NCBI GenBank assembly: GCA_049890295.1
Contig: JBMHBP010000023.1
Location: forward strand, 164,531 to 228,530
Length of the DNA stretch: 64,000 bases
From: Flavobacteriales bacterium
GTDB taxonomy: Bacteria > Bacteroidota > Bacteroidia > Flavobacteriales > UBA7312
Reading direction: 5' to 3'
In this document: piece after piece, positions 1-64,000 of the stretch
Position numbering within the stretch: the first letter of the stretch is position 1
Layout: each line of letters starts with the position of its first letter
Notes under the pieces: model-generated
Database searches by the model: none
Told to the model about the DNA's origin: nothing
Seen by the model: the letters and a program-made list of their open reading frames with translations, nothing else
Made by a program: the position numbers and the translations under genes

Positions 1-2131
<2,131 letters not shown>

Positions 2132-2155
2132 TAAATAGCTTGTTTTATGAAACCA

Positions 2156-2187
2156 AACTAAAAAAAGTCTCCCAAAGAAGACTTTTT
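2156..2187 (-). terminator. Rho-independent terminator downstream of gldN (A/T-flanked, potentially bidirectional)
   Basis: Perfect 9-bp inverted repeat aaaaagtct (2162-2170) / agacttttt (2179-2187) with an 8-nt loop. A/T runs flank both sides. It lies between the gldN stop (2207) and the wbpA start (2131). Confidence 0.5.
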
Positions 2188-2206
2188 AAATCGTTATTAG
2201 AGTAAA

Positions 2207-3064
2207 CTAGTACTCCCATAAATCGTGTTCCAAGTTAAATATTTCTTCTTTAATTTTTTCGGCTTCAAGAAGTGCATCAATACCTTGTTTGTATTCTTCA
2301 ATTTTACGATCGTATTTATTAGACTCTTTAACAATTCTACTACTAAAGAATCTTTTGTGGAAAATATCATCATATGTTAGACGTGCAGCATCATTTTTTC
2401 TATGATTGAATACTTCTGCCTTAGAAAGAATTTTTCTTGCTTCAGGGAAATAAACCCAGAATAATGAAGATTTTCCGGTATAAACACCATCTTCATTTTT
2501 TCTATCAATTACCGGGCAAATTCCAATAATACGAACTTCCATTACAGAACGTTGTTTATCAAAAAACCACTCTTCTTTGATTCGGTAACTTTTAACTTCT
2601 GACCGTTCAAAGATATTATAGGTTGTATCAAGATAATACTCTTGTAAATCTGGATCAAAACGCTCTTCTACAGACATTTTCTCACCTTCCATAATACCAA
2701 TTAACTCAACCTCTGATGGAGACATTGGTGACTGAAACTCATCATCGTTGGTAGCATTTCCATAGGCGGTAATCGTTCCTTCATTTATAGCTTGCATTAA
2801 GACATCTATTAGATTTTGACGATCATTTATAGGAAGTAGAGGATAATAGAATACTTGATTCATTTTTTCTCTTAGGTCAATGACTCTTTCAATTTTAGTA
2901 GACCACATGACATCGGCCTCTCTAACATGCTGATAAGACTGAATCATTCTTGATTTATCTCCATCACGAATATCCTTTTGGTAAGCACCGTCTAAAATAT
3001 CCTGTGCAGATGATACTTGACTGAAACAAACTAATGCGATTAAAATAATTGCTAATTTTTTCAT
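2207..3064 (-). CDS. gldN: Gliding motility / T9SS periplasmic ring protein GldN (PorN)
   Basis: 285 aa with a signal peptide (MKKLAIILIALVCFSQVSSAQ). It is the last gene of the conserved K-L-M-N order, 10 nt downstream of gldM. Confidence 0.8.
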   Translation of the reverse strand: MKKLAIILIALVCFSQVSSAQDILDGAYQKDIRDGDKSRMIQSYQHVREADVMWSTKIERVIDLREKMNQVFYYPLLPINDRQNLIDVLMQAINEGTITAYGNATNDDEFQSPMSPSEVELIGIMEGEKMSVEERFDPDLQEYYLDTTYNIFERSEVKSYRIKEEWFFDKQRSVMEVRIIGICPVIDRKNEDGVYTGKSSLFWVYFPEARKILSKAEVFNHRKNDAARLTYDDIFHKRFFSSRIVKESNKYDRKIEEYKQGIDALLEAEKIKEEIFNLEHDLWEY

Positions 3065-3074
3065 AATAGTAGTA

Positions 3075-4766
3075 TTAGTTTACTGTAAGTTTTACTGATG
3101 GTAGTGATTTTGGAGCACCATCAGGACCCTTGCATGTAATATTAGTAAAATAGATAACTGATCCAATTTGTAGAGATTCAAACATTGTTTTCATCTCTTG
3201 AGTGACTTTGTTACCTTTTGCATATTTAGTGACTAGTTCGCCACGTTGAGTGACGTCAACTGAAAAGCCAGTAATATTATACTTGATATCAAAAACGAAA
3301 TTTTGAAGTTCTGCATATAGTTTTGCATTACTAGAAAGTAATTGGCTTTTCTTAATTTTTTGATTTTTTGAACCTAAAAATTTTGGCTCTGGTTTTGGAG
3401 TACGCATAACACGGAATTCTAAAGACCCCATACTTCTACGCTTTCCATCAATATCAGCAATCACATTTATTTTTGCTCTACCTGTTTTCTTTGGAAATAC
3501 TTCCCAACCAGTAGCTGCTTTTTTGACAGTACCATTATCACAACTTACGCTGATTTTGTCTCTTGGAACACCGGGTACTGAAACATCAATAGGATTACCT
3601 AAAGCACCTTCTTTTAGTGGGTAGCTTGCAAGTATATAAAACACATTCATCTTTGTAGGTGAGATCACAAGACTCGGCTTAGCAACCTGGTACTCACCAT
3701 TGAATGGATATACTTTCTCACCAGCGTCTGTTTGCATAGAAATAAGACCACCCCATTTTTTATATCCTTGAGAGGAGGTTTTTACGGAATAAATTCCTTT
3801 TCCGGAAACTACAGGTATTGAGTCATAGTCACCAATCATTTGGTATTTTCCATCCTCGCTCATTTCATAATCACCTACCAAAATTACTGGGTTTTGAGTG
3901 GTATCTTTTGCAGCTAAAAATACATCAGCCTTAAAAGAGTCTCCGACAAAAACATAATTAGAAGTAGCAATTTGAATTGCATCAGCTGAAGTAAACTTTA
4001 ATGAACCAGCATCTATCTCTTGCTTAAGGTAATTAATTACGTCAGATTCAGTATTTCTTATGTCTGTTTGAACTTTAGAAAGTAATGTTACTGCAGCAAC
4101 AAGAGGCATATCGAGAAAATTCCTCTCTAACCATGTCTGATCTGCTTTTTTGGCCCCAACGTTTACTTTTTCAACTTCATAACTCATTGTTTCTGAAATT
4201 GATTTATTGAGGAACTCATCATCTAACAAAGTCAAAACATAATCTCTATAGAGTTCAAGATTATCGACTAATTCTTGTCCATTAGTTTCTTTAACAAGGT
4301 AGTTTCCAGCACTAAATCTATCTTTCTTCTTTTTAACATTGATGATATTTTTTTGTTTCTGGGCAGGGGTTAAATCATCATAGCCTATACCCTTGATAGG
4401 TTGTGGTACACCTTCCTGATCTAAATTTTCACCCTCAATTGTCACACCTCCGTCGGCGAGCATTATTAAATTAAATTTTTGTCTTTGAATGAGGTCAACT
4501 ATGGAATCTGACTTTGATTTTACAGTAAAGGCTTTGTCTTTCCATGGGCCTGCTTTTTTGGGATTTGTCTCAGCAGCTAAATTAAATTCATTGTAGATAT
4601 CATCATTTTTCAAACTAAAGTTTTTAGTTGTTTTGACGATACCGTCATTAATTTTAGAAAAGGCGTCCAAAACTTGCTTAGATACATTCAGAGCTAACAG
4701 GGCTGTTAGCACCAAATACATCATACCGATCATTTTTTGTCTAGGAGAAAGATTATTTCCAGCCAT
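3075..4766 (-). CDS. gldM: Gliding motility / T9SS motor-associated protein GldM (PorM)
   Basis: 563 aa. The N-terminus MAGNNLSPRQKMIGMMYLVLTALLALNV is the characteristic GldM single TM helix with a conserved Arg. It sits between gldL and gldN. Confidence 0.9.
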   Translation of the reverse strand: MAGNNLSPRQKMIGMMYLVLTALLALNVSKQVLDAFSKINDGIVKTTKNFSLKNDDIYNEFNLAAETNPKKAGPWKDKAFTVKSKSDSIVDLIQRQKFNLIMLADGGVTIEGENLDQEGVPQPIKGIGYDDLTPAQKQKNIINVKKKKDRFSAGNYLVKETNGQELVDNLELYRDYVLTLLDDEFLNKSISETMSYEVEKVNVGAKKADQTWLERNFLDMPLVAAVTLLSKVQTDIRNTESDVINYLKQEIDAGSLKFTSADAIQIATSNYVFVGDSFKADVFLAAKDTTQNPVILVGDYEMSEDGKYQMIGDYDSIPVVSGKGIYSVKTSSQGYKKWGGLISMQTDAGEKVYPFNGEYQVAKPSLVISPTKMNVFYILASYPLKEGALGNPIDVSVPGVPRDKISVSCDNGTVKKAATGWEVFPKKTGRAKINVIADIDGKRRSMGSLEFRVMRTPKPEPKFLGSKNQKIKKSQLLSSNAKLYAELQNFVFDIKYNITGFSVDVTQRGELVTKYAKGNKVTQEMKTMFESLQIGSVIYFTNITCKGPDGAPKSLPSVKLTVN

Positions 4767-4800
4767 TCGATTTAACTAGGTTTAGGAGTTAATGGTTTTT

Positions 4801-5430
4801 TTATTTGTTATTCATTGCGTTCAACATATTGGCATACATTTTGTTGAGTGCTTCAAGATTTGCTCCAAGTTTGGAAATTTCCAATTGGAATTTTTCTGAA
4901 TCACCAACAGAATTACCCATATTTTGCATGGTTTTAAGCTGTAAATCATAATAAGTATTCATTTCAGCTAATTTTCTGGAGGCTTCGCGCATTTGATCGC
5001 TGTATTCTCCAGTTGCAGATACTGCATCCATTGATTTATTAACGCCTTCTACGGTGTCGTTAAATGCTCTTAAGTTATCTCCAAGTCTAGTGATTAGTGC
5101 CTGATCCACATTAGCATTTTCAAGCATATTATCTAATTCTTGTACAGGTGTTTTTGCAGCACCTGAGGCTGATAATTTTTCATCTGGATCTTTCATGTAT
5201 GCTAATTCAGGATAAACTAAACTCCAATCTGGTTCCTCATGTGGCTTTTCAAAAGCAGAAAAGAAGAAAATAATAGCCTCGGTTGATAGACCAATGGTTA
5301 ACATTGCACCAGCACCTGGCCAGTCCATAAGCTTAAATAATGCACCAAGGATTACGATAGCAGCTCCAAAACCATAAAGCTTTGCCATACCATTTTTAAA
5401 TCTCTTAGAGTTTGGGTTTATTAATGCCAT
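4801..5430 (-). CDS. gldL: Gliding motility / T9SS motor protein GldL (PorL)
   Basis: 209 aa with two N-terminal TM helices (KLYGFGAAIVILGALFKLMDWPGAGAMLTIGLSTEAIIFFFSAFE, including the conserved Glu) and a cytoplasmic coiled tail. Synteny supports the call. Confidence 0.9.
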   Translation of the reverse strand: MALINPNSKRFKNGMAKLYGFGAAIVILGALFKLMDWPGAGAMLTIGLSTEAIIFFFSAFEKPHEEPDWSLVYPELAYMKDPDEKLSASGAAKTPVQELDNMLENANVDQALITRLGDNLRAFNDTVEGVNKSMDAVSATGEYSDQMREASRKLAEMNTYYDLQLKTMQNMGNSVGDSEKFQLEISKLGANLEALNKMYANMLNAMNNK

Positions 5431-5457
5431 AATTTATAAGTGTAAAATATTTAAAGT

Positions 5458-6756
5458 TTATCTAAAATCTGCTTTATCTCTTCCAATGAAAGAAATCACA
5501 TTACGAAATCCTATGTATGATTTTGCTGTATCTTGAAATTCATAATCTCTTGTTCCTACTTGAATAAAGTGTGAGATATCTTTCCATGATCCGCCTCTAA
5601 TGACCTTTCTTTTCAAAATCTCTGGGTCGGTATCTTGAGCATCATAACTGAAATCCATATTCATGTCATGTGAGAAATTAAACGCTGATTCATCGTAAGC
5701 GTTATTTGTCCACTCTGCTACATTACCTGACATATCATAAAGACCAAAGTTATTTGGATTGTAAGAAGCAACTTTTACGGTTTTGATTCCGCCATCAGCA
5801 ACATAATTACCACGTCTAGGCTTAAAGTTGGCTAAAAAACACCCAACTTCATTAGTGGTATAAGGGCCTCCCCAAGGATATGGAGACAAATCTAATCCTC
5901 CACGTGCTGCATACTCCCACTCAGACTCTGTTGGCAGCCTGAACTCATCATGTAAAGGCTCATCACGACTAATTAAATAGTTATCTAAAATATGAGTTCT
6001 CCACTTGGAAAAGGCAACAGCTTGTTTCCAACTAACTCCAACTACTGGATAATCATCAAAAGCTGGGTGATGGAAATAGTTCCTTGACCAGGGGTCATTA
6101 TAAGAATAGGTATAATCTGAAGTCCACACTAATGTATCTGGAAAAATATTAAGCTCTGGTTTTTCTACAAAAACTGAACGATCAATTTTACCTTGGGCCT
6201 TGTTGGCTTTAGTTGAGGCTCTCTGAATATCTACCTCTTCATAGACATAGTTGAATTTTCTTGTATCAAACTCTCTTCTTGAGTAAAATCTTTCATGTTC
6301 GGGTAAGTACATCTCATCTTCGAGCACTTCACGAACCTCAGCATCATCCCATCTGATATTTCTATTCCAGTCGATAATGGGAGGGTCGATAAAGTTACCA
6401 TAATCATCTTCCTCGATTAACTCATAACCTTCAACACCATTCTCACCTAATAAAACTCTAGCTATAGAGTCTCTAACCCAATGAACAAATTGTCGATATT
6501 CATTATTGGTAATTTCAGTTTCGTCAATATAAAAAGCTGCGACAGATACCGTTTTGTGTTGGGTAACGTGTGCATAAGGTACATCTTGATCGCCTGGCCC
6601 CATGTTAAAGCTTCCTTGTGGAATAAAGACCATTCCGTAAGGGTCAGTTGGATTCCAAACAGGGCGGTTCTGAACACCTATTAATTCACCATTTCCAGAG
6701 TTGGAACAAGCTCCAGCTAGGATAGCAATTAAACCTAAGACAAATAAATTTTTCAT
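5458..6756 (-). CDS. gldK: Gliding motility / T9SS lipoprotein GldK (PorK), FGE-sulfatase (SUMF1) fold
   Basis: 432 aa with a lipoprotein signal (ILAGAC|SNSGNGELIGV). FGE/SUMF1-family motifs are present (YPVVGVSWKQAVAF, LPTESEWEYAARGG, GNVAEWT, RGGSW). It is the first of the K-L-M-N genes. Confidence 0.9.
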   Translation of the reverse strand: MKNLFVLGLIAILAGACSNSGNGELIGVQNRPVWNPTDPYGMVFIPQGSFNMGPGDQDVPYAHVTQHKTVSVAAFYIDETEITNNEYRQFVHWVRDSIARVLLGENGVEGYELIEEDDYGNFIDPPIIDWNRNIRWDDAEVREVLEDEMYLPEHERFYSRREFDTRKFNYVYEEVDIQRASTKANKAQGKIDRSVFVEKPELNIFPDTLVWTSDYTYSYNDPWSRNYFHHPAFDDYPVVGVSWKQAVAFSKWRTHILDNYLISRDEPLHDEFRLPTESEWEYAARGGLDLSPYPWGGPYTTNEVGCFLANFKPRRGNYVADGGIKTVKVASYNPNNFGLYDMSGNVAEWTNNAYDESAFNFSHDMNMDFSYDAQDTDPEILKRKVIRGGSWKDISHFIQVGTRDYEFQDTAKSYIGFRNVISFIGRDKADFR

Positions 6757-6799
6757 AATTCTTGTTTTTACCTCTAGCGAGGGTTTGTATTTTCTCTCA

Positions 6800-6835
6800 A
6801 AGCCACAAAATCACCACTGTAAAAATAGTGATGAT
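6800..6835 (-). terminator. Stem-loop with U-tract between porP and gldK (possible attenuator or partial terminator)
   Basis: The minus-strand RNA would read AUCAUCACU-AUUUUUAC-AGUGGUGAU-UUUGUGGCUUU, a 9-bp stem with one G-U pair followed by a U-rich tract. It sits in the 112-nt gap between the porP stop (6869) and the gldK start (6756). Confidence 0.35.
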
Positions 6836-6868
6836 TTGATTTAGGAAAGTCACAAATATAATAAACTT

Positions 6869-7774
6869 TTACAGATATCTAGGATTTTTATACCCTTTGA
6901 AAACCTTGTTGTAATCTATTTTGAAACAATACCCCAACATAAACTCAATACTACCAGCATTGGACACGTTTGTTGTTGGAATATCATATGAAACTCCAAA
7001 TTTCAAATCATCATTTATATGCATACCTAATAATAACACAGCTCGCGTACTTGGTCTATATGTAACTCCTCCCCATAACTTTTTATTGTATTCTAATAGC
7101 GATGTTAAATCAACGGTTGTTGTCACACCCTCAGTTTTGGCTAAAATTGATGGTTTTAAATCAATCTTTTCACTCAATGCATGTATGTAGCCTGCCGTAA
7201 GATAATAATGACGTTTTATATCTAGTATATCAATAGATGTTGAGATAGTAGGCTCATTTAAATGCTTTGATGAAATACCTACATACACCTTTTCTGAATT
7301 AAAATACAAGCCTGCTCCTATATCTAAACCTGATGCTTTTTCATCTGTAGTAGGAATTGAAGGGTCTGGAGTTTCAGTAATGATACTACTACCATCAATT
7401 CCATCTTGTATAACGCCTACCGAAACACCAATTCCTAAATTTCCACCAGCTAGTTCAAGTCGATAAGCATAGGATAAGTTTAATGACAAAAACTCATTTT
7501 GAGCTATTTTGTCAGTAATAACATTGAGCCCTAGACCACCATTCAATAAACGAACTGGACTTTCAACTGATAAATTTGTAGTTGTTGGTGCATCTTCAAA
7601 TCCTACCCACTGCGACCTATGTAATGCGGTTGCGCAAATTGCTTGTTCGCTTCCAGCAGATGCAGGGTTGAAAGCTAATTTATTGAATAAATAATGACTA
7701 AATTGAGGATCTTGTTGAGCTTGAGATAAAATCGTCATCTTTAGCAACAGGAAAAGTAAAAAGTATTTTTTCAT
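6869..7774 (-). CDS. porP: T9SS outer-membrane protein, PorP/SprF family
   Basis: The mature N-terminus QQDPQFSHYLFNKLAFNPASAG is the PorP/SprF signature, and the rest shows beta-barrel-like alternating sequence. The track ORF starts at 7801. I prefer the internal ATG (MKKYFLLFLLLKMTILSQAQ), which gives a normal signal peptide. Confidence 0.85.
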   Translation of the reverse strand: MKKYFLLFLLLKMTILSQAQQDPQFSHYLFNKLAFNPASAGSEQAICATALHRSQWVGFEDAPTTTNLSVESPVRLLNGGLGLNVITDKIAQNEFLSLNLSYAYRLELAGGNLGIGVSVGVIQDGIDGSSIITETPDPSIPTTDEKASGLDIGAGLYFNSEKVYVGISSKHLNEPTISTSIDILDIKRHYYLTAGYIHALSEKIDLKPSILAKTEGVTTTVDLTSLLEYNKKLWGGVTYRPSTRAVLLLGMHINDDLKFGVSYDIPTTNVSNAGSIEFMLGYCFKIDYNKVFKGYKNPRYL

Positions 7775-7867
7775 AAGAGATAACGTCAAATCATTTATCA
7801 CATTAATATTCGGCTAAAATAACTATTTTTTTTTAGTGCTAAAAGAAATGTTATTATCGTCAAAAGT

Positions 7868-9016
7868 TTAGTTTAATTTTTGGAAAGCTTTCCACCACCT
7901 TTCAGGTATATTTCCTTTGACTGCATCTTGATAATCTTGGTAGGAACATGGAATAAAACAGCTCTCAGAATCTTCAGTGGTTTGAGCAAATGGTATTTCT
8001 ACCCACCATTTATCAGTTTTGGTATTTTTATAAAAACAAATATTATACTCGCCATCACGCATTGATACGTGAAACTTTGTCATATCAGCATCTGTAGGCT
8101 GAAATTGCTTCATTTTGTGAAAAAATCCATCGAAAAAACACCATATCAATTGTGCAATCAAACGAGCAGTTTTCGATTCTACGTCTCGCTTAAAATCGTA
8201 ATGATAAATACCCAGTGATTTTAACTTACTACCAATACCTGAATAACGCATAATCTGACAAATTTCTTCTGCGTAAAAGCCATTGGGGGAACCGTGGGCA
8301 TTGGCTGGCGATTCTGATAAACGTATACTATTTAAGTCTAAAGAAATGAAGTCTGTATTTCTCAAAATAGGCTCTACTTCACTAATCTTATGACGTATTT
8401 CACCTAGTCTATAGATATCGAAATACAAATCATCCATTAGCTTTATGGATGAGGATGGGTTTAAAAACGATTGATAGCCGATATTTGAATAATTGAATAA
8501 TACATTTGGTTTGGTATTTAGTATTTCAGAAAGGTAAGAATGAGAAGGGTGATTTAAACCTTCAAAACCTAAATCGAGCCTTGAGTCGATTGAAACAAAG
8601 CTTGATATTTTTGATTGTTTAACACAAGAATTGTACTGCGAAATAGTTAAATCTTGACCTCCACCAATTACTAAAGAAAATAAATTCCGATGTTCGCACT
8701 CTATCAAAACATCGGTTAACAGCTGATAGGTATCTGTCAAACGTTCTCCTAGCACTAAGTTTCCTAAGTCAGCAATTCGCAATCTTTCAGGCCCTTCAAA
8801 TAGACTATAAAGCTCTTTCCTAACTAATGAAAATGATATTTCCTCATTTTGTGCCATATCGCCTCTAAGCTCAGGTACACAAAAAATGACTAAATCAGCT
8901 TCGGCTAGATTTGGAAAATCTCCCTTAGTATATGCCATAATTTTACTCCCTAACTGATTTGGTAAAAAGTGACCTAAATCATCAATAATTGGCTTAAAAC
9001 TCAGCTCAAATTCCAT
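7868..9016 (-). CDS. Arginase/ureohydrolase-fold protein (formiminoglutamase-like) with degenerate metal-ligand motifs and a C-terminal extension
   Basis: 382 aa, alignable by eye to the arginase-family motifs: GGGQDLT (vs GGDHS/GGGHE), IDSRLDLG (vs DAHxD) and ISLDLNSIRLSESP (vs SxDxDxxDP). Its start overlaps the topA stop. Confidence 0.6.
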   Translation of the reverse strand: MEFELSFKPIIDDLGHFLPNQLGSKIMAYTKGDFPNLAEADLVIFCVPELRGDMAQNEEISFSLVRKELYSLFEGPERLRIADLGNLVLGERLTDTYQLLTDVLIECEHRNLFSLVIGGGQDLTISQYNSCVKQSKISSFVSIDSRLDLGFEGLNHPSHSYLSEILNTKPNVLFNYSNIGYQSFLNPSSSIKLMDDLYFDIYRLGEIRHKISEVEPILRNTDFISLDLNSIRLSESPANAHGSPNGFYAEEICQIMRYSGIGSKLKSLGIYHYDFKRDVESKTARLIAQLIWCFFDGFFHKMKQFQPTDADMTKFHVSMRDGEYNICFYKNTKTDKWWVEIPFAQTTEDSESCFIPCSYQDYQDAVKGNIPERWWKAFQKLN

Positions 9017-11325
9017 TATTTTTTCTTACTTTTTGCTGCTAAGTCAAGACACATTTCTCGAGTCAAAGATTTAGGTTCAACATCTTTAGGAATCTTAACA
9101 TTGGTCTTGTTTTTTCTAGCCCCCTCTCCGATTTGAATGAATGGTCCATAGCGACCATTCAATACTTGAACTAGTGGGTCGCCTTCAAATCGATTTATAG
9201 TTTTCTCAGCCTCTGCTTTACGATGGGCTAAAATGAGTTCTACAGCTCTTGCTATTTCAATAGTCAAAGGTTCGTCTCCATTATCTTTTTTTATTGAAAT
9301 AAATTTACCTTTATGTCTCAAGTATGGACCAAATCTTCCTATGGAAGTAACAACCTCCTCATCTTCAAAATTTCCTACTGTTCGAGGTAACTTGAATAGC
9401 TCTAAAGCCTCCTCCAATGTTATGGTAGAAATGCTTTGATCTGCTAGTAATGAAGCAAATCGCGGTTTCTTTTCATCGCTCACTTCACCAATTTGAACCA
9501 TAGGACCAAATCGACCAATCTTGACATAGACATTTTCACCCGATGCAGGCTCAACTCCTAGCAGTTTTTGACCTTTAGCTGTTTCAGAATTATCAGCAAC
9601 ATCATTGACTGTTTTAGAAAAAGAATTATAAAACTGTCCAATCATATCATTCCAAACCTTATCGCCTTTAGCGATATCATCAAACTCCTTTTCTACCTCA
9701 GCGGTAAAACTGTAATCCATAACCTTTTTAAAGTTATCATTTAGAAAGTCCGTGACAACAATTCCTATATCAGTAGGTTTCATTTTAGATTTGTCTGATC
9801 CAGTTTTCTCAGATTTTATACTTTCACTAATTTCTTGATTTGTTAGTGTTAGCAAAACGTGATCTTTCTTTACTCCTTCACTTTGACCCTTCACAACATA
9901 ACCTCTATTTTGAATGGTGGTAATTGTAGATGCGTAAGTTGATGGACGTCCAATTCCTAATTCCTCAAGACGCTTTACTAGACTAGCCTCTGTGTATCTT
10001 GCTTTGGGTTTGCTAAATCGTTCTGTTGCTACTATTTCTTTATTTAATACTACTTCATTTTCTGATAATTTTGGAAGCATTCCATCCTGTTCTTCATCTT
10101 CATTATCGTTTCCTTCCAAATAAACCTTTAAAAAACCATCAAACTTGATCATTTCTCCTTTAGAAACAAATAGATTATTATTATTGGAGTTGGTAATGTG
10201 GACAGTTGTCCGCTCAAGTTGAGCTTCGGCCATCTGTGATGAAATGGTTCTTTTCCAAATCAAAGTATATAATCGTTGTAAATTTCTATCGGCTGTTATG
10301 ACTGGCTGAGAGAGGTTGGTTGGTCGAATTGCCTCATGTGCTTCTTGAGCACCTTTTGATTTAGTACTAAACTGTCGGCTTTTAGCATATTCCTTTCCAA
10401 ATTCCTTTTCTATATAGCTAGCAGCAGTTTGCATTGCTTCCTTAGATAAATTCACACTGTCCGTACGCATGTATGTGATCGTACCTGACTCGTATAATTT
10501 TTGTGCTACACTCATTGTTTGACCTACTGAAAAACCTAATTTTCTAGAGGCTTCTTGCTGAAGTGTAGAAGTTGTAAATGGTGCTGATGGTGACTTTTTT
10601 GCCGGTTTTTTAACCAAGGAAGATACTGTGAACTGAGCATCTACACAAGTCGTAAGAAAGTTTAACGCTTCTTCTTTTGAGTCAAAGCGTTTATCTAAAT
10701 CAGCCCTAAATGATTTTCCGGTATTATTGGTGAAAATTGCAGTGACCTTAAAAGATGATACACTAACAAAGTCAATAATTTCCTTTTCGCGTTCTACTAT
10801 CAGCCTAACAGCCACCGACTGTACTCTACCTGCCGAAAGTCCATATTTAACTTTTTTCCATAATACAGGAGAAAGTTCAAACCCCACTAATCGATCAAGC
10901 ACTCTACGTGCCTGTTGAGCATTAACCAAATTGACATCCAGATTCCTTGGATTCTGTACTGCTTTTTGAATAGCAGATTTAGTAATCTCATTAAACACAA
11001 TACGTTTAGTTTTAGCATCTTCTAGTTTTAGAGCCTCAACCAAATGCCATGCAATTGCTTCGCCCTCTCGATCCTCATCCGTTGCAAGCCATACAAGCTC
11101 TGACTTCTTAGATAATTTCGAGAGTTCATCGACTACCTTTTTTTTATCAGGGCTTATTTCATAGGTTGGCTTGAATCCGTTTTCTATATCGATAGCCATA
11201 CCGCCCTTCTTTGGTAAGTCTCTAATGTGTCCAATACTGGATTTTACTGTGAAGTCTTTGCCTAAGTATTTTTCAATAGTTTTAGCTTTAGCAGGGGACT
11301 CAACGATTACTAAATTTTTTGTCAT
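9016..11325 (-). CDS. topA: DNA topoisomerase I
   Basis: 769 aa with a TOPRIM N-terminus (LVIVESPAKAKTIEKYLG) and the active-site Tyr region (GTITYMRTDS). The C-terminal repeats carry RFGPM/RFGPY/RYGPF motifs. Confidence 0.95.
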   Translation of the reverse strand: MTKNLVIVESPAKAKTIEKYLGKDFTVKSSIGHIRDLPKKGGMAIDIENGFKPTYEISPDKKKVVDELSKLSKKSELVWLATDEDREGEAIAWHLVEALKLEDAKTKRIVFNEITKSAIQKAVQNPRNLDVNLVNAQQARRVLDRLVGFELSPVLWKKVKYGLSAGRVQSVAVRLIVEREKEIIDFVSVSSFKVTAIFTNNTGKSFRADLDKRFDSKEEALNFLTTCVDAQFTVSSLVKKPAKKSPSAPFTTSTLQQEASRKLGFSVGQTMSVAQKLYESGTITYMRTDSVNLSKEAMQTAASYIEKEFGKEYAKSRQFSTKSKGAQEAHEAIRPTNLSQPVITADRNLQRLYTLIWKRTISSQMAEAQLERTTVHITNSNNNNLFVSKGEMIKFDGFLKVYLEGNDNEDEEQDGMLPKLSENEVVLNKEIVATERFSKPKARYTEASLVKRLEELGIGRPSTYASTITTIQNRGYVVKGQSEGVKKDHVLLTLTNQEISESIKSEKTGSDKSKMKPTDIGIVVTDFLNDNFKKVMDYSFTAEVEKEFDDIAKGDKVWNDMIGQFYNSFSKTVNDVADNSETAKGQKLLGVEPASGENVYVKIGRFGPMVQIGEVSDEKKPRFASLLADQSISTITLEEALELFKLPRTVGNFEDEEVVTSIGRFGPYLRHKGKFISIKKDNGDEPLTIEIARAVELILAHRKAEAEKTINRFEGDPLVQVLNGRYGPFIQIGEGARKNKTNVKIPKDVEPKSLTREMCLDLAAKSKKK

Positions 11326-11475
11326 AAGAAAATAAGTTGATTCGTTAAATAGAGTGCAAATATATTACTCATTTTTTCAAAATCACAATTGACTGACTCA
11401 ACATTAATACGTTATATTATTATATAATATAAGTTTTTCAAAAAAAAATATTTCTGTCAATTTGTCAGTTTTTGT

Positions 11476-11483
11476 TAATTTTG
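11476..11483 (+). promoter_or_regulatory. Bacteroidota sigma-A type -7 box (TAatTTTG) upstream of miaB
   Basis: Exact match to TAnnTTTG 19 nt upstream of the miaB ATG. The expected -33 TTG position reads CTG, so this is only a partial promoter match. Confidence 0.3.
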
Positions 11484-11501
11484 CACGTCTAACATAAACC
11501 A

Positions 11502-12950
11502 ATGAGTGAAATAGAAAAAATTATTGACCCCTCAAAACAAGGCCAAGCACTAGATAAATATTCCCCAATTCAAGGTGAAAAGAAAATGTATATTGAAAGC
11601 TACGGCTGTCAAATGAATTTTTCTGATAGTGAGATTGTTGCTTCAATATTAAACAAAGAAGGTTTTTCAACAACACCAAATATAGAAGAAGCCAATTTGG
11701 TTCTCGTTAACACTTGTTCAATTCGTGAAAAAGCCGAACAAACTGTTAGAAATCGGCTAAAGGTCTACAATGCCATAAAGAAAAAACAAAACCCTGCTAT
11801 GCTAGTTGGCGTATTAGGATGTATGGCTGAGCGACTTAAAGAGAAATTCTTAGAGGAAGAAAAATTAGTCGATATAGTTGTTGGGCCAGACGCATACAGA
11901 GACTTACCAAATCTTATAGAGGAAGTAAATGATGGCCGCAAAGCTGTTAATGTAATTCTTTCAAAAGAAGAAACCTATGCCGAAATCAGTCCGGTAAGGC
12001 TAGGTGGAAATGGTATTACTGCCTTTGTTTCCATTACTAGAGGGTGTGATAATATGTGTTCGTTTTGTGTAGTTCCCTTTACTAGAGGTAGAGAGCGAAG
12101 CAGAAATCCTGAAAGTATTGTCAATGAATGTCATCAATTAGTAAAGGACGGCTACAAGGAAGTCACACTTTTAGGTCAAAATGTAGATTCCTATTTATGG
12201 CATGGCGGCGGGCTTAAAAAAGAGTTTCATAAGCTTAGTAAAGAAGAGCAGGCTAAGAGTACTAATTTCGCTCAACTTTTAGCACTAGTGGCAGAGGTCA
12301 GCCCTGAACTTCGTGTACGATTTTCTACTTCTCATCCAAAAGACATGCAAGATGATGTTCTCCATACTATTGCTAAGTATGAGAATATTTGCAACTATAT
12401 ACACCTACCTGTACAATCAGGAAATACAAGGGTACTAGAACTGATGAATAGAGGATACACAAGAGAATGGTATTTAGATCGAATAGCAGCTATTAGACAA
12501 ATTATACCCGATTGTGCAGTTTCTATGGATATTATTGCCGGATTTTGTAGTGAAACAGAGGAAGAACATCAAGATACACTAAGCCTTATGGATATTGTTA
12601 AATACGATTTTGGCTACATGTTTAGTTATTCTGAACGACCAAATACACAGGCTCAACGTAAGCTGACCGATGATATTCCTGAAGAAATTAAAAAAAGACG
12701 ACTCCAAGAAATCATAAGTCTTCAAATGAAACATTCATTGTACAGAAATCAGCAACATGTAGGTAAAACCCACAAAGTGTTGATTGAAGGTGTATCCAAA
12801 AAATCCGACAACGAACTGTTTGGTAGAAATACTCAAAATACTGTGGTTGTATTCCCAAGAGAACAATTCAATGCTGGTGATTACGTTATGGTTCATGTCG
12901 ACTCATGTACAGCCGCTACTCTGAAAGGAAAAGTAATAGTAAAACTATGA
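11502..12950 (+). CDS. miaB: tRNA (N6-isopentenyl-A37) methylthiotransferase MiaB
   Basis: 482 aa with the MTTase N-terminal Cys pattern ([10 protein letters not shown]...VNTCSIR...GVLGCMA), a radical-SAM CxxxCxxC ([12 protein letters not shown]) and a TRAM-like C-terminus. Confidence 0.9.
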
Positions 12951-14089
12951 CCGCACTACAACAAATAAAACAGCGTTTTGGCATTATGGGTCAGTCTGTA
13001 AAGCTAGAAAGAGCTATAGAAACTGCCGTTCAAGTTGCACCAACGGATATTTCTGTTCTAATTACTGGTGAAAGTGGTACTGGTAAAGAGGTCATGCCAA
13101 AAATCATACATCAAAATAGTTCAAGAAAACATAACAACTACATTGCCGTAAATTGCGGAGCTATTCCTGAAGGCACCATTGATAGTGAATTATTTGGACA
13201 TGAAAAAGGTGCTTTCACAGGAGCCAGCGAACAACGAAAAGGTTATTTTGAAGTAGCCAATGGTGGCACAATCTTTTTAGATGAGGTAGGTGAATTACCA
13301 TTAAACACACAAGTCAGATTATTAAGAGTTCTTGAAAGTGGCGAGTTCATGAAAGTCGGTTCTAGTGAAATTATAAAAGTCGATATAAGAGTAGTAGCAG
13401 CCACAAATGTAAATATAGAAGAAGCTATAAAAAAAGGGAAATTTAGAGAAGACCTTTATTACAGATTAAACACAATAAATATTAAAATGCCACCTCTTAG
13501 AGAACGTAAAGAGGATATTCATTTAATTTTCAGAAAGTTTGCAGCCGATTTTGCAGACAGGTATCATATTCCAACTATAAGACTAAATGAATCAGCCATT
13601 GAGCGGCTTGAACATTATTCATGGCCAGGAAATATCAGACAACTAAAAAATGTCTGTGAACAATTATCGGCTGTTGAGCAAAACCGTAGTATAGATGCTA
13701 GCGTTTTAAATCAGTATATTCCAAAGGAAAATACCACCCCAATATTATTTAATAATAACAGCAAAGAAAATGACTTTTCTGAAAGAGAAATTTTGTACAA
13801 AGTGCTCTTTGATATGAAAAACGATTTGAACGATTTAAAGCGTGTGACTAGTGAGTTAATGTCAGGCCAAACAGAAAGCAACACCAACAATGTAATTGAC
13901 GAGAACTTACTTATACAAACTAAAGAGCAAGTTGAAATAGAAAAAAAGGTACTCACACTTCAAGAACAAGAAAAAATACTCATTGAAGAATCCTTAATTA
14001 GACATCAAGGTCGTCGCAAAGACGCGGCTGATGAACTAGGAATTTCAGAACGAACACTTTACCGTAAAATAAAAGAGTATTTGTTGTGA
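12947..14089 (+). CDS. Sigma-54-dependent transcriptional activator (AAA+ plus Fis-type HTH) with no N-terminal sensory/receiver domain
   Basis: Walker A GESGTGKE, the GAFTGA loop (HEKGAFTGA), Walker B FLDEVGE and a C-terminal HTH ([19 protein letters not shown]) are all present. The start is moved to the ATG at 12947 (ATGA overlap with the miaB stop). The track start at 12905 lies inside miaB. Confidence 0.85.
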
Positions 14090-14586
14090 AAAGTCAACTA
14101 ACCATTATGTTGTCAGTAATTTTATCACTAAGTGCCTGTGGTATATATTCCTTTTCTGGGGCCTCTATTTCTTCTGAAATAAAAACGATAACTATCGGTT
14201 ATTTTGATAGTCAAGCTGAATTACTACCGCCTGATTATCCCAATTTTTTCACCGAATCTATGAAGGATAAATTTATTGCTGAAACAGCATTATCTCCTGT
14301 CAATATAGACGGAGATCTAAGTTTTAGTGGTTATATTTCAAATTATAGTATAAAGCCAATAGCTATACAGGCCAATGAAACGGCTGCAAAAAATAGGCTC
14401 ACTGTTTCCGTTAAAGTGACTTTTACTAACCGCATACAAGAGGAATACAATTATGATAAAACATTTAGTCAATATGCTGACTATGACAGCAACCAAGATT
14501 TAAACACTATCGAGAGTGAATTATTGGCAGAAATAACCGATCAATTGGTTGAAAATATTTTTAACGAAGCTGTTGCAACTTGGTAA
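14086..14586 (+). CDS. lptE: LptE-like outer-membrane lipoprotein
   Basis: 166 aa with a lipobox (LSLSAC|G), the right size, and the conserved Bacteroidota position after the sigma-54 activator and before secG. The GTG start overlaps the upstream stop (GTGA). The assignment rests on synteny and size, not on strong motifs. Confidence 0.55.
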   Translation: MKSQLTIMLSVILSLSACGIYSFSGASISSEIKTITIGYFDSQAELLPPDYPNFFTESMKDKFIAETALSPVNIDGDLSFSGYISNYSIKPIAIQANETAAKNRLTVSVKVTFTNRIQEEYNYDKTFSQYADYDSNQDLNTIESELLAEITDQLVENIFNEAVATW

Positions 14587-15287
14587 TTTCTAAAGAAACA
14601 TATAACCAATGGGTTAATGATCCTTATCAGCTCACTGAAAAAGATTTGGAACCGTTAAATGAACTGATTGAGACCTTTCCTTATTGTCAAACCACCCGTT
14701 TACTAAAAACCATATGTCTACAGAATATAGGTAGTTTTCAATTTAACCAACATCTCAAACAAACAGCTGCCTACTCTGGTGACAGGAGAAGACTTTTCGA
14801 TCTTGTTACTAAAAAAACAAAAATTAATAATAAACTTACAGCAATAAAAGAAAAAATAAAGCCTGTTGAAGATTCAAAAATTAAGCAAAAAGAAGATATA
14901 CTCAACATAGGCGAACCATTAGAATTTAATAAATCTGAAACTTATTCTTTTAGCGAATGGTTAAAACTAACTAAAGCTAAACCTATTCAACGAAAGGAAG
15001 AAAAAAATACACTACAAGAAAAAGTCGGTCGCATTGAAAAATACATTGCAAATAGAGATCGAAAACCTCAAAAAACAACCTTCTTTTCCGCCAGTGATAA
15101 ATCTAAAGAAAGTGAAACATTTGAATTTAGTATAGTCACCGAAACCTTGGCAAAAGTTTATTTAGAACAAGGACATTATGAAAGAGCTAAAGAGGCTTAC
15201 AGACAATTGAGTTTGAAATATCCCCAAAAAAGTTCTTTATTTGCATCCCGAATTGAATTAATCGATCAATTGATCAAAAACAAATAA
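14580..15287 (+). CDS. Conserved hypothetical protein with a TPR-like C-terminal helix pair
   Basis: 235-aa ORF with no in-frame ATG anywhere. The only upstream start candidate is TTG at 14580, overlapping the lptE-like stop. The C-terminus AKVYLEQGHYERAKEAYRQLSLKYPQ looks like a TPR unit. Confidence 0.6.
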   Translation: MVISKETYNQWVNDPYQLTEKDLEPLNELIETFPYCQTTRLLKTICLQNIGSFQFNQHLKQTAAYSGDRRRLFDLVTKKTKINNKLTAIKEKIKPVEDSKIKQKEDILNIGEPLEFNKSETYSFSEWLKLTKAKPIQRKEEKNTLQEKVGRIEKYIANRDRKPQKTTFFSASDKSKESETFEFSIVTETLAKVYLEQGHYERAKEAYRQLSLKYPQKSSLFASRIELIDQLIKNK

Positions 15288-15290
15288 CGC

Positions 15291-15626
15291 ATGTATACTA
15301 TATTCTCTATATTAATCATCATAACTTGTATTTTATTATTGTTAGTTGTGCTAGTCCAAAATCCGAAAGGAGGTGGTCTGTCAGCAACATTTGGTGGTGG
15401 AAATCAAGTTATGGGAGTTAAAAAAACTGCCGATTTTTTAGAAAAAGCAACTTGGTACTTAGCAATTGCATTATTATTCTTTTCATTAATGTCAAACTTG
15501 AGTATCTCTTCAAGTACTGATAACAACGGACAAAATGAATCGATTATCCAAGAACAACTGGATGACACGCCTATTCCAACTCAGAGTTTACCAAATTTAC
15601 CCGTTCAGGAAACACCATCTGAATAA
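15291..15626 (+). CDS. secG: Preprotein translocase subunit SecG
   Basis: 111 aa. It has an N-terminal TM helix followed by the LVQNPKGGGLSATFGG motif typical of SecG, then a second TM helix. Confidence 0.85.
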   Translation: MYTIFSILIIITCILLLLVVLVQNPKGGGLSATFGGGNQVMGVKKTADFLEKATWYLAIALLFFSLMSNLSISSSTDNNGQNESIIQEQLDDTPIPTQSLPNLPVQETPSE

Positions 15627-15742
15627 GCGATTTACTGACAAATTTGTAATCTACAACTGAAAAAAAGTCATTACACGGTATCAATTTTGCTGTGGCATGA
15701 TTTTTGAATCCATATTAGATAATTAAACAAAAAAACAAAACT

Positions 15743-16012
15743 ATGAATGTAAAACCATTAGCTGATAGGGTACTCGTTGAACCTGCTAAGGCAGAAACTA
15801 CTACAGCATCAGGAATTATCATTCCAGATACAGCACAAGAAAAACCACAAAAAGGTACAATCGTGGCTGTTGGTAATGGTAAGAAAGACGAACCATTAAC
15901 CGTTAAAGTCGGTGATACGGTACTTTACGGTAAATATTCAGGGACTGAACTTAAGTTCGAAGGAAAAGACTACATGATCATGCGTGAGTCTGATATTTTA
16001 GCAATTATTTAA
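15743..16012 (+). CDS. groES: Co-chaperonin GroES
   Basis: 89 aa, reading [14 protein letters not shown]...[23 protein letters not shown]. It lies immediately upstream of groEL. Confidence 0.97.
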
Positions 16013-16020
16013 ACTACTAG

Positions 16021-17655
<1,635 letters not shown>

Positions 17656-17672
17656 TTCACTCACTTATATTT

Positions 17673-17707
17673 AAAAAAAAGGGCTTCATATGAAGCCCTT
17701 TTTTTTA
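17673..17707. terminator. Bidirectional rho-independent terminator between the convergent groEL and acidic-repeat genes
   Basis: The sequence is aaaaaaaa-gggcttca-ta-tgaagccc-ttttttttt, a perfect 8-bp GC-containing stem flanked by an A-run and a T-run. Confidence 0.85.
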
Positions 17708-17724
17708 AAATGCGTCTAGATTTT

Positions 17725-18879
17725 TTACCTGTCCAAAGTCATTCTTTTTTCAAAAGTACCATCTTTGAATAGATAAATTAGAGGCTGATTGGGTCTAAAA
17801 GATACAGGCCTTCCTTGTAAGTCTAATATTTCAATTAATTCTTTTTGCTCCAATACAGAAGAAGGCGCAGACATTCTGTTAAATACATAGGAATTATTCT
17901 GGAAAGAAAAATCAAACTCCTCGCCATTATTTAGTATGCAAATGTCATTGATAAAAAAGGTATCAGCTATTACGGTATAATCAAAATTGTCTAAATCAAT
18001 TATTTGATTGTCAAAGTCAATTATATTACCAATAAAATCAGTAAAATAAACTGAGCCGTCATTGAAGCTCAAATCCAGAAAATCAATAAGACCATCAAAA
18101 TCTGTTTGTGAATCACCTTCGTAATCTTCAATCAAAATATTGTCACCAATATCAGTAAAATCAACTGATCCGTCAATGAAACTAAAATCTAAAGAATCAA
18201 TGAGGTCATTAAAATCTATTTGTGAATCACCTTCGTAATCTTCAATCAAAATAGTGTCACCAACATCAGTAAAATCAACAGATCCGTCAATGAAACTAAA
18301 ACCTAAAGAATCAATGAGGTCATTAAAATCTGTTTGTGAATCACCTTCGTAATCTTCAATCAAAATAGTGTCACTAATATCAGTAAAATCAAAATTGTCT
18401 AAATCAGTCGTTTGATTGTCAAAATCAATTATATTATCAATAAAATCGGTAAAATAAACTGAGCCATCATTGAAGTTCAGTTCTAGAAAATCAATAAGAC
18501 CATCAAAATCTAATAATGAATTACCTTGGTATTCTTCAATTAAAATACTGTCACCAGTACAAGTAAAATCAACTGATCCGTCAATGAAATTTAAACCTAA
18601 AGAATCAACGAGGTCATTTAAATCTAAATCTTCAGGAATTTCAGCATCTATATCCCCCTCAAAATCTAAGCCAGTAGACTCGTCATCACATCCATATAAA
18701 AATAATAAATCTGCATCATCGATAACGTCATCAAAATTAAAATCTGTCTGAGAAAAAGCCTGGTATTCTTCAATTGAAATAGTAATTTCAGTGCCATTAC
18801 AATCAAAAGTATAAGTCTGTTGGGCATTTACGGTTAATGTAGCCAAGAAAATTGGCAGTAAATAAAATGATTTTTTCAT
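17725..18879 (-). CDS. Secreted, extremely acidic tandem-repeat protein with a probable short T9SS C-terminal sorting domain
   Basis: 384 aa with a signal peptide (MKKSFYLLPIFLATLTVNAQ). The body is made of D/E/F/I-rich repeats (consensus ILIEDYEGDSQTDFNDLIDSLGFSFIDGSVDFTDVGDT). The C-terminus LIEILDLQGRPVSF...LIYLFKDGTFEKRMTL resembles a T9SS CTD. Confidence 0.7.
   Translation of the reverse strand: MKKSFYLLPIFLATLTVNAQQTYTFDCNGTEITISIEEYQAFSQTDFNFDDVIDDADLLFLYGCDDESTGLDFEGDIDAEIPEDLDLNDLVDSLGLNFIDGSVDFTCTGDSILIEEYQGNSLLDFDGLIDFLELNFNDGSVYFTDFIDNIIDFDNQTTDLDNFDFTDISDTILIEDYEGDSQTDFNDLIDSLGFSFIDGSVDFTDVGDTILIEDYEGDSQIDFNDLIDSLDFSFIDGSVDFTDIGDNILIEDYEGDSQTDFDGLIDFLDLSFNDGSVYFTDFIGNIIDFDNQIIDLDNFDYTVIADTFFINDICILNNGEEFDFSFQNNSYVFNRMSAPSSVLEQKELIEILDLQGRPVSFRPNQPLIYLFKDGTFEKRMTLDR
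17990..18640 (-). repeat. In-frame tandem coding repeats, 114-bp (38-aa) core unit with longer variant units of about 180 bp on each flank
   Basis: The string tttgtgaatcaccttcgtaatcttcaatcaaaat recurs at about 18105, 18219 and 18333 (114-bp spacing). More diverged copies extend on both sides. Confidence 0.8.
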
Positions 18880-18940
18880 AACAAATGGGTTTTAAAAATT
18901 AAATTCAGTGCTAAGTTAAAACCATAAACTGCATTAAAAA

Positions 18941-18985
18941 ATCAAAAAAACAGAAATCCTTACGCATTCAAGATTATCGTAGGAC
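18941..18985 (-). terminator. Probable rho-independent terminator after ctaA
   Basis: The minus-strand RNA would read UCCUACG-(13-nt loop)-CGUAAGGA followed by UUUCUGUUUUUUU. The stem has one bulged base. Confidence 0.45.
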
Positions 18986-19008
18986 AGATTTCATAAGAAA
19001 GTACTAGA

Positions 19009-20022
19009 TTAGTTTTTAAGCAAACGCATTCTAAAAACTAACATACACATTATTCCGAGCAAGATACAAGCAAACAAAAGGTGAGCATTTTGTATTAAAG
19101 CCAACATACCCAAATGAGCTAAGATAACTCCACTCAACAGTTCTACAGCTAAAATACCATACAGCCATCGAAGTATAGTTAGCTTGAAGAACCGCTCATT
19201 AAGGTAGGCTATGTAAGTCAATAAACCCAATACTATCCACGAAAAACTACGGTGTATAAAAAAGGAAATACCTAATTGTTCTGTCCACTGATCTCTTCCA
19301 ATGCCCATTCGACTAAGTTCATCAATATACTCTCTTACTTGTGTTCCTAAAAACATTTGAAAGAAAGTGATAAGAAAACTAAACCATACTATATAGTAAA
19401 CCGATTTTGGTACTTCAATATTTAAGGACTGTGAAGGGCTTACCATGCGTATAATATACAATTGAATGCCTATTATAAGCAGTGCAAAAAATAAATGTAC
19501 AGTTATCGTCCATGGCACTAAATTGGATGCTACAACAATGGACCCAAACCAGCCTTGAAACAACATAAAAATGAGGTTAAGGAAGCTTAAAAACAATAAT
19601 GACTTATGCTTTCTAAAAGCTAATAGCACCCAAATAAAAATTATCAAAACAGAATTGCCGGCTAAAAATCCAAGCAAACGGTTAACGTATTCTGTCCAGG
19701 TTTTTCTGACATTAAAGTCCTCTTCTTTAGTGAGGTTTGGATCATTTTTCAGCTGTAAAGCTACATCATACATTCCTATATTAGAAAGTAGCATAGCAAA
19801 TTTCTCTACTTTCTGTTGGCGTTGTTCAACATATTTTTCTTTGTAGTTGGGCGGCACCTGGCTTATGTGGGTGGGTGGTACCCACTGATCAAAACACTTG
19901 GGCCAGTCCGGACAACCCATTCCACTTCCTGTGACACGAACAAAACTACCCGCTATCACGACTAAAAATATCAGTACTAAAGCAAGCCAATTAAAGCGAA
20001 CAAAAGTGGTGGAAATCATCAT
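19009..20022 (-). CDS. ctaA: Heme A synthase (COX15/CtaA family)
   Basis: 337 aa, polytopic membrane protein. The motif GSGMGCPDWPKC follows the first TM helix, and conserved His residues sit in later helices. Confidence 0.85.
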   Translation of the reverse strand: MMISTTFVRFNWLALVLIFLVVIAGSFVRVTGSGMGCPDWPKCFDQWVPPTHISQVPPNYKEKYVEQRQQKVEKFAMLLSNIGMYDVALQLKNDPNLTKEEDFNVRKTWTEYVNRLLGFLAGNSVLIIFIWVLLAFRKHKSLLFLSFLNLIFMLFQGWFGSIVVASNLVPWTITVHLFFALLIIGIQLYIIRMVSPSQSLNIEVPKSVYYIVWFSFLITFFQMFLGTQVREYIDELSRMGIGRDQWTEQLGISFFIHRSFSWIVLGLLTYIAYLNERFFKLTILRWLYGILAVELLSGVILAHLGMLALIQNAHLLFACILLGIMCMLVFRMRLLKN

Positions 20023-20025
20023 TAT

Positions 20026-20400
20026 TTAGTGAGTTTGAATAGTGCCTTTTTCAATAGTCTTAATGATTTCAACCTCAACATTAGTAACCCTGTAAACACT
20101 ATCTTTTATGGTATTAATCAAATCAATCATGGCATACTCACTGACTTGGCTGGTATTGTACTCAACCGATGCCAGTTTGTTTTCAAAACTAATATCAGAT
20201 TTTACGACTCCATCCAGTTTTTCAAGCTCTTTGCTAATAAAGTCAGCACAACCCTTTTGACAACTCATACCTTCAATTGATAAGGTAGCCTTTGTATCGG
20301 CCAAAACAATTTTTTGGCTGGCATTTACAGATGTATTACCCTGACCACAGCTAACGAAAATTAAAACTATTAGTAAACTTTTTAAAACATTTTTGAGCAT
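20026..20400 (-). CDS. Heavy-metal-associated (HMA) domain lipoprotein, possible copper chaperone
   Basis: 124 aa with a lipobox (IFVSC|G) and an HMA-like fold carrying IEGMSCQKGCADFISKEL, a C-x3-C variant of GMxCxxC. It lies 3 nt downstream of ctaA. Confidence 0.7.
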   Translation of the reverse strand: MLKNVLKSLLIVLIFVSCGQGNTSVNASQKIVLADTKATLSIEGMSCQKGCADFISKELEKLDGVVKSDISFENKLASVEYNTSQVSEYAMIDLINTIKDSVYRVTNVEVEIIKTIEKGTIQTH

Positions 20401-20444
20401 AACTATTATATTTTTTAGGGAGTTACAAAAATACTAACATATCT

Positions 20445-21332
20445 TTGTATAAAATATTGTTTGTGTCTTTTTATTCAAAAAAAATCATTAATTGGTTCTT
20501 ACTGCTTTTACTAGCATTTATTTGGGGTAGCTCATTTATTCTTATGAAAAAAGGCTTGCTAGTTTTCAATGATTTTGAAGTAGCACAACTACGTATGGCT
20601 ATTGCCTGGTTAAGTCTCCTGCCTTTTGTTTGGAAAAAAGTATTCAACGTCAATAAAAAACATATTATACCCCTGCTAGTTGTAGGGCTGTTTGGTAATG
20701 GCATACCTGCCTTTTTATTTACTAAGGCTCAAACTCAATTAGATAGCTCATTAGTAGGTATGTTGAATGCGTTAGTACCTATTTTTACTTTTATTATTGC
20801 TGTTTTTCTATTTAAGAACCCTGTCAAAAAACGACAACTCATTGGAATTCTTATAGGATTGTGCGGTGCTATTTCTTTAATTGCATATGGGGGTATAAAC
20901 TTTCAAAATACACATTACGCCTACTATGTTGTCATAGCAACCATTTGCTACGCTATAAGTTTAAACACAATTAAGCATACACTTCAAGACATGTCCGCCT
21001 TAGATATTTCGGGTATTGCATTTTTTATTGTTGGTCCCTTTTGTCTATTAGCTTTAGGTTTATCTGATTCGATAGAAAAATTACACTATGAAGGAGCTTA
21101 CACAGCCTTAATATTCATCGTCATGTTATCTACTATTGGCACATCCTTTGCATTGATTCTATTTAATAAACTAGTGAAAAATACCACTGCTCTTTTTGCT
21201 TCATCGGTTACTTATCTTATTCCTATTGTGGCTATTTTTTGGGGGGTAATTGATGGGGAAACTATTTTTCCAATGCAAATTTTTAGTATTGGGATTATTT
21301 TAACTGGTATTTACCTAGTTAATAAAGCCTAA
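20445..21332 (+). CDS. EamA/DMT-superfamily transporter
   Basis: About 10 predicted TM helices in two EamA-like halves (FIWGSSFILMKKG near the N-terminus). The start is uncertain. The track uses TTG at 20445, but a TAtcTTTG -7 box sits at 20440-20447, so TTG 20457 or GTG 20463 may be the real start. Confidence 0.75.
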   Translation: MYKILFVSFYSKKIINWFLLLLLAFIWGSSFILMKKGLLVFNDFEVAQLRMAIAWLSLLPFVWKKVFNVNKKHIIPLLVVGLFGNGIPAFLFTKAQTQLDSSLVGMLNALVPIFTFIIAVFLFKNPVKKRQLIGILIGLCGAISLIAYGGINFQNTHYAYYVVIATICYAISLNTIKHTLQDMSALDISGIAFFIVGPFCLLALGLSDSIEKLHYEGAYTALIFIVMLSTIGTSFALILFNKLVKNTTALFASSVTYLIPIVAIFWGVIDGETIFPMQIFSIGIILTGIYLVNKA

Positions 21333-21339
21333 ATTATTT

Positions 21340-21369
21340 TTGCTAATTATTGATTAATTATTACATTTG
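21340..21369 (+). promoter_or_regulatory. Bacteroidota sigma-A promoter for rplU-rpmA (TTG-N19-TAcaTTTG)
   Basis: TTG at 21340-21342, a 19-nt spacer, then TACATTTG at 21362-21369. This is a full match to the published Bacteroidetes consensus TTG-N19-TAnnTTTG, about 40 nt upstream of the rplU ATG. Confidence 0.55.
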
Positions 21370-21408
21370 CAGCCCCACAAAAATAAGTGGAATTAAAATT
21401 TTTAAAGG

Positions 21409-21924
21409 ATGTACGCAATTGTAGAGATAGCAGGGCAACAATTTAAAGTTGAAAAAGACCAGCAAATTTTTGTTCATCGTTTAGATAATAAAGAAGGATC
21501 AAAAGTTGATTTTGACAAAGTTTTATTAATCGACGACAACGGAAAAGTAAATGTTGGCGCCCCAGCTATAAGTGGAGCAAAAGTTACTGCAAAAGTGCTT
21601 GGCCACATGAAAGGTGACAAAGTCATCGTTTTCAAAAAGAAAAGAAGAAAAGGCTATAAAGTGAAAAATGGACACCGTCAATCGTTCACTCAAATAGAAA
21701 TTCAAAGTATCGTTGCTAAAGCTGGAACAGCTAAGAAAACTGCTGTTAAAACAGCAGAAGCAAGTGCCGATGCTAAGCCAGCAGCCAAAAAAACTGCGGC
21801 AAAAAAACCAACAGCTAAAAAAACTGCGGCAAAAAAACCAGCAGCAAAAAAAACTGTAGCAAAAAAACCAGCAGCAAAAAAGCCGGCAACTAAAAAGGCA
21901 GCTGCTAAAAAAACAGAAGAATAA
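21409..21924 (+). CDS. rplU: 50S ribosomal protein L21 with a Lys/Ala-rich C-terminal extension of about 65 aa
   Basis: The N-terminal 100 or so aa ([18 protein letters not shown]...[23 protein letters not shown]) are canonical bL21. The tail is [43 protein letters not shown]. Confidence 0.95.
21787..21876 (+). repeat. Three tandem 30-bp coding repeats ([10 protein letters not shown]) within the L21 tail
   Basis: The units are aaaaaaactgcggcaaaaaaaccaacagct, aaaaaaactgcggcaaaaaaaccagcagca and aaaaaaactgtagcaaaaaaaccagcagca, in direct succession. Confidence 0.85.
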
Positions 21925-21945
21925 ATTATCTAAAACACAAATACA

Positions 21946-22206
21946 ATGGCTCATAAAAAAGGTGTCGGTAGTAGTAAAAACGGAAGAGAATCAGAAAGTA
22001 AACGACTTGGCGTCAAAATTTTTGGTGGTCAGGGCGTAATCGCTGGAAACATCATCGTTAGACAAAGAGGTACTAAACACCATCCAGGTGAAAATGTTGG
22101 TATAGGAAAAGACCACACTTTATTTGCCTTAACAGACGGTGTTGTTCAATTTACTAAAAAATCAAATAACCGATCTTTCGTTTCTGTAGATCCGATTCAA
22201 AACTAA
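21946..22206 (+). CDS. rpmA: 50S ribosomal protein L27
   Basis: 86 aa, reading [28 protein letters not shown]....[25 protein letters not shown]. Confidence 0.97.
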
Positions 22207-22232
22207 TAGTAAAAGTTTTAACTCAAAAAATT

Positions 22233-22267
22233 AACTCCCAGCTTTTTAAGTTTGGGAGTTTTTTTTT
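22233..22267 (+). terminator. Rho-independent terminator after rpmA
   Basis: An 8-bp stem aactccca (22233-22240) / tgggagtt (22253-22260) is followed by a run of about 9 T. Confidence 0.8.
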
Positions 22268-22307
22268 GAATAAGAATGCTATTTTTGTATCTATTGAAAA
22301 TTATCCT

Positions 22308-23579
22308 ATGCTGCAAGTCAATTACATCAGAAAACATAAAGAAGAAGTAATCAAACAATTACAAACTAGAAATCTTCAATCTGAAGAACTCATTAATGAA
22401 ATTCTTGAAAAAGATAAACTAAGAAAAGAAACTCAAAGTCAATTAGATATACTATTAGCTCAGTCAAACACTTTAGCTAAGGAAATAGGACAGTTTTTCA
22501 AAAATGGCGAAAAAGAAAAGGCCGAACAAGCAAAATTACAAACGACAGAATTAAAACAAAAAAGCAAAGTACTAAACGAACAGCTAAATTCTATCAGCTT
22601 GCAATTGACACAACTTCTGACTCAAATCCCAAATGTACCACACCCAAGTGTACCTCAGGGTAATTCAGATGAGGATAATGAGGTTATCATGAGTAGCGGA
22701 AATGTCCCTACGCTGCCTCAAAATGCTTTACCCCACTGGGAATTAGCAAAAAAATACGACATTATTGACTTTGAATTAGGCACTAAAATAAGTGGAGCTG
22801 GATTTCCTGTCTACAAGGGTAAAGGTGCTAAATTTCAACGTGCACTAATCAATTATTTTTTAGATAAAAATATTGCAGCTGGATATCAAGAAATACAACC
22901 TCCTCACTTAGTTAATGAAGCCAGTGGATTTGGAACAGGTCAATTACCTGATAAGGAGGGACAAATGTATCATGCTACTGAAGATAACCTCTATCTTATT
23001 CCAACAGCAGAAGTACCCGTAACTAATATATTTAGAGACGTTATTCTCAATGCCAAAAATTTTCCAGTCAAGTGTACCGCTTATACTCCTTGCTTCAGAA
23101 GGGAAGCTGGTTCATACGGCAAGGATGTAAGAGGGTTAAATCGATTGCATCAGTTCGATAAAGTGGAAATTGTTCAGATTCAACACCCTGACCGTTCTTA
23201 TGAAGCACTAGATGAAATGGTCAAACATGTTTGTGGAATTCTTGAAGATTTAGAGTTGCCTTTTAGAATGTTAAAACTATGCGGTGGTGACTTGGGCTTT
23301 ACCTCTGCCCTAACCTTTGACATGGAAGTATTTTCGGCTGTTCAAGAACGATGGCTGGAAGTTAGTTCTATTTCAAACTTTGAAAGCTACCAAGCAAACC
23401 GGTTAAAACTCCGCTTTAAAGACGAAAACAAAAAAAACACACTTTGCCATACCTTGAACGGTAGTGCTTTAGCATTACCCAGAATTGTAGCTTCACTTTT
23501 AGAAAATAACCAAACAGAAGATGGTATTATTATTCCAAAAGCATTGGTACCATACACTAACTTTGAACGTATTGATTAA
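22308..23579 (+). CDS. serS: Seryl-tRNA synthetase
   Basis: It has the N-terminal coiled-coil arm and a class II core (TAEVPVTN, FRREAGSYGKDVRGLNRLHQFDKVE, LNGSALALPR). The start is set at ATG 22308 (MLQVNYIRKH). The track start at 22266 is a TTG inside the rpmA terminator T-run. Confidence 0.93.
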   Translation: MLQVNYIRKHKEEVIKQLQTRNLQSEELINEILEKDKLRKETQSQLDILLAQSNTLAKEIGQFFKNGEKEKAEQAKLQTTELKQKSKVLNEQLNSISLQLTQLLTQIPNVPHPSVPQGNSDEDNEVIMSSGNVPTLPQNALPHWELAKKYDIIDFELGTKISGAGFPVYKGKGAKFQRALINYFLDKNIAAGYQEIQPPHLVNEASGFGTGQLPDKEGQMYHATEDNLYLIPTAEVPVTNIFRDVILNAKNFPVKCTAYTPCFRREAGSYGKDVRGLNRLHQFDKVEIVQIQHPDRSYEALDEMVKHVCGILEDLELPFRMLKLCGGDLGFTSALTFDMEVFSAVQERWLEVSSISNFESYQANRLKLRFKDENKKNTLCHTLNGSALALPRIVASLLENNQTEDGIIIPKALVPYTNFERID

Positions 23580-24101
23580 ATGAATAAAATACTAATTTTT
23601 CTTTCTTTTACTGTTTTGTTAGCTTGCTCGGGCTTTAAATCCGAAAAGCAGTCGGTTAATCTAATGATTACAGAGTACGACAGCTTATTGCTAGAACTGA
23701 AATCATTTGATATTAAATCAGCAGCACCAAATTTGAAACGATATAATAATGTCATAGAGTTATCTAAATCCAAGATGAAAAAAGATGTGCTGCCTGAAAT
23801 AGAAACGATGAACTATTTGAATGATCTCAAATTAATGAGGCGTCAATTTAAAAATGCACCAAAAATTAAAACTCAACTAGTCTCAAAAATTAATACCAAC
23901 AAAGAGCAACTTTCCAATCTAATTGTTGACATAGACGGTTCAGTTTTTGACCAAACTCAACTACAAGGTATTTTATCAGAAGAAGTTAATGAGTTAAAAA
24001 GTATCAAAAAATCATTGATAGATTTCAAAACAGCATACACTGTTTCTGAAAGTCGATTCGATAGCCTTTATCTTTTGTCCAACGCTTTTAATTTTCAATA
24101 A
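23580..24101 (+). CDS. Hypothetical lipoprotein
   Basis: 173 aa with a lipobox (VLLAC|SG) and a helical, K/E/L-rich body. I recognise no family. Confidence 0.6.
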   Translation: MNKILIFLSFTVLLACSGFKSEKQSVNLMITEYDSLLLELKSFDIKSAAPNLKRYNNVIELSKSKMKKDVLPEIETMNYLNDLKLMRRQFKNAPKIKTQLVSKINTNKEQLSNLIVDIDGSVFDQTQLQGILSEEVNELKSIKKSLIDFKTAYTVSESRFDSLYLLSNAFNFQ

Positions 24102-25912
24102 TGAAAGTTTTCTGTATTTGTATAACGTTATGCTGTATTTCAATATTTGGTCATGCACAATCCAGTACAGATTTAAGGATTGCAAATAAATATGCCAATT
24201 CAGGACAATGTGATAAAGCTATTGAACTATTTGAAACTTTTGAAGAAAGAATAAGTCTTAAGAGTTATTACACAAATTTTCTAAAATGCTTATTATCTAA
24301 GGAAGAAAAGGCCATGGCTCTTCAGCTTGTCAAAAAAGCACAAAAGAAATATCCCAATCAACTTAAATATGGTGTTGATTTAGGTATTGTTTACAAAGCC
24401 AAAGGAGAGAAATTCAAAGCTGAAAAAGAATTTAAAAAATGTGTGAATGCTCTTAGAAAAGGGCGATCAAATGATGTTAATATTTTAGCCTCAAAATTTT
24501 CTACTAATGGAGAATATGAATGGCTTATTAAAACATTTGATAGAGGTCAAGAATTAAATCCTACTTATGAATTTGGTTTTCAGCTAGCTACAGCATTAGC
24601 CAACCTTGGTCAAACGGAACAGATGATTGATACCTACCTAGATTTGGTAGAAAAGAATGCTAATCACCTTAGGAGTGTAAAAATTAGACTTCAAAATAGT
24701 CTAGGAAGAACAAAAAGTAGCAAAGACAATTATGACCTACTACAAAAAAAGTTATTGCTGAAAGTACAACAAACGAATAACACTACATTGACTGAACTTT
24801 TGGTTTGGTTACATATTCAGACCAGCGAATATAATGCCGCTTATATTTATTCCAAAGCACTTGACAAAAGACTTAAAGAAGATGGAAGTCGACTTTATAC
24901 TTTAGCAAACATCGCTCATGAAAATAAGGCTTTCAAAGAAGCTATAAAGTGCTATACTTACCTTATTAACTTAGGAAAGAATAACCCATATTACACCGAA
25001 GCAAAAATTTCAGAAGTCATGGTGTTAGCTGAACAGATTACTCAAAAAGACTATTCAGATACTGAACTCATAAACTTAGACCAAAAGTATTCAGCTGTAA
25101 TAAATGAGTTTGGAAAAAGCTATGAGTTAGCTTATCTACTCAAAGACTACGCTAAACTCAAAGCGTTCTATCTTTACGATTATGACTTTGCAGTAAATAT
25201 ACTAGGTGAAACTATTTCACTATTACCAAGAGGCCAATTACTTTCAGAATGCCAATTAATGTTAGGCGATATTTATCTAATCATTGACAAAGATTGGGAT
25301 GCCATTTTAGAATACTCTAAAGTAGAGAAAGAAAACAAAGAAAATCCTTTAGGCCATGAAGCTAAGTTTTTAAGAGCTAGAACAGCCTACTTTCAGGGTC
25401 AATTTGACTGGGCACAAGCTCAACTCGATGTATTAAAAGCATCCACAACAAAACTTATAGCTAACAATGCTATGAAGTTATCATTACTAATCACGGACAA
25501 TACTGGTCTAGACACCTCTACAACAGCAATGGAAATGTACGCTGCTGCCGAGTTATTAGAATTACAAAACAAACTGAACGAGAGTTATAATTTATTAGAT
25601 AGTTTACAAACAAATTTTAAGGGTCATACACTGACTGACGAAGCCATGTTTAAACAAGCTAATATTCTATCAAAACAAAAAAAATATTCCTTATCAATTT
25701 CTCTTTATGAAAAAATTGCAACTGATTATGCATTTGATATATTAGCTGATGATGCTCTTTTTAAATGGGCAGAATTGACAGAAAGTCATCTTTCAAATAA
25801 AGAAAAAGCAAAGTCCTTATATGAAAAATTAATCAATGATTACTCGGATAGTATATATACTACTGAGGCAAGAAAACGATTCAGAACATTGAGAGGAGAC
25901 GAAAATTTATAA
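24101..25912 (+). CDS. Tetratricopeptide-repeat (TPR) protein, secreted/periplasmic
   Basis: 603 aa with a signal peptide and multiple TPR-like A/Y/L heptad patterns. Its ATG overlaps the upstream stop (TAATG). Confidence 0.7.
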   Translation: MKVFCICITLCCISIFGHAQSSTDLRIANKYANSGQCDKAIELFETFEERISLKSYYTNFLKCLLSKEEKAMALQLVKKAQKKYPNQLKYGVDLGIVYKAKGEKFKAEKEFKKCVNALRKGRSNDVNILASKFSTNGEYEWLIKTFDRGQELNPTYEFGFQLATALANLGQTEQMIDTYLDLVEKNANHLRSVKIRLQNSLGRTKSSKDNYDLLQKKLLLKVQQTNNTTLTELLVWLHIQTSEYNAAYIYSKALDKRLKEDGSRLYTLANIAHENKAFKEAIKCYTYLINLGKNNPYYTEAKISEVMVLAEQITQKDYSDTELINLDQKYSAVINEFGKSYELAYLLKDYAKLKAFYLYDYDFAVNILGETISLLPRGQLLSECQLMLGDIYLIIDKDWDAILEYSKVEKENKENPLGHEAKFLRARTAYFQGQFDWAQAQLDVLKASTTKLIANNAMKLSLLITDNTGLDTSTTAMEMYAAAELLELQNKLNESYNLLDSLQTNFKGHTLTDEAMFKQANILSKQKKYSLSISLYEKIATDYAFDILADDALFKWAELTESHLSNKEKAKSLYEKLINDYSDSIYTTEARKRFRTLRGDENL

Positions 25913-25914
25913 GT

Positions 25915-26211
25915 ATGATAATTTACAATGTAACAGTCAGTTTAGACCCAAGTATTCACCAAGACTGGCTACAATGGATGAAGGAAGTGCATATTCCAGA
26001 AGTTATGCAAACTGGTTTTTTTTTAGACCATAAATTATGTAGAGTATTAGTAGAGGATGAAATTACTTATGCTATTCAGTATACATGTGAAAGTCAAGAA
26101 GTATTAGAACACTATCAAAAAAAATCTGCTACCATATTGCAAAAGAAACACTCTGAACGGTATAATGGAAAATTTGGTGCCTTCCGCACACTGCTAGAAA
26201 TCATAGAATAA
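25915..26211 (+). CDS. DUF4286-family small protein
   Basis: 98 aa, reading MIIYNVTVSLDPSIHQDWLQWMKEVHIPEVMQTGFF. This matches my recollection of the DUF4286 N-terminus. It is tightly packed between the TPR gene and rsmA. Confidence 0.6.
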   Translation: MIIYNVTVSLDPSIHQDWLQWMKEVHIPEVMQTGFFLDHKLCRVLVEDEITYAIQYTCESQEVLEHYQKKSATILQKKHSERYNGKFGAFRTLLEIIE

Positions 26212-26969
26212 TGGCAAAAGTAAGAGCAAAGAAATACCTCGGTCAGCACTTTTTAACTGATCATTCAATTGCTCAGAATATTGTCAACAATTTAAGCCCT
26301 CAAAAAACAATTCTAGAAATTGGACCTGGTATGGGTGTCTTAACCCAGTTTATTATTGAACGAGAATCAGAACTATTTGTCGTTGAATTAGATAAGGAAT
26401 CAGTCAGCTATTTACACCATCATTACCCTTCCCTTAAAAACCATATAATTAGTGGAGACTTTCTCAAACTTCCAATAGAACAGTTATTTGATCATCAAAT
26501 TGGACTGATAGGTAATTTCCCTTACAATATATCCTCTCAAATTTTATTTAAAGTTTTAGAACATAAAAACTGTATTACTGAAATTGTTGGTATGTTCCAA
26601 AAAGAAGTGGCTGAACGTATTAGTTCCAAACCCTGTAAAAAATCATACGGTATACTCAGTGTTTTTATTCAATGTTACTATGATGTGGAGTATCTATTCA
26701 CCGTTGACGAAGATGTTTTTGACCCGCCACCCAAGGTGAAATCTGCAGTCATCAGACTTAAGAGGAATCAAAGGCAGAATCTTCCTTGTGATGAACAAAA
26801 ATTTATTAAAGTTGTGAAGACCGCTTTTGGAATGAGAAGGAAAACTTTGAGAAATGCTTTGAAAAGTCTTACCTTGTTGAACGAAAATTCTGCAGAAAAA
26901 TACTTAAATCAGAGAGCTGAACAGCTAAGTGTTGAAGATTTTTTTAAACTAACAGACTGTTTTGAATAA
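26211..26969 (+). CDS. rsmA: 16S rRNA (adenine1518/1519-N6)-dimethyltransferase RsmA/KsgA
   Basis: 252 aa with KKYLGQHFL at the N-terminus, the SAM motif LEIGPGMGVLT and GNFPYNISSQILF. Confidence 0.93.
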   Translation: MAKVRAKKYLGQHFLTDHSIAQNIVNNLSPQKTILEIGPGMGVLTQFIIERESELFVVELDKESVSYLHHHYPSLKNHIISGDFLKLPIEQLFDHQIGLIGNFPYNISSQILFKVLEHKNCITEIVGMFQKEVAERISSKPCKKSYGILSVFIQCYYDVEYLFTVDEDVFDPPPKVKSAVIRLKRNQRQNLPCDEQKFIKVVKTAFGMRRKTLRNALKSLTLLNENSAEKYLNQRAEQLSVEDFFKLTDCFE

Positions 26970-28318
26970 TGAAGTTCGAACTAACAAAAGATTTTTTAAG
27001 TGAGATAAATTCACTCATTGAACAACAAAACAGTTCATCTGTGGTTGACCTTATTAAGGATTGTCATCCAGCCGATATTGCTGAGATACTCGATAATATT
27101 GACTTTAAAAATGCCTGTTTTTTATTTGAACTTTTAGAGGATGCTACTGCTGCAGATGTATTAGTAGAATTAGAGGACGACCTCAGAGAAGATTTACTCA
27201 ATATTCATTCTCCAAAAGAAATTGCTGAGGAATTCGTTGATAATATGGATTCTGATGATGCTGCAGATATTATTTCAGAGTTACCAGAAAACAAAAAACA
27301 AGAGGTTTTATCTCACATAGAAGATGATAAATCTGCCAGTGATATTGCTGATTTATTGACTTATGATGAAAACACTGCTGGAGGCTTAATGGCTAAAGAA
27401 CTTATTAAAGTTAACGCAGATTGGTCAGTAATGCGGTGTGTCAAAGAGATGCGAAGACAGGCTGAAGATGTTCAATTTGTTTATACCATTTATGTCGTAA
27501 ATAATAACAACACATTATTAGGCACTCTGTCCCTAAAAAAATTACTACTAACAGACTCGAAGGCAGTAATTTCTAAAATCATGAAAACTGATATTATCAA
27601 AGTTAATGCTGTATTGAGTCAAGAAGAAGTAGCTAATACTATGAATAAGTATGACCTAATAGTTTTACCAGTTGTTAATGAAGACAATCAACTCATCGGG
27701 AGAATAACTGCTGATGACGTGATGGATGTTATGAAAGAAGAAGCTGAAAAAGACTATCAAATGGCATCTGGTATTATCGATGATGTCGAATCAACCGATA
27801 GTATTTGGGATATTACTAAAGCTAGATTACCATGGTTGTTAATAGGTATGATTGGAGGTATTTTTGGTGCTAAAGTCATTGGAATTTTTGATATTGAGAA
27901 AAACTTTGAAATGGCATTTTTTATTCCTCTTATTGCCGCAATGGGTGGTAATGTAGGCGTTCAATCTGCTGCTATTGTCGTACAAAGTTTAGCTAGTGGT
28001 ACTGCTTCTTTAGAAAACATATCACAACAACTCATCAAAGAATTAGGGGTTGCATTGGTCAATGGAATAATTTGCTCTATAATCATATTAGTTTCTACCT
28101 ATTTCTTAGGTTATGGTATTGGCCTTAGCCTTACAGTTAGTATTGCACTATTATCAGTAGTAATTTTTGCTGCTTTATTTGGCACATTTGTTCCATTAAC
28201 CCTCAATAAATATAATATTGACCCTGCGTTAGCAACAGGTCCGTTTATTACTACAGTAAATGATATCCTCGGTCTACTGATATACTTCCTAATAGGACAG
28301 TTTATTTTAGCACTATGA
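26969..28318 (+). CDS. mgtE: Magnesium transporter MgtE
   Basis: 449 aa with an acidic N-domain, a tandem CBS pair and 5 C-terminal TM helices. The motifs PLIAAMGGNVGVQSAAIVV and GPFITTVNDILGL are present. Confidence 0.92.
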   Translation: MKFELTKDFLSEINSLIEQQNSSSVVDLIKDCHPADIAEILDNIDFKNACFLFELLEDATAADVLVELEDDLREDLLNIHSPKEIAEEFVDNMDSDDAADIISELPENKKQEVLSHIEDDKSASDIADLLTYDENTAGGLMAKELIKVNADWSVMRCVKEMRRQAEDVQFVYTIYVVNNNNTLLGTLSLKKLLLTDSKAVISKIMKTDIIKVNAVLSQEEVANTMNKYDLIVLPVVNEDNQLIGRITADDVMDVMKEEAEKDYQMASGIIDDVESTDSIWDITKARLPWLLIGMIGGIFGAKVIGIFDIEKNFEMAFFIPLIAAMGGNVGVQSAAIVVQSLASGTASLENISQQLIKELGVALVNGIICSIIILVSTYFLGYGIGLSLTVSIALLSVVIFAALFGTFVPLTLNKYNIDPALATGPFITTVNDILGLLIYFLIGQFILAL

Positions 28319-29250
28319 AAAAGGTTTTATTTATCGATCAGCTACATCCATCTCTTTGGAATCAACTAACTGAATCTGGTTTTCATTGTGTAGAAGGCTA
28401 TCACCTTGACAAAGAAGAAATAAAAGAAATTATTAGTGGGTTTTATGGGTTGATTATTCGTTCACGCTTTAAAATCGATGATTCATTTTTGGAAAACTGT
28501 AATCATTTAAAATTTATTGCTCGAGGAGGGTCTGGAATGGAAAATATTGACCAAAAATTGGCTCAACAAAAAGGTATTGAATGTATAAATGCAGCTGAAG
28601 GAAATCGACAGGCAGTAGCTGAGCATGCTCTAGGCATGTTGCTAAATCTATTTAATAATCTAAAAAGAGCCGACCAAGAAGTTCGACAAGGACATTGGAA
28701 AAGAGAATCTAATCGAGGAGTTGAACTTTCAGGAAAAACAATTGGAATTATTGGCTGTGGAAATACTGGCTCTGCTTTTGGTAGGTTACTCAGAGGATTT
28801 GATTGTAAAGTATTGAGTTATGATAAATACCTAAATAATTTCGGTAAGGATAATATCATAGAATCGCAATTGGAAACACTTTATGAGGAAGCTGATATTT
28901 TAAGTTTGCATATTCCTTTAACCAAAGAAACTCATCATTTAGTCAATGATATATTTCTTAATCGGTTCAAAAAGCCCATATATCTGATTAATACTTCTAG
29001 GGGTCAATGTGTGGATACCGTAGCACTTCTTGAAGCTATTGATAACAAAAAGGTAATGGGGGCTTGTTTAGATGTTTTGGAAATTGAAAAAATATCATTT
29101 GAATCCCTAGATCAAACAAATTTATTTAAACGACTCATACAATCTAATAAGCTAACACTTTCTCCTCATATTGCTGGCTGGACAGTCGAAAGTTATCTTA
29201 AAATTGCACAAGTACTATTTGAAAAGATTAAAGCCCTTGAAAATAACTAG
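28315..29250 (+). CDS. D-isomer-specific 2-hydroxyacid dehydrogenase family protein (PGDH-like)
   Basis: 311 aa with the NAD motif GIIGCGNTGSAFG and the catalytic pattern ...NTSRG....D...L......G..LDV...E......PHIAG. Confidence 0.85.
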   Translation: MKKVLFIDQLHPSLWNQLTESGFHCVEGYHLDKEEIKEIISGFYGLIIRSRFKIDDSFLENCNHLKFIARGGSGMENIDQKLAQQKGIECINAAEGNRQAVAEHALGMLLNLFNNLKRADQEVRQGHWKRESNRGVELSGKTIGIIGCGNTGSAFGRLLRGFDCKVLSYDKYLNNFGKDNIIESQLETLYEEADILSLHIPLTKETHHLVNDIFLNRFKKPIYLINTSRGQCVDTVALLEAIDNKKVMGACLDVLEIEKISFESLDQTNLFKRLIQSNKLTLSPHIAGWTVESYLKIAQVLFEKIKALENN

Positions 29251-29289
29251 GACTTCTAGTTTATACTATTTCATTTATTTTCAAGCTTT

Positions 29290-30993
29290 CTATTTCAAAA
29301 TAATGAGCCGATTGGTAAAAACACCTTTATTGGTATGAAGCTTTAAAAAATACGTCCCTGCATGTATGTTATCAAGGGCTAGAATTTTCATACTAGGGTC
29401 GAAACGCCTTAGCACTTTGCCCTGGAGATTCATCAGCCATATAGTGTTTACAGAAAGTTGTTCCTCTAATGAAAGATTAACAATGTCCCGGGCTGGGTTA
29501 GGATACAACTTAAAGGGATGTAGAGTATTTTTTTGAATACTAATAATTTCAATCATAACCATTGTACTATCTTTTATTGTACAACCAAATGAATCCGTAG
29601 CTTGCAAATAAATCCAAGTTTCAACATGACAACAACCAGTGTATGAAATTCCTCCAACAGAATCATCAGTAAGAACAATTATCGAATCATAGATGAATGT
29701 AGTATCTGAGGAGTATGTGTTAGGAATGAAATAATAGGTGTAGGATTCAAATGATTCAATGGTAGTCAATTGAACCTGTTCTGTCAAATTAACACCCAAG
29801 TGTACTATTGTCTGATTTTGGCCACCCCACCATTCGTAATTTTCATAAAAAGTATCTCCCTCTAGAGTGGTTATAAAAAAAGTAATCTCAGGATCTGCAA
29901 AATCTATGACTACAGTAGCGGTATCAACGTAACAGTTGTTATGAGCAATAATTTGAAAGGTAGTGTCCGAGTATGGAAATACTACTATCTGCTGATTAGT
30001 GTCCCCAGTATTCCAGATATACAAGTCGGCACCATTTATTTGGGCCTCCAAGACTAAGCTATCGTTACTTTTACAAAACACTAATTGTTCTTGTAAGACG
30101 ATGTGTATACTGTCATCATCCATTAAATTAATACTGTCTAACAGGGTGTCACTAGTCGTCTCATTTTCAAGTATTGCCCATGCCTCAAAGTAGTAATCAC
30201 CAGCTTGTGACAAATCAAAACCCTCAGAAAATGTGTACATTACACTATCTCCGACCGTCAAATATGGACCAATGGTGTCGCTCAACAAAGTGCTATCGTT
30301 GGACTGAAAAAAGACAATAACACTATCTATTTGATTAGAATAGCTTACATTTTTGAGTTGAAGACTAACGCTTTCATTATTACTTAGCACACATGAGCTT
30401 TCCAACTCAATAGTTGACAATTCTATCCGTTGTTGACAAAAATTCTGTTGCTGATTAATTTGACCATAAGTTGAACTATCAGATTCCCAATAGAAGATAC
30501 TATCTAAACTTCCCTTTAACTGTAAGCTAGTACCTATTGGATCACCATTTTGAAAAACACCAATATCTGTTGATGTTTGCCCCGAAAAAGGCCCATTGAC
30601 TGAAGTGACTTGACCTTCATAACTTAGAAATTGAATCAAACTATCCTCACATTCATTATATAGTGCTATTGCATCACCAGAGGTGCTTGCTCCATTTTGA
30701 ATAGACGGTTTGTAAAAAAACACAAAACCCATTCCACATATATTTTCGGTCACCACGGTGTCTAAGACTAATGAACTATAAATTTCACTATTATTACCAT
30801 TTACAAAATATATCTTATAGCATGATAAATCGCTACCTGTCAATGCAGCTATTTCAAACCCTTCATTTATATCACTACCAACATTATCATAATGAATCTC
30901 ATTAATAAAAACAGAAGTATAATCAAACACAAATGGGCTTTGAGAAAATAAAATAAATGGCACAAACTGAAGTAAAAAAAATAAGGGTTTCAT
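29290..30993 (-). CDS. Secreted lamin-tail-domain (LTD) protein with a T9SS C-terminal sorting domain
   Basis: 567 aa with a signal peptide. The N-terminal FINEIHYDNVGSDINEGFEIAALTGSDL...GDAIALYN...IQFLSYEG resembles the LTD-like module at the N-terminus of ExeM/NucH-type nucleases. The middle carries CARDB/Ig-like repeats. The C-terminus LYPNPARDIVNL...LQGKVL...GTYFLKLHTNKGVFTNRLIILK is a type-A T9SS CTD. Confidence 0.8.
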   Translation of the reverse strand: MKPLFFLLQFVPFILFSQSPFVFDYTSVFINEIHYDNVGSDINEGFEIAALTGSDLSCYKIYFVNGNNSEIYSSLVLDTVVTENICGMGFVFFYKPSIQNGASTSGDAIALYNECEDSLIQFLSYEGQVTSVNGPFSGQTSTDIGVFQNGDPIGTSLQLKGSLDSIFYWESDSSTYGQINQQQNFCQQRIELSTIELESSCVLSNNESVSLQLKNVSYSNQIDSVIVFFQSNDSTLLSDTIGPYLTVGDSVMYTFSEGFDLSQAGDYYFEAWAILENETTSDTLLDSINLMDDDSIHIVLQEQLVFCKSNDSLVLEAQINGADLYIWNTGDTNQQIVVFPYSDTTFQIIAHNNCYVDTATVVIDFADPEITFFITTLEGDTFYENYEWWGGQNQTIVHLGVNLTEQVQLTTIESFESYTYYFIPNTYSSDTTFIYDSIIVLTDDSVGGISYTGCCHVETWIYLQATDSFGCTIKDSTMVMIEIISIQKNTLHPFKLYPNPARDIVNLSLEEQLSVNTIWLMNLQGKVLRRFDPSMKILALDNIHAGTYFLKLHTNKGVFTNRLIILK

Positions 30994-31025
30994 TAGCTAT
31001 TAAGAATTGTAAGTTGTTTACAAAT

Positions 31026-32261
31026 CTAATATATAACTTGAATAGTTTGTTTAGTCTTTTGCTCAAGAACAACAGTTTTTGAACCTATCACTTTTTTAAT
31101 ATCTTCTTTATTATAGTGTCTTATGGTACACAAGCTTAGGCTTTCCTGACTTACAACTTTGAAATGTTCGTTTAAAATTTTAATAAGACCGGGCACCTTT
31201 TGAATATCATTATCTACACATACCGAAAAGCTAATTGCTGAGTTTTGCATCATATTAATAGCTACTCCGATTTTAGAAAATACAGAAAAAATAAAACTAA
31301 GATGATCTTCAACTATAAACGATAAATCCGTAGCAGAAATATTCAATAATATTTGATTCTGTTTTAAAATAAATGAGGGTAAAAAAGGTATCATTTCTAC
31401 ATTTTCAGAAATAGTAGTACCCGCTTGCTGAGGAGATAAAAATGACTTTACTCTTAAAGGAATTTTTTTCTCTTTTAGAGGTTGAATAGTTTTAGGATGA
31501 ATCACTTTTGCTCCATAATAGGCCAATTCAATTGCTTCAGAAAATGAAAGTTGATTTAATAGTTTAGCATCCTCAAAAAAACGAGGATCAGCATTTAACA
31601 CTCCTTCAACATCTTTCCATATTACAACTTCTTCAGCATTTAATGCATAAGCAAATATAGCGGCACTAAAATCCGAACCTTCTCGTCCTAGAGTGGTTGA
31701 GAAATTTTCAGAAGTACAGCCGATAAATCCTTGAGTTAAAAACCGCCCATTGGTATTAATGTTTTGCTCAATATTATAAAGTGTTTCTTTCCAATCTATT
31801 CTAGCATTTCTATGAGTGTTATCTGTTCGAATTAAATCTCGAGCATCTAACCAATTATTCACAACGCCTTCTTGATTTAGATATGCACTAATGATAGAAG
31901 TTGATAATAACTCCCCGACCGATACTATTTGATCATACTCAAAACCGTATGTGGATGTTGGAGAATCCTCAATAGCCCACTCAATTTCAACAAATAAGTT
32001 ACTTACCGTATCATATATTGAATGACTTTTTTCAAATAACTGATCTAATATTTCAAAATGATAGGACTTTACTTCATCTAATGATACCGTCTGAGCGGAA
32101 GTATAATCATTAACCACACTCTCTAACATATTAGTTGTTTTTCCCATGGCTGATATCACAATAACAATATCTTGGGTGTTATCTGACTTTAGGATTTTAG
32201 AAATATTTTTGATTCCGTCAGCATCTTTTACTGAGGCACCTCCAAACTTATAAATCTTCAT
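31026..32261 (-). CDS. lysC: Aspartate kinase (monofunctional)
   Basis: 411 aa with the motifs MKIYKFGGASV, VVISAMGKTTN and LGREGSDFSAA, plus C-terminal ACT-like repeats. Confidence 0.9.
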   Translation of the reverse strand: MKIYKFGGASVKDADGIKNISKILKSDNTQDIVIVISAMGKTTNMLESVVNDYTSAQTVSLDEVKSYHFEILDQLFEKSHSIYDTVSNLFVEIEWAIEDSPTSTYGFEYDQIVSVGELLSTSIISAYLNQEGVVNNWLDARDLIRTDNTHRNARIDWKETLYNIEQNINTNGRFLTQGFIGCTSENFSTTLGREGSDFSAAIFAYALNAEEVVIWKDVEGVLNADPRFFEDAKLLNQLSFSEAIELAYYGAKVIHPKTIQPLKEKKIPLRVKSFLSPQQAGTTISENVEMIPFLPSFILKQNQILLNISATDLSFIVEDHLSFIFSVFSKIGVAINMMQNSAISFSVCVDNDIQKVPGLIKILNEHFKVVSQESLSLCTIRHYNKEDIKKVIGSKTVVLEQKTKQTIQVIY

Positions 32262-32746
32262 TTAAAATTAAATGTTTTAAGTTGTTCTTGAGTTAATTTT
32301 CCATTATACCAATCTGTACTTATGTCGGCATTGTATTTCTTGTAAAAACGTATGGCGTCTATATTCCAGTCTAAAACTTGCCAAATCATCCCTTTGACAT
32401 CTAGTAATTGAGCTATTTTAATAGTTTCTTCAAATAGTAAGGCACCAATTCCTTTTTTTCTGTACTCAGACTTTACCACAAAGTCCTCTAAAAATAAAAA
32501 CCGACCTTTCCATGTAGAATAACGAATAAAATAAAAAGAAAGACCAACGATCTTTTTATCGACTTCTGCTATTAAAAACCAGTAGTATGGACGCTCACCA
32601 AAACCATCATTTTCAAGATCTTCGATAGTTACTGTAACTTCATCTAAGGCTTTTTCAAATTCAGCCAACTCTTTTATTAGGGATAAAACAGATGGCAAAT
32701 CAGATTTAATACCTTTTCTAATGTTTACAATCATAATCTGATACAA
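32258..32746 (-). CDS. GNAT-family N-acetyltransferase
   Basis: 162 aa with the acetyl-CoA-binding motif RKKGIGALLFEE. It overlaps the lysC start by 4 nt. Confidence 0.85.
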   Translation of the reverse strand: MYQIMIVNIRKGIKSDLPSVLSLIKELAEFEKALDEVTVTIEDLENDGFGERPYYWFLIAEVDKKIVGLSFYFIRYSTWKGRFLFLEDFVVKSEYRKKGIGALLFEETIKIAQLLDVKGMIWQVLDWNIDAIRFYKKYNADISTDWYNGKLTQEQLKTFNFK

Positions 32747-32817
32747 AGTTAATTATTTTTGAACGCTATTATTAGATGAAAAATTCGATATTTGCCAAGA
32801 ATTTGATAATTTAGTTT

Positions 32818-33816
32818 ATGGCTAAAATCACCACATTAGCGGAATTTATAACCGAACAGCAAATTTTAAAACCAGAAGCTACAGGAAACTTAACACGACT
32901 TCTGTATGATATTTCAATTGCTGCAAAAATTGTAAATAGAGAAATTAATAAAGCCGGCTTAGTCGATATTTTAGGTGAAATAGGCGATGAAAATATCCAA
33001 GGTGAGCCAGTAAAAAAATTAGACATATATGCCAATAATGCTTTTATTTCCTCACTCAATGCTGGTGGGCAATGTGCGGCAATAGCTTCTGAAGAAAATG
33101 AAGAGATTATTGTTTTAGATAATGCAAAATCTAAAAATGCAAAGTATCTCTTATGTATTGATCCTCTTGATGGGTCATCGAATATAGACGTAAATGTATC
33201 GGTTGGGACAATTTTCTCTGTTTTAAAAAGAAAAAATCCTAATAAGAAAGTAACTGAAGATGAGTTTTTTGTGAAAGGAACTGAACAAGTAGCAGCGGGT
33301 TATGTCATTTATGGATCATCAACTATGTTAGTATACACTACAGGCAATGGTGTGAATGGCTTCACACTTGACCCTTCTATTGGTGAGTTTTGCCTCTCTC
33401 ATGCTAATATAAAAACACCATTGAATGGTGAAATTTATTCTGTGAACGAAGCCAATCAAAATGTAATGCCAGAAGGTGTAAAATCATTTACCCATCATTG
33501 TCAAAAAACTATTGATGGCAAACGTACTCATACTGCACGTTTCATGGGTTCATTAGTAGCAGACTTTCACAGAAATATGCTCAAAGGTGGTATTTATATT
33601 TATCCAAACACAAGGCATGCACCTAAGGGACGGTTGAGATTATTATATGAATGTTCACCACTAGCATGGATAATTGAAGAGGCTGGCGGAAAAGCATCTG
33701 ACGGATTTAAACGAATTTTAGATTTAAAAGCAGAAGACCTACATCAGAGAGTTCCTTTTTTTATTGGCTCTAAAGAAATGGTTGAAAAGGCTGAACAATT
33801 CATGAAAGATAATTGA
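32818..33816 (+). CDS. fbp: Fructose-1,6-bisphosphatase, class 1
   Basis: 332 aa with the motifs [40 protein letters not shown] and [19 protein letters not shown]. Confidence 0.95.
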
Positions 33817-36800
33817 AAACTTATCCATTAACAGAACTTTATAAAGACCACCAATGTATCAAAGGTCTTGTCAATTGTTTTGAGAATAATTCAATCTCCA
33901 AATATCATATTAAAAACCTAATAGGTTCACAACAAGCATTAATAGTATCACAAGCTATCAAAAGCCTTAAAAACCCAATGTTGTTTGTACTTGAAGATAA
34001 AGAACAAGCAGCCTACTTTCTGAATGACCTTGAAACCCTCTCTAAAAAAAGAGCACTATTTTATCCAAGTTCATATAGAAGACCTTACCAACTAGAAGAA
34101 ACTGATAACGCAAATGTACTTCTTCGAACAGAGGTTTTAAAAACCTTAAACCATCAATCTCAACCCTTAATTGTCAGTTATCCCGAAGCTATTTTTGAAA
34201 AAGTGATCAGTCAAGAACAACTCAAACAAAATTCTTTTGACATACAAGTTGGCGATTCCATTTCAATTGACTTTTTAAACGACTGTCTTCAAGAGTATGA
34301 TTTTAAACGTGTTGATTTTGTTATAGAACCAGGTCAATATTCCATTCGTGGCGGTATAGTTGATATTTTTTCATTTTCTAATGAGTTTCCTTACAGAATT
34401 GAATTTTTTGATGAAGATGTTGAAAGCATAAGGACGTTTGACATCAATTCTCAACGGTCTACAGACAAACAATCTATTATGTCTATTGTACCTAAGTTTC
34501 CTGTTTTCAGTGATAATGAACAAGAGAGTATTTTAGAATTTTTACCAAAGAATACAACTGTTTGGATAAATGGTGTTGAATCTTGTCAAAATAAACTGAA
34601 TAAACTTTATGAAAAAGCGATTAGTCACTTTGATGACCTAAAAGAAAATACAATAAAACACATTAATCCAAATCGATTATTTTTGAATGGTGAGACTTTT
34701 TTGAAACAAGTCGATAAAAAAAATGTTGTTGAGTTTGGTAACCAATTTTTCTTTGAAGCTAGTGACTCCTATGAGTTTCGATCATCACCTCAACCCTCCT
34801 TCAACAAGCAGTTTGAATTACTCATAGAAGATCTACGAGATTCTCACCAAAAGGGCTACAAGAATATCATCTTGTGCTCAAGTAAAGAGCAAATTAAACG
34901 GTTTAATAGTATTGTAGCTGATACTGAAAAAGAAATTGTAATTGAGACATACATTAGTAGTTTGAGTAGCGGCTTTATTGATCATCAATTGAAATTATGT
35001 TGCTATACAGATCATCAAATTTTTGAGCGGTATCATAAATTTCGATTGAAATCAAGTTTTGCTAACAATGAAAAAATCACTCTACAGCAGTTAAATCGTC
35101 TTGAACCAGGCGACTTTGTCACGCATATCGATCATGGCATAGGAAAATTTGCTGGACTTCATGCCATAGAGGTCAATAATAAAAAACAAGAAGCCATTAA
35201 ATTACTCTATAAAGATGGTGACACCTTGTTTATCAGCATTCATTCATTGCATAAAATTTCAAAATATAGTGCAAAAGATGGCGTTGAACCAAAGACAAAT
35301 AAACTAGGCTCAGGGGCTTGGCAAAAAACTAAAGCCAAAACTAAAAAACGTGTCAAGACTATAGCATACGATCTCATACAATTGTATGCAAAACGAAAAG
35401 AACAAAAGGGATTCGAATATTCTCCAGATAGCTTTCTTCAACATGAGTTAGAAGCCTCATTTATGTATGAGGATACGCCTGATCAATACAAGGCTACTGT
35501 AGACGTCAAAAATGATATGGAAAGTATTACTCCCATGGATAGACTCGTATGTGGAGATGTTGGCTTTGGAAAAACGGAGGTAGCTATTCGAGCAGCATTC
35601 AAAGCTGTAACAGACAATAAGCAAGTGGCCCTACTTGTCCCTACCACCATTTTAGCAATGCAACATGCTAAAACATTTAGAAAACGACTAAAAGATCTAC
35701 CTTGTAAGGTAAATTATATTAATAGGTTCAGAACAGCAAAAGAGCAAAAAGAAATTTTAGAATCTACTGCTAAAGGTGAACTTGATATTTTAATTGGCAC
35801 ACACCGACTTGTCGGAAAAGATGTCAAGTTTAAAGATTTAGGACTGCTTATTATTGATGAGGAGCAAAAATTCGGTGTAGCTGTAAAAGATAAATTAAAA
35901 ACGTTTAAAGCAAACATTGATACACTTACTTTATCAGCCACTCCTATACCTAGAACTTTACAATTTTCACTCATGGGAGCTAGGGATTTATCCATAATAA
36001 AAACTCCTCCTGCTAATCGATATCCAATAGAAACACAAGTTACGACTTTTGATGAAGAACTAATAAGAGACACTATAAGCTATGAAATATCAAGAGGAGG
36101 TCAAGTCTATTTTGTTCATAATAGAATAGAAAATATAAAAGAGGTAGCGGGTTTAATTCAACGACTTTGTCCAGATGCGAAAATAGGTGTTGGTCACGGT
36201 CAAATGGATGGAAAAGAATTGGAAAAGCTAATGATGTCTTTCATGGAAAATGAATTTGATGTTTTAGTTTCTACTACCATAATTGAAAGTGGGTTAGATA
36301 TACCAAACGCTAATACAATTATCATTAATAACGCCAATAACTTTGGGCTCAGCGACCTTCATCAACTTAGAGGAAGAGTAGGTCGAAGTAATAAAAAATC
36401 ATTTTGTTATTTATTAGCTCCACCCACCTATTCTTTAACTGCTGATGCTCGAAAACGTCTAAATGCACTTGAACAATTTTCAGAACTTGGCAGTGGGTTT
36501 AATATTTCAATGAGGGATCTAGACATTAGAGGTGCTGGCGACTTACTGGGAGCCGAACAAAGTGGCTTTATTAGTGATATTGGATTTGAAATGTATCAAA
36601 AAATACTGGATGAATGTATTAATGAACTGAAAGATAGTGAGTTCAAAGAACTCTACAAAGACAGTGATCAATCCACTGTTATTAGTGAATGTTTAATTGA
36701 TACAGATATGGAAATCTTAATTCCTAATCAATACGTTAGTAGTATTAGTGAGCGCTTATCCCTTTACAACGAGCTTAGTAATTGTAAAGAACAAAGCCAA

Positions 36801-37130
36801 CTTGAAGACATAAAACTTAAACTGACTGATCGTTTTGGCCCCATTCCATTTGAAGTAAATGAACTTATTAAGTCAGTAAATTTAAGGTGGCTTGGGCAAC
36901 AAATTGGATTTCAAAAAATTAGTTTAAAAAAATCACTTTTTACAGCTTATTTCCCCCCTCAAGATCATCCTTATTTTCAGTCACCAGCATTCGGAAAAAT
37001 TCTAAATTATTTGAAACAAAACCATAGTTTCTGTGAAATGAAAGAAATCAAAGGAAAGTTAATCTTTAGAATAAAAAATGTTACAGATATTGAAAAGGCT
37101 ATTCAGTCTTGTGAGCTTATATTAAAATAA
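33813..37130 (+). CDS. mfd: Transcription-repair coupling factor Mfd
   Basis: 1105 aa with a UvrB-homology N-terminus and a CarD-like RID ([14 protein letters not shown]). Helicase motifs are [31 protein letters not shown] and QLRGRVGRS, followed by a TRCF C-domain. Confidence 0.95.
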
Positions 37131-37136
37131 TGTTCT

Positions 37137-37144
37137 TATTTTTG
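37137..37144 (+). promoter_or_regulatory. Bacteroidota -7 box (TAttTTTG) upstream of the secreted deiminase gene
   Basis: Exact TAnnTTTG match 27 nt upstream of the ATG at 37171. No TTG lies at the canonical -33 spacing. Confidence 0.3.
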
Positions 37145-37170
37145 TAAGACACCTTAATATACAGTTCAAA

Positions 37171-38988
37171 ATGAGATTTTTTATCATATTATTTCTATTT
37201 AGTTATTCATTAACATTAGCTCAATCACTTCCCAAAGGCTTTTCTCAAGATGAAAGAAGTCCAGGTTTTTTAAATAGTATAGGGGTTACCGAAAATCCTT
37301 ATGAAAACCGTTCTGGTAGTTTGAATATCTATAATGTGCCTCCTGATGAAAACGTTAGAACTATGGCTGAATGGGAAGAGATTCAAGCATTAACCATTAC
37401 TTGGAGTACAAGTTACAATATAGAAGAAGAAGCCATTTTATCTCAAATCGTCAAACATGCTGTTGAACAATGTCAGGTTATTATCATTTGTGAAAATCAA
37501 AATGTGGTGATAGATTATTTAGAAGGCCAAAATATAAACACTGAAAATGTCATACTACTAGAGTCCAATTTTAATAATATTTGGATTAGAGACTATGGTC
37601 AAAATAGTGTTTACAAGAAAGATGTTGAAGATCTCATACTTGTCGACTGGTTGTACAACAGAAATAGACCTTATGATGATTTGGTACCTGACCAAATAGC
37701 AGAATATTTAAATTTAGACCTCTACACTACTTCCGAAGCTCCTTGGGACTTAATGTCAACTGGAGGTAATTTTATGAGTGATGGTATGGGCCTAGGCTTT
37801 TCTTCCGAGCTTATTATTGATGAAAATAGTGGAGGATACGCTTGGGAAGGTCCTGAGGGAATTGTTTCTTTTCCAGATCAATCATTAATGGATATAAATG
37901 ATATTATGTTTGAGTTTATGGGTATTGAAGAATATATTCTCATGGAAACGCTACCCTTTGATGGCATTCACCATATCGATATGCACATGAAGTTATTAAA
38001 CGAGGAAACACTACTGGTTGCTGAATATCCTGAAGGAGTTGCAGACGGCCCTCAAATTGAGGCTAATTTACAATACGTCTTAGCTAATTATAACTCCTCT
38101 TTTGACACTCCATTTAAGGTAGTTCGTATTCCAAGTCCTCCAAGCAGCTCTGGTAATTATCCAGATAACAATGGTTATTATAGAACATATACCAACTCTG
38201 TTTTCATTAATAATAGTGTTTTAGTACCATTCTACAGAACGGAATACGACAGTATAGCTCAACGCATTTATGAAGAAGCTTTGCCTGGCTACAATATCAT
38301 TGGAATTGATGTAGACAATCAAGGAGAGAATTTAATCTCTTTCAGTGGTGCCATTCATTGTATTACGCACAGTGTAGGCGTTAATGATCCTCTTTTAATC
38401 CAACATCAATCGCTTGAAAATACCTATCCTCAGAATGAATATGTATTCAATGCTAATATTCAACATAGAAGTGGTATACAATCTGCAAATTTATACTGGA
38501 CAACAGATTTAAATTTAGGCTATCAGCAAGTGAGTATGACAAATACTAATGGAAATAATTGGCAAGCTACTATAACTGAAAATATTCCATCTCCTAATAC
38601 TGTTTATTATTATATCGAGGCAACTTCTAACTCTGGCAAAAGCTTAAATAGACCTTTACCAGCTCCAGCTGGCTATTTTCATTTTGAAATTTTAGAAAAT
38701 CAATCGGTTGACATTTCTACTTTTCAAGATGCAAAAATAAGTCTAGATATCTTTCCAAACCCAGCCTCAGCCATAACATGCATTCCTGTTCATTCATCTA
38801 AAGAACAAATTGGAAAATTAAGCTTGATAGATATTTATGGTAGAGAAATTTCTGTTATACATGACGGAAATATTCCTAATGGACTAAAGAATTATTTCTT
38901 AAAAGCTAATGAATTTACCAGTGGAGTTTATTTTATAATACTAAAAACTGATAACCAACTTATAAGACAAAAATTAATTATTCAATAG
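37171..38988 (+). CDS. Secreted agmatine-deiminase/Porphyromonas-type peptidylarginine-deiminase family enzyme with an Ig-like domain and T9SS CTD
   Basis: 605 aa with a signal peptide (MRFFIILFLFSYSLTLAQ). Guanidino-modifying-enzyme motifs are IWIRDYGQ, GGNFMSDG, HHIDMHMKLL and the catalytic-Cys context GAIHCITH. A beta-sandwich-like segment follows (ANLYWTTD...YYYIEATSNSG). The C-terminus is a type-A T9SS CTD (IFPNPASAITCI...IDIYGREI...GVYFIILKTDNQLIRQKLIIQ). Confidence 0.8.
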   Translation: MRFFIILFLFSYSLTLAQSLPKGFSQDERSPGFLNSIGVTENPYENRSGSLNIYNVPPDENVRTMAEWEEIQALTITWSTSYNIEEEAILSQIVKHAVEQCQVIIICENQNVVIDYLEGQNINTENVILLESNFNNIWIRDYGQNSVYKKDVEDLILVDWLYNRNRPYDDLVPDQIAEYLNLDLYTTSEAPWDLMSTGGNFMSDGMGLGFSSELIIDENSGGYAWEGPEGIVSFPDQSLMDINDIMFEFMGIEEYILMETLPFDGIHHIDMHMKLLNEETLLVAEYPEGVADGPQIEANLQYVLANYNSSFDTPFKVVRIPSPPSSSGNYPDNNGYYRTYTNSVFINNSVLVPFYRTEYDSIAQRIYEEALPGYNIIGIDVDNQGENLISFSGAIHCITHSVGVNDPLLIQHQSLENTYPQNEYVFNANIQHRSGIQSANLYWTTDLNLGYQQVSMTNTNGNNWQATITENIPSPNTVYYYIEATSNSGKSLNRPLPAPAGYFHFEILENQSVDISTFQDAKISLDIFPNPASAITCIPVHSSKEQIGKLSLIDIYGREISVIHDGNIPNGLKNYFLKANEFTSGVYFIILKTDNQLIRQKLIIQ

Positions 38989-38989
38989 G

Positions 38990-40231
38990 TTATCTTCTAA
39001 TTGCTTCAACAGGATCTAGTTTAGATGCTGAAAGTGCTGGTACGATGCCTGAAATAATTCCAATGATGATTGATACACTCAATCCTAAAAAAATATTTTC
39101 GAAGGTAAGTCCCACTTCAAAATCTGTAAAACTACCAACCAATTGAGTGAGTATGAATACTAATAGTAAACCTAAACAACCGCCAATCAAACACAGAATT
39201 ACAGCTTCAAACAAAAACTGATAGAGAATAAATATATTTTTTGCTCCAATAGCTTTCTGTATTCCAATTAACTTTGTTCGCTCTTTGACCGATACAAACA
39301 TAATGTTAGCAATTCCAAAGCCGCCTACCAAAATTGAAAAACCGCCTATAACCCAACCCGATAAGCCAATAACAGAAAACAAACTATCAAGTTGATTACT
39401 GATCAAACTGATTTCATTCATAGCAAAATTATCAGCAACTGTAGGTTTCAGTCGTCTTAAATTTCGCATAACACCAGCAAGCTCGTCACGCAATTCTTCA
39501 TTAGTAATATCTGGCTTAGCTTTAGCTATTATCACAGGGTTACTTCTTCGTTTATTCATCAATCGATTACCAAATGTTACCGGTACTACTGCAGCATCAT
39601 CTAATGAATTACCAGTAATATCTTCTCCCTCGGTTTCGAAAACGCCTATTATTTTAACCTTAACACCTTTTACTTTTACAGTCTCACCCACTACATCTAG
39701 TCTATTAAAAAGTGCTCTTGCTACCGTATTTCCTACAATAATGTAATTTTTACCACCTGCCGATTCTTGCTCTGTAAAATACCTTCCAGCAGATAACTCA
39801 AAATTTCTTATGTACTGCCAATCATACGACACTGCTAATACATCGACGCCTTGAATACTATTATTTTCAAACGTAATAGTTCGTTGAGCACTATTTAAAA
39901 AAGCGATGGCTTGAGCATTTTTTGACTTTGAGGCTAGCTTGGTCATTTCATTAATTTCGACCTCCGGCCTACTCATAAAATCCCACCACTTATACTCACC
40001 GCCGTCAGAACTGCCCCAAGGCCATTTTTGAATATAGACTACATCACTACCAAGCTTATTAATGCTATCTCTAACGTTTTTCTCCAAAGAATCAACGATA
40101 GTAAATACCGTAATTACTGCTAAAATACCTATCGTTACTCCTAATAAAGATAAAAAGGTCCTTAGTTTATTATTAATAATAGCTTGCCAAGCAAAACGTA
40201 AACTCTCTGTAAATAATCGAAGTAAAATCAT
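38990..40231 (-). CDS. ABC transporter permease, FtsX/MacB family
   Basis: 413 aa. It has an N-terminal TM helix, a large periplasmic MacB_PCD-like domain and 3 C-terminal TM helices (FtsX-like, ...KERTKLIGIQKAIGAK...). Confidence 0.85.
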   Translation of the reverse strand: MILLRLFTESLRFAWQAIINNKLRTFLSLLGVTIGILAVITVFTIVDSLEKNVRDSINKLGSDVVYIQKWPWGSSDGGEYKWWDFMSRPEVEINEMTKLASKSKNAQAIAFLNSAQRTITFENNSIQGVDVLAVSYDWQYIRNFELSAGRYFTEQESAGGKNYIIVGNTVARALFNRLDVVGETVKVKGVKVKIIGVFETEGEDITGNSLDDAAVVPVTFGNRLMNKRRSNPVIIAKAKPDITNEELRDELAGVMRNLRRLKPTVADNFAMNEISLISNQLDSLFSVIGLSGWVIGGFSILVGGFGIANIMFVSVKERTKLIGIQKAIGAKNIFILYQFLFEAVILCLIGGCLGLLLVFILTQLVGSFTDFEVGLTFENIFLGLSVSIIIGIISGIVPALSASKLDPVEAIRR

Positions 40232-40363
40232 TACAATTAATCTTCTTCAAAGATAGTTAAATTGAGACTATTCTAAAGTTATTAACAAAGGCTAAAAACA
40301 TATTAAGTGTAATTGATTCTAAAATAGTAATTAGGTAATATTGCAATAAAACTGCCCATTTTG

Positions 40364-41881
40364 ATGAACACTTTTATTCAACCCAAAAATGCCCTCATTT
40401 CTGTTTTTAACAAAGATGGTCTTGAGCCAATTATTGAACAATTAAACCGTTTAAATGTTTCAATTTATTCTACAGGTGGTACCCAAGACTATATTGAAAA
40501 ACTAGGTGTTGAAGTAAATAGAGTAGAAGACTTGACTTCCTACCCGTCCATATTAGGTGGACGAGTAAAAACTTTACACCCAAAGGTATTTGGTGGAATT
40601 CTTAGCCGAAGGGAGTTAGAAGATGATAACAATCAGTTATCTCAATATGGTATTCCAAATTTAGATTTAGTAATTGTTGACCTTTATCCTTTCGAAGATA
40701 CCGTGGCTTCTGGTGCTGATCATCAATCAATCATAGAAAAAATTGATATAGGTGGAATATCGTTAATACGAGCTGCTGCAAAAAACTACAAAGATGTTGT
40801 CGTTATTTCTTCAAAGAATGACTATTCTTCGATTTGTCATTTATTAAAAGAAAATAATGGAACCACATTGGATGATAGACTCACATTAGCAAGGAACGCT
40901 TTTCATATTTCATCTCATTATGATAGTGCTATATTTTCATATTTTGACACTGACAATACAGCGTTCAAGTATAGTATATCAAATAGTACTAGTTTGAGGT
41001 ATGGTGAAAATCCTCACCAAAAAGGAACCTATTATGGTGATCTAGATGCATTTTTTGATCAATTACATGGAAAGGCATTATCCTACAACAACCTTCTGGA
41101 CGTCGATGCTGCAATTCATATTATTTCAGAATTCAATGAAACGTCATTTGCTATTTTAAAGCATAATAACGCATGTGGTATAGCCTCAAGGAAGTTACTC
41201 AGCGAGGCTTACAAAGCAGCTTTAGCTGGAGACCCAATTTCTGCCTTTGGTGGTATTTTAATATGTAATTCAGAATTAGACCTTAAAACTGCCCAAGAAA
41301 TTAATTCACTTTTCTTTGAAATAATTATAGCACCATCCTACCAAAAAGATGCTCTTGAAAAATTGAAATCCAAGAAAAATCGCATTATATTAGTGCAGAA
41401 GGAATTTGATCTCCCAAGCCAACAATTTAGAACTATCTTAAATGGTGTTTTAGAACAAGAAAAAGACACTTTTACAGATAGTATTGAAATAATGAAAACG
41501 GTAACCAAAGTATCGCCTACTGAGCAAGAATTAGTAGATCTAGAATTTGCCAGTAAAGTTTGTAAAAACACAAAATCTAACGCTATCGTTTTAGTAAAGA
41601 ACAAGCAATTATTAGCAAGTGGAGTTGGTCAGACCTCCAGAGTAGATGCGCTTAATCATGCGATTGCAAAGGCACAGCAGTTTGGGTTTGATTTAGAAGG
41701 GTGTGTAATGGCGTCTGATGCATTTTTTCCGTTTGCAGACTGTGTTGAAATTGCAAATTCTGCAGGCGTAAAAGCCGTTATTCAACCAGGTGGATCTATA
41801 AAAGATCAGTTATCGATAGACTTTTGCGATGAACATAATATGGCAATGGTTATGACTGGCAAAAGACATTTTAAACATTAA
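40364..41881 (+). CDS. purH: Bifunctional AICAR transformylase / IMP cyclohydrolase PurH
   Basis: About 505 aa with an MGS-like N-terminus (ALISVFNKDGL...STGGT...GGRVKTLHP), IDIGG.SL.RAAAKN and a C-terminal AICARFT domain (ASDAFFPF). The track starts at TTG 40361. The adjacent ATG at 40364 is more likely. Confidence 0.95.
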   Translation: MNTFIQPKNALISVFNKDGLEPIIEQLNRLNVSIYSTGGTQDYIEKLGVEVNRVEDLTSYPSILGGRVKTLHPKVFGGILSRRELEDDNNQLSQYGIPNLDLVIVDLYPFEDTVASGADHQSIIEKIDIGGISLIRAAAKNYKDVVVISSKNDYSSICHLLKENNGTTLDDRLTLARNAFHISSHYDSAIFSYFDTDNTAFKYSISNSTSLRYGENPHQKGTYYGDLDAFFDQLHGKALSYNNLLDVDAAIHIISEFNETSFAILKHNNACGIASRKLLSEAYKAALAGDPISAFGGILICNSELDLKTAQEINSLFFEIIIAPSYQKDALEKLKSKKNRIILVQKEFDLPSQQFRTILNGVLEQEKDTFTDSIEIMKTVTKVSPTEQELVDLEFASKVCKNTKSNAIVLVKNKQLLASGVGQTSRVDALNHAIAKAQQFGFDLEGCVMASDAFFPFADCVEIANSAGVKAVIQPGGSIKDQLSIDFCDEHNMAMVMTGKRHFKH

Positions 41882-41892
41882 ATTAAAGAAGT

Positions 41893-42915
41893 ATGGGGTT
41901 TTTCGATTTTATGACACAAGAGATTGCTATTGATCTTGGAACAGCAAATACTCTAATTATTCACAACGATAAAGTTGTTGTGGACGAACCCTCAATAGTA
42001 GCTAAAGATATTATTCAGGGCAAAGTTGTAGCTATCGGTAAAAAAGCTCAGCAAATGCATGGAAAAACCCACCGAACCATTGAAACAATTAGACCTCTTA
42101 AAGATGGTGTAATTGCTGATTTCTCTGCCGCTGAACAAATGATCAGAGGAATGATTAAAATGATTCCAAGGCGTAAAACACTTTTTTCCCCTTCTCTAAA
42201 AATGGTAGTATGTATTCCTTCAGGCATCACAGAAGTTGAAAAAAGAGCGGTAAAGGACTCTGCTGAACACGCTGGTGCAAAAGAAGTATTTCTTATTCAT
42301 GAACCAATGGCTGCAGCTATAGGAATTGGAGTTGATGTATTAGAACCTAAAGGAAATATGATTATTGATATAGGTGGAGGAACTTCTGAAATTGCTGTGA
42401 TTTCGCTGGGAGGTATTGTAACTGATCGATCTATTCGAGTTGCTGGTGATAATTTCACTACTGATATTAGAATATACATGAGAAATCATCATAATATCGA
42501 TATTGGAGAACGTATGGCTGAAAAAATTAAAATTAATGTAGGAGCAGCACTTCAAGAATTAGAAGAACCACCTCCAAACTTTGCAGTTCACGGAAGAGAT
42601 TTGATGAGCGGTATACCAAAAGAAATTATTGTGACCTATAAAGAAATTGCTAGAGCTCTAGACCAAACAATTTCTCAAATAGAACAAGCAGTACTAGCCG
42701 CATTGGGACAAACACCTCCTGAACTTTCTGCTGATATTTACAATACTGGCATCTATCTTACTGGCGGCGGATCCATGCTAAGAGGTCTTGACAAACGAAT
42801 CTCTATTAAGACAAAACTTCCTGTTTATGTAGCCGAAGACCCCTTAAGAGCAGTAGCTAGGGGTACTGGTATTGCTTTAAAAAATACCGATAATTTCCCG
42901 TTTTTAATTCGTTAA
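41893..42915 (+). CDS. mreB: Rod-shape-determining actin homologue MreB
   Basis: 340 aa with the motifs IAIDLGTANTLI, IHEPMAAAIG, DIGGGTSEIAV and TGGGSMLRGLD. Confidence 0.97.
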   Translation: MGFFDFMTQEIAIDLGTANTLIIHNDKVVVDEPSIVAKDIIQGKVVAIGKKAQQMHGKTHRTIETIRPLKDGVIADFSAAEQMIRGMIKMIPRRKTLFSPSLKMVVCIPSGITEVEKRAVKDSAEHAGAKEVFLIHEPMAAAIGIGVDVLEPKGNMIIDIGGGTSEIAVISLGGIVTDRSIRVAGDNFTTDIRIYMRNHHNIDIGERMAEKIKINVGAALQELEEPPPNFAVHGRDLMSGIPKEIIVTYKEIARALDQTISQIEQAVLAALGQTPPELSADIYNTGIYLTGGGSMLRGLDKRISIKTKLPVYVAEDPLRAVARGTGIALKNTDNFPFLIR

Positions 42916-42927
42916 CTTTGGGCAAGA

Positions 42928-43743
42928 ATGCGAAACTTACTAGATTTAATAAATAAGAATAATCATTTAATTTTATTTATTATACTAGAAGTATTGGCCT
43001 TTAGTTTAATTATTCAAAATAATAATTTTCAACGTTCTGCTGTTATTAATTCTACAAATGGTATCACGTCAAGTGGTTTTAAATTGGCAAGTAATGTAAA
43101 AGATTATCTGACACTAAAAAGTACTAACGAATTACTTTTTCAGGAAAACGCTAAACTTAGAAGCCTCATTAGCTTACATCAGACTGATAGTATTAGTACA
43201 GCTAATCCCTTTTATTTTACCCCTGCAAGAATTATAAATAATTCAGTTGCAAAAGCCAATAATTATTTAACATTAGATAAAGGAAAAGTTGATGGTGTTA
43301 AAAAAGGAATGGGTGTAATTGGAGATAATATGATAGTTGGTATTATAAGAGAAACCTCAGATCATTTCAGTACAGTAATATCTATTTTACACTCTAAAAG
43401 TAAAGTGAGTATTGTTGTCAAGAAAAATAATCATTTTGGCTCTCTTGAGTGGGATGGAAAAAGTTATAAAAGAGCAAAAATAAAAGATATTCCCTCACAT
43501 GTTGATTTACAAATTGGCGATACAATAACAACAAGTGGGTTTTCTTATATTTTTCCTTCTAATTTGTCAATAGGTACAATTTACGAGATTACTACTGAAA
43601 GTGATGACAAATTTCATGATGCTAATATTCAGTTTATTGAAAATCTTAAAGAAATAAAATTTGTTACTATCTGTCAATCTATGAATAGATTTGAAAAAGA
43701 TAGTTTAGAACAACAAACAAACAATGGGGCCATTAGTAATTAG
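42928..43743 (+). CDS. mreC: Rod-shape-determining protein MreC
   Basis: 271 aa with an N-terminal TM helix, a coiled-coil (NELLFQENAKLRS) and a beta-barrel domain. Its position after mreB supports the call. Confidence 0.88.
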   Translation: MRNLLDLINKNNHLILFIILEVLAFSLIIQNNNFQRSAVINSTNGITSSGFKLASNVKDYLTLKSTNELLFQENAKLRSLISLHQTDSISTANPFYFTPARIINNSVAKANNYLTLDKGKVDGVKKGMGVIGDNMIVGIIRETSDHFSTVISILHSKSKVSIVVKKNNHFGSLEWDGKSYKRAKIKDIPSHVDLQIGDTITTSGFSYIFPSNLSIGTIYEITTESDDKFHDANIQFIENLKEIKFVTICQSMNRFEKDSLEQQTNNGAISN

Positions 43744-44245
43744 ACATTTTTTTCAATTTCTACTGTTTGTTACATTACAAATTGTAGTGTTCAATAATAT
43801 CTTCTTTATTGGTTATATAAATCCATATATATATCTAATGTTTTTAATTCTATTACCCATAAACAAATCAAAAAAAAACATGTATTTGGTCATCGGTTTT
43901 TTAACAGGATTAATTATCGATGCTTTTGAAAATTCAATGGGTCTTCACGCCTTTTCTTGTGTTTTACTCATGTATGTAAAAGAACCACTTCTTCTTTATT
44001 TTGTACCTCAACTTAAAAATAAATCCCAACAAATTATTCCTTTTTCTTTAAACGAATATGGTATACCAATCACGATTTTTTATACCTGTAGCCTAGTATT
44101 TATTCATCATTTCACTTTATTTCTGATTGAAGCGTTCCGTTTTGACCTTCTTAATATTTTACTTCGAACATTTTCCAGTGGTCTAGTCACCTCTGTACTA
44201 TTAATCATCTTCCATTTTTTTAACTCTAGAAATTCTATAAAGTGA
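43724..44245 (+). CDS. mreD: Rod-shape-determining protein MreD
   Basis: 173 aa polytopic membrane protein between mreC and the PBP2 gene, overlapping both neighbours. Confidence 0.8.
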   Translation: MGPLVIRHFFQFLLFVTLQIVVFNNIFFIGYINPYIYLMFLILLPINKSKKNMYLVIGFLTGLIIDAFENSMGLHAFSCVLLMYVKEPLLLYFVPQLKNKSQQIIPFSLNEYGIPITIFYTCSLVFIHHFTLFLIEAFRFDLLNILLRTFSSGLVTSVLLIIFHFFNSRNSIK

Positions 44246-46059
44246 AAAAATTTGAAAATAGAGCAATTATCATTGGCGGTTTTTTTTCGTTAGTAATTCT
44301 CATTTTTATCATTCGCTTATTTTCTATACAAGTTATCGACGACAGCTTTAAAATGTCTTCTGAAAATAATGTCATAAAAAAAGAAACTGACTACCCCCGA
44401 CGTGGGCTAATTTATGATAGAAATAATGAACTTATAGTGTATAATGAAGCTGCATACGATTTAATGCTTACACCCAATCAAGCCACTGAAATTGATACAG
44501 GCTTGATTTGTACATTACTATCTATTGATACAATTAGCTTTAGAAAACGCTTATTAAAAGCTCAGAACTATTCTATGTATAAATCGAGTGTATTTATGAC
44601 TCAAATTTCTGTTGAATCATACACCAAATTACAAGAAAACATGTTCTTGATGCCTGGCTTTTATGTCCAACCAAGAACACTTAGAAAATATCCATTCTCT
44701 ACTGCAAGTCACCTTTTAGGCTATGTGGGTGAGGTAAATAAAAATATCATTAATAAAAAAACCTACTACAAAGAAGGAGATTATATTGGAATTAGTGGGA
44801 TAGAAAAAGCCTATGAAGATAAATTAAGAGGTAAGAAAGGCGAAAAACTATTATTGAAAGATGTACACAATAATATCAAAGGCGGCTTCATGAATGGAAA
44901 ATACGACACTAAATCAGTTCCAGGAAAAAATCTAACATCTTCAATCGATATATTTCTTCAGAACTATGGAGAAAGACTAATGAGCAATAAAAGAGGTAGT
45001 ATAGTCGCTATTGAGCCAAGTTCAGGGGAGATACTTTGTCTTATTTCAGCACCAAATTATGACCCAAATACTTTAGTTGGAAGACAACGATCTGAGAATT
45101 ATAATTTTCTTAAAGAGGATACTTTGAATAAACCTCTATTCAACAGAGCAGCTTTGGCTCAATATCCGCCAGGCTCAACTTTTAAACTAATAAATGCTTT
45201 AATTGGTCTTCAAGAAAATGTTTTGTTCTCAACTAGTAGATATGGTTGTGACGAAGGTTTTGTTTACGGTGAGGAAAAAAGAAAGATGAAATGCCATGTG
45301 CACCGTTCTCCACTTAATTTAATCGAATCGATAGCCAACTCCTGCAATGCTTACTATTGTAATGTTTATAAGAACATCATCGAAAAATACTCTACTACTT
45401 ATGAAGGGTATGACGTTTGGAGAAATCATGTAGTAAGTTTTGGATTAGGAAATTGGCTTAATAATGACTTACCGACAGGTCAAAAAGGATTTGTACCCAA
45501 TACTAAATTTTATGATAGAATATATGGCAAAAAGAGATGGAAAGCACTAACAAACTTGTCATTATCAATTGGTCAAGATGCCCTACTGACAACACCCATA
45601 CAAATGGCTAATATGACTGCTGCCATTGCAAATAAAGGGTATTATTATACGCCTCATATCATAAAAGAAATACAAAATGATACTATTCATTCACGATTTA
45701 AAACACCTATTTATACCACTATCGATTCAAGCTTGTTTGATATAGTTATAAAAGGTATGCAAGAAGTAGTTGAAGATGTAGAACTCGGAACATCTAACGT
45801 TGCCAGAATGGATAGTATTACTGTATGCGGTAAAACAGGAACAGCTCAAAATCCTCATGGAGAAGATCACTCTATATTTATTGGTTTTGCACCGAAGGAC
45901 CAACCAAAAATTGCATTAGCAGTATATGTAGAGAATGGTGGCTGGGGCTCAACTTGGGCAGTACCAATTGGTAGTTTAATGATTGAAAAATATTTGAATG
46001 ATACGATAGTCAGAAATCGTCTAGAAAATCAAATAGTAAATGGTAAAATTGACTACTAA
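44242..46059 (+). CDS. mrdA: Penicillin-binding protein 2 (elongasome transpeptidase)
   Basis: 605 aa with an N-terminal TM anchor and a PBP dimerisation domain. Transpeptidase motifs are SxxK (GSTFK), SxN (NSCN) and KTG (GKTGTA). Confidence 0.93.
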   Translation: MKKFENRAIIIGGFFSLVILIFIIRLFSIQVIDDSFKMSSENNVIKKETDYPRRGLIYDRNNELIVYNEAAYDLMLTPNQATEIDTGLICTLLSIDTISFRKRLLKAQNYSMYKSSVFMTQISVESYTKLQENMFLMPGFYVQPRTLRKYPFSTASHLLGYVGEVNKNIINKKTYYKEGDYIGISGIEKAYEDKLRGKKGEKLLLKDVHNNIKGGFMNGKYDTKSVPGKNLTSSIDIFLQNYGERLMSNKRGSIVAIEPSSGEILCLISAPNYDPNTLVGRQRSENYNFLKEDTLNKPLFNRAALAQYPPGSTFKLINALIGLQENVLFSTSRYGCDEGFVYGEEKRKMKCHVHRSPLNLIESIANSCNAYYCNVYKNIIEKYSTTYEGYDVWRNHVVSFGLGNWLNNDLPTGQKGFVPNTKFYDRIYGKKRWKALTNLSLSIGQDALLTTPIQMANMTAAIANKGYYYTPHIIKEIQNDTIHSRFKTPIYTTIDSSLFDIVIKGMQEVVEDVELGTSNVARMDSITVCGKTGTAQNPHGEDHSIFIGFAPKDQPKIALAVYVENGGWGSTWAVPIGSLMIEKYLNDTIVRNRLENQIVNGKIDY

Positions 46060-47318
46060 TGCGATTTAAGAATCAAATATTTGATCATATTGATTGGTGG
46101 ACTATCGGAATGTATTTCGTATTGGTTATTATTGGATGGCTAAATATTTATGCATCGTTATATAATGACAATCTTGAATTATTTGACTTTAGCCAAAAGC
46201 ACGGTCGTCAGTTAATTTGGATAATAGTAGCCTTTTTAATTGCTATCCTTATTTTATTTTTCAATTGGAGATTTTTTGAGGGCTTTGCTTATTTGATTTA
46301 CTTTTTTACAATACTCTTTTTAATAGGTGTTCTTATCTTTGGAATAGAGGTCAACGGAGCAAAATCATGGTTAGATTTTGGTTTTACAAGAATCCAACCG
46401 TCCGAATTTGCAAAAGTTGGTTGCTGTATGGCTATTGCTAAATTTTTGAGTACACTTAATATTAGTTTGAATAGTTTCAAAAATAGATTTGTCACCGGGC
46501 TTATTGTCTTCATACCATTCGTTTTAATTATTTTACAAAATGATACTGGTTCTGCCTTAGTTTATTTTGCGTTCATCTTAGTTCTATACAGGTTCGGTCT
46601 CCCCTCCAATTTTTTAATTTTAGTAATTGTAACTGCCATATTATTTATTACTTCTATTATAGTTCCCAAAATCGTTTTAATAATAATGTTAATTGCGATT
46701 GCTATATTCTTTTTTGTAATTTCTAATAGAAAGCTAAGAGAGTTTTTAGTTATTTTCTCACTTTTAGCTAGTAGTGTTGGTTTTATATTCAGTGTTGACT
46801 ACGTTTTTGAGGAAATTTTAGAAGATCATCAAGTAACTAGAATTAAAATATTATTGGGACAAGAAAGTGATCCTCACGGGGCTGGCTATAATGTAAATCA
46901 GTCTATGATAGCAATAGGTTCTGGTGGATTTACTGGTAAAGGTTTTTTAAACGGTACACAAACAAAATTCAATTTTGTTCCAGAACAAAGTACCGATTTT
47001 ATATTTTGTACAATTGGTGAAGAGTGGGGCTTTATAGGTAGTTTTTTATTACTGGCACTTTACCTGGCACTTTTAATCCGACTGCTTATTTTGGCAGAAC
47101 GACAACGATCAGTGTTCAGTAAAGTATATGGCTATGGAGTGGTGAGTATTTTATTTTTTCATATAGCTATCAATATTGCTATGACCATCGGCTTAGCTCC
47201 AGTTATTGGTATCCCATTACCGTTTATAAGTTATGGTGGATCTTCATTGTGGGGTTTCACAATATTATTATTTATTTTTATTAATCTTGATTCTTATAGG
47301 CTTCAAGTATTGAGATAA
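46059..47318 (+). CDS. rodA: SEDS-family peptidoglycan polymerase RodA
   Basis: 419 aa with about 10 TM helices and FtsW/RodA motifs (RIQPSEFAK, DTGSALVY, PEQSTDFIF, GIPLPFISYGGSS). Its ATG overlaps the mrdA stop. Confidence 0.93.
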   Translation: MRFKNQIFDHIDWWTIGMYFVLVIIGWLNIYASLYNDNLELFDFSQKHGRQLIWIIVAFLIAILILFFNWRFFEGFAYLIYFFTILFLIGVLIFGIEVNGAKSWLDFGFTRIQPSEFAKVGCCMAIAKFLSTLNISLNSFKNRFVTGLIVFIPFVLIILQNDTGSALVYFAFILVLYRFGLPSNFLILVIVTAILFITSIIVPKIVLIIMLIAIAIFFFVISNRKLREFLVIFSLLASSVGFIFSVDYVFEEILEDHQVTRIKILLGQESDPHGAGYNVNQSMIAIGSGGFTGKGFLNGTQTKFNFVPEQSTDFIFCTIGEEWGFIGSFLLLALYLALLIRLLILAERQRSVFSKVYGYGVVSILFFHIAINIAMTIGLAPVIGIPLPFISYGGSSLWGFTILLFIFINLDSYRLQVLR

Positions 47319-47356
47319 AAAAACCCTCAATTAAAATTTTAACTGAGGGTTTAACT
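47317..47356. terminator. Bidirectional terminator between the convergent rodA and ppiD-like genes
   Basis: A 9-bp stem aaaccctca (47321-47329) / tgagggttt (47344-47352) with a 14-nt AT loop. An A-run lies upstream and a T-rich stretch downstream. Confidence 0.6.
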
Positions 47357-47373
47357 TTTATGGTATTTGAATA

Positions 47374-49434
47374 TTAATAGAAATTAGCTCTATTGTCTTT
47401 TATATCTACTAAATCTTGTAGTGCTTGATAGACCTGAAAAGTGGATCTAGATTGAAGTGATGACTCCAAACTATTTTTATTTGAAAGGAAATTATCCGAC
47501 ATAGCTCCTTCAATAACTTTATCCAATTGTACTACACAAACAGCCTTTGAAGTTCTAAAAGCTGAAGAAGTTTGTCCTTGCTCAAGAGCAAAAGTTGCTC
47601 CAACAAATGAAGGCTCACTTCCTAGACCAGGTACTTGATTAGTTGAAAAGTTTACTCCATCAGATTTACTGATAGTTAGTCCAAAACTAGTAGCAACCTC
47701 ATCTAATGTTTGCACATTTGCTAATTCATCTAAAAGCATTTCAGATTTTTTATTATTTAGAACTATTGGCTCAATAGTAGCTCTAACATCTTCAAGATCA
47801 GTTAGGCCCTCCTTTCTAATTGAAGTCAAAGAAGCAACAACAATTTTATTGCCAAACTCAAAGACATCAGAAATATCACCAACATTTGATTCATAAGCCC
47901 ATCTTACTAATTCTCTTGGATTTTCTAAACCAGCAATATTTGTAGTTGTTTCAAGTAATCCATCAGCTACACGCTTGGAAAGATTCTCATTAATAGCTGA
48001 CTCGTTGAATTGTTCATAGTTACTATTTTCAGCAGCAAATTTTCCAGCTTGTGCAAATACGTTCTGGTAAGTTGTATTACTATATAGTATTTGTCTATCC
48101 AGAAAAGCAACTTTATATTTTTTAGATGACTTTGATTTATTAGTCAATTGTATTAAATGAGTACCAAACTGAGAGGTTACAATGGACAACTCATTTTTTG
48201 CTGAAGTAAAACAGGCCTCATTAAACTCAGGGACCATTACACCTTCAGCAAACCAACCTAAGTCTCCGCCCTTAACAGCCGAACCTTGGTCTTCTGAAAA
48301 CTGTTCAGCTAAATTTGCAAACGATTTTCCCTGATTAATTAGAATTTTAAGACTATCAATGGTAGTTTCAGCATTGGGGCCACTTATTAATATGTGCCTT
48401 GCTTCTACGGAGTCAGGTCTAAAACTAGCGTCAACTAACTTTGCCAAACGTAATAAATTTCTTGATTGAGTATATGGACCTAATACAGTACCATTTTCAG
48501 AAGAAACTAAGCCTTGAATGTTTTCATCTAAATCAGATTCAGAAACATATAATACTCTATTGAAAACATCTGAATTTTTACGTATAAATAATTCGTCATT
48601 ATCGTTTTCAGAAAAATCTTTTTTGACATCAATCATCCAGTCGTTTGCCGCTTTTTGATCATCTACAGATGGCAATACTGAATACACAACATATTCTATT
48701 TCTCTTGATGCTTCTTGTTGATATTGTTCACTATTTTCAGTGATGAAAGATCTTAAGTCAGTATCAGTTAGGTTTACTAAACTATCTGGAATAGTTGTTA
48801 GAGGAATTTGCACGTATGATACATTGCGAATTTCACTTTGATAGTATTTATCCATTTTTGCTTCCCAGTCAGACACCGTTAAGCCGCCACTAACAAGGGC
48901 ATTGTATTTATTAGTTTGCCTTTCATCACGGATAGCTTTTTCAAAGTTTATCCACTGTTGTTTAGCCTGACCGGTTTCGTCATTATTGATATCTTCCTTT
49001 AGAAACTGTAATAACCTTGCTCTGTCAAACTCTCCGGTTTCAGGATTGGCAAATGCCTGTTGAACAGTTGGGTAAGGGTTCTCACCTTGAACCATATCAA
49101 AAATCTCAGCAGCTGACACCTCTAATCCTAGATCTGAAAACTCTTGTTTCATTATAGTTTCACGAAGCATTTGATTCCAAACGGAATTTCTTACTTGTGT
49201 GACATCAATATTGGGATTTGACCGCCTTTGATTATCAATGCTCTCTTGCACACGTTGTTCAAAATTTTGATAGTCAATTTCTTGTGAGCCGATTTCACCT
49301 ACAACCATATCAGTTGCCATTCCACCACCACCTTGCGATGACATTAAATCTGTTAAGAGAAAGGCTAACATTGCAATTCCTATTACGAAAAGTAATAAAC
49401 CTGATCGATTTCTAATATTTTCTAAACTTACCAT
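47374..49434 (-). CDS. Periplasmic chaperone / peptidyl-prolyl isomerase, PpiD/SurA-like
   Basis: 686 aa with an N-terminal membrane anchor (GLLLFVIGIAMLAFLL), a SurA_N-like region and a parvulin domain (ARHILI...GGDLGWF). Confidence 0.85.
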   Translation of the reverse strand: MVSLENIRNRSGLLLFVIGIAMLAFLLTDLMSSQGGGGMATDMVVGEIGSQEIDYQNFEQRVQESIDNQRRSNPNIDVTQVRNSVWNQMLRETIMKQEFSDLGLEVSAAEIFDMVQGENPYPTVQQAFANPETGEFDRARLLQFLKEDINNDETGQAKQQWINFEKAIRDERQTNKYNALVSGGLTVSDWEAKMDKYYQSEIRNVSYVQIPLTTIPDSLVNLTDTDLRSFITENSEQYQQEASREIEYVVYSVLPSVDDQKAANDWMIDVKKDFSENDNDELFIRKNSDVFNRVLYVSESDLDENIQGLVSSENGTVLGPYTQSRNLLRLAKLVDASFRPDSVEARHILISGPNAETTIDSLKILINQGKSFANLAEQFSEDQGSAVKGGDLGWFAEGVMVPEFNEACFTSAKNELSIVTSQFGTHLIQLTNKSKSSKKYKVAFLDRQILYSNTTYQNVFAQAGKFAAENSNYEQFNESAINENLSKRVADGLLETTTNIAGLENPRELVRWAYESNVGDISDVFEFGNKIVVASLTSIRKEGLTDLEDVRATIEPIVLNNKKSEMLLDELANVQTLDEVATSFGLTISKSDGVNFSTNQVPGLGSEPSFVGATFALEQGQTSSAFRTSKAVCVVQLDKVIEGAMSDNFLSNKNSLESSLQSRSTFQVYQALQDLVDIKDNRANFY

Positions 49435-49494
49435 GCTTCAATTTTTATCAAGATGGCGAATATACAAATGTTATATGATAAATAAAAAGTAAAA

Positions 49495-50742
49495 TCAGTG
49501 ACTTTTTATGAAGCTAATTTCATCAATTTTATTGTTGGAAACTTTCTCTATAACTATTAGAAATTTTTCGAATGATACCTCCACTCCCTTTTCAGGAATT
49601 TCTTCTAAATGATTTAAAATAAATCCCCCAATAGTTTCGTATTCATCAGATTTTGGAATATCTAAACTGAATTTATCGTTTAAGTAGTCAATTTCAAGCC
49701 TTGCCGAAAAACGAAAAGTAAATTCATCCTCTTGTTTTTCAAGCAGCTTTTCAATGTCGTGTTCATCTTCAATATCTCCAAGTATTTCTTCCACAATATC
49801 TTCAACAGTTAGCATTCCTGAGGTACCACCGAATTCATCAACAACTACAGCAATTCCTTTTCTTTTTTTTATAAAATGTTCAAGAATATCAATTGCTAAC
49901 ATACTTTCCGGCAAAAAAGGTATGGGTATTAAAATAGATTTTATATCCTTTGGCTTTTTAAATAATTCGTTTGAGTGTACGTAACCAATGATTTGATCAA
50001 TATTTTCTCTGTACACTAAAACTTTAGATAGTTTTGTTGTTATAAAAATTTGTTTTAGATCTTCTATTGAATGCGTGATATCGATAGCTACAATTTCTGT
50101 TCGTGGCAACATGCATTCTCTTGCTTTTATTGAAGAAAAGTCCAGTGCATTATGTAAAATATGAACTTCAACATCTAAGTTTTTACTTTCCTTGCCTTCG
50201 AGGTGTAATTTTAAATATTCTTCCAAGTCTAGTTTTCCAAATATTGGTGAGTCTTCTACTAATGCCATCCCAAGAAGCCTCAGACCTACTTTGGAAAGAG
50301 ATAATGTAATTAAGACAACTGGGGTCAATAGGTAGTAGAAAAATGTTAATGGAAATATGAAAATTTTCAGAAACTTATTAGGATTAAGCCTAAAGAAGGC
50401 CTTTGGTAAAAACTCTGCTGTCACCAAAATGATTAGAGTTGAAATTAGAGTTTGAAAAAGTAAGACTAAAAATGGTGTTCGGGTGTAGAACTCAATAAGA
50501 GGCTCTAAAATTATTGCCATAAATATACCGTAAGTGACAAGAGCTATATTATTACCCACTAACATTGTAGCGATAAATCTTGATGGTGAATGTAGCACCT
50601 TTTGTAGTAGAGAAGAAACCAAAGAAGATGACTGTTTATCCAGTTCAAGCTTTAGTTTATTGGAGGAAATGTAGGCAATTTCCATTCCTGAAAAGAAGGC
50701 TGATAGAATAATAGAAATGGAAATAAAAGACCAGTTCTCCAT
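49495..50742 (-). CDS. CNNM/CorC-family membrane protein (DUF21 TM domain, CBS pair and CorC_HlyC; hemolysin family in many annotations)
   Basis: 415 aa with 4 N-terminal TM helices, a CBS pair (RECMLPRTEIVAIDI...) and a C-terminal CorC_HlyC-like domain (GGFILNHLEEIPEKG). Confidence 0.85.
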   Translation of the reverse strand: MENWSFISISIILSAFFSGMEIAYISSNKLKLELDKQSSSLVSSLLQKVLHSPSRFIATMLVGNNIALVTYGIFMAIILEPLIEFYTRTPFLVLLFQTLISTLIILVTAEFLPKAFFRLNPNKFLKIFIFPLTFFYYLLTPVVLITLSLSKVGLRLLGMALVEDSPIFGKLDLEEYLKLHLEGKESKNLDVEVHILHNALDFSSIKARECMLPRTEIVAIDITHSIEDLKQIFITTKLSKVLVYRENIDQIIGYVHSNELFKKPKDIKSILIPIPFLPESMLAIDILEHFIKKRKGIAVVVDEFGGTSGMLTVEDIVEEILGDIEDEHDIEKLLEKQEDEFTFRFSARLEIDYLNDKFSLDIPKSDEYETIGGFILNHLEEIPEKGVEVSFEKFLIVIEKVSNNKIDEISFIKSH

Positions 50743-50744
50743 GA

Positions 50745-51212
50745 TTAGTTACTTAACACAATAGTCCCTTTTATTTTTTTTATAGAATATTTAGAAAAAT
50801 ATTGATTGGATTCGAACCCATGGCCTAAAATGACTTCTTTTTTTGTAGTTATTTTGACGAAATCATTAGTATATATTTTCTCATTCTCTTGGTCCCAGCT
50901 CAATGTTTCACTTTCTAAAATATTACCGTCTATATTTCTTACAATAACATTATGTTGTGCCTTCATTATATTGTTTTCTTCATCGATAATGGCGTAGTCG
51001 GATGAGAGTTCTGACTCTTTTTTTCCATGATCATCAAAGAATTGCACTTTTAGACCGTTTTTAAACTCTATATAATTGGTATCGGAACTATAGCGATTCA
51101 TTTCTTTGGCATTAAGTAAAACTCTAATATTAGCAGAGTCACTGTAAATCACTTCACAATCTATAATAGTTTCGACGGGATAGACTAAATCATTTTGTAT
51201 GGAAATCTCCAT
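50745..51212 (-). CDS. lptC: LptC-like periplasmic LPS-export protein (OstA-fold); the true start is probably upstream of the annotated ATG
   Basis: The 155-aa track ORF has the beta-jellyroll-like repetitive pattern and size of LptC. It also sits in the conserved Bacteroidota position next to the CNNM gene. An in-frame lipoprotein-like signal lies upstream of the ATG (see findings). Confidence 0.6.
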   Translation of the reverse strand: MEISIQNDLVYPVETIIDCEVIYSDSANIRVLLNAKEMNRYSSDTNYIEFKNGLKVQFFDDHGKKESELSSDYAIIDEENNIMKAQHNVIVRNIDGNILESETLSWDQENEKIYTNDFVKITTKKEVILGHGFESNQYFSKYSIKKIKGTIVLSN

Positions 51213-51312
51213 TATTTTCTCAATATCATTTGAACATGATGAAAATAGTGCAGACAGTATAAAAATATATACTAATGAAGTAATAATATGTTTTAAAGGT
51301 ATTATAAATGCT

Positions 51313-52623
51313 TTATTTAATTCTTACTGTTGTGGATTCATTTATCCAACATGAAATGGTGTAAGTGTCACCTTCTTTGAAGCCATTAAAAAATGCATCT
51401 TCATTAGAGGGTAGATATTTTGAATAGGATGCAATTTTTTTCTTGCTGATATCTATCATAGATTCATCTTTTTTTCTGGCGGCTATGAACTTATCAATTG
51501 CTGCTGAATAAAGCATGGCTGATTCAAAGGAATTGGTTCCACACTCACTGGCCGAACTAGCATAGATATCACCAATCAAAATTAAAGGCTTCCCCCAATT
51601 TGGCTTGATCTCCATTGCTTTGTAGGCGTTTGCTCTGGCAGATGAGTTAGAACCTAATTTAAAGTAAGCTCCAGAAAGACCATAATAATAATCGGCTTTC
51701 TCATTTTCATTTTCAGCCATCTCTAAAGCTTGTCTAAAGTATTTAACTGCCTGACTGGATTTATTCTTTTTCAATGAAAGCGTACCCATGTTATAGGCAG
51801 ATAAGGCCGATGGTTCTGATTCATGCAATTTAGTTGCCGACTGAAAATATACCTCAGCATCTGTACAATCTTTTTTACTCAATACTTTAACGATACGTTT
51901 TATCACGTTAATATCATCTGGACTTTCTTGAAATTTAGCTTCAAACATCTCTACCAAATCATCACATGTTGCAAAAGGCACAAATAATTTCTCAACGTTT
52001 TCAGATGCTTTAACATAAAACTTTTTACTCTTTTGAGAGGCGTTTGCTACGTTATAATCTAGATAATCAGATACCACAGCATAAACTTCAAGTACTTGTT
52101 TTTTTGTAAAGGTTTCAGCTTTAAATTTTTCTGTAGCTGCTTTGAAATAGGAAAATAATGCTGTTGCTTTTGACTTTTTACCCTTTCCCTCTACTGAATT
52201 TTTAAGGTTATTGAAGGCTTCATCTAAATTAGAGAAGGAATATTTTATCATATCTGAGCCTTTAAGTCCTAAAACGTATTCTTTCTGACCAAAATTAGCT
52301 ATCCTATTATCGTACAAACTTAACAGTGAATCTAGATAGGCTTTTTGAACAGACTTATTTCCCTTATTTTTCTTGATGTTATAATTAAAAATCTTAGCAC
52401 CGTCTATGTAAATATTTTTACTAGCTTTTGGACAATCGATATATGCTTTTCTCCATGGACTAATGGCATCCTCATAATTTTTTTGCTTAACATATTCTCT
52501 GTATAATGAAATATTGGTTACGCAGCTTATACTATCCTGTCCAAATTTACTTTCTACTATTGGTTTTGATTCTGCAAAGCAAAAAGTTATTGTTGCTAAA
52601 GTAATTAGGATTATATGTTTCAT
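51313..52623 (-). CDS. TPR-repeat protein, secreted
   Basis: 436 aa with a signal peptide and several TPR-like units (e.g. AVKYFRQALEMAENENEKADYYYGLSGAYFKLGSNSSARANAYKAMEIKP). Confidence 0.7.
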   Translation of the reverse strand: MKHIILITLATITFCFAESKPIVESKFGQDSISCVTNISLYREYVKQKNYEDAISPWRKAYIDCPKASKNIYIDGAKIFNYNIKKNKGNKSVQKAYLDSLLSLYDNRIANFGQKEYVLGLKGSDMIKYSFSNLDEAFNNLKNSVEGKGKKSKATALFSYFKAATEKFKAETFTKKQVLEVYAVVSDYLDYNVANASQKSKKFYVKASENVEKLFVPFATCDDLVEMFEAKFQESPDDINVIKRIVKVLSKKDCTDAEVYFQSATKLHESEPSALSAYNMGTLSLKKNKSSQAVKYFRQALEMAENENEKADYYYGLSGAYFKLGSNSSARANAYKAMEIKPNWGKPLILIGDIYASSASECGTNSFESAMLYSAAIDKFIAARKKDESMIDISKKKIASYSKYLPSNEDAFFNGFKEGDTYTISCWINESTTVRIK

Positions 52624-52626
52624 TGT

Positions 52627-53874
52627 TTAGTTAAATTTTCGTTTTACAAACCAAATGTCACTGAAGATAAAGCCTACTTTAAATCGTGCAAATGATTCTT
52701 TTATTAATTCATCGTTTGTTGTACCCACCTGACCTAACTCAGCTGAAATATTAAATAATGTACCAGATCTTTTTAATGGTAGACCAAGACCTAATGTTAC
52801 AGCATTTTCATTTAATTGCTGATTCTTCAGATTTAGATATGTTTTTGCCGTATACAATCCAAAACGATACCTTATCATTTTGAAGTATTTATTGATGGAT
52901 TTTTTATCGGGAACAAATTCACCTCCTAGAGAGATTTTGGAACTATTTTCAAGATTATCGTTATCTCCGAATAATAAATATTCACTCCAATTTTGAGTAT
53001 TATAATCAGCTAATATTTTCCACTTATCATTTTCTAGTGCAATTCCAAAACCAAGAGCTGTGGGTAAAGTTAGTTGGCCATCGGCTAAGGTGTTATTAAG
53101 CACAGTGTCTTCTACTACTTCAAGTTCACCATTAGATCTAAAGGTTTCAGTTAGTAAAGTTCGCTTTGCTGATATTTCTCCGCCTTCATCAAGGGTAATT
53201 CCTAAGACAGTTTGCCAGTTTTTAATTGTTGCTTTATATTGAAATCCAAAATCAAAATTTAGCCCCTTTATACTGGTGTCATCATTAGATCTTGTATTAA
53301 ATATATCAGTGTCATTAAAGACTACTTTTCTACTTGTATTCAAATTACCGAATAGATAACTAATGTTAGCCCCGACAGAAATATTTTTATTAATTGATAA
53401 TGCATTTCCAAAATAAAACTGAGTTATACCACCATTACCCTCAAAATACAAATTGGCTTGCGGATCAATATTAACATCTGTAAAAGAATACGACATATCT
53501 GAGTAAGGAAGTAATCCAATACTAGCTCCCCACGACTTATGAATTGGAAATCCAAAAATCAAATAATTGAAGTTTGTTGCATTTGCAACTTGATTTTGAC
53601 TTTCAGTTTGTAATAATTTAGTTGTATGCACACCACCAGTTTGCATGATAAATCGTTGTTTAAACACGGTGGAATATGATGCTGGGTTGGAAAAATTAAT
53701 AGCCAAAGGATCGCTACTTGCTACGCCTACACCGCCCATGGCTGATTGTGTTGCCGTTGAAAATCGTTGTAATTCTCCTATTCCAAATCTAGAGTATGGG
53801 GAGTTTGACTCATTTTGAGCATTGAGATTTAACGATAGAATTAAAACTAAAAAAATGCTATGAATTGTTTTCAT
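52627..53874 (-). CDS. Putative outer-membrane beta-barrel protein (FadL/porin-like), uncharacterised
   Basis: 415 aa with a signal peptide. The mature N-terminus is NESNSPYSRFGIGEL, the body has alternating beta-strand patterns, and the C-terminal residue is aromatic-rich (WFVKRKFN). The family name is not certain. Confidence 0.6.
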   Translation of the reverse strand: MKTIHSIFLVLILSLNLNAQNESNSPYSRFGIGELQRFSTATQSAMGGVGVASSDPLAINFSNPASYSTVFKQRFIMQTGGVHTTKLLQTESQNQVANATNFNYLIFGFPIHKSWGASIGLLPYSDMSYSFTDVNIDPQANLYFEGNGGITQFYFGNALSINKNISVGANISYLFGNLNTSRKVVFNDTDIFNTRSNDDTSIKGLNFDFGFQYKATIKNWQTVLGITLDEGGEISAKRTLLTETFRSNGELEVVEDTVLNNTLADGQLTLPTALGFGIALENDKWKILADYNTQNWSEYLLFGDNDNLENSSKISLGGEFVPDKKSINKYFKMIRYRFGLYTAKTYLNLKNQQLNENAVTLGLGLPLKRSGTLFNISAELGQVGTTNDELIKESFARFKVGFIFSDIWFVKRKFN

Positions 53875-54571
53875 TATAGTCTAAAATGGTGTTTAATCCG
53901 ATCATTAATAAATCAGGGGATGCAAATATGCTACTTTTTAAAACCTTATCAAAAAAATTAAGATCACCACCGGTTAAAATTGTTTTTAAATTTGGGTATT
54001 TAATAACATAACGGTTAATTATACCATCTATTTCAGTAGCCATCCCATTAATAACGCCTGAATGTATACTTTCTATTGTGTCTTTGCCTGTAAGTGTTAA
54101 CTTATCTAAATCAGGGTTTAATAGAGGTAAACAATCCGTATATTGGTTGAGTGCTTTGTATCGCATTTTTAATCCAGGCGATATTCCACCTCCGACAAAT
54201 TCATGATTTGAATGTATAAAATCATAAGTTATACAGCTACCTAAATCTATTATTAAAAGATCTGTTTTAGGAAAATTATGAACACCACCAACAGCCAAAG
54301 CCACTCTGTCATTGCCTAATGTATTGGGTGTGTGGTATTTAATCGTAATTGGTAAGGAAGTTGCTGTATTCAAAAAAATATCATCCTCTCTCAATAAATC
54401 ATAGTACTTACTCTTTGATTTTACTGTTGATAGAATTGATAAATTAGATTGATTAATCAATGTTTTTACTAATGAATATGAGGCATCCATTTCTTTTTGG
54501 ATAATTGTATCATTTTCAAACACTGCCAATTTAGTTCGGCTATTACCTTGATCTATGGTTAGTTTTATCAT
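53858..54571 (-). CDS. coaX: Type III pantothenate kinase
   Basis: The ASKHA-fold phosphate-1 motif LTIDQGNSRTK is at the N-terminus, with IIDLGSCITYD and GGISPG further in. The start is set at the internal ATG (MIKLTIDQGNS). The track start at 54601 is a TTG adding 10 unlikely residues. Confidence 0.85.
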   Translation of the reverse strand: MIKLTIDQGNSRTKLAVFENDTIIQKEMDASYSLVKTLINQSNLSILSTVKSKSKYYDLLREDDIFLNTATSLPITIKYHTPNTLGNDRVALAVGGVHNFPKTDLLIIDLGSCITYDFIHSNHEFVGGGISPGLKMRYKALNQYTDCLPLLNPDLDKLTLTGKDTIESIHSGVINGMATEIDGIINRYVIKYPNLKTILTGGDLNFFDKVLKSSIFASPDLLMIGLNTILDYNENNS

Positions 54572-54666
54572 AATTTGAAAGTTCAAATTTAATAAAAGCA
54601 AAAGCGTAAATAAAATTATTTAGAACAATAGAATTTTTTTTACATTTGCACCCACTTTATTGAAAT

Positions 54667-54739
54667 GGTGCTATAGCTCAGTTGGTAGAGCAAAGGACTG
54701 AAAATCCTTGTGTCCCCGGTTCGATTCCTGGTAGCACCA
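54667..54739 (+). tRNA. tRNA-Phe (anticodon GAA)
   Basis: The sequence is GGTGCTA-TA-GCTC-AGTTGGTA-GAGC-A-AAGGA-CTGAAAA-TCCTT-GTGTC-CCCGG-TTCGATT-CCTGG-TAGCACC-A. The cloverleaf folds by hand, with one apparent C-U mismatch in the T stem as I read it. CCA is not encoded. Confidence 0.9.
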
Positions 54740-54742
54740 CGT

Positions 54743-55786
54743 TCATTCAACCCTCTCACTTAATGGTGAGAGGGTTTTTTTGTAGTCAATATCAAATATT
54801 TCTTTTTCAAATAAATTAGAGATTTTTGAATAAATCAGTTGTTCTATTGTACAATTGAATGCCATTTTTATGGGCTTTGAGTTTAGCCAATTGAAAAATG
54901 TATGTTTAGTGTATTGATTCAGACTATTAATCGACATTATGCCTAACAATTTTAAAGCTTTTACATTACAATATTGCTCATACTGATTAGCTAGTGGAAT
55001 AACTAGTAATCGTTTTCCTAAAAATAGTGCTTCAGATGGGGTTTCAAAGCCAGCATTGCAAACTACTCCGTAGCATGAGGCTAAACTTCCAACAAAACCT
55101 TCGTTAGAAACTGGTTTAAAAACCACGTTGCCTTTCCTATACTCTGACTTTACTTGTGGAGCAAATACATGAAAATCATAATATGTAAATGATAAGAAAA
55201 AAGACAGTAATATATCATTGTTTAAGTAAGGCAGGTAAACCGTAATATGTGATTGTTCAGTAACTGTTATTTCATATAATTTTTTCTTGATGATAGGCTC
55301 TGAAATATTTGCTGAGTACGATTTGAAATGCAAGCCTATATAAGTAGTAGTAGGTGAAAAATATTTAATTATAAACTCTGCAAAAATATCTTTACGAATA
55401 GGTCTTGGTGTAAACTCGGAATAAAAAGAAGCTTGATGACTTATTTGTATCGATTTTAACTTATTAAGTTTAGCTCCCCAAGCGGTAATTGGCTCAAAAT
55501 CAGAAATTATCAAATCATATTTAAAAAATGGAAGTGTAAAAATATCTTTTAAAAAAGTATAGAGTCGAAGACACAACAAGGACTGCCACAGATCTATCTT
55601 TCCGTTTTTTGTTACAAACGAAATACCTGTTTTATGGAATTTTATTGGGAAAGACGGTCTTAAACTATAGTTTTTGGCTGAAACCAATACATCAACTTGA
55701 CCATATTTTTTTAATAGAGGGTATATTGTTTCGGCTTTACTGATATGACCATTTCCTGTTCCCTGAATACCGTATAATATTTTCAT
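54743..55786 (-). CDS. Glycosyltransferase (GT-B, MurG/UDP-glycosyltransferase-like)
   Basis: 347 aa. The N-terminus is MKILYGIQGTGNGHISKAETI (a G-rich loop typical of this GT-B group) and the C-terminal half has GFETPSEALFLGKRLLVIPL. It overlaps the lpxH-like gene by 4 nt. Confidence 0.75.
   Translation of the reverse strand: MKILYGIQGTGNGHISKAETIYPLLKKYGQVDVLVSAKNYSLRPSFPIKFHKTGISFVTKNGKIDLWQSLLCLRLYTFLKDIFTLPFFKYDLIISDFEPITAWGAKLNKLKSIQISHQASFYSEFTPRPIRKDIFAEFIIKYFSPTTTYIGLHFKSYSANISEPIIKKKLYEITVTEQSHITVYLPYLNNDILLSFFLSFTYYDFHVFAPQVKSEYRKGNVVFKPVSNEGFVGSLASCYGVVCNAGFETPSEALFLGKRLLVIPLANQYEQYCNVKALKLLGIMSINSLNQYTKHTFFNWLNSKPIKMAFNCTIEQLIYSKISNLFEKEIFDIDYKKTLSPLSERVE
54751..54781 (+). terminator. 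Rho-independent terminator after tRNA-Phe
   Basis: A 9-bp stem ccctctcac (54751-54759) / gtgagaggg (54766-54774) with a 6-nt loop, followed by 7 T. It overlaps the 3' end of the convergent glycosyltransferase ORF. Confidence 0.75.
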
Positions 55787-56598
55787 TTTATAAGCTCATT
55801 AATTAATCTAAAATCAAGCTCATCGATTTCTTCAAAATTTAAAGAAGCATTATCTATAAAATCCTCGTGATAATTAAAAATTCTCCAATTACCCTCATGA
55901 TATTCTACAGCTGTTAAACTTTCTACCCAATCTCCTGAATTTAGATATACTACTTTACTGTCCTTTATTTTAATTTCTTTAATTACAGCTTGATGAATAT
56001 GACCGCATGCTACCATTTCATAACCGTTTTCGATAGCTATTTCAGCAATAGTACTTTCAAAATCGCTAATAAACCGAACTGCTTTCTTAACGCTATTTTT
56101 AATTTTTCTTGAAAATGAAACCCTTTCTTTTCCAAGTTTAAATAATATTTGGTTTAAAAATCTGTTAAGAACAATTAAAAAGTCGTATCCAATACCACCA
56201 AGTTTGGCTAACCATTTTGTTCTTTTCATAGTGAAATCAAATATATCACCATGAAAAATCCACAACTTTTTATTTTCTATGTTAAGCACCAATTTATTTT
56301 TAAAATGTAGTTTACCAAGTGATAGTGGTGTGAACTTTCGGAGTAATTCATCATGGTTACCTGAAATGTAGTATACAGTAGTTTTTTTACTGGCTAAATC
56401 AATCAGTCGTTTAACAACTTTCATATGTGATTTTGGCCAATAACGTTTTCTAAACTGCCATATATCTATTATATCACCATTAAGGACTAATATTCGTGGC
56501 TGTATGGAATTTAAATAATTCAGTAGTTCTAATGCATGACATCCATAGGTGCCTAAATGAACATCTGAAATGATAACTAAATCAACTTTTCTTTTCAT
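55783..56598 (-). CDS. lpxH: UDP-2,3-diacylglucosamine diphosphatase-like metallophosphoesterase (LpxH family)
   Basis: 271 aa with calcineurin-like motifs ISDVHLG, LNGDIIDIW, ISGNHDE and GHIH. Size and motif spacing fit LpxH. The symbol is tentative. Confidence 0.7.
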   Translation of the reverse strand: MKRKVDLVIISDVHLGTYGCHALELLNYLNSIQPRILVLNGDIIDIWQFRKRYWPKSHMKVVKRLIDLASKKTTVYYISGNHDELLRKFTPLSLGKLHFKNKLVLNIENKKLWIFHGDIFDFTMKRTKWLAKLGGIGYDFLIVLNRFLNQILFKLGKERVSFSRKIKNSVKKAVRFISDFESTIAEIAIENGYEMVACGHIHQAVIKEIKIKDSKVVYLNSGDWVESLTAVEYHEGNWRIFNYHEDFIDNASLNFEEIDELDFRLINELIK

Positions 56599-56697
56599 AA
56601 TTGCAATAAACCAATTTTGAAAAGTAGAAGTGTTTATTTTAAGACAACTAATTATTAATATTACTAGTTGAAAATCTAGACTTATGTAAAATAAAAA

Positions 56698-57531
56698 TTA
56701 AATTATTTGCTTGAGGTCGCTCAACAAATCATATTGTTCTTCTGTCAAGTTATCAAAAATAACGCCAGCTAATTTAATTTTCTTTCTGTCCTTATCGATA
56801 TTCCAGTAACTTGATTGAAGATTACTTTTACCATCATATTCGATATTTTCAAGCATGTATCTAATTGCATTTAATCGTGCTGTAAGTTTATTATTGGCAT
56901 TGATAACAATCCAAGGGCAAAATTTTGATGATGTTTTTTCAAACATTTGGTTCTTAAAATAGGTGTAAAGCTTCCACTTTGATAATGATAACAAGTCATT
57001 TTTTGAAAGCTTCCAATATTTCAATAAGTGGTTACGCCTTACATGAAACCGCTTTAACTGAGTATCTTTATCGATTGATAGATAAAACTTAATGATAATT
57101 AAACCATCTTTGATTAACTTTTTTTCCCAACTGTTGACCTTTGACATAAAGTATTGATACTGTGATTGAGTGCAATAACCCATAGTAGGTTGAACCATAG
57201 CTCTTGAATACCATGAACGGTCAAAGAAAACTATCTCACCATTTTTAGGCAACCTTTTTTCATAGGTTTTGAACCACGATTTATTTTGCTTTTTAGTAGG
57301 TGAACCCAATTCAACAACTCGGTGATGTTTACTCATAAGATTCTCAACAATTCGCTTGATTGCTGATCCTTTTCCTGCTGCATCTCTTCCCTCAAAAACA
57401 ATAGCAATTCTTTTATTTTCCTTGAGTACCCATTCTTGCAATTTTAATAGCTCAACTTGTAGTCTAAACTTTTCATTCTGATATTCAGAATCAGATATAT
57501 TTTCAAAAGCTGAGTAATATTTAATGCTCAT
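56698..57531 (-). CDS. ppk2: Polyphosphate kinase 2 (single-domain PPK2)
   Basis: 277 aa with Walker A FEGRDAAGKGS, FDRSWYSR, the lid region KFYLSIDKDTQLKRF and WKLSKND. Confidence 0.88.
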   Translation of the reverse strand: MSIKYYSAFENISDSEYQNEKFRLQVELLKLQEWVLKENKRIAIVFEGRDAAGKGSAIKRIVENLMSKHHRVVELGSPTKKQNKSWFKTYEKRLPKNGEIVFFDRSWYSRAMVQPTMGYCTQSQYQYFMSKVNSWEKKLIKDGLIIIKFYLSIDKDTQLKRFHVRRNHLLKYWKLSKNDLLSLSKWKLYTYFKNQMFEKTSSKFCPWIVINANNKLTARLNAIRYMLENIEYDGKSNLQSSYWNIDKDRKKIKLAGVIFDNLTEEQYDLLSDLKQII

Positions 57532-57551
57532 AATGTATTAATAAATAGTAT

Positions 57552-57995
57552 TCAATTTAATTTTAAAGATAAATAAGCCTTTATTACTGGTTTAACATAA
57601 TGCCTAGAATATTTAGCATATAGTTTGAAATTTGATATTGAAACCCAATGAGCATCCTCAATAGATTCATCTGCAGCAGGGAATAGACTTAAATCATCAT
57701 TATCGTATCTCATTAAAAACCACTTTACTTTTTTTTTGATGGTCTTACCACTCTTTTTAGTAGTATATTTCGTTGAAATTAATGGTTTTATTAGATTTAG
57801 ACTAGCCTCATTTACACCTGTTTCCTCTACCACTTCTCTTAAAGCAGCACTTTCGATAGTTTCATTAGGATCAAGCTTACCCTTTGGTAAGTCCCATAAA
57901 TTTTTTCTGTAAATCAATAAAATTTCGTTATGCTTATTAAAAACTAACCCTCCCGCTGTAATTTGCTTCATTTTAAAATCAAGTTCAGAAATCAT
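57552..57995 (-). CDS. NUDIX hydrolase
   Basis: 147 aa with the Nudix box GKLDPNETIESAALREVVEETGV. Its stop lies 20 nt upstream of the ppk2 start. Confidence 0.88.
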   Translation of the reverse strand: MISELDFKMKQITAGGLVFNKHNEILLIYRKNLWDLPKGKLDPNETIESAALREVVEETGVNEASLNLIKPLISTKYTTKKSGKTIKKKVKWFLMRYDNDDLSLFPAADESIEDAHWVSISNFKLYAKYSRHYVKPVIKAYLSLKLN

Positions 57996-58265
57996 AATGT
58001 AAAAGTGCGTTTTATTTTAATTAAAGTGAGATGAGTGAAAATTATTTTTAAACATGATTTTATTAAAACAACATACAAATGAACAACATATTATCATTTG
58101 TAGAGAGAAATGAGTATTATTAAATAATTAATAAATTGAATACGTTGTTACTATTGTAGTTTTGAGTAAGACTATTAAATTCTACATTAATAAATGGTTA
58201 CGTATTTGAATGGATTTAATACCTTTGCTGAGCAATAATTATGTCACTAAGAATTAATTTTGAAA

Positions 58266-59078
58266 ATGAAAACCTTTTCTGTATTGTTCGTTTGTTTTAG
58301 TTTTATTCAACTAAATGCACAGATCGTTATTTCTGAATTTTTATACAATGATCCTGGCTCAGGCAATGATAGTTTAGAATTTATTGAGTTATACAACTAC
58401 ACTGATTCTGATTTAGAATTAACCAACTACTCAATTTCAGACGGTGTATCCTTTACATTTCCTCAATACACTCTAAATTCTAAGTCGTATGTAGTAATTA
58501 GTAAGTATCCAGAAACACTTAAAAGAGTTTTTAATATCACAAACGATAACCTTTTTGCTTGGTCAGATACAGGATCTGTTTCTCTAAACAACAATGGTGA
58601 AATCATACAACTATCTAACTCATCAGGCGTAGTCGTTGATGAGGTAGAGTATTTTGCTAATGCCGAATGGCACGATAGTCAAGCCGATGGTGGGGGTTAC
58701 TCTATCGAAATTTGTGATTTCAATATTGATAATAATATTGGTGCAAATTGGACTGTATCGCCACAAACCGGGAATTTTATATACACAGGATTTGACCCTA
58801 TTATAGAAGATCAACTAACTTCATTTAATGTATACGCCTCACCTAATACTGGATGCTTTACCACTAACAATATTTTTAATTTTCATAACACATTTTCGGG
58901 TAAAAATACCTTCACAAATTATTTAAATGTTCCAAAAAACAGCAAGATATTTAATATAAATGGTCAGCATGTTTACACCACAAAATCTACTAATGAAGTT
59001 GTACAAACATCACATTGGAGAAAAGGAATTTATGTGTTAAAAAATGAACAAAATTTACTTAAAATATTCAAATATTAA
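58266..59078 (+). CDS. Small secreted lamin-tail-domain (LTD) protein with a probable T9SS CTD
   Basis: It has a signal peptide (MKTFSVLFVCFSFIQLNAQ). The LTD reads VISEFLYNDPGSGNDSLEFIELYNYTDSDLELTNYSISDG...NNNGEIIQLSNSSGVVVDEVEY. The C-terminus KIFNINGQHVY...WRKGIYVLKNEQNLLKIFKY is CTD-like. The start is set at the ATG 6 nt inside the track ORF (58260, TTG). Confidence 0.7.
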   Translation: MKTFSVLFVCFSFIQLNAQIVISEFLYNDPGSGNDSLEFIELYNYTDSDLELTNYSISDGVSFTFPQYTLNSKSYVVISKYPETLKRVFNITNDNLFAWSDTGSVSLNNNGEIIQLSNSSGVVVDEVEYFANAEWHDSQADGGGYSIEICDFNIDNNIGANWTVSPQTGNFIYTGFDPIIEDQLTSFNVYASPNTGCFTTNNIFNFHNTFSGKNTFTNYLNVPKNSKIFNINGQHVYTTKSTNEVVQTSHWRKGIYVLKNEQNLLKIFKY

Positions 59079-59224
59079 GAGATTGTTAATTAAACCTTAA
59101 TTAAATATTAAACACGCCTTTTAGAAGCCAATTTTTTTAACTTTTTTTTATTTTAATTTTTTTATTTCATAACTAACACTTACATTGTAGGACTTAATTT
59201 TAAGCAAACCAAAACAATTAATTT

Positions 59225-62200
59225 ATGAAGCGAATTTTTATTCTAGCATTGTTGTTTATTTCTACACTCAGCTTTGCACAAATTCCATTAACTTCACAAG
59301 GTTTTGAAGGCGAAGGTGATTGGACCTATTCCACTTACCCATCATTTTACGATTTTTCACAAAATGGTGATGCTTTTACAATTTTGAGTACACCGTATCA
59401 GACCATGAGTGCTGCTACTGGCAATTCTTATGTTGTATTTCATGACCTGCAGAATCCTAATGGAAACCCCCCTTTAGATGGTAATTACTACCATTATTTA
59501 ACGATGTCTACGATTGTGGTTCCACAGCCGTCACCATCTGATTTGAAACTATCATTTAACTATTTTGTTGATGGATTTCACTCCTCAGATTACATGGGCT
59601 ATGAATTACAATTTAATGATGACACAACCTGGCATAGCAACTGGGATTCATCATTAGACACCACTCACGATTTTTCAGCTTATCTTTCTAAAGAAACTGA
59701 TGGTTTATGGGTCAATGAAGTTATTGATTTACCAGACACCATTTCTTATCTTAGATTTAGAATTGGAGCAAAACAAAATGGTGATGACTGGGCTGGACTA
59801 GATGATCTAATGCTATTCTATGATGCAGGTGATTTTTTAGCTCCAAGTGTGGTTACAGCTAGTATTGCTGATAATCAAACAATTAACCTCACCTTTTCTG
59901 AAGAAATTCAAAATGCTAATGTAGAGGTAGAAGGTTACACAGTTGACAACTCCTATATTGGAGCTAATGGCAACGACTTAGTTGTTGTACTAACTTCTTC
60001 ACTTACAGATGGTGATTATTTCAGCGTTAATGTAACTGAGGTTACAGACCAAGCAGGTAATGTTGGCACCGAAGTAGTTGAGAATTTAGTTCACAATAAT
60101 CATCAAGGAAATCTTGTGGTAACCGAAGTAAACTACGATGACCCGGGACAATACAACAATCTAGCATATTTTGAGATCTTTAACAATGGTAATTCAGCTT
60201 ATCCATTAGGAGGGTTAGCTTTTAACCAAGGTATAAATATTGTATTCCCAGAGTATTCCTTAGGCGTTGGTGAATATGTTATTATCGCTAGACCAGCATT
60301 TTTCCAGAATGACGAATGTGGCGCATTAACATACGGTTGTGGTTTCCAATCCTATTTTGGATTTGCACCTGACTTTGAAATTTCATCAGGCTATTTAAGC
60401 ACAGGTGGTGAAAATCTAGTTTGTGTTAATACAACTGATGAGGAAGTAATTAACTTCACCTATGACGATACAAATGGATGGCCAGAAATTCCATCTGGTA
60501 CAGCCTACTCTATCAACCTTTGTGACCCGACTACCGATATGAATGACGGAAGCAATTGGACACTATCTTCATCTTTCCAGACAGCAGTCGAATCTTCTGA
60601 TGCTGTACTTTCTCCATTAGGTTTGGCCGGTTTTACTCAATATTATGCCGATCCTGGCACATCATGCCCTGGAGAAGAAGCTATTAGCGGTTGTACAGAC
60701 CCACTAGCTTGTAATTATGATGCAAGTCTTGGAGCTACTTCAGATGATGGTTCTTGTATTCTTCCTAATGACTGCGGTTCTTGTGAAGGTGACTTATCCT
60801 GTTTATTAAGTGTTACTGTTTCAGTAGATATGTCTGTCGAAGGTTTTGATCCAACAGATGGTATTGATTATGATGGTCTTGACGGAACTACTATGGCTAT
60901 AAGAGTCGATGGTGGTTCATGGCAAGCAATGTCAGATGACGATGCAGATGGTGTATGGACAGCCACTCTATTGGTTTTACCAAATAATACTTACTCATAC
61001 AATTTTAATGATGGAGTTGGTAGTGGTTATGAATCAGGAAATAGTTTAGAAGAATGCGGTGATGGCACTTACGGAAATGATAGAACATTCACAGTAGACT
61101 CTACAGACTTAATAATAGCAACAGTATGTTGGGAATCTTGTGATGTCTGTCCTGAAAATATACCAGGCTGTACAGATGAAACAGCCTCTAATTACAATTC
61201 TGCTGCAACTGAAGATGACGGCTCTTGTCACTACCCAGTTCCCATGCAGAATTTATTTTTCTCAGAATATGCTGAAGGAAGTAGTAATAATAAATATCTA
61301 GAAATTTATAATGCAAGTTCAGAAACAGTAAGCTTAACTGACTATGCAATGCCTAATGTCTCTAATGCTCCATCAGTAGTTGGAGAGTATGAATATTGGA
61401 ATACATTTGATGAGGGTGCAGAGATTGCTCCAAACGGAATTTATATTGTAGCACACCCATCTGCTGACCCATCAATTTTAGCTTTAGCTAACATGACACA
61501 TTCATATTTAAGTAATGGTGATGACGGTTATGCTTTAGTTTATGGTACACAAGACGATTTCGTCATATTGGACTTTATTGGTGATTTTAATGGTGATCCT
61601 GGAAGTGGATGGGAAGTTGCTGGAGTTTCAGATGCAACAAAAGATCATACCTTAGTTAGAAAGTGTTCGGTAGAGTCTGGTAATACTGACTGGACAGCGT
61701 CTGCTGGAACAAGTACTGATGATTCAGAATGGATTGTTCTTGATCAAAATGACTGGACTGACTTAGGTTCACACACATCGGTTTGTCCAACAGTTTTAGG
61801 CTGTACAGATTCTGAAGCTAGTAATTATGATGCTAGTGCTACAGAAGATGATGGATCATGTGAATACCTAGTAATTGAGGGTTGTACAGATTCTGATGCT
61901 AGTAATTACAATCCAGATGCTAATCAGGACAATGGCACTTGTGAATATCCGCCATCATACTCACTCACAGTCACTGTAGACATGAGTGTTGAAGGCTTTA
62001 CTGCCGGAGATGGATCTACTTGGGATGGACTTGATGGTTCATCAATGGCTGTTAGACTTAACAGTGGTATGTGGGCAGCTATGACAGACATGGGAGATAA
62101 TGTTTGGAGCTACACATTTACTGAATTAGTAGCTGGAGATTATACTTACAATTTTAATGACGGCTGGTACGAATCAGGACCATTCGGTGATTGTGTAGGT

Positions 62201-64000
62201 GGCCAATATGGTAACGATAGATTAGTTTCAATTACAGATGCTGATGTTATCATGCCAACAGTATGCTGGGAGTCTTGCGAAGCATGCCCAGATGTAATAT
62301 TAGGATGTACGGATACAGCAGCTAATAACTATGATGTAACAGCTACAGAAGACGATGGCTCTTGTACATATCCTGCGCCAATGGCTAATTTATTCTTCTC
62401 TGAATATGCCGACCCTGCGTCTGCTTATTCAAACAGATACCTAGAAATCTTTAATCCTGGTGATACTGAAGTTAACCTTGCCGACTATGCATTCGCTAAC
62501 GTTTCAAATGCACCAACTGTTGTCGGTGAGTATGAATATTGGAATACTTTCTCCGATGGTGCTACTATTGCTGCAGGTGGTGTATATATTATAACAAGAG
62601 ACGATGCAGAATCTGCTATACTTGAATTATCCAATCAAACACATAACTTTTTAAGTAACGGTGATGATGGTTATTGTTTAGTATATGGTACGCAAGACAG
62701 CTATCAAGTATTAGACTGTATTGGTGATTTTAACGGTGACCCAGGCTCAGGCTGGGATGTTGCTGGAGTAAGTAGTGCTACAGCCAACCACGTTTTAGTT
62801 AGAAAATGTTCAGTAACAGAAGGTAACGATGGAAACTGGACAACTTCTGCTGGCACAAATGAAGAAGATTCAGAATGGATTGTTCTAGGTGATGTTTATG
62901 ACGGATTAGGATCGCATATTTCACCTTGTGCTTCAATTTTAGGATGTACTGATTCAAATGCTAGTAACTATAACGCTTCAGCCACAGAAGATGACGGGTC
63001 TTGTGAATATGCAATCACAACCTATTCATTGACTGTTTCAGTAGACATGAGTATTGAAGGCTTTACTGCCGGAGATGGTTCTACATGGGATGGATTAGAT
63101 GGTTCATCAATGGCTATTAGACTTAATGATGGTATGTGGGCAGCTATGACAGACATGGGAGATAATGTTTGGAGCTACACATTTACTGAACTAGAAGCTG
63201 GAGATTACACTTACAATTTTAATGACGGCTGGTACGAATCAGGACCATTCGGTGATTGTGTAGGTGGCCAATATGGTAACGATAGATTAGCTTCAATTAC
63301 AGATGCTGATGTTATCATGCCAACAGTATGCTGGGAGTCTTGCGAAGCATGTCCAGATGTAATATTAGGATGTACGGATACAGCAGCTAATAACTATGAT
63401 GCAACAGCTACAGAAGATGATGGCTCTTGTACATATCCTGCACCAATGGCTAATTTATTCTTCTCTGAATATGCTGAAGGTAGTAGTAATAATAAGTATT
63501 TAGAGATTTATAATCCAAGTGATGTTACTGTTAGTTTAGCAGATTATGCATATCCTAACGTTTCTAACGCCCCTTCAACGGTAGGTGAATATGAGTATTG
63601 GAATACCTTCGACGCAGGCGCAGAGATTGCAGCAAATAGTATTTATATTATAGCTCATGGCTCATCTGATGAAACAATACTAGCATTAGCAAATGAAACA
63701 CATAACTATTTAAGTAATGGTGATGATGGATATGCTTTGGTATACGGAACAGAAGATAATTATGTTGTTTTAGATCGTATAGGTGATTTCAATGGAGATC
63801 CAGGATATGGTTGGGAAGTTGCAGGTGTAAGCAATGCAACAAAAGATCACACTTTAGTACGTAAGTGCTCTATTGAGCAAGGTAATTCAGATTGGACAGC
63901 ATCTGCTGGAACAAATACTGATGATTCAGAATGGATTGTTCTTGAACAGAACGATTGGTCTGATTTAGGAATGCATACAGTGGAGTGTCCTACTCCAACT
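59225..64000 (+). CDS. Giant modular secreted protein: N-terminal jelly-roll-like domain, Ig-like domain, at least 4 LTDs, 3 CBM-like beta-sandwich domains and 7 short Cys motifs. It is incomplete and continues past the window end.
   Basis: It is absent from the ORF track because there is no stop before 64000. Hand translation from the ATG at 59225 begins with the signal peptide MKRIFILALLFISTLSFAQ and is open for all 1592 codons to the window end. LTD signatures (LFFSEYAEGSSNNKYLEIYN...NGDDGYALVYG...DHTLVRK) recur. Confidence 0.85.
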   Translation, partial: MKRIFILALLFISTLSFAQIPLTSQGFEGEGDWTYSTYPSFYDFSQNGDAFTILSTPYQTMSAATGNSYVVFHDLQNPNGNPPLDGNYYHYLTMSTIVVPQPSPSDLKLSFNYFVDGFHSSDYMGYELQFNDDTTWHSNWDSSLDTTHDFSAYLSKETDGLWVNEVIDLPDTISYLRFRIGAKQNGDDWAGLDDLMLFYDAGDFLAPSVVTASIADNQTINLTFSEEIQNANVEVEGYTVDNSYIGANGNDLVVVLTSSLTDGDYFSVNVTEVTDQAGNVGTEVVENLVHNNHQGNLVVTEVNYDDPGQYNNLAYFEIFNNGNSAYPLGGLAFNQGINIVFPEYSLGVGEYVIIARPAFFQNDECGALTYGCGFQSYFGFAPDFEISSGYLSTGGENLVCVNTTDEEVINFTYDDTNGWPEIPSGTAYSINLCDPTTDMNDGSNWTLSSSFQTAVESSDAVLSPLGLAGFTQYYADPGTSCPGEEAISGCTDPLACNYDASLGATSDDGSCILPNDCGSCEGDLSCLLSVTVSVDMSVEGFDPTDGIDYDGLDGTTMAIRVDGGSWQAMSDDDADGVWTATLLVLPNNTYSYNFNDGVGSGYESGNSLEECGDGTYGNDRTFTVDSTDLIIATVCWESCDVCPENIPGCTDETASNYNSAATEDDGSCHYPVPMQNLFFSEYAEGSSNNKYLEIYNASSETVSLTDYAMPNVSNAPSVVGEYEYWNTFDEGAEIAPNGIYIVAHPSADPSILALANMTHSYLSNGDDGYALVYGTQDDFVILDFIGDFNGDPGSGWEVAGVSDATKDHTLVRKCSVESGNTDWTASAGTSTDDSEWIVLDQNDWTDLGSHTSVCPTVLGCTDSEASNYDASATEDDGSCEYLVIEGCTDSDASNYNPDANQDNGTCEYPPSYSLTVTVDMSVEGFTAGDGSTWDGLDGSSMAVRLNSGMWAAMTDMGDNVWSYTFTELVAGDYTYNFNDGWYESGPFGDCVGGQYGNDRLVSITDADVIMPTVCWESCEACPDVILGCTDTAANNYDVTATEDDGSCTYPAPMANLFFSEYADPASAYSNRYLEIFNPGDTEVNLADYAFANVSNAPTVVGEYEYWNTFSDGATIAAGGVYIITRDDAESAILELSNQTHNFLSNGDDGYCLVYGTQDSYQVLDCIGDFNGDPGSGWDVAGVSSATANHVLVRKCSVTEGNDGNWTTSAGTNEEDSEWIVLGDVYDGLGSHISPCASILGCTDSNASNYNASATEDDGSCEYAITTYSLTVSVDMSIEGFTAGDGSTWDGLDGSSMAIRLNDGMWAAMTDMGDNVWSYTFTELEAGDYTYNFNDGWYESGPFGDCVGGQYGNDRLASITDADVIMPTVCWESCEACPDVILGCTDTAANNYDATATEDDGSCTYPAPMANLFFSEYAEGSSNNKYLEIYNPSDVTVSLADYAYPNVSNAPSTVGEYEYWNTFDAGAEIAANSIYIIAHGSSDETILALANETHNYLSNGDDGYALVYGTEDNYVVLDRIGDFNGDPGYGWEVAGVSNATKDHTLVRKCSIEQGNSDWTASAGTNTDDSEWIVLEQNDWSDLGMHTVECPTPT
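60827..64000 (+). repeat. Tandem in-frame super-repeats of about 1.07-1.15 kb (CBM-like domain, Cys motif, LTD, Cys motif) inside the giant ORF; at least 3 copies, the last truncated by the window
   Basis: The unit landmark gaYatgWSt (DMS) occurs at about 60827, 61979 and 63044. Copies 2 and 3 are nearly identical over about 440 nt (61979-62420 vs 63044-63485). Copy 1 is more diverged. Confidence 0.85.

Follow-up and report, generated by a model that had tools for sequence, protein, structure and literature searches.

The window, as we call the whole 64,000-nucleotide stretch of DNA analysed here, belongs to a streamlined marine Flavobacteriales bacterium and closes with two LTD genes on the same strand, the second of which codes for a giant modular protein. 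The features of this gene pair, with the module boundaries of the giant protein remapped with HMMs, are as follows.

58266..59078, + strand: small LTD protein, 270 aa from ATG, taken from the ORF list
Within the small protein: signal peptide MKTFSVLFVCFSFIQLNA, cut before Q
~58314-58652, + strand: LTD of the small protein, Pfam LTD E 1.2e-17
~58905-59075, + strand: T9SS type A CTD of the small protein, TIGR04183
59225-64000, + strand: giant ORF, 1592 codons visible, cut by the window end
59225..59278, + strand: Sec signal peptide MKRIFILALLFISTLSFA, cut before Q, read directly from the sequence
59282..59839, + strand: N-terminal jelly-roll domain, aa 20-205, from AlphaFold and Foldseek
59840..60100, + strand: Ig-like domain of Big_5 type, aa 206-292, sub-threshold Pfam Big_5
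60101..60670, + strand: LTD1, aa ~290-482, canonical subtype (LVVTEVNYDDPG...YFEIFN), Pfam LTD
60671..60802, + strand: Cys-rich linker with one degenerate Cys loop, aa 483-526, from Cys positions and HMM map
60803..61159, + strand: beta-sandwich 1, aa ~526-645, from alignment to the other sandwiches
61166..61234, + strand: Cys loop (GCTDETASNYNSAATEDDGSC), from regex and DNA repeat family D3
61229..61780, + strand: LTD2, aa 669-852, ExeM-like subtype (LFFSEYAEGSSNNKYLEIYN), Pfam LTD and NCBIfam ExeM
61799..61948, + strand: two tandem Cys loops, aa 859-908, from regex, DNA repeats and HMM map
61952..62296, + strand: beta-sandwich 2, aa 910-1024, the modelled module
62303..62371, + strand: Cys loop, from regex and DNA repeats
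62366..62923, + strand: LTD3, aa 1048-1233, ExeM-like subtype, Pfam LTD
62942..63010, + strand: Cys loop, from regex and DNA repeats
63014..63361, + strand: beta-sandwich 3, aa ~1264-1379, from identity to sandwich 2
63368..63436, + strand: Cys loop, from regex and DNA repeats
63431..63994, + strand: LTD4, aa ~1403-1590, ExeM-like subtype; the window ends 2 codons on

An earlier note on this DNA had described a 270-aa LTD protein followed on the same strand by an ORF of at least 1592 codons running off the window, and both genes stand. An alternative TTG start at 58260 would extend the small protein to 272 aa, and its gene sits 146 nt upstream of the giant ORF. Re-translation of the giant ORF revealed no stop codon across the 1592 codons, a run that this base composition would yield by chance with a probability of about 1e-49; the gene is absent from the ORF list only because it runs off the window. 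The complete orthologues taken (P0002, P0007, L007:9941-16435 and L014 with its frameshift repaired) comprise 2043-2180 aa. A near-identical copy, P0001, lies on the independent assembly GCA_049889755.1 (a Flavobacteriales MAG); it matches the giant protein at 99% identity over aa 1-993, where its contig is broken off within sandwich 2. Thus, the first 993 residues are corroborated, and the later repeat count depends on the window by itself. The gene contains DNA repeats with a period of 1059-1143 nt (about 1.06-1.14 kb), and sandwiches 2 and 3 share 93% identity at the protein and DNA level alike. Such repeats, together with the break of essentially the same organism's independent assembly within sandwich 2 and the frameshift in the L014 gene, could indicate an assembly artefact with collapsed or duplicated units, or a decaying pseudogene, and the architecture as read would then be unreliable. 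This is very improbable, since 4776 nt stay in open frame despite the repeats, the match to the other assembly holds at 99% identity, and the same kinds of modules recur in similar order in four complete orthologues on long contigs. That the L014 frameshift follows a C5 homopolymer in a polished long-read contig points to a sequencing error.

The predicted signal peptide of the giant protein has a basic n-region, a 12-residue hydrophobic core and a cleavage site between SFA and Q, a pattern found in the orthologues as well. The AlphaFold model of the jelly-roll domain reached pLDDT 64.8 overall, with residues 68-183 at 70-86 and low confidence over the first 66 residues, and Foldseek matched it in the PDB to CBM61 (E 6.6e-6), to the K3/K1 cleaved-adhesin domains of gingipain Kgp (E 4e-5) and also to CBM70 and MAM domains; Pfam and PDB sequence searches gave no match for this domain. 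An exhaustive HMM search revealed 284 relatives of the jelly-roll, in which the order jelly-roll, Big_5, LTD and, further on, CTD is frequent. Pfam Big_5 matched aa 209-279 of the giant ORF with 18.8 bits (E 0.0028), short of the 23.6-bit cutoff, and the equivalent domain of orthologue P0002 at 35.7 bits. Four LTD stretches were recognised by Pfam (E 3.1e-36, 124.5 bits, cutoff 34.3), the top one being LTD3, aa 1053-1137. LTD1 resembles the LTD of the small upstream protein and is 27-31% identical to LTD2-4. The latter, of the LFFSEYAEGSSNNKYLEIYN type, resemble the N-terminus of ExeM: only positions 24-174 of the 884 in the NCBIfam ExeM model match the giant ORF (E 9.5e-31), the top stretch being LTD4, aa 1409-1584. 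LTD2 bears a C-terminal extension of about 70 aa and shares 82% identity with LTD4.

Behind LTD1 follow three units, each made of a 20-residue Cys loop, a 115-aa beta-sandwich, a further Cys loop and an ExeM-type LTD; six loops fit the strict pattern C[TI]D..A.N[YF]...DDGSC and one is degenerate. Sandwich 1 shares 53-54% identity with sandwiches 2 and 3. The AlphaFold model of sandwich 2 (pLDDT 78.7, pTM 0.75, with low confidence in a family-specific insertion) was matched by Foldseek to the CBM20 of STBD1 in the PDB (E 2e-4, TM 0.58/0.66) and also to CGTase domain E, CBM25 and the CBM48 of AMPK beta, these fold matches being moderate (TM 0.5-0.66, E ~1e-4). The sandwich HMM produced weak matches in five proteins, all five of them at Pfam CBM_48, AMPK1_CBM, X25 or CBM_20 calls. 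A module of P0019 aligns to the CBM48 of AMPK-beta and SIP2 over the NNW...YKF...W glycan site (E 5e-4 to 2e-3), and by alignment the window sandwiches keep both aromatic positions (W or Y) of the CBM48 site, with Lys changed to Asn. On the window's own sandwiches no Pfam CBM model reached even E 0.1, and the sandwich profile had no significant match among PDB sequences, the AMPK CBM appearing at E 0.9. By fold search and profile chaining, the sandwiches are diverged members of the CBM20/CBM48/X25 starch-binding clan. The architecture that had been proposed from hand translation, namely a signal peptide, a jelly-roll or MAM-like N-terminal domain, an Ig-like domain, LTDs with an ExeM-like signature, short Cys motifs and CBM20/48-like sandwiches, is thereby borne out.

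The visible 1592 aa contain 253 D+E against 27 K+R, with a net charge of about -226, and every module is extremely acidic; the 43 Cys fall into even-numbered sets per module. Such a composition is what one would expect of a disulfide-bonded protein outside the cell with no direct affinity for polyanions, and the extreme acidity argues against direct DNA binding. Such binding is at the centre of another explanation, in which the giant protein is a fibre that binds or scavenges eDNA through its ExeM-type LTDs, perhaps via divalent cations, and holds DNA at the surface for separate nucleases or phosphatases as an aid to phosphorus scavenging. It would agree with the match of LTD2-4 to the N-terminal LTD region of the extracellular nuclease ExeM, with the PPK2, NUDIX and metallophosphoesterase genes located just upstream of the LTD gene pair on the opposite strand, and with the related T9SS proteins P0019, P0024 and P0108, in which OB-fold/DUF5689 domains accompany LTD or CBM48-like modules. 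In one relative, P0017, the source label reads COG2374, the COG of a 'predicted extracellular nuclease'. Nevertheless, no OB-fold, EEP or other nuclease domain was found in the giant ORF or the complete orthologues, and the non-LTD modules are predicted carbohydrate-binding folds. Degradation of DNA in vitro is slower once ExeM loses its LTD (PMC6085458), but in vivo ExeM does not require the domain for its nuclease activity, and Xds needs it neither to be active nor to be localised (PMC6085458, PMC6746945). Of the candidates put forward in the earlier note, the eDNA-binding fibre is thus unlikely. The absence of a catalytic domain, noted before for the visible residues, extends to the complete orthologues, in none of which such a domain was recognisable.

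At the C-terminus of the complete orthologues stands a type A T9SS CTD (Por_Secre_tail, E 3.5e-13 to 7e-13), preceded by a shared stalk of about 480 aa with an SprB-like repeat at its base (by eye) and then three fn3-like domains. Other T9SS cargo shares the stalk at 60-90% identity, with heads that are true CBM20/48 domains, a Glyco_hydro_cc+CBM6 glycanase, a peptidase or cupredoxins, and a stalk common to such varied cargo fits a putative display pedestal. The window copy, whose C-terminus lies beyond the window, is likewise predicted to carry a CTD. In the small protein the sorting domain passes TIGR04183 with 24.3 bits (cutoff 23) and narrowly misses the Pfam Por_Secre_tail cutoff of 27 with 24.7 bits. 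The T9SS machinery is encoded within the window.

2207..7801, - strand: T9SS core operon, Pfam
6869-7801, - strand: porP/sprF, PorP_SprF E 4e-70
5458-6756, - strand: gldK, FGE-sulfatase fold (GldK-like) E 5.5e-49
4801-5430, - strand: gldL, GldL_N E 7e-31
3075-4766, - strand: gldM, all four GldM domains
2207-3064, - strand: gldN, GldN E 5.5e-73

The porP-gldKLMN products are the machinery expected to export both LTD proteins, and along with the CTDs they support the T9SS adhesin or polymer-binding fibre among the candidates proposed earlier. The same genes, the nature of the protein as a giant repetitive T9SS cargo, the SprB-like repeat of the stalk and Pfam SprB matches in some stalk-sharing proteins could also speak for an adhesin of the SprB/RemA kind, moved by the gliding machinery along the surface for attachment and translocation, and the divergent neighbour of the orthologues in L007 and L012 codes for a protein with GEVED, SprB repeats and a CHU_C type B CTD. 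The orthologues, however, have a type A CTD as opposed to the type B CTD of SprB, Pfam SprB repeats are absent from the visible 1592 aa and from P0002, and no sprF-like gene adjoins the giant gene, the PorP/SprF gene being located in the porP-gldKLMN operon 51 kb off. Furthermore, the host is apparently a small-genome planktonic MAG (related contigs span 1.36-1.76 Mb), and small-genome planktonic lineages are often without gliding, which leaves a gliding adhesin quite unlikely.

Only the closest relatives keep the LTD gene pair: an orthologue of the small protein immediately precedes the giant gene in L002, L003 and L014 and stands about 2.6 kb ahead of it in L008 and L009, and none was found in L004-L007, L010 and L011. 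In L012 and L007 the orthologue of the giant gene stands immediately upstream of a conserved cluster for a probable outer-membrane barrel and lipoproteins, which in L012 extends further to a CBM30-like protein, a GH16 beta-glucanase and a clan GH-A-like TIM-barrel hydrolase. Of the three complete orthologous loci, two have a GH16 beta-glucanase cluster downstream of the giant gene, the GH16 itself being read in L012. L014, the closest complete relative with a giant protein of 2180 aa after frameshift repair, has the upstream synteny of the window (PPK2, small LTD-CTD protein, giant gene) and housekeeping genes downstream, where the GH16 neighbourhood is absent. The earlier statement that no described protein alternates LTD and CBM-like modules was somewhat overstated, as databases hold many uncharacterised T9SS proteins joining LTD and CBM48-like modules (e.g., P0018, P0019, P0024 and P0063), and Mans et al. 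2004, cited in PMC6085458, had already noted that bacterial LTDs occur in tandem arrays and together with oligosaccharide-binding domains.

The number and order of modules vary among orthologues. This variation, the very acidic composition very poor in Lys and Arg, the stalk common to many surface proteins and the lack of a catalytic domain would suit a structural coat, that is, a dense layer of acidic fibres, perhaps with Ca2+ cross-links, serving as a glycocalyx-like barrier or as a decoy for phages or grazers, with CBM-like folds of structural value only. Such a coat is quite improbable in view of the conserved CBM48-site aromatic positions of the sandwiches, the CBM or adhesin-like domain at the tip and the glycan-utilisation cluster that adjoins the gene in two orthologous loci; nothing points directly toward self-assembly.

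The giant protein is, in our reading of the sequence comparisons and models, probably a T9SS-exported adhesin fibre that is non-catalytic and binds glycans multivalently, for which we infer surface anchoring, glycan binding and the identity of the ligand. Sec would export the protein with cleavage of its signal peptide, and the type A sorting domain beyond the window would be required for the T9SS route. The fibre would be displayed on the cell surface, and possibly released, on the conserved stalk, followed outward from the cell by the repeats of Cys loop, starch-binding-like CBM, Cys loop and LTD, and beyond these by an LTD, the Ig domain and, at the distal tip, the jelly-roll of CBM or cleaved-adhesin type. 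The small LTD-CTD protein would be a second T9SS cargo, maybe co-transcribed with the giant gene. Multivalent low-affinity binding of neutral glucans, whether dissolved or on algal cells or particles, could come from the tip domain together with the CBM20/48-clan modules, of which there are at least three, and the LTD Ig-folds and 20-residue disulfide loops may serve mainly as rigid spacers. With such binding and spacing, the fibre would either tether the cell to polysaccharide sources or concentrate polysaccharide at its surface for degradation.

Re-translation of the large ORF (59225-64000, +) gave 1592 codons with zero stops, in agreement with the open frame of at least that length claimed in the earlier note; given the base composition here, the probability that chance alone leaves so long a frame without a stop is about 1e-49. 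The sole cause of its absence from the ORF list is that the gene runs past the window edge. An independently assembled Flavobacteriales MAG (GCA_049889755.1) carries an identical small lamin tail domain (LTD) protein and a large protein 99% identical to ours, its contig stopping within the giant gene at aa 993. This match therefore corroborates the opening two thirds of what is visible of the ORF, and past aa 993 the repeat number comes from this window alone. The DNA repeat period within the gene is 1059-1143 nt. An assembly artefact or a pseudogene, which would reach the repeat count at most, is a highly improbable account of the gene. Module borders were mapped with HMMs made from the window's own modules, as listed below.

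Modules of the large ORF (aa positions, HMM map, except the signal peptide, and the Cys loops, located by motif in window coordinates)
aa 1-18, +: signal peptide, cleaved between SFA and Q
aa 20-205, +: N-terminal domain
aa 206-292, +: Ig domain
aa 290-482, +: LTD1, then a Cys-rich linker
aa 526-645, +: sandwich 1 (beta-sandwich module), then a Cys loop
aa 669-852, +: LTD2, then two Cys loops
aa 910-1024, +: sandwich 2, then a Cys loop
aa 1048-1233, +: LTD3, then a Cys loop
aa 1265-1379, +: sandwich 3, then a Cys loop
aa 1403-1586, +: LTD4, then the window end
window 61163-63435, +: six Cys loops, CTDxxAxNY(N/D)xxAxxDDGSC

The large ORF contains 43 Cys and is strikingly acidic in all its modules (253 D+E vs 27 K+R). 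That the protein forms a purely structural acidic coat is very unlikely in our estimate. The GC content lies at 0.37-0.41 within the giant ORF (59500-64000) vs 0.27-0.34 in the flanking genes (50000-59000), and the GC skew within the ORF is positive. The GC rise probably stems from the Asp/Gly/Ala/Thr-rich composition of the protein, acquisition from elsewhere being the alternative.

The Pfam LTD model (PF00932) matched the large ORF in four stretches (124.5 bits vs a cutoff of 34.3, E 3.1e-36) and the small ORF with 64.7 bits (E 1.2e-17), and the large protein is thus a member of the LTD superfamily. Two LTD subtypes are represented: LTD1 and the LTD of the small protein are canonical, and LTD2-4 are ExeM-like, bear an extension of about 70 residues and share 65-82% mutual identity, vs only 27-31% with LTD1. 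Searches of the PDB with the sequences of LTD4 and LTD1 returned nothing significant. The NCBIfam ExeM model (NF033680) matched the large ORF with 106.6 bits (E 9.5e-31) at model positions 24-174 of 884 only. The likeness to ExeM resides in a LFFSEYAEGSSNNKYLEIYN-type LTD with its extension, common to LTD2-4 and to these model positions, where the ExeM-like signature pointed out in the earlier note is also found. The family cutoff of this model is 1300 bits, and a full-length match comprises an OB-fold region and an EEP nuclease domain. Membership of the ExeM/Xds nuclease family was rejected, the match reaching 106.6 bits against 1300 in the N-terminal part only, without the nuclease domain. 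Pfam detected neither OB-fold nor EEP domain in the window ORF and the complete orthologues, and the absence of a catalytic domain, originally proposed for the visible residues, extends to the complete orthologues.

ExeM of Shewanella, Xds of Vibrio cholerae and NucH-type proteins (NF033680, COG2374) are secreted, as the window protein is predicted to be. In contrast to them, the window protein has neither the OB-fold (YhcR-like) nor the EEP nuclease domain, carries at least four LTDs instead of one, alternates these with carbohydrate-binding module (CBM)-like modules, and is expected to be exported by type IX secretion (T9SS) instead of the GlyGly-CTERM/rhombosortase route or T2SS. The ExeM-like LTDs raise the alternative that the fibre binds extracellular DNA through them, which we consider quite unlikely in view of the extreme negative charge of the protein, the missing OB-fold and nuclease domains, and the dispensability of the LTD for nuclease activity of ExeM in vivo and for activity and localisation of Xds (PMC6085458, PMC6746945).

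The sandwich modules, of about 115 aa, had been described as CBM20/48-like, and both fold matches and profile chaining agree with this reading. An AlphaFold model built from 12 aligned modules (pLDDT 78.7, pTM 0.75) had as its top Foldseek match in the PDB the CBM20 of STBD1 (8x8k; E 2e-4, TM 0.58/0.66), with further matches to CGTase domain E, the starch-binding domains of beta-amylase and glucoamylase, CBM25 and the CBM48 of AMPK beta. None of the Pfam models PF00686, PF02922, PF16561 and PF22058 reached E 0.1 in the window ORF, and the sandwich profile gave no significant match to PDB sequences. The window-type sandwich HMM found weak matches in five related database proteins (P0019, P0024, P0244, P0108 and P0063), and just at these positions Pfam places CBM_48, AMPK1_CBM, X25_BaPul_like or CBM_20 in 5/5 of them. 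The module of P0019 in turn aligns with the CBM48 of AMPK beta and SIP2 over the NNW...YKF...W site (E 5e-4 to 2e-3). Predicted fold and profile chaining, and not direct Pfam membership, assign the sandwich to the CBM20/48/X25 clan as a diverged member.

The window sandwich has the beta-sandwich fold in common with the starch-binding clan (CBM20 of STBD1, CGTase domain E and glucoamylase; CBM48 of AMPK beta, SIP2 and the isoamylase N-domain; pullulanase X25; CBM25). In the CBM48 of AMPK beta, glycan is bound by two Trp, one in NNW and one in GQW, and by the Lys in YKF. In our alignment of sandwich modules through P0019, in which the loops are uncertainly aligned, both positions of the CBM48 aromatic platform seem to be kept, sandwich 1 having Y and the other two sandwiches W, and the Lys of W-K-W is replaced by Asn (YNF). 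The window sandwiches, of which the second and third are 93% identical, also differ from the clan in about 13 inserted residues (DGLDGSSMAxRL) that are peculiar to the family, an added C-terminal VCWESCxxCP disulfide motif and the lack of a Pfam CBM match. Ligand binding by a module modelled in this way could plausibly occur.

For the N-terminal domain, AlphaFold gave a model with a pLDDT of 64.8, residues 68-183 reaching 70-86 (moderate confidence), and Foldseek matched it to CBM61 (E 6.6e-6), the K3/K1 cleaved-adhesin domains of Kgp (E 4e-5 to 3e-4), the hyaluronan-binding CBM70 and MAM domains (E about 3e-4 to 3e-3). Its earlier description as jelly-roll/MAM-like thus holds at the level of fold and fails as membership of the MAM profile: Pfam, including MAM (PF00629), matched 0/11 aligned N-terminal domains, and the N-terminal profile found nothing significant among PDB sequences. 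In one relative (P0062), weak sub-threshold MAM and weak Reelin-subrepeat-B matches fall over the homologous region. The jelly-roll fold is common to the domain and to the cleaved-adhesin domains of gingipain/HagA (Kgp K1, K3), CBM61, CBM70 and MAM (E 6.6e-6 to 1e-3), and gingipain adhesin domains reside, as this one does, within T9SS cargo; the window domain differs in that it belongs to none of these families at sequence level and forms the N-terminus of a non-protease protein. An exhaustive HMM search, needed because a word-indexed homologue search gave fragments only, retrieved 284 relatives of the domain, 141 of them at E <=1e-10. The T9SS C-terminal sorting domain (CTD) was present in 9/10 Pfam-scanned relatives, and the order jelly-roll, Big_5, LTD, ..., CTD recurs in several of them, others containing choice-of-anchor I or Calx-beta domains. 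A cassette that recurs in T9SS cargo therefore forms the head of the window protein. The window Ig domain scored 18.8 bits with Big_5 (PF13205; cutoff 23.6), and the homologous domain of the relative P0002 scored 35.7 bits.

The Cys loop (C[TI]D..A.N[YF]...DDGSC, 20 residues Cys-to-Cys) occurs in six strict copies in the large ORF. A search with the whole ORF brought up 55 proteins, and 49 of these have the loop too, among them giants that are unrelated in other respects, several without a single Pfam domain. The loop itself was matched by neither a Pfam nor an NCBIfam model. Since nearly every domain boundary carries one, we interpret it as a linker closed by a disulfide.

The signal peptides of the two LTD proteins are, by inspection, MKRIFILALLFISTLSFA and MKTFSVLFVCFSFIQLNA, each followed by Q. 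Complete orthologues show what may lie beyond the window end: P0002 and P0003 measure 2043 aa, P0007 2089 aa, the orthologue at L007:9941-16435 (on a 1.76-Mb contig) 2164 aa, and that of contig L014 2180 aa once a 1-nt frameshift is mended. In L014 (14700-14780), the giant gene is called as two (1578 + 600 aa), the frameshift following a C5 run at a sandwich start and probably being a long-read error. L014 is the closest complete relative, with an N-terminal domain 73% identical to ours and likewise with PPK2 and small LTD-CTD genes upstream. The number and order of LTDs and sandwiches vary among the orthologues, and their shared C-terminal order runs from Cys loops through a SprB-like repeat and three fn3-like domains to a type A CTD (E about 1e-13). 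The CTD (PF18962/TIGR04183) was found with E 3.5e-13 in P0002 and 7.2e-13 in P0007, and L007 was positive too; the small ORF matched TIGR04183 with 24.3 bits (cutoff 23) and Pfam Por_Secre_tail with 24.7 bits (cutoff 27). By analogy, about 600 residues would follow the window end in this copy. A 35-mer from the window end had no exact match among metagenome contigs, and when metagenomes were scanned with the small LTD protein, only distant LTD proteins came up (<=44% identity). The protein P0314, considered as the missing C-terminus, was dropped as it belongs to another genome and context. In one lineage, Kazal-type inhibitor-like inserts (PF00050, E 1.7e-5) lie between Cys loops (L007:13300-13900; P0007 aa 1186-1208), and the same lineage has TSP3-like Asp-rich Cys segments ahead of the stalk.

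Besides the T9SS core, the window contains two additional CTD-bearing cargo genes.

T9SS-related features of the window
2207-7801, -: complete porP/sprF-gldK-gldL-gldM-gldN operon, T9SS core (gldK product GldK-like)
866-2131: UDP-glucose/GDP-mannose dehydrogenase family gene after the T9SS operon
37171-38988, +: 605-aa protein with PAD_porph (E 5.9e-32) and T9SS CTD (E 6.9e-8)
29290-30993, -: 567-aa highly acidic protein with the T9SS CTD (E 3.6e-10) as sole recognised domain, the other ~490 aa unmatched

The product of 37171-38988 contains a Porphyromonas-type peptidyl-arginine/agmatine deiminase domain and is a secreted PPAD-like enzyme encoded in the genome of a marine member of the Flavobacteriales. 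The CTD of the complete orthologues together with the T9SS core in the window make T9SS export well supported for the family, from which export of this copy is inferred. Overall, the large protein is very probably a secreted, non-enzymatic T9SS cargo. The Bacteroidota O-glycosylation motif D[ST][AILVMT] was not enriched (6 found vs 10 expected).

The C-terminal stalk (e.g., P0002 aa 1558-2043 and L007:14984-16432) measures about 480 aa and is made up of the SprB-like repeat, the three fn3-like domains and the CTD; many T9SS cargo proteins with unrelated heads share it at 60-90% identity. Among these heads are CBM20/48 (P0239, a paralogue encoded on the contig of P0002; also P0293, P0287, P0247 and P0244), a Glyco_hydro_cc + CBM6 glycanase (P0288), an M43 peptidase (P0298) and cupredoxins (P0232). 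This distribution suggests that the stalk may serve many proteins as one display pedestal on which heads can be exchanged.

Like the giant T9SS-exported lectins or adhesins of Flavobacteriia, SprB and RemA of Flavobacterium johnsoniae, the window protein is of great size, repetitive and non-catalytic, and its proposed role is similar; the T9SS core genes in its own genome window count as a further likeness. A role as a SprB-like gliding adhesin is, however, very improbable: the orthologues carry a type A CTD and not the type B CTD of SprB, and the SprB repeat (PF13573) was matched neither in the window ORF nor in P0002. Instead of SprB-repeat arrays, the window protein has LTDs, CBM20/48-like modules and Cys loops, and it lacks the adjacent sprF-like gene of SprB, the sole PorP/SprF gene of the window lying within the gldK operon.

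The small LTD ORF (58260/58266-59078, +; 272 or 270 aa) is separated from the giant gene by a 146-nt spacer. It lies directly upstream of the giant gene in L002, L003 and L014 and about 2.6 kb upstream in L008 and L009, with no match in L004-L007, L010 and L011, so that the gene pair is kept in the nearest relatives. Co-transcription of the two genes is possible. No terminator-like hairpin was found between them, and the Bacteroidota -7 motif TAnnTTTG has three copies upstream of the small gene and none in the spacer; this placement is only a weak hint of co-transcription because the window as a whole has no excess of the motif (96 occurrences vs 97 expected). The block upstream of the pair is partly syntenic in L002, L003 and L014. 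A conserved cluster lies downstream of the orthologue in L012, after a gap of 126 nt, and in L007, 38 nt away by the called start.

Gene blocks beside the giant gene and its orthologues
54743-57995, -: NUDIX hydrolase, PPK2 polyphosphate kinase, metallophosphoesterase and glycosyltransferase genes, upstream of the small LTD gene
L012:14259-21998 and L007:16474-20561: downstream cluster, no SusC/D

This cluster encodes a probable outer-membrane barrel (624/645 aa), a family-less 556-aa protein and a lipoprotein, and in L012, which reaches further, a CBM30-like protein, a GH16 beta-glucanase and a clan GH-A-like TIM-barrel hydrolase. It may represent a non-canonical beta-glucan utilisation locus. 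As L014 has housekeeping genes downstream of the giant gene, the association with a glycan cluster is supportive and confined to one lineage. The GH16 cluster was dropped as a definer of the giant protein's function, being absent from L014, and serves as supporting context.

Non-enzymatic surface proteins with several CBM/Ig-like domains capture polysaccharides in Bacteroidota, as the surface glycan-binding proteins (SGBPs) of PULs, and in Ruminococcus bromii, as the amylosome protein Sas6. The window protein resembles them in being non-enzymatic and multi-CBM/Ig-like, with predicted binding, and its orthologues in L012 and L007 adjoin the cluster, with GH16 seen in L012. Unlike SGBPs and Sas6, it is not a lipoprotein, does not lie beside susC/susD, is predicted to be T9SS-anchored, is far larger and has its CBMs interleaved with LTDs. 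It most likely works like the giant T9SS adhesins and the non-catalytic multi-CBM surface proteins. Taken as a whole, our data somewhat favour a non-catalytic fibre displayed by T9SS, in which the jelly-roll at the tip, together with several starch-binding-like modules, would give multivalent binding of neutral glucans, the Ig-folds of the LTDs and the Cys loops would act as spacers, and the fibre would serve to attach to polysaccharide sources or to capture polysaccharide.

Our literature search found no characterisation of this protein family and, on the function of bacterial LTDs, only the work on ExeM and Xds; that LTDs occur alongside oligosaccharide-binding domains, and also in tandem, was noted by Mans et al. 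2004, as cited in PMC6085458. Many uncharacterised relatives are present in databases under the labels "lamin tail domain-containing protein" or "hypothetical". The components and the kind of protein, giant non-catalytic T9SS cargo, are known already, and current understanding is not overturned.

Marine Flavobacteriales are leading consumers of algal polysaccharides, and to our knowledge it is poorly known how the planktonic lineages with small genomes find and hold their substrates. A T9SS fibre of more than 2000 residues, tipped by a CBM-like domain and bearing several starch-binding-like modules of diverged sequence, would be a plausible attachment/capture device, on a pedestal that true CBM20/48 heads and glycanases also use. 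The analysis also exposes three widespread, poorly annotated modules, namely the 20-residue Cys loop, the N-terminal jelly-roll family (284 relatives) and the ~480-aa stalk. Repeated nuclease-free ExeM-type LTDs could help to test the role of bacterial LTDs further than the work on ExeM and Xds has done. A bolder reading, which we hold to be unlikely, is that pedestal-mounted arrays of LTDs and starch-binding-like modules form a distinct class of T9SS glycan 'fishing-line' receptors, which streamlined planktonic Flavobacteriales would use ahead of SusC/D-type capture or in its place. On this reading, a specific role would fall to the ExeM-type LTD, e.g., Ca2+-dependent ligand binding or fibre-to-fibre association, and it would not be an inert spacer. 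If this reading were true, the repeated isolated LTDs would offer a tractable set to settle the role of LTDs in bacteria.
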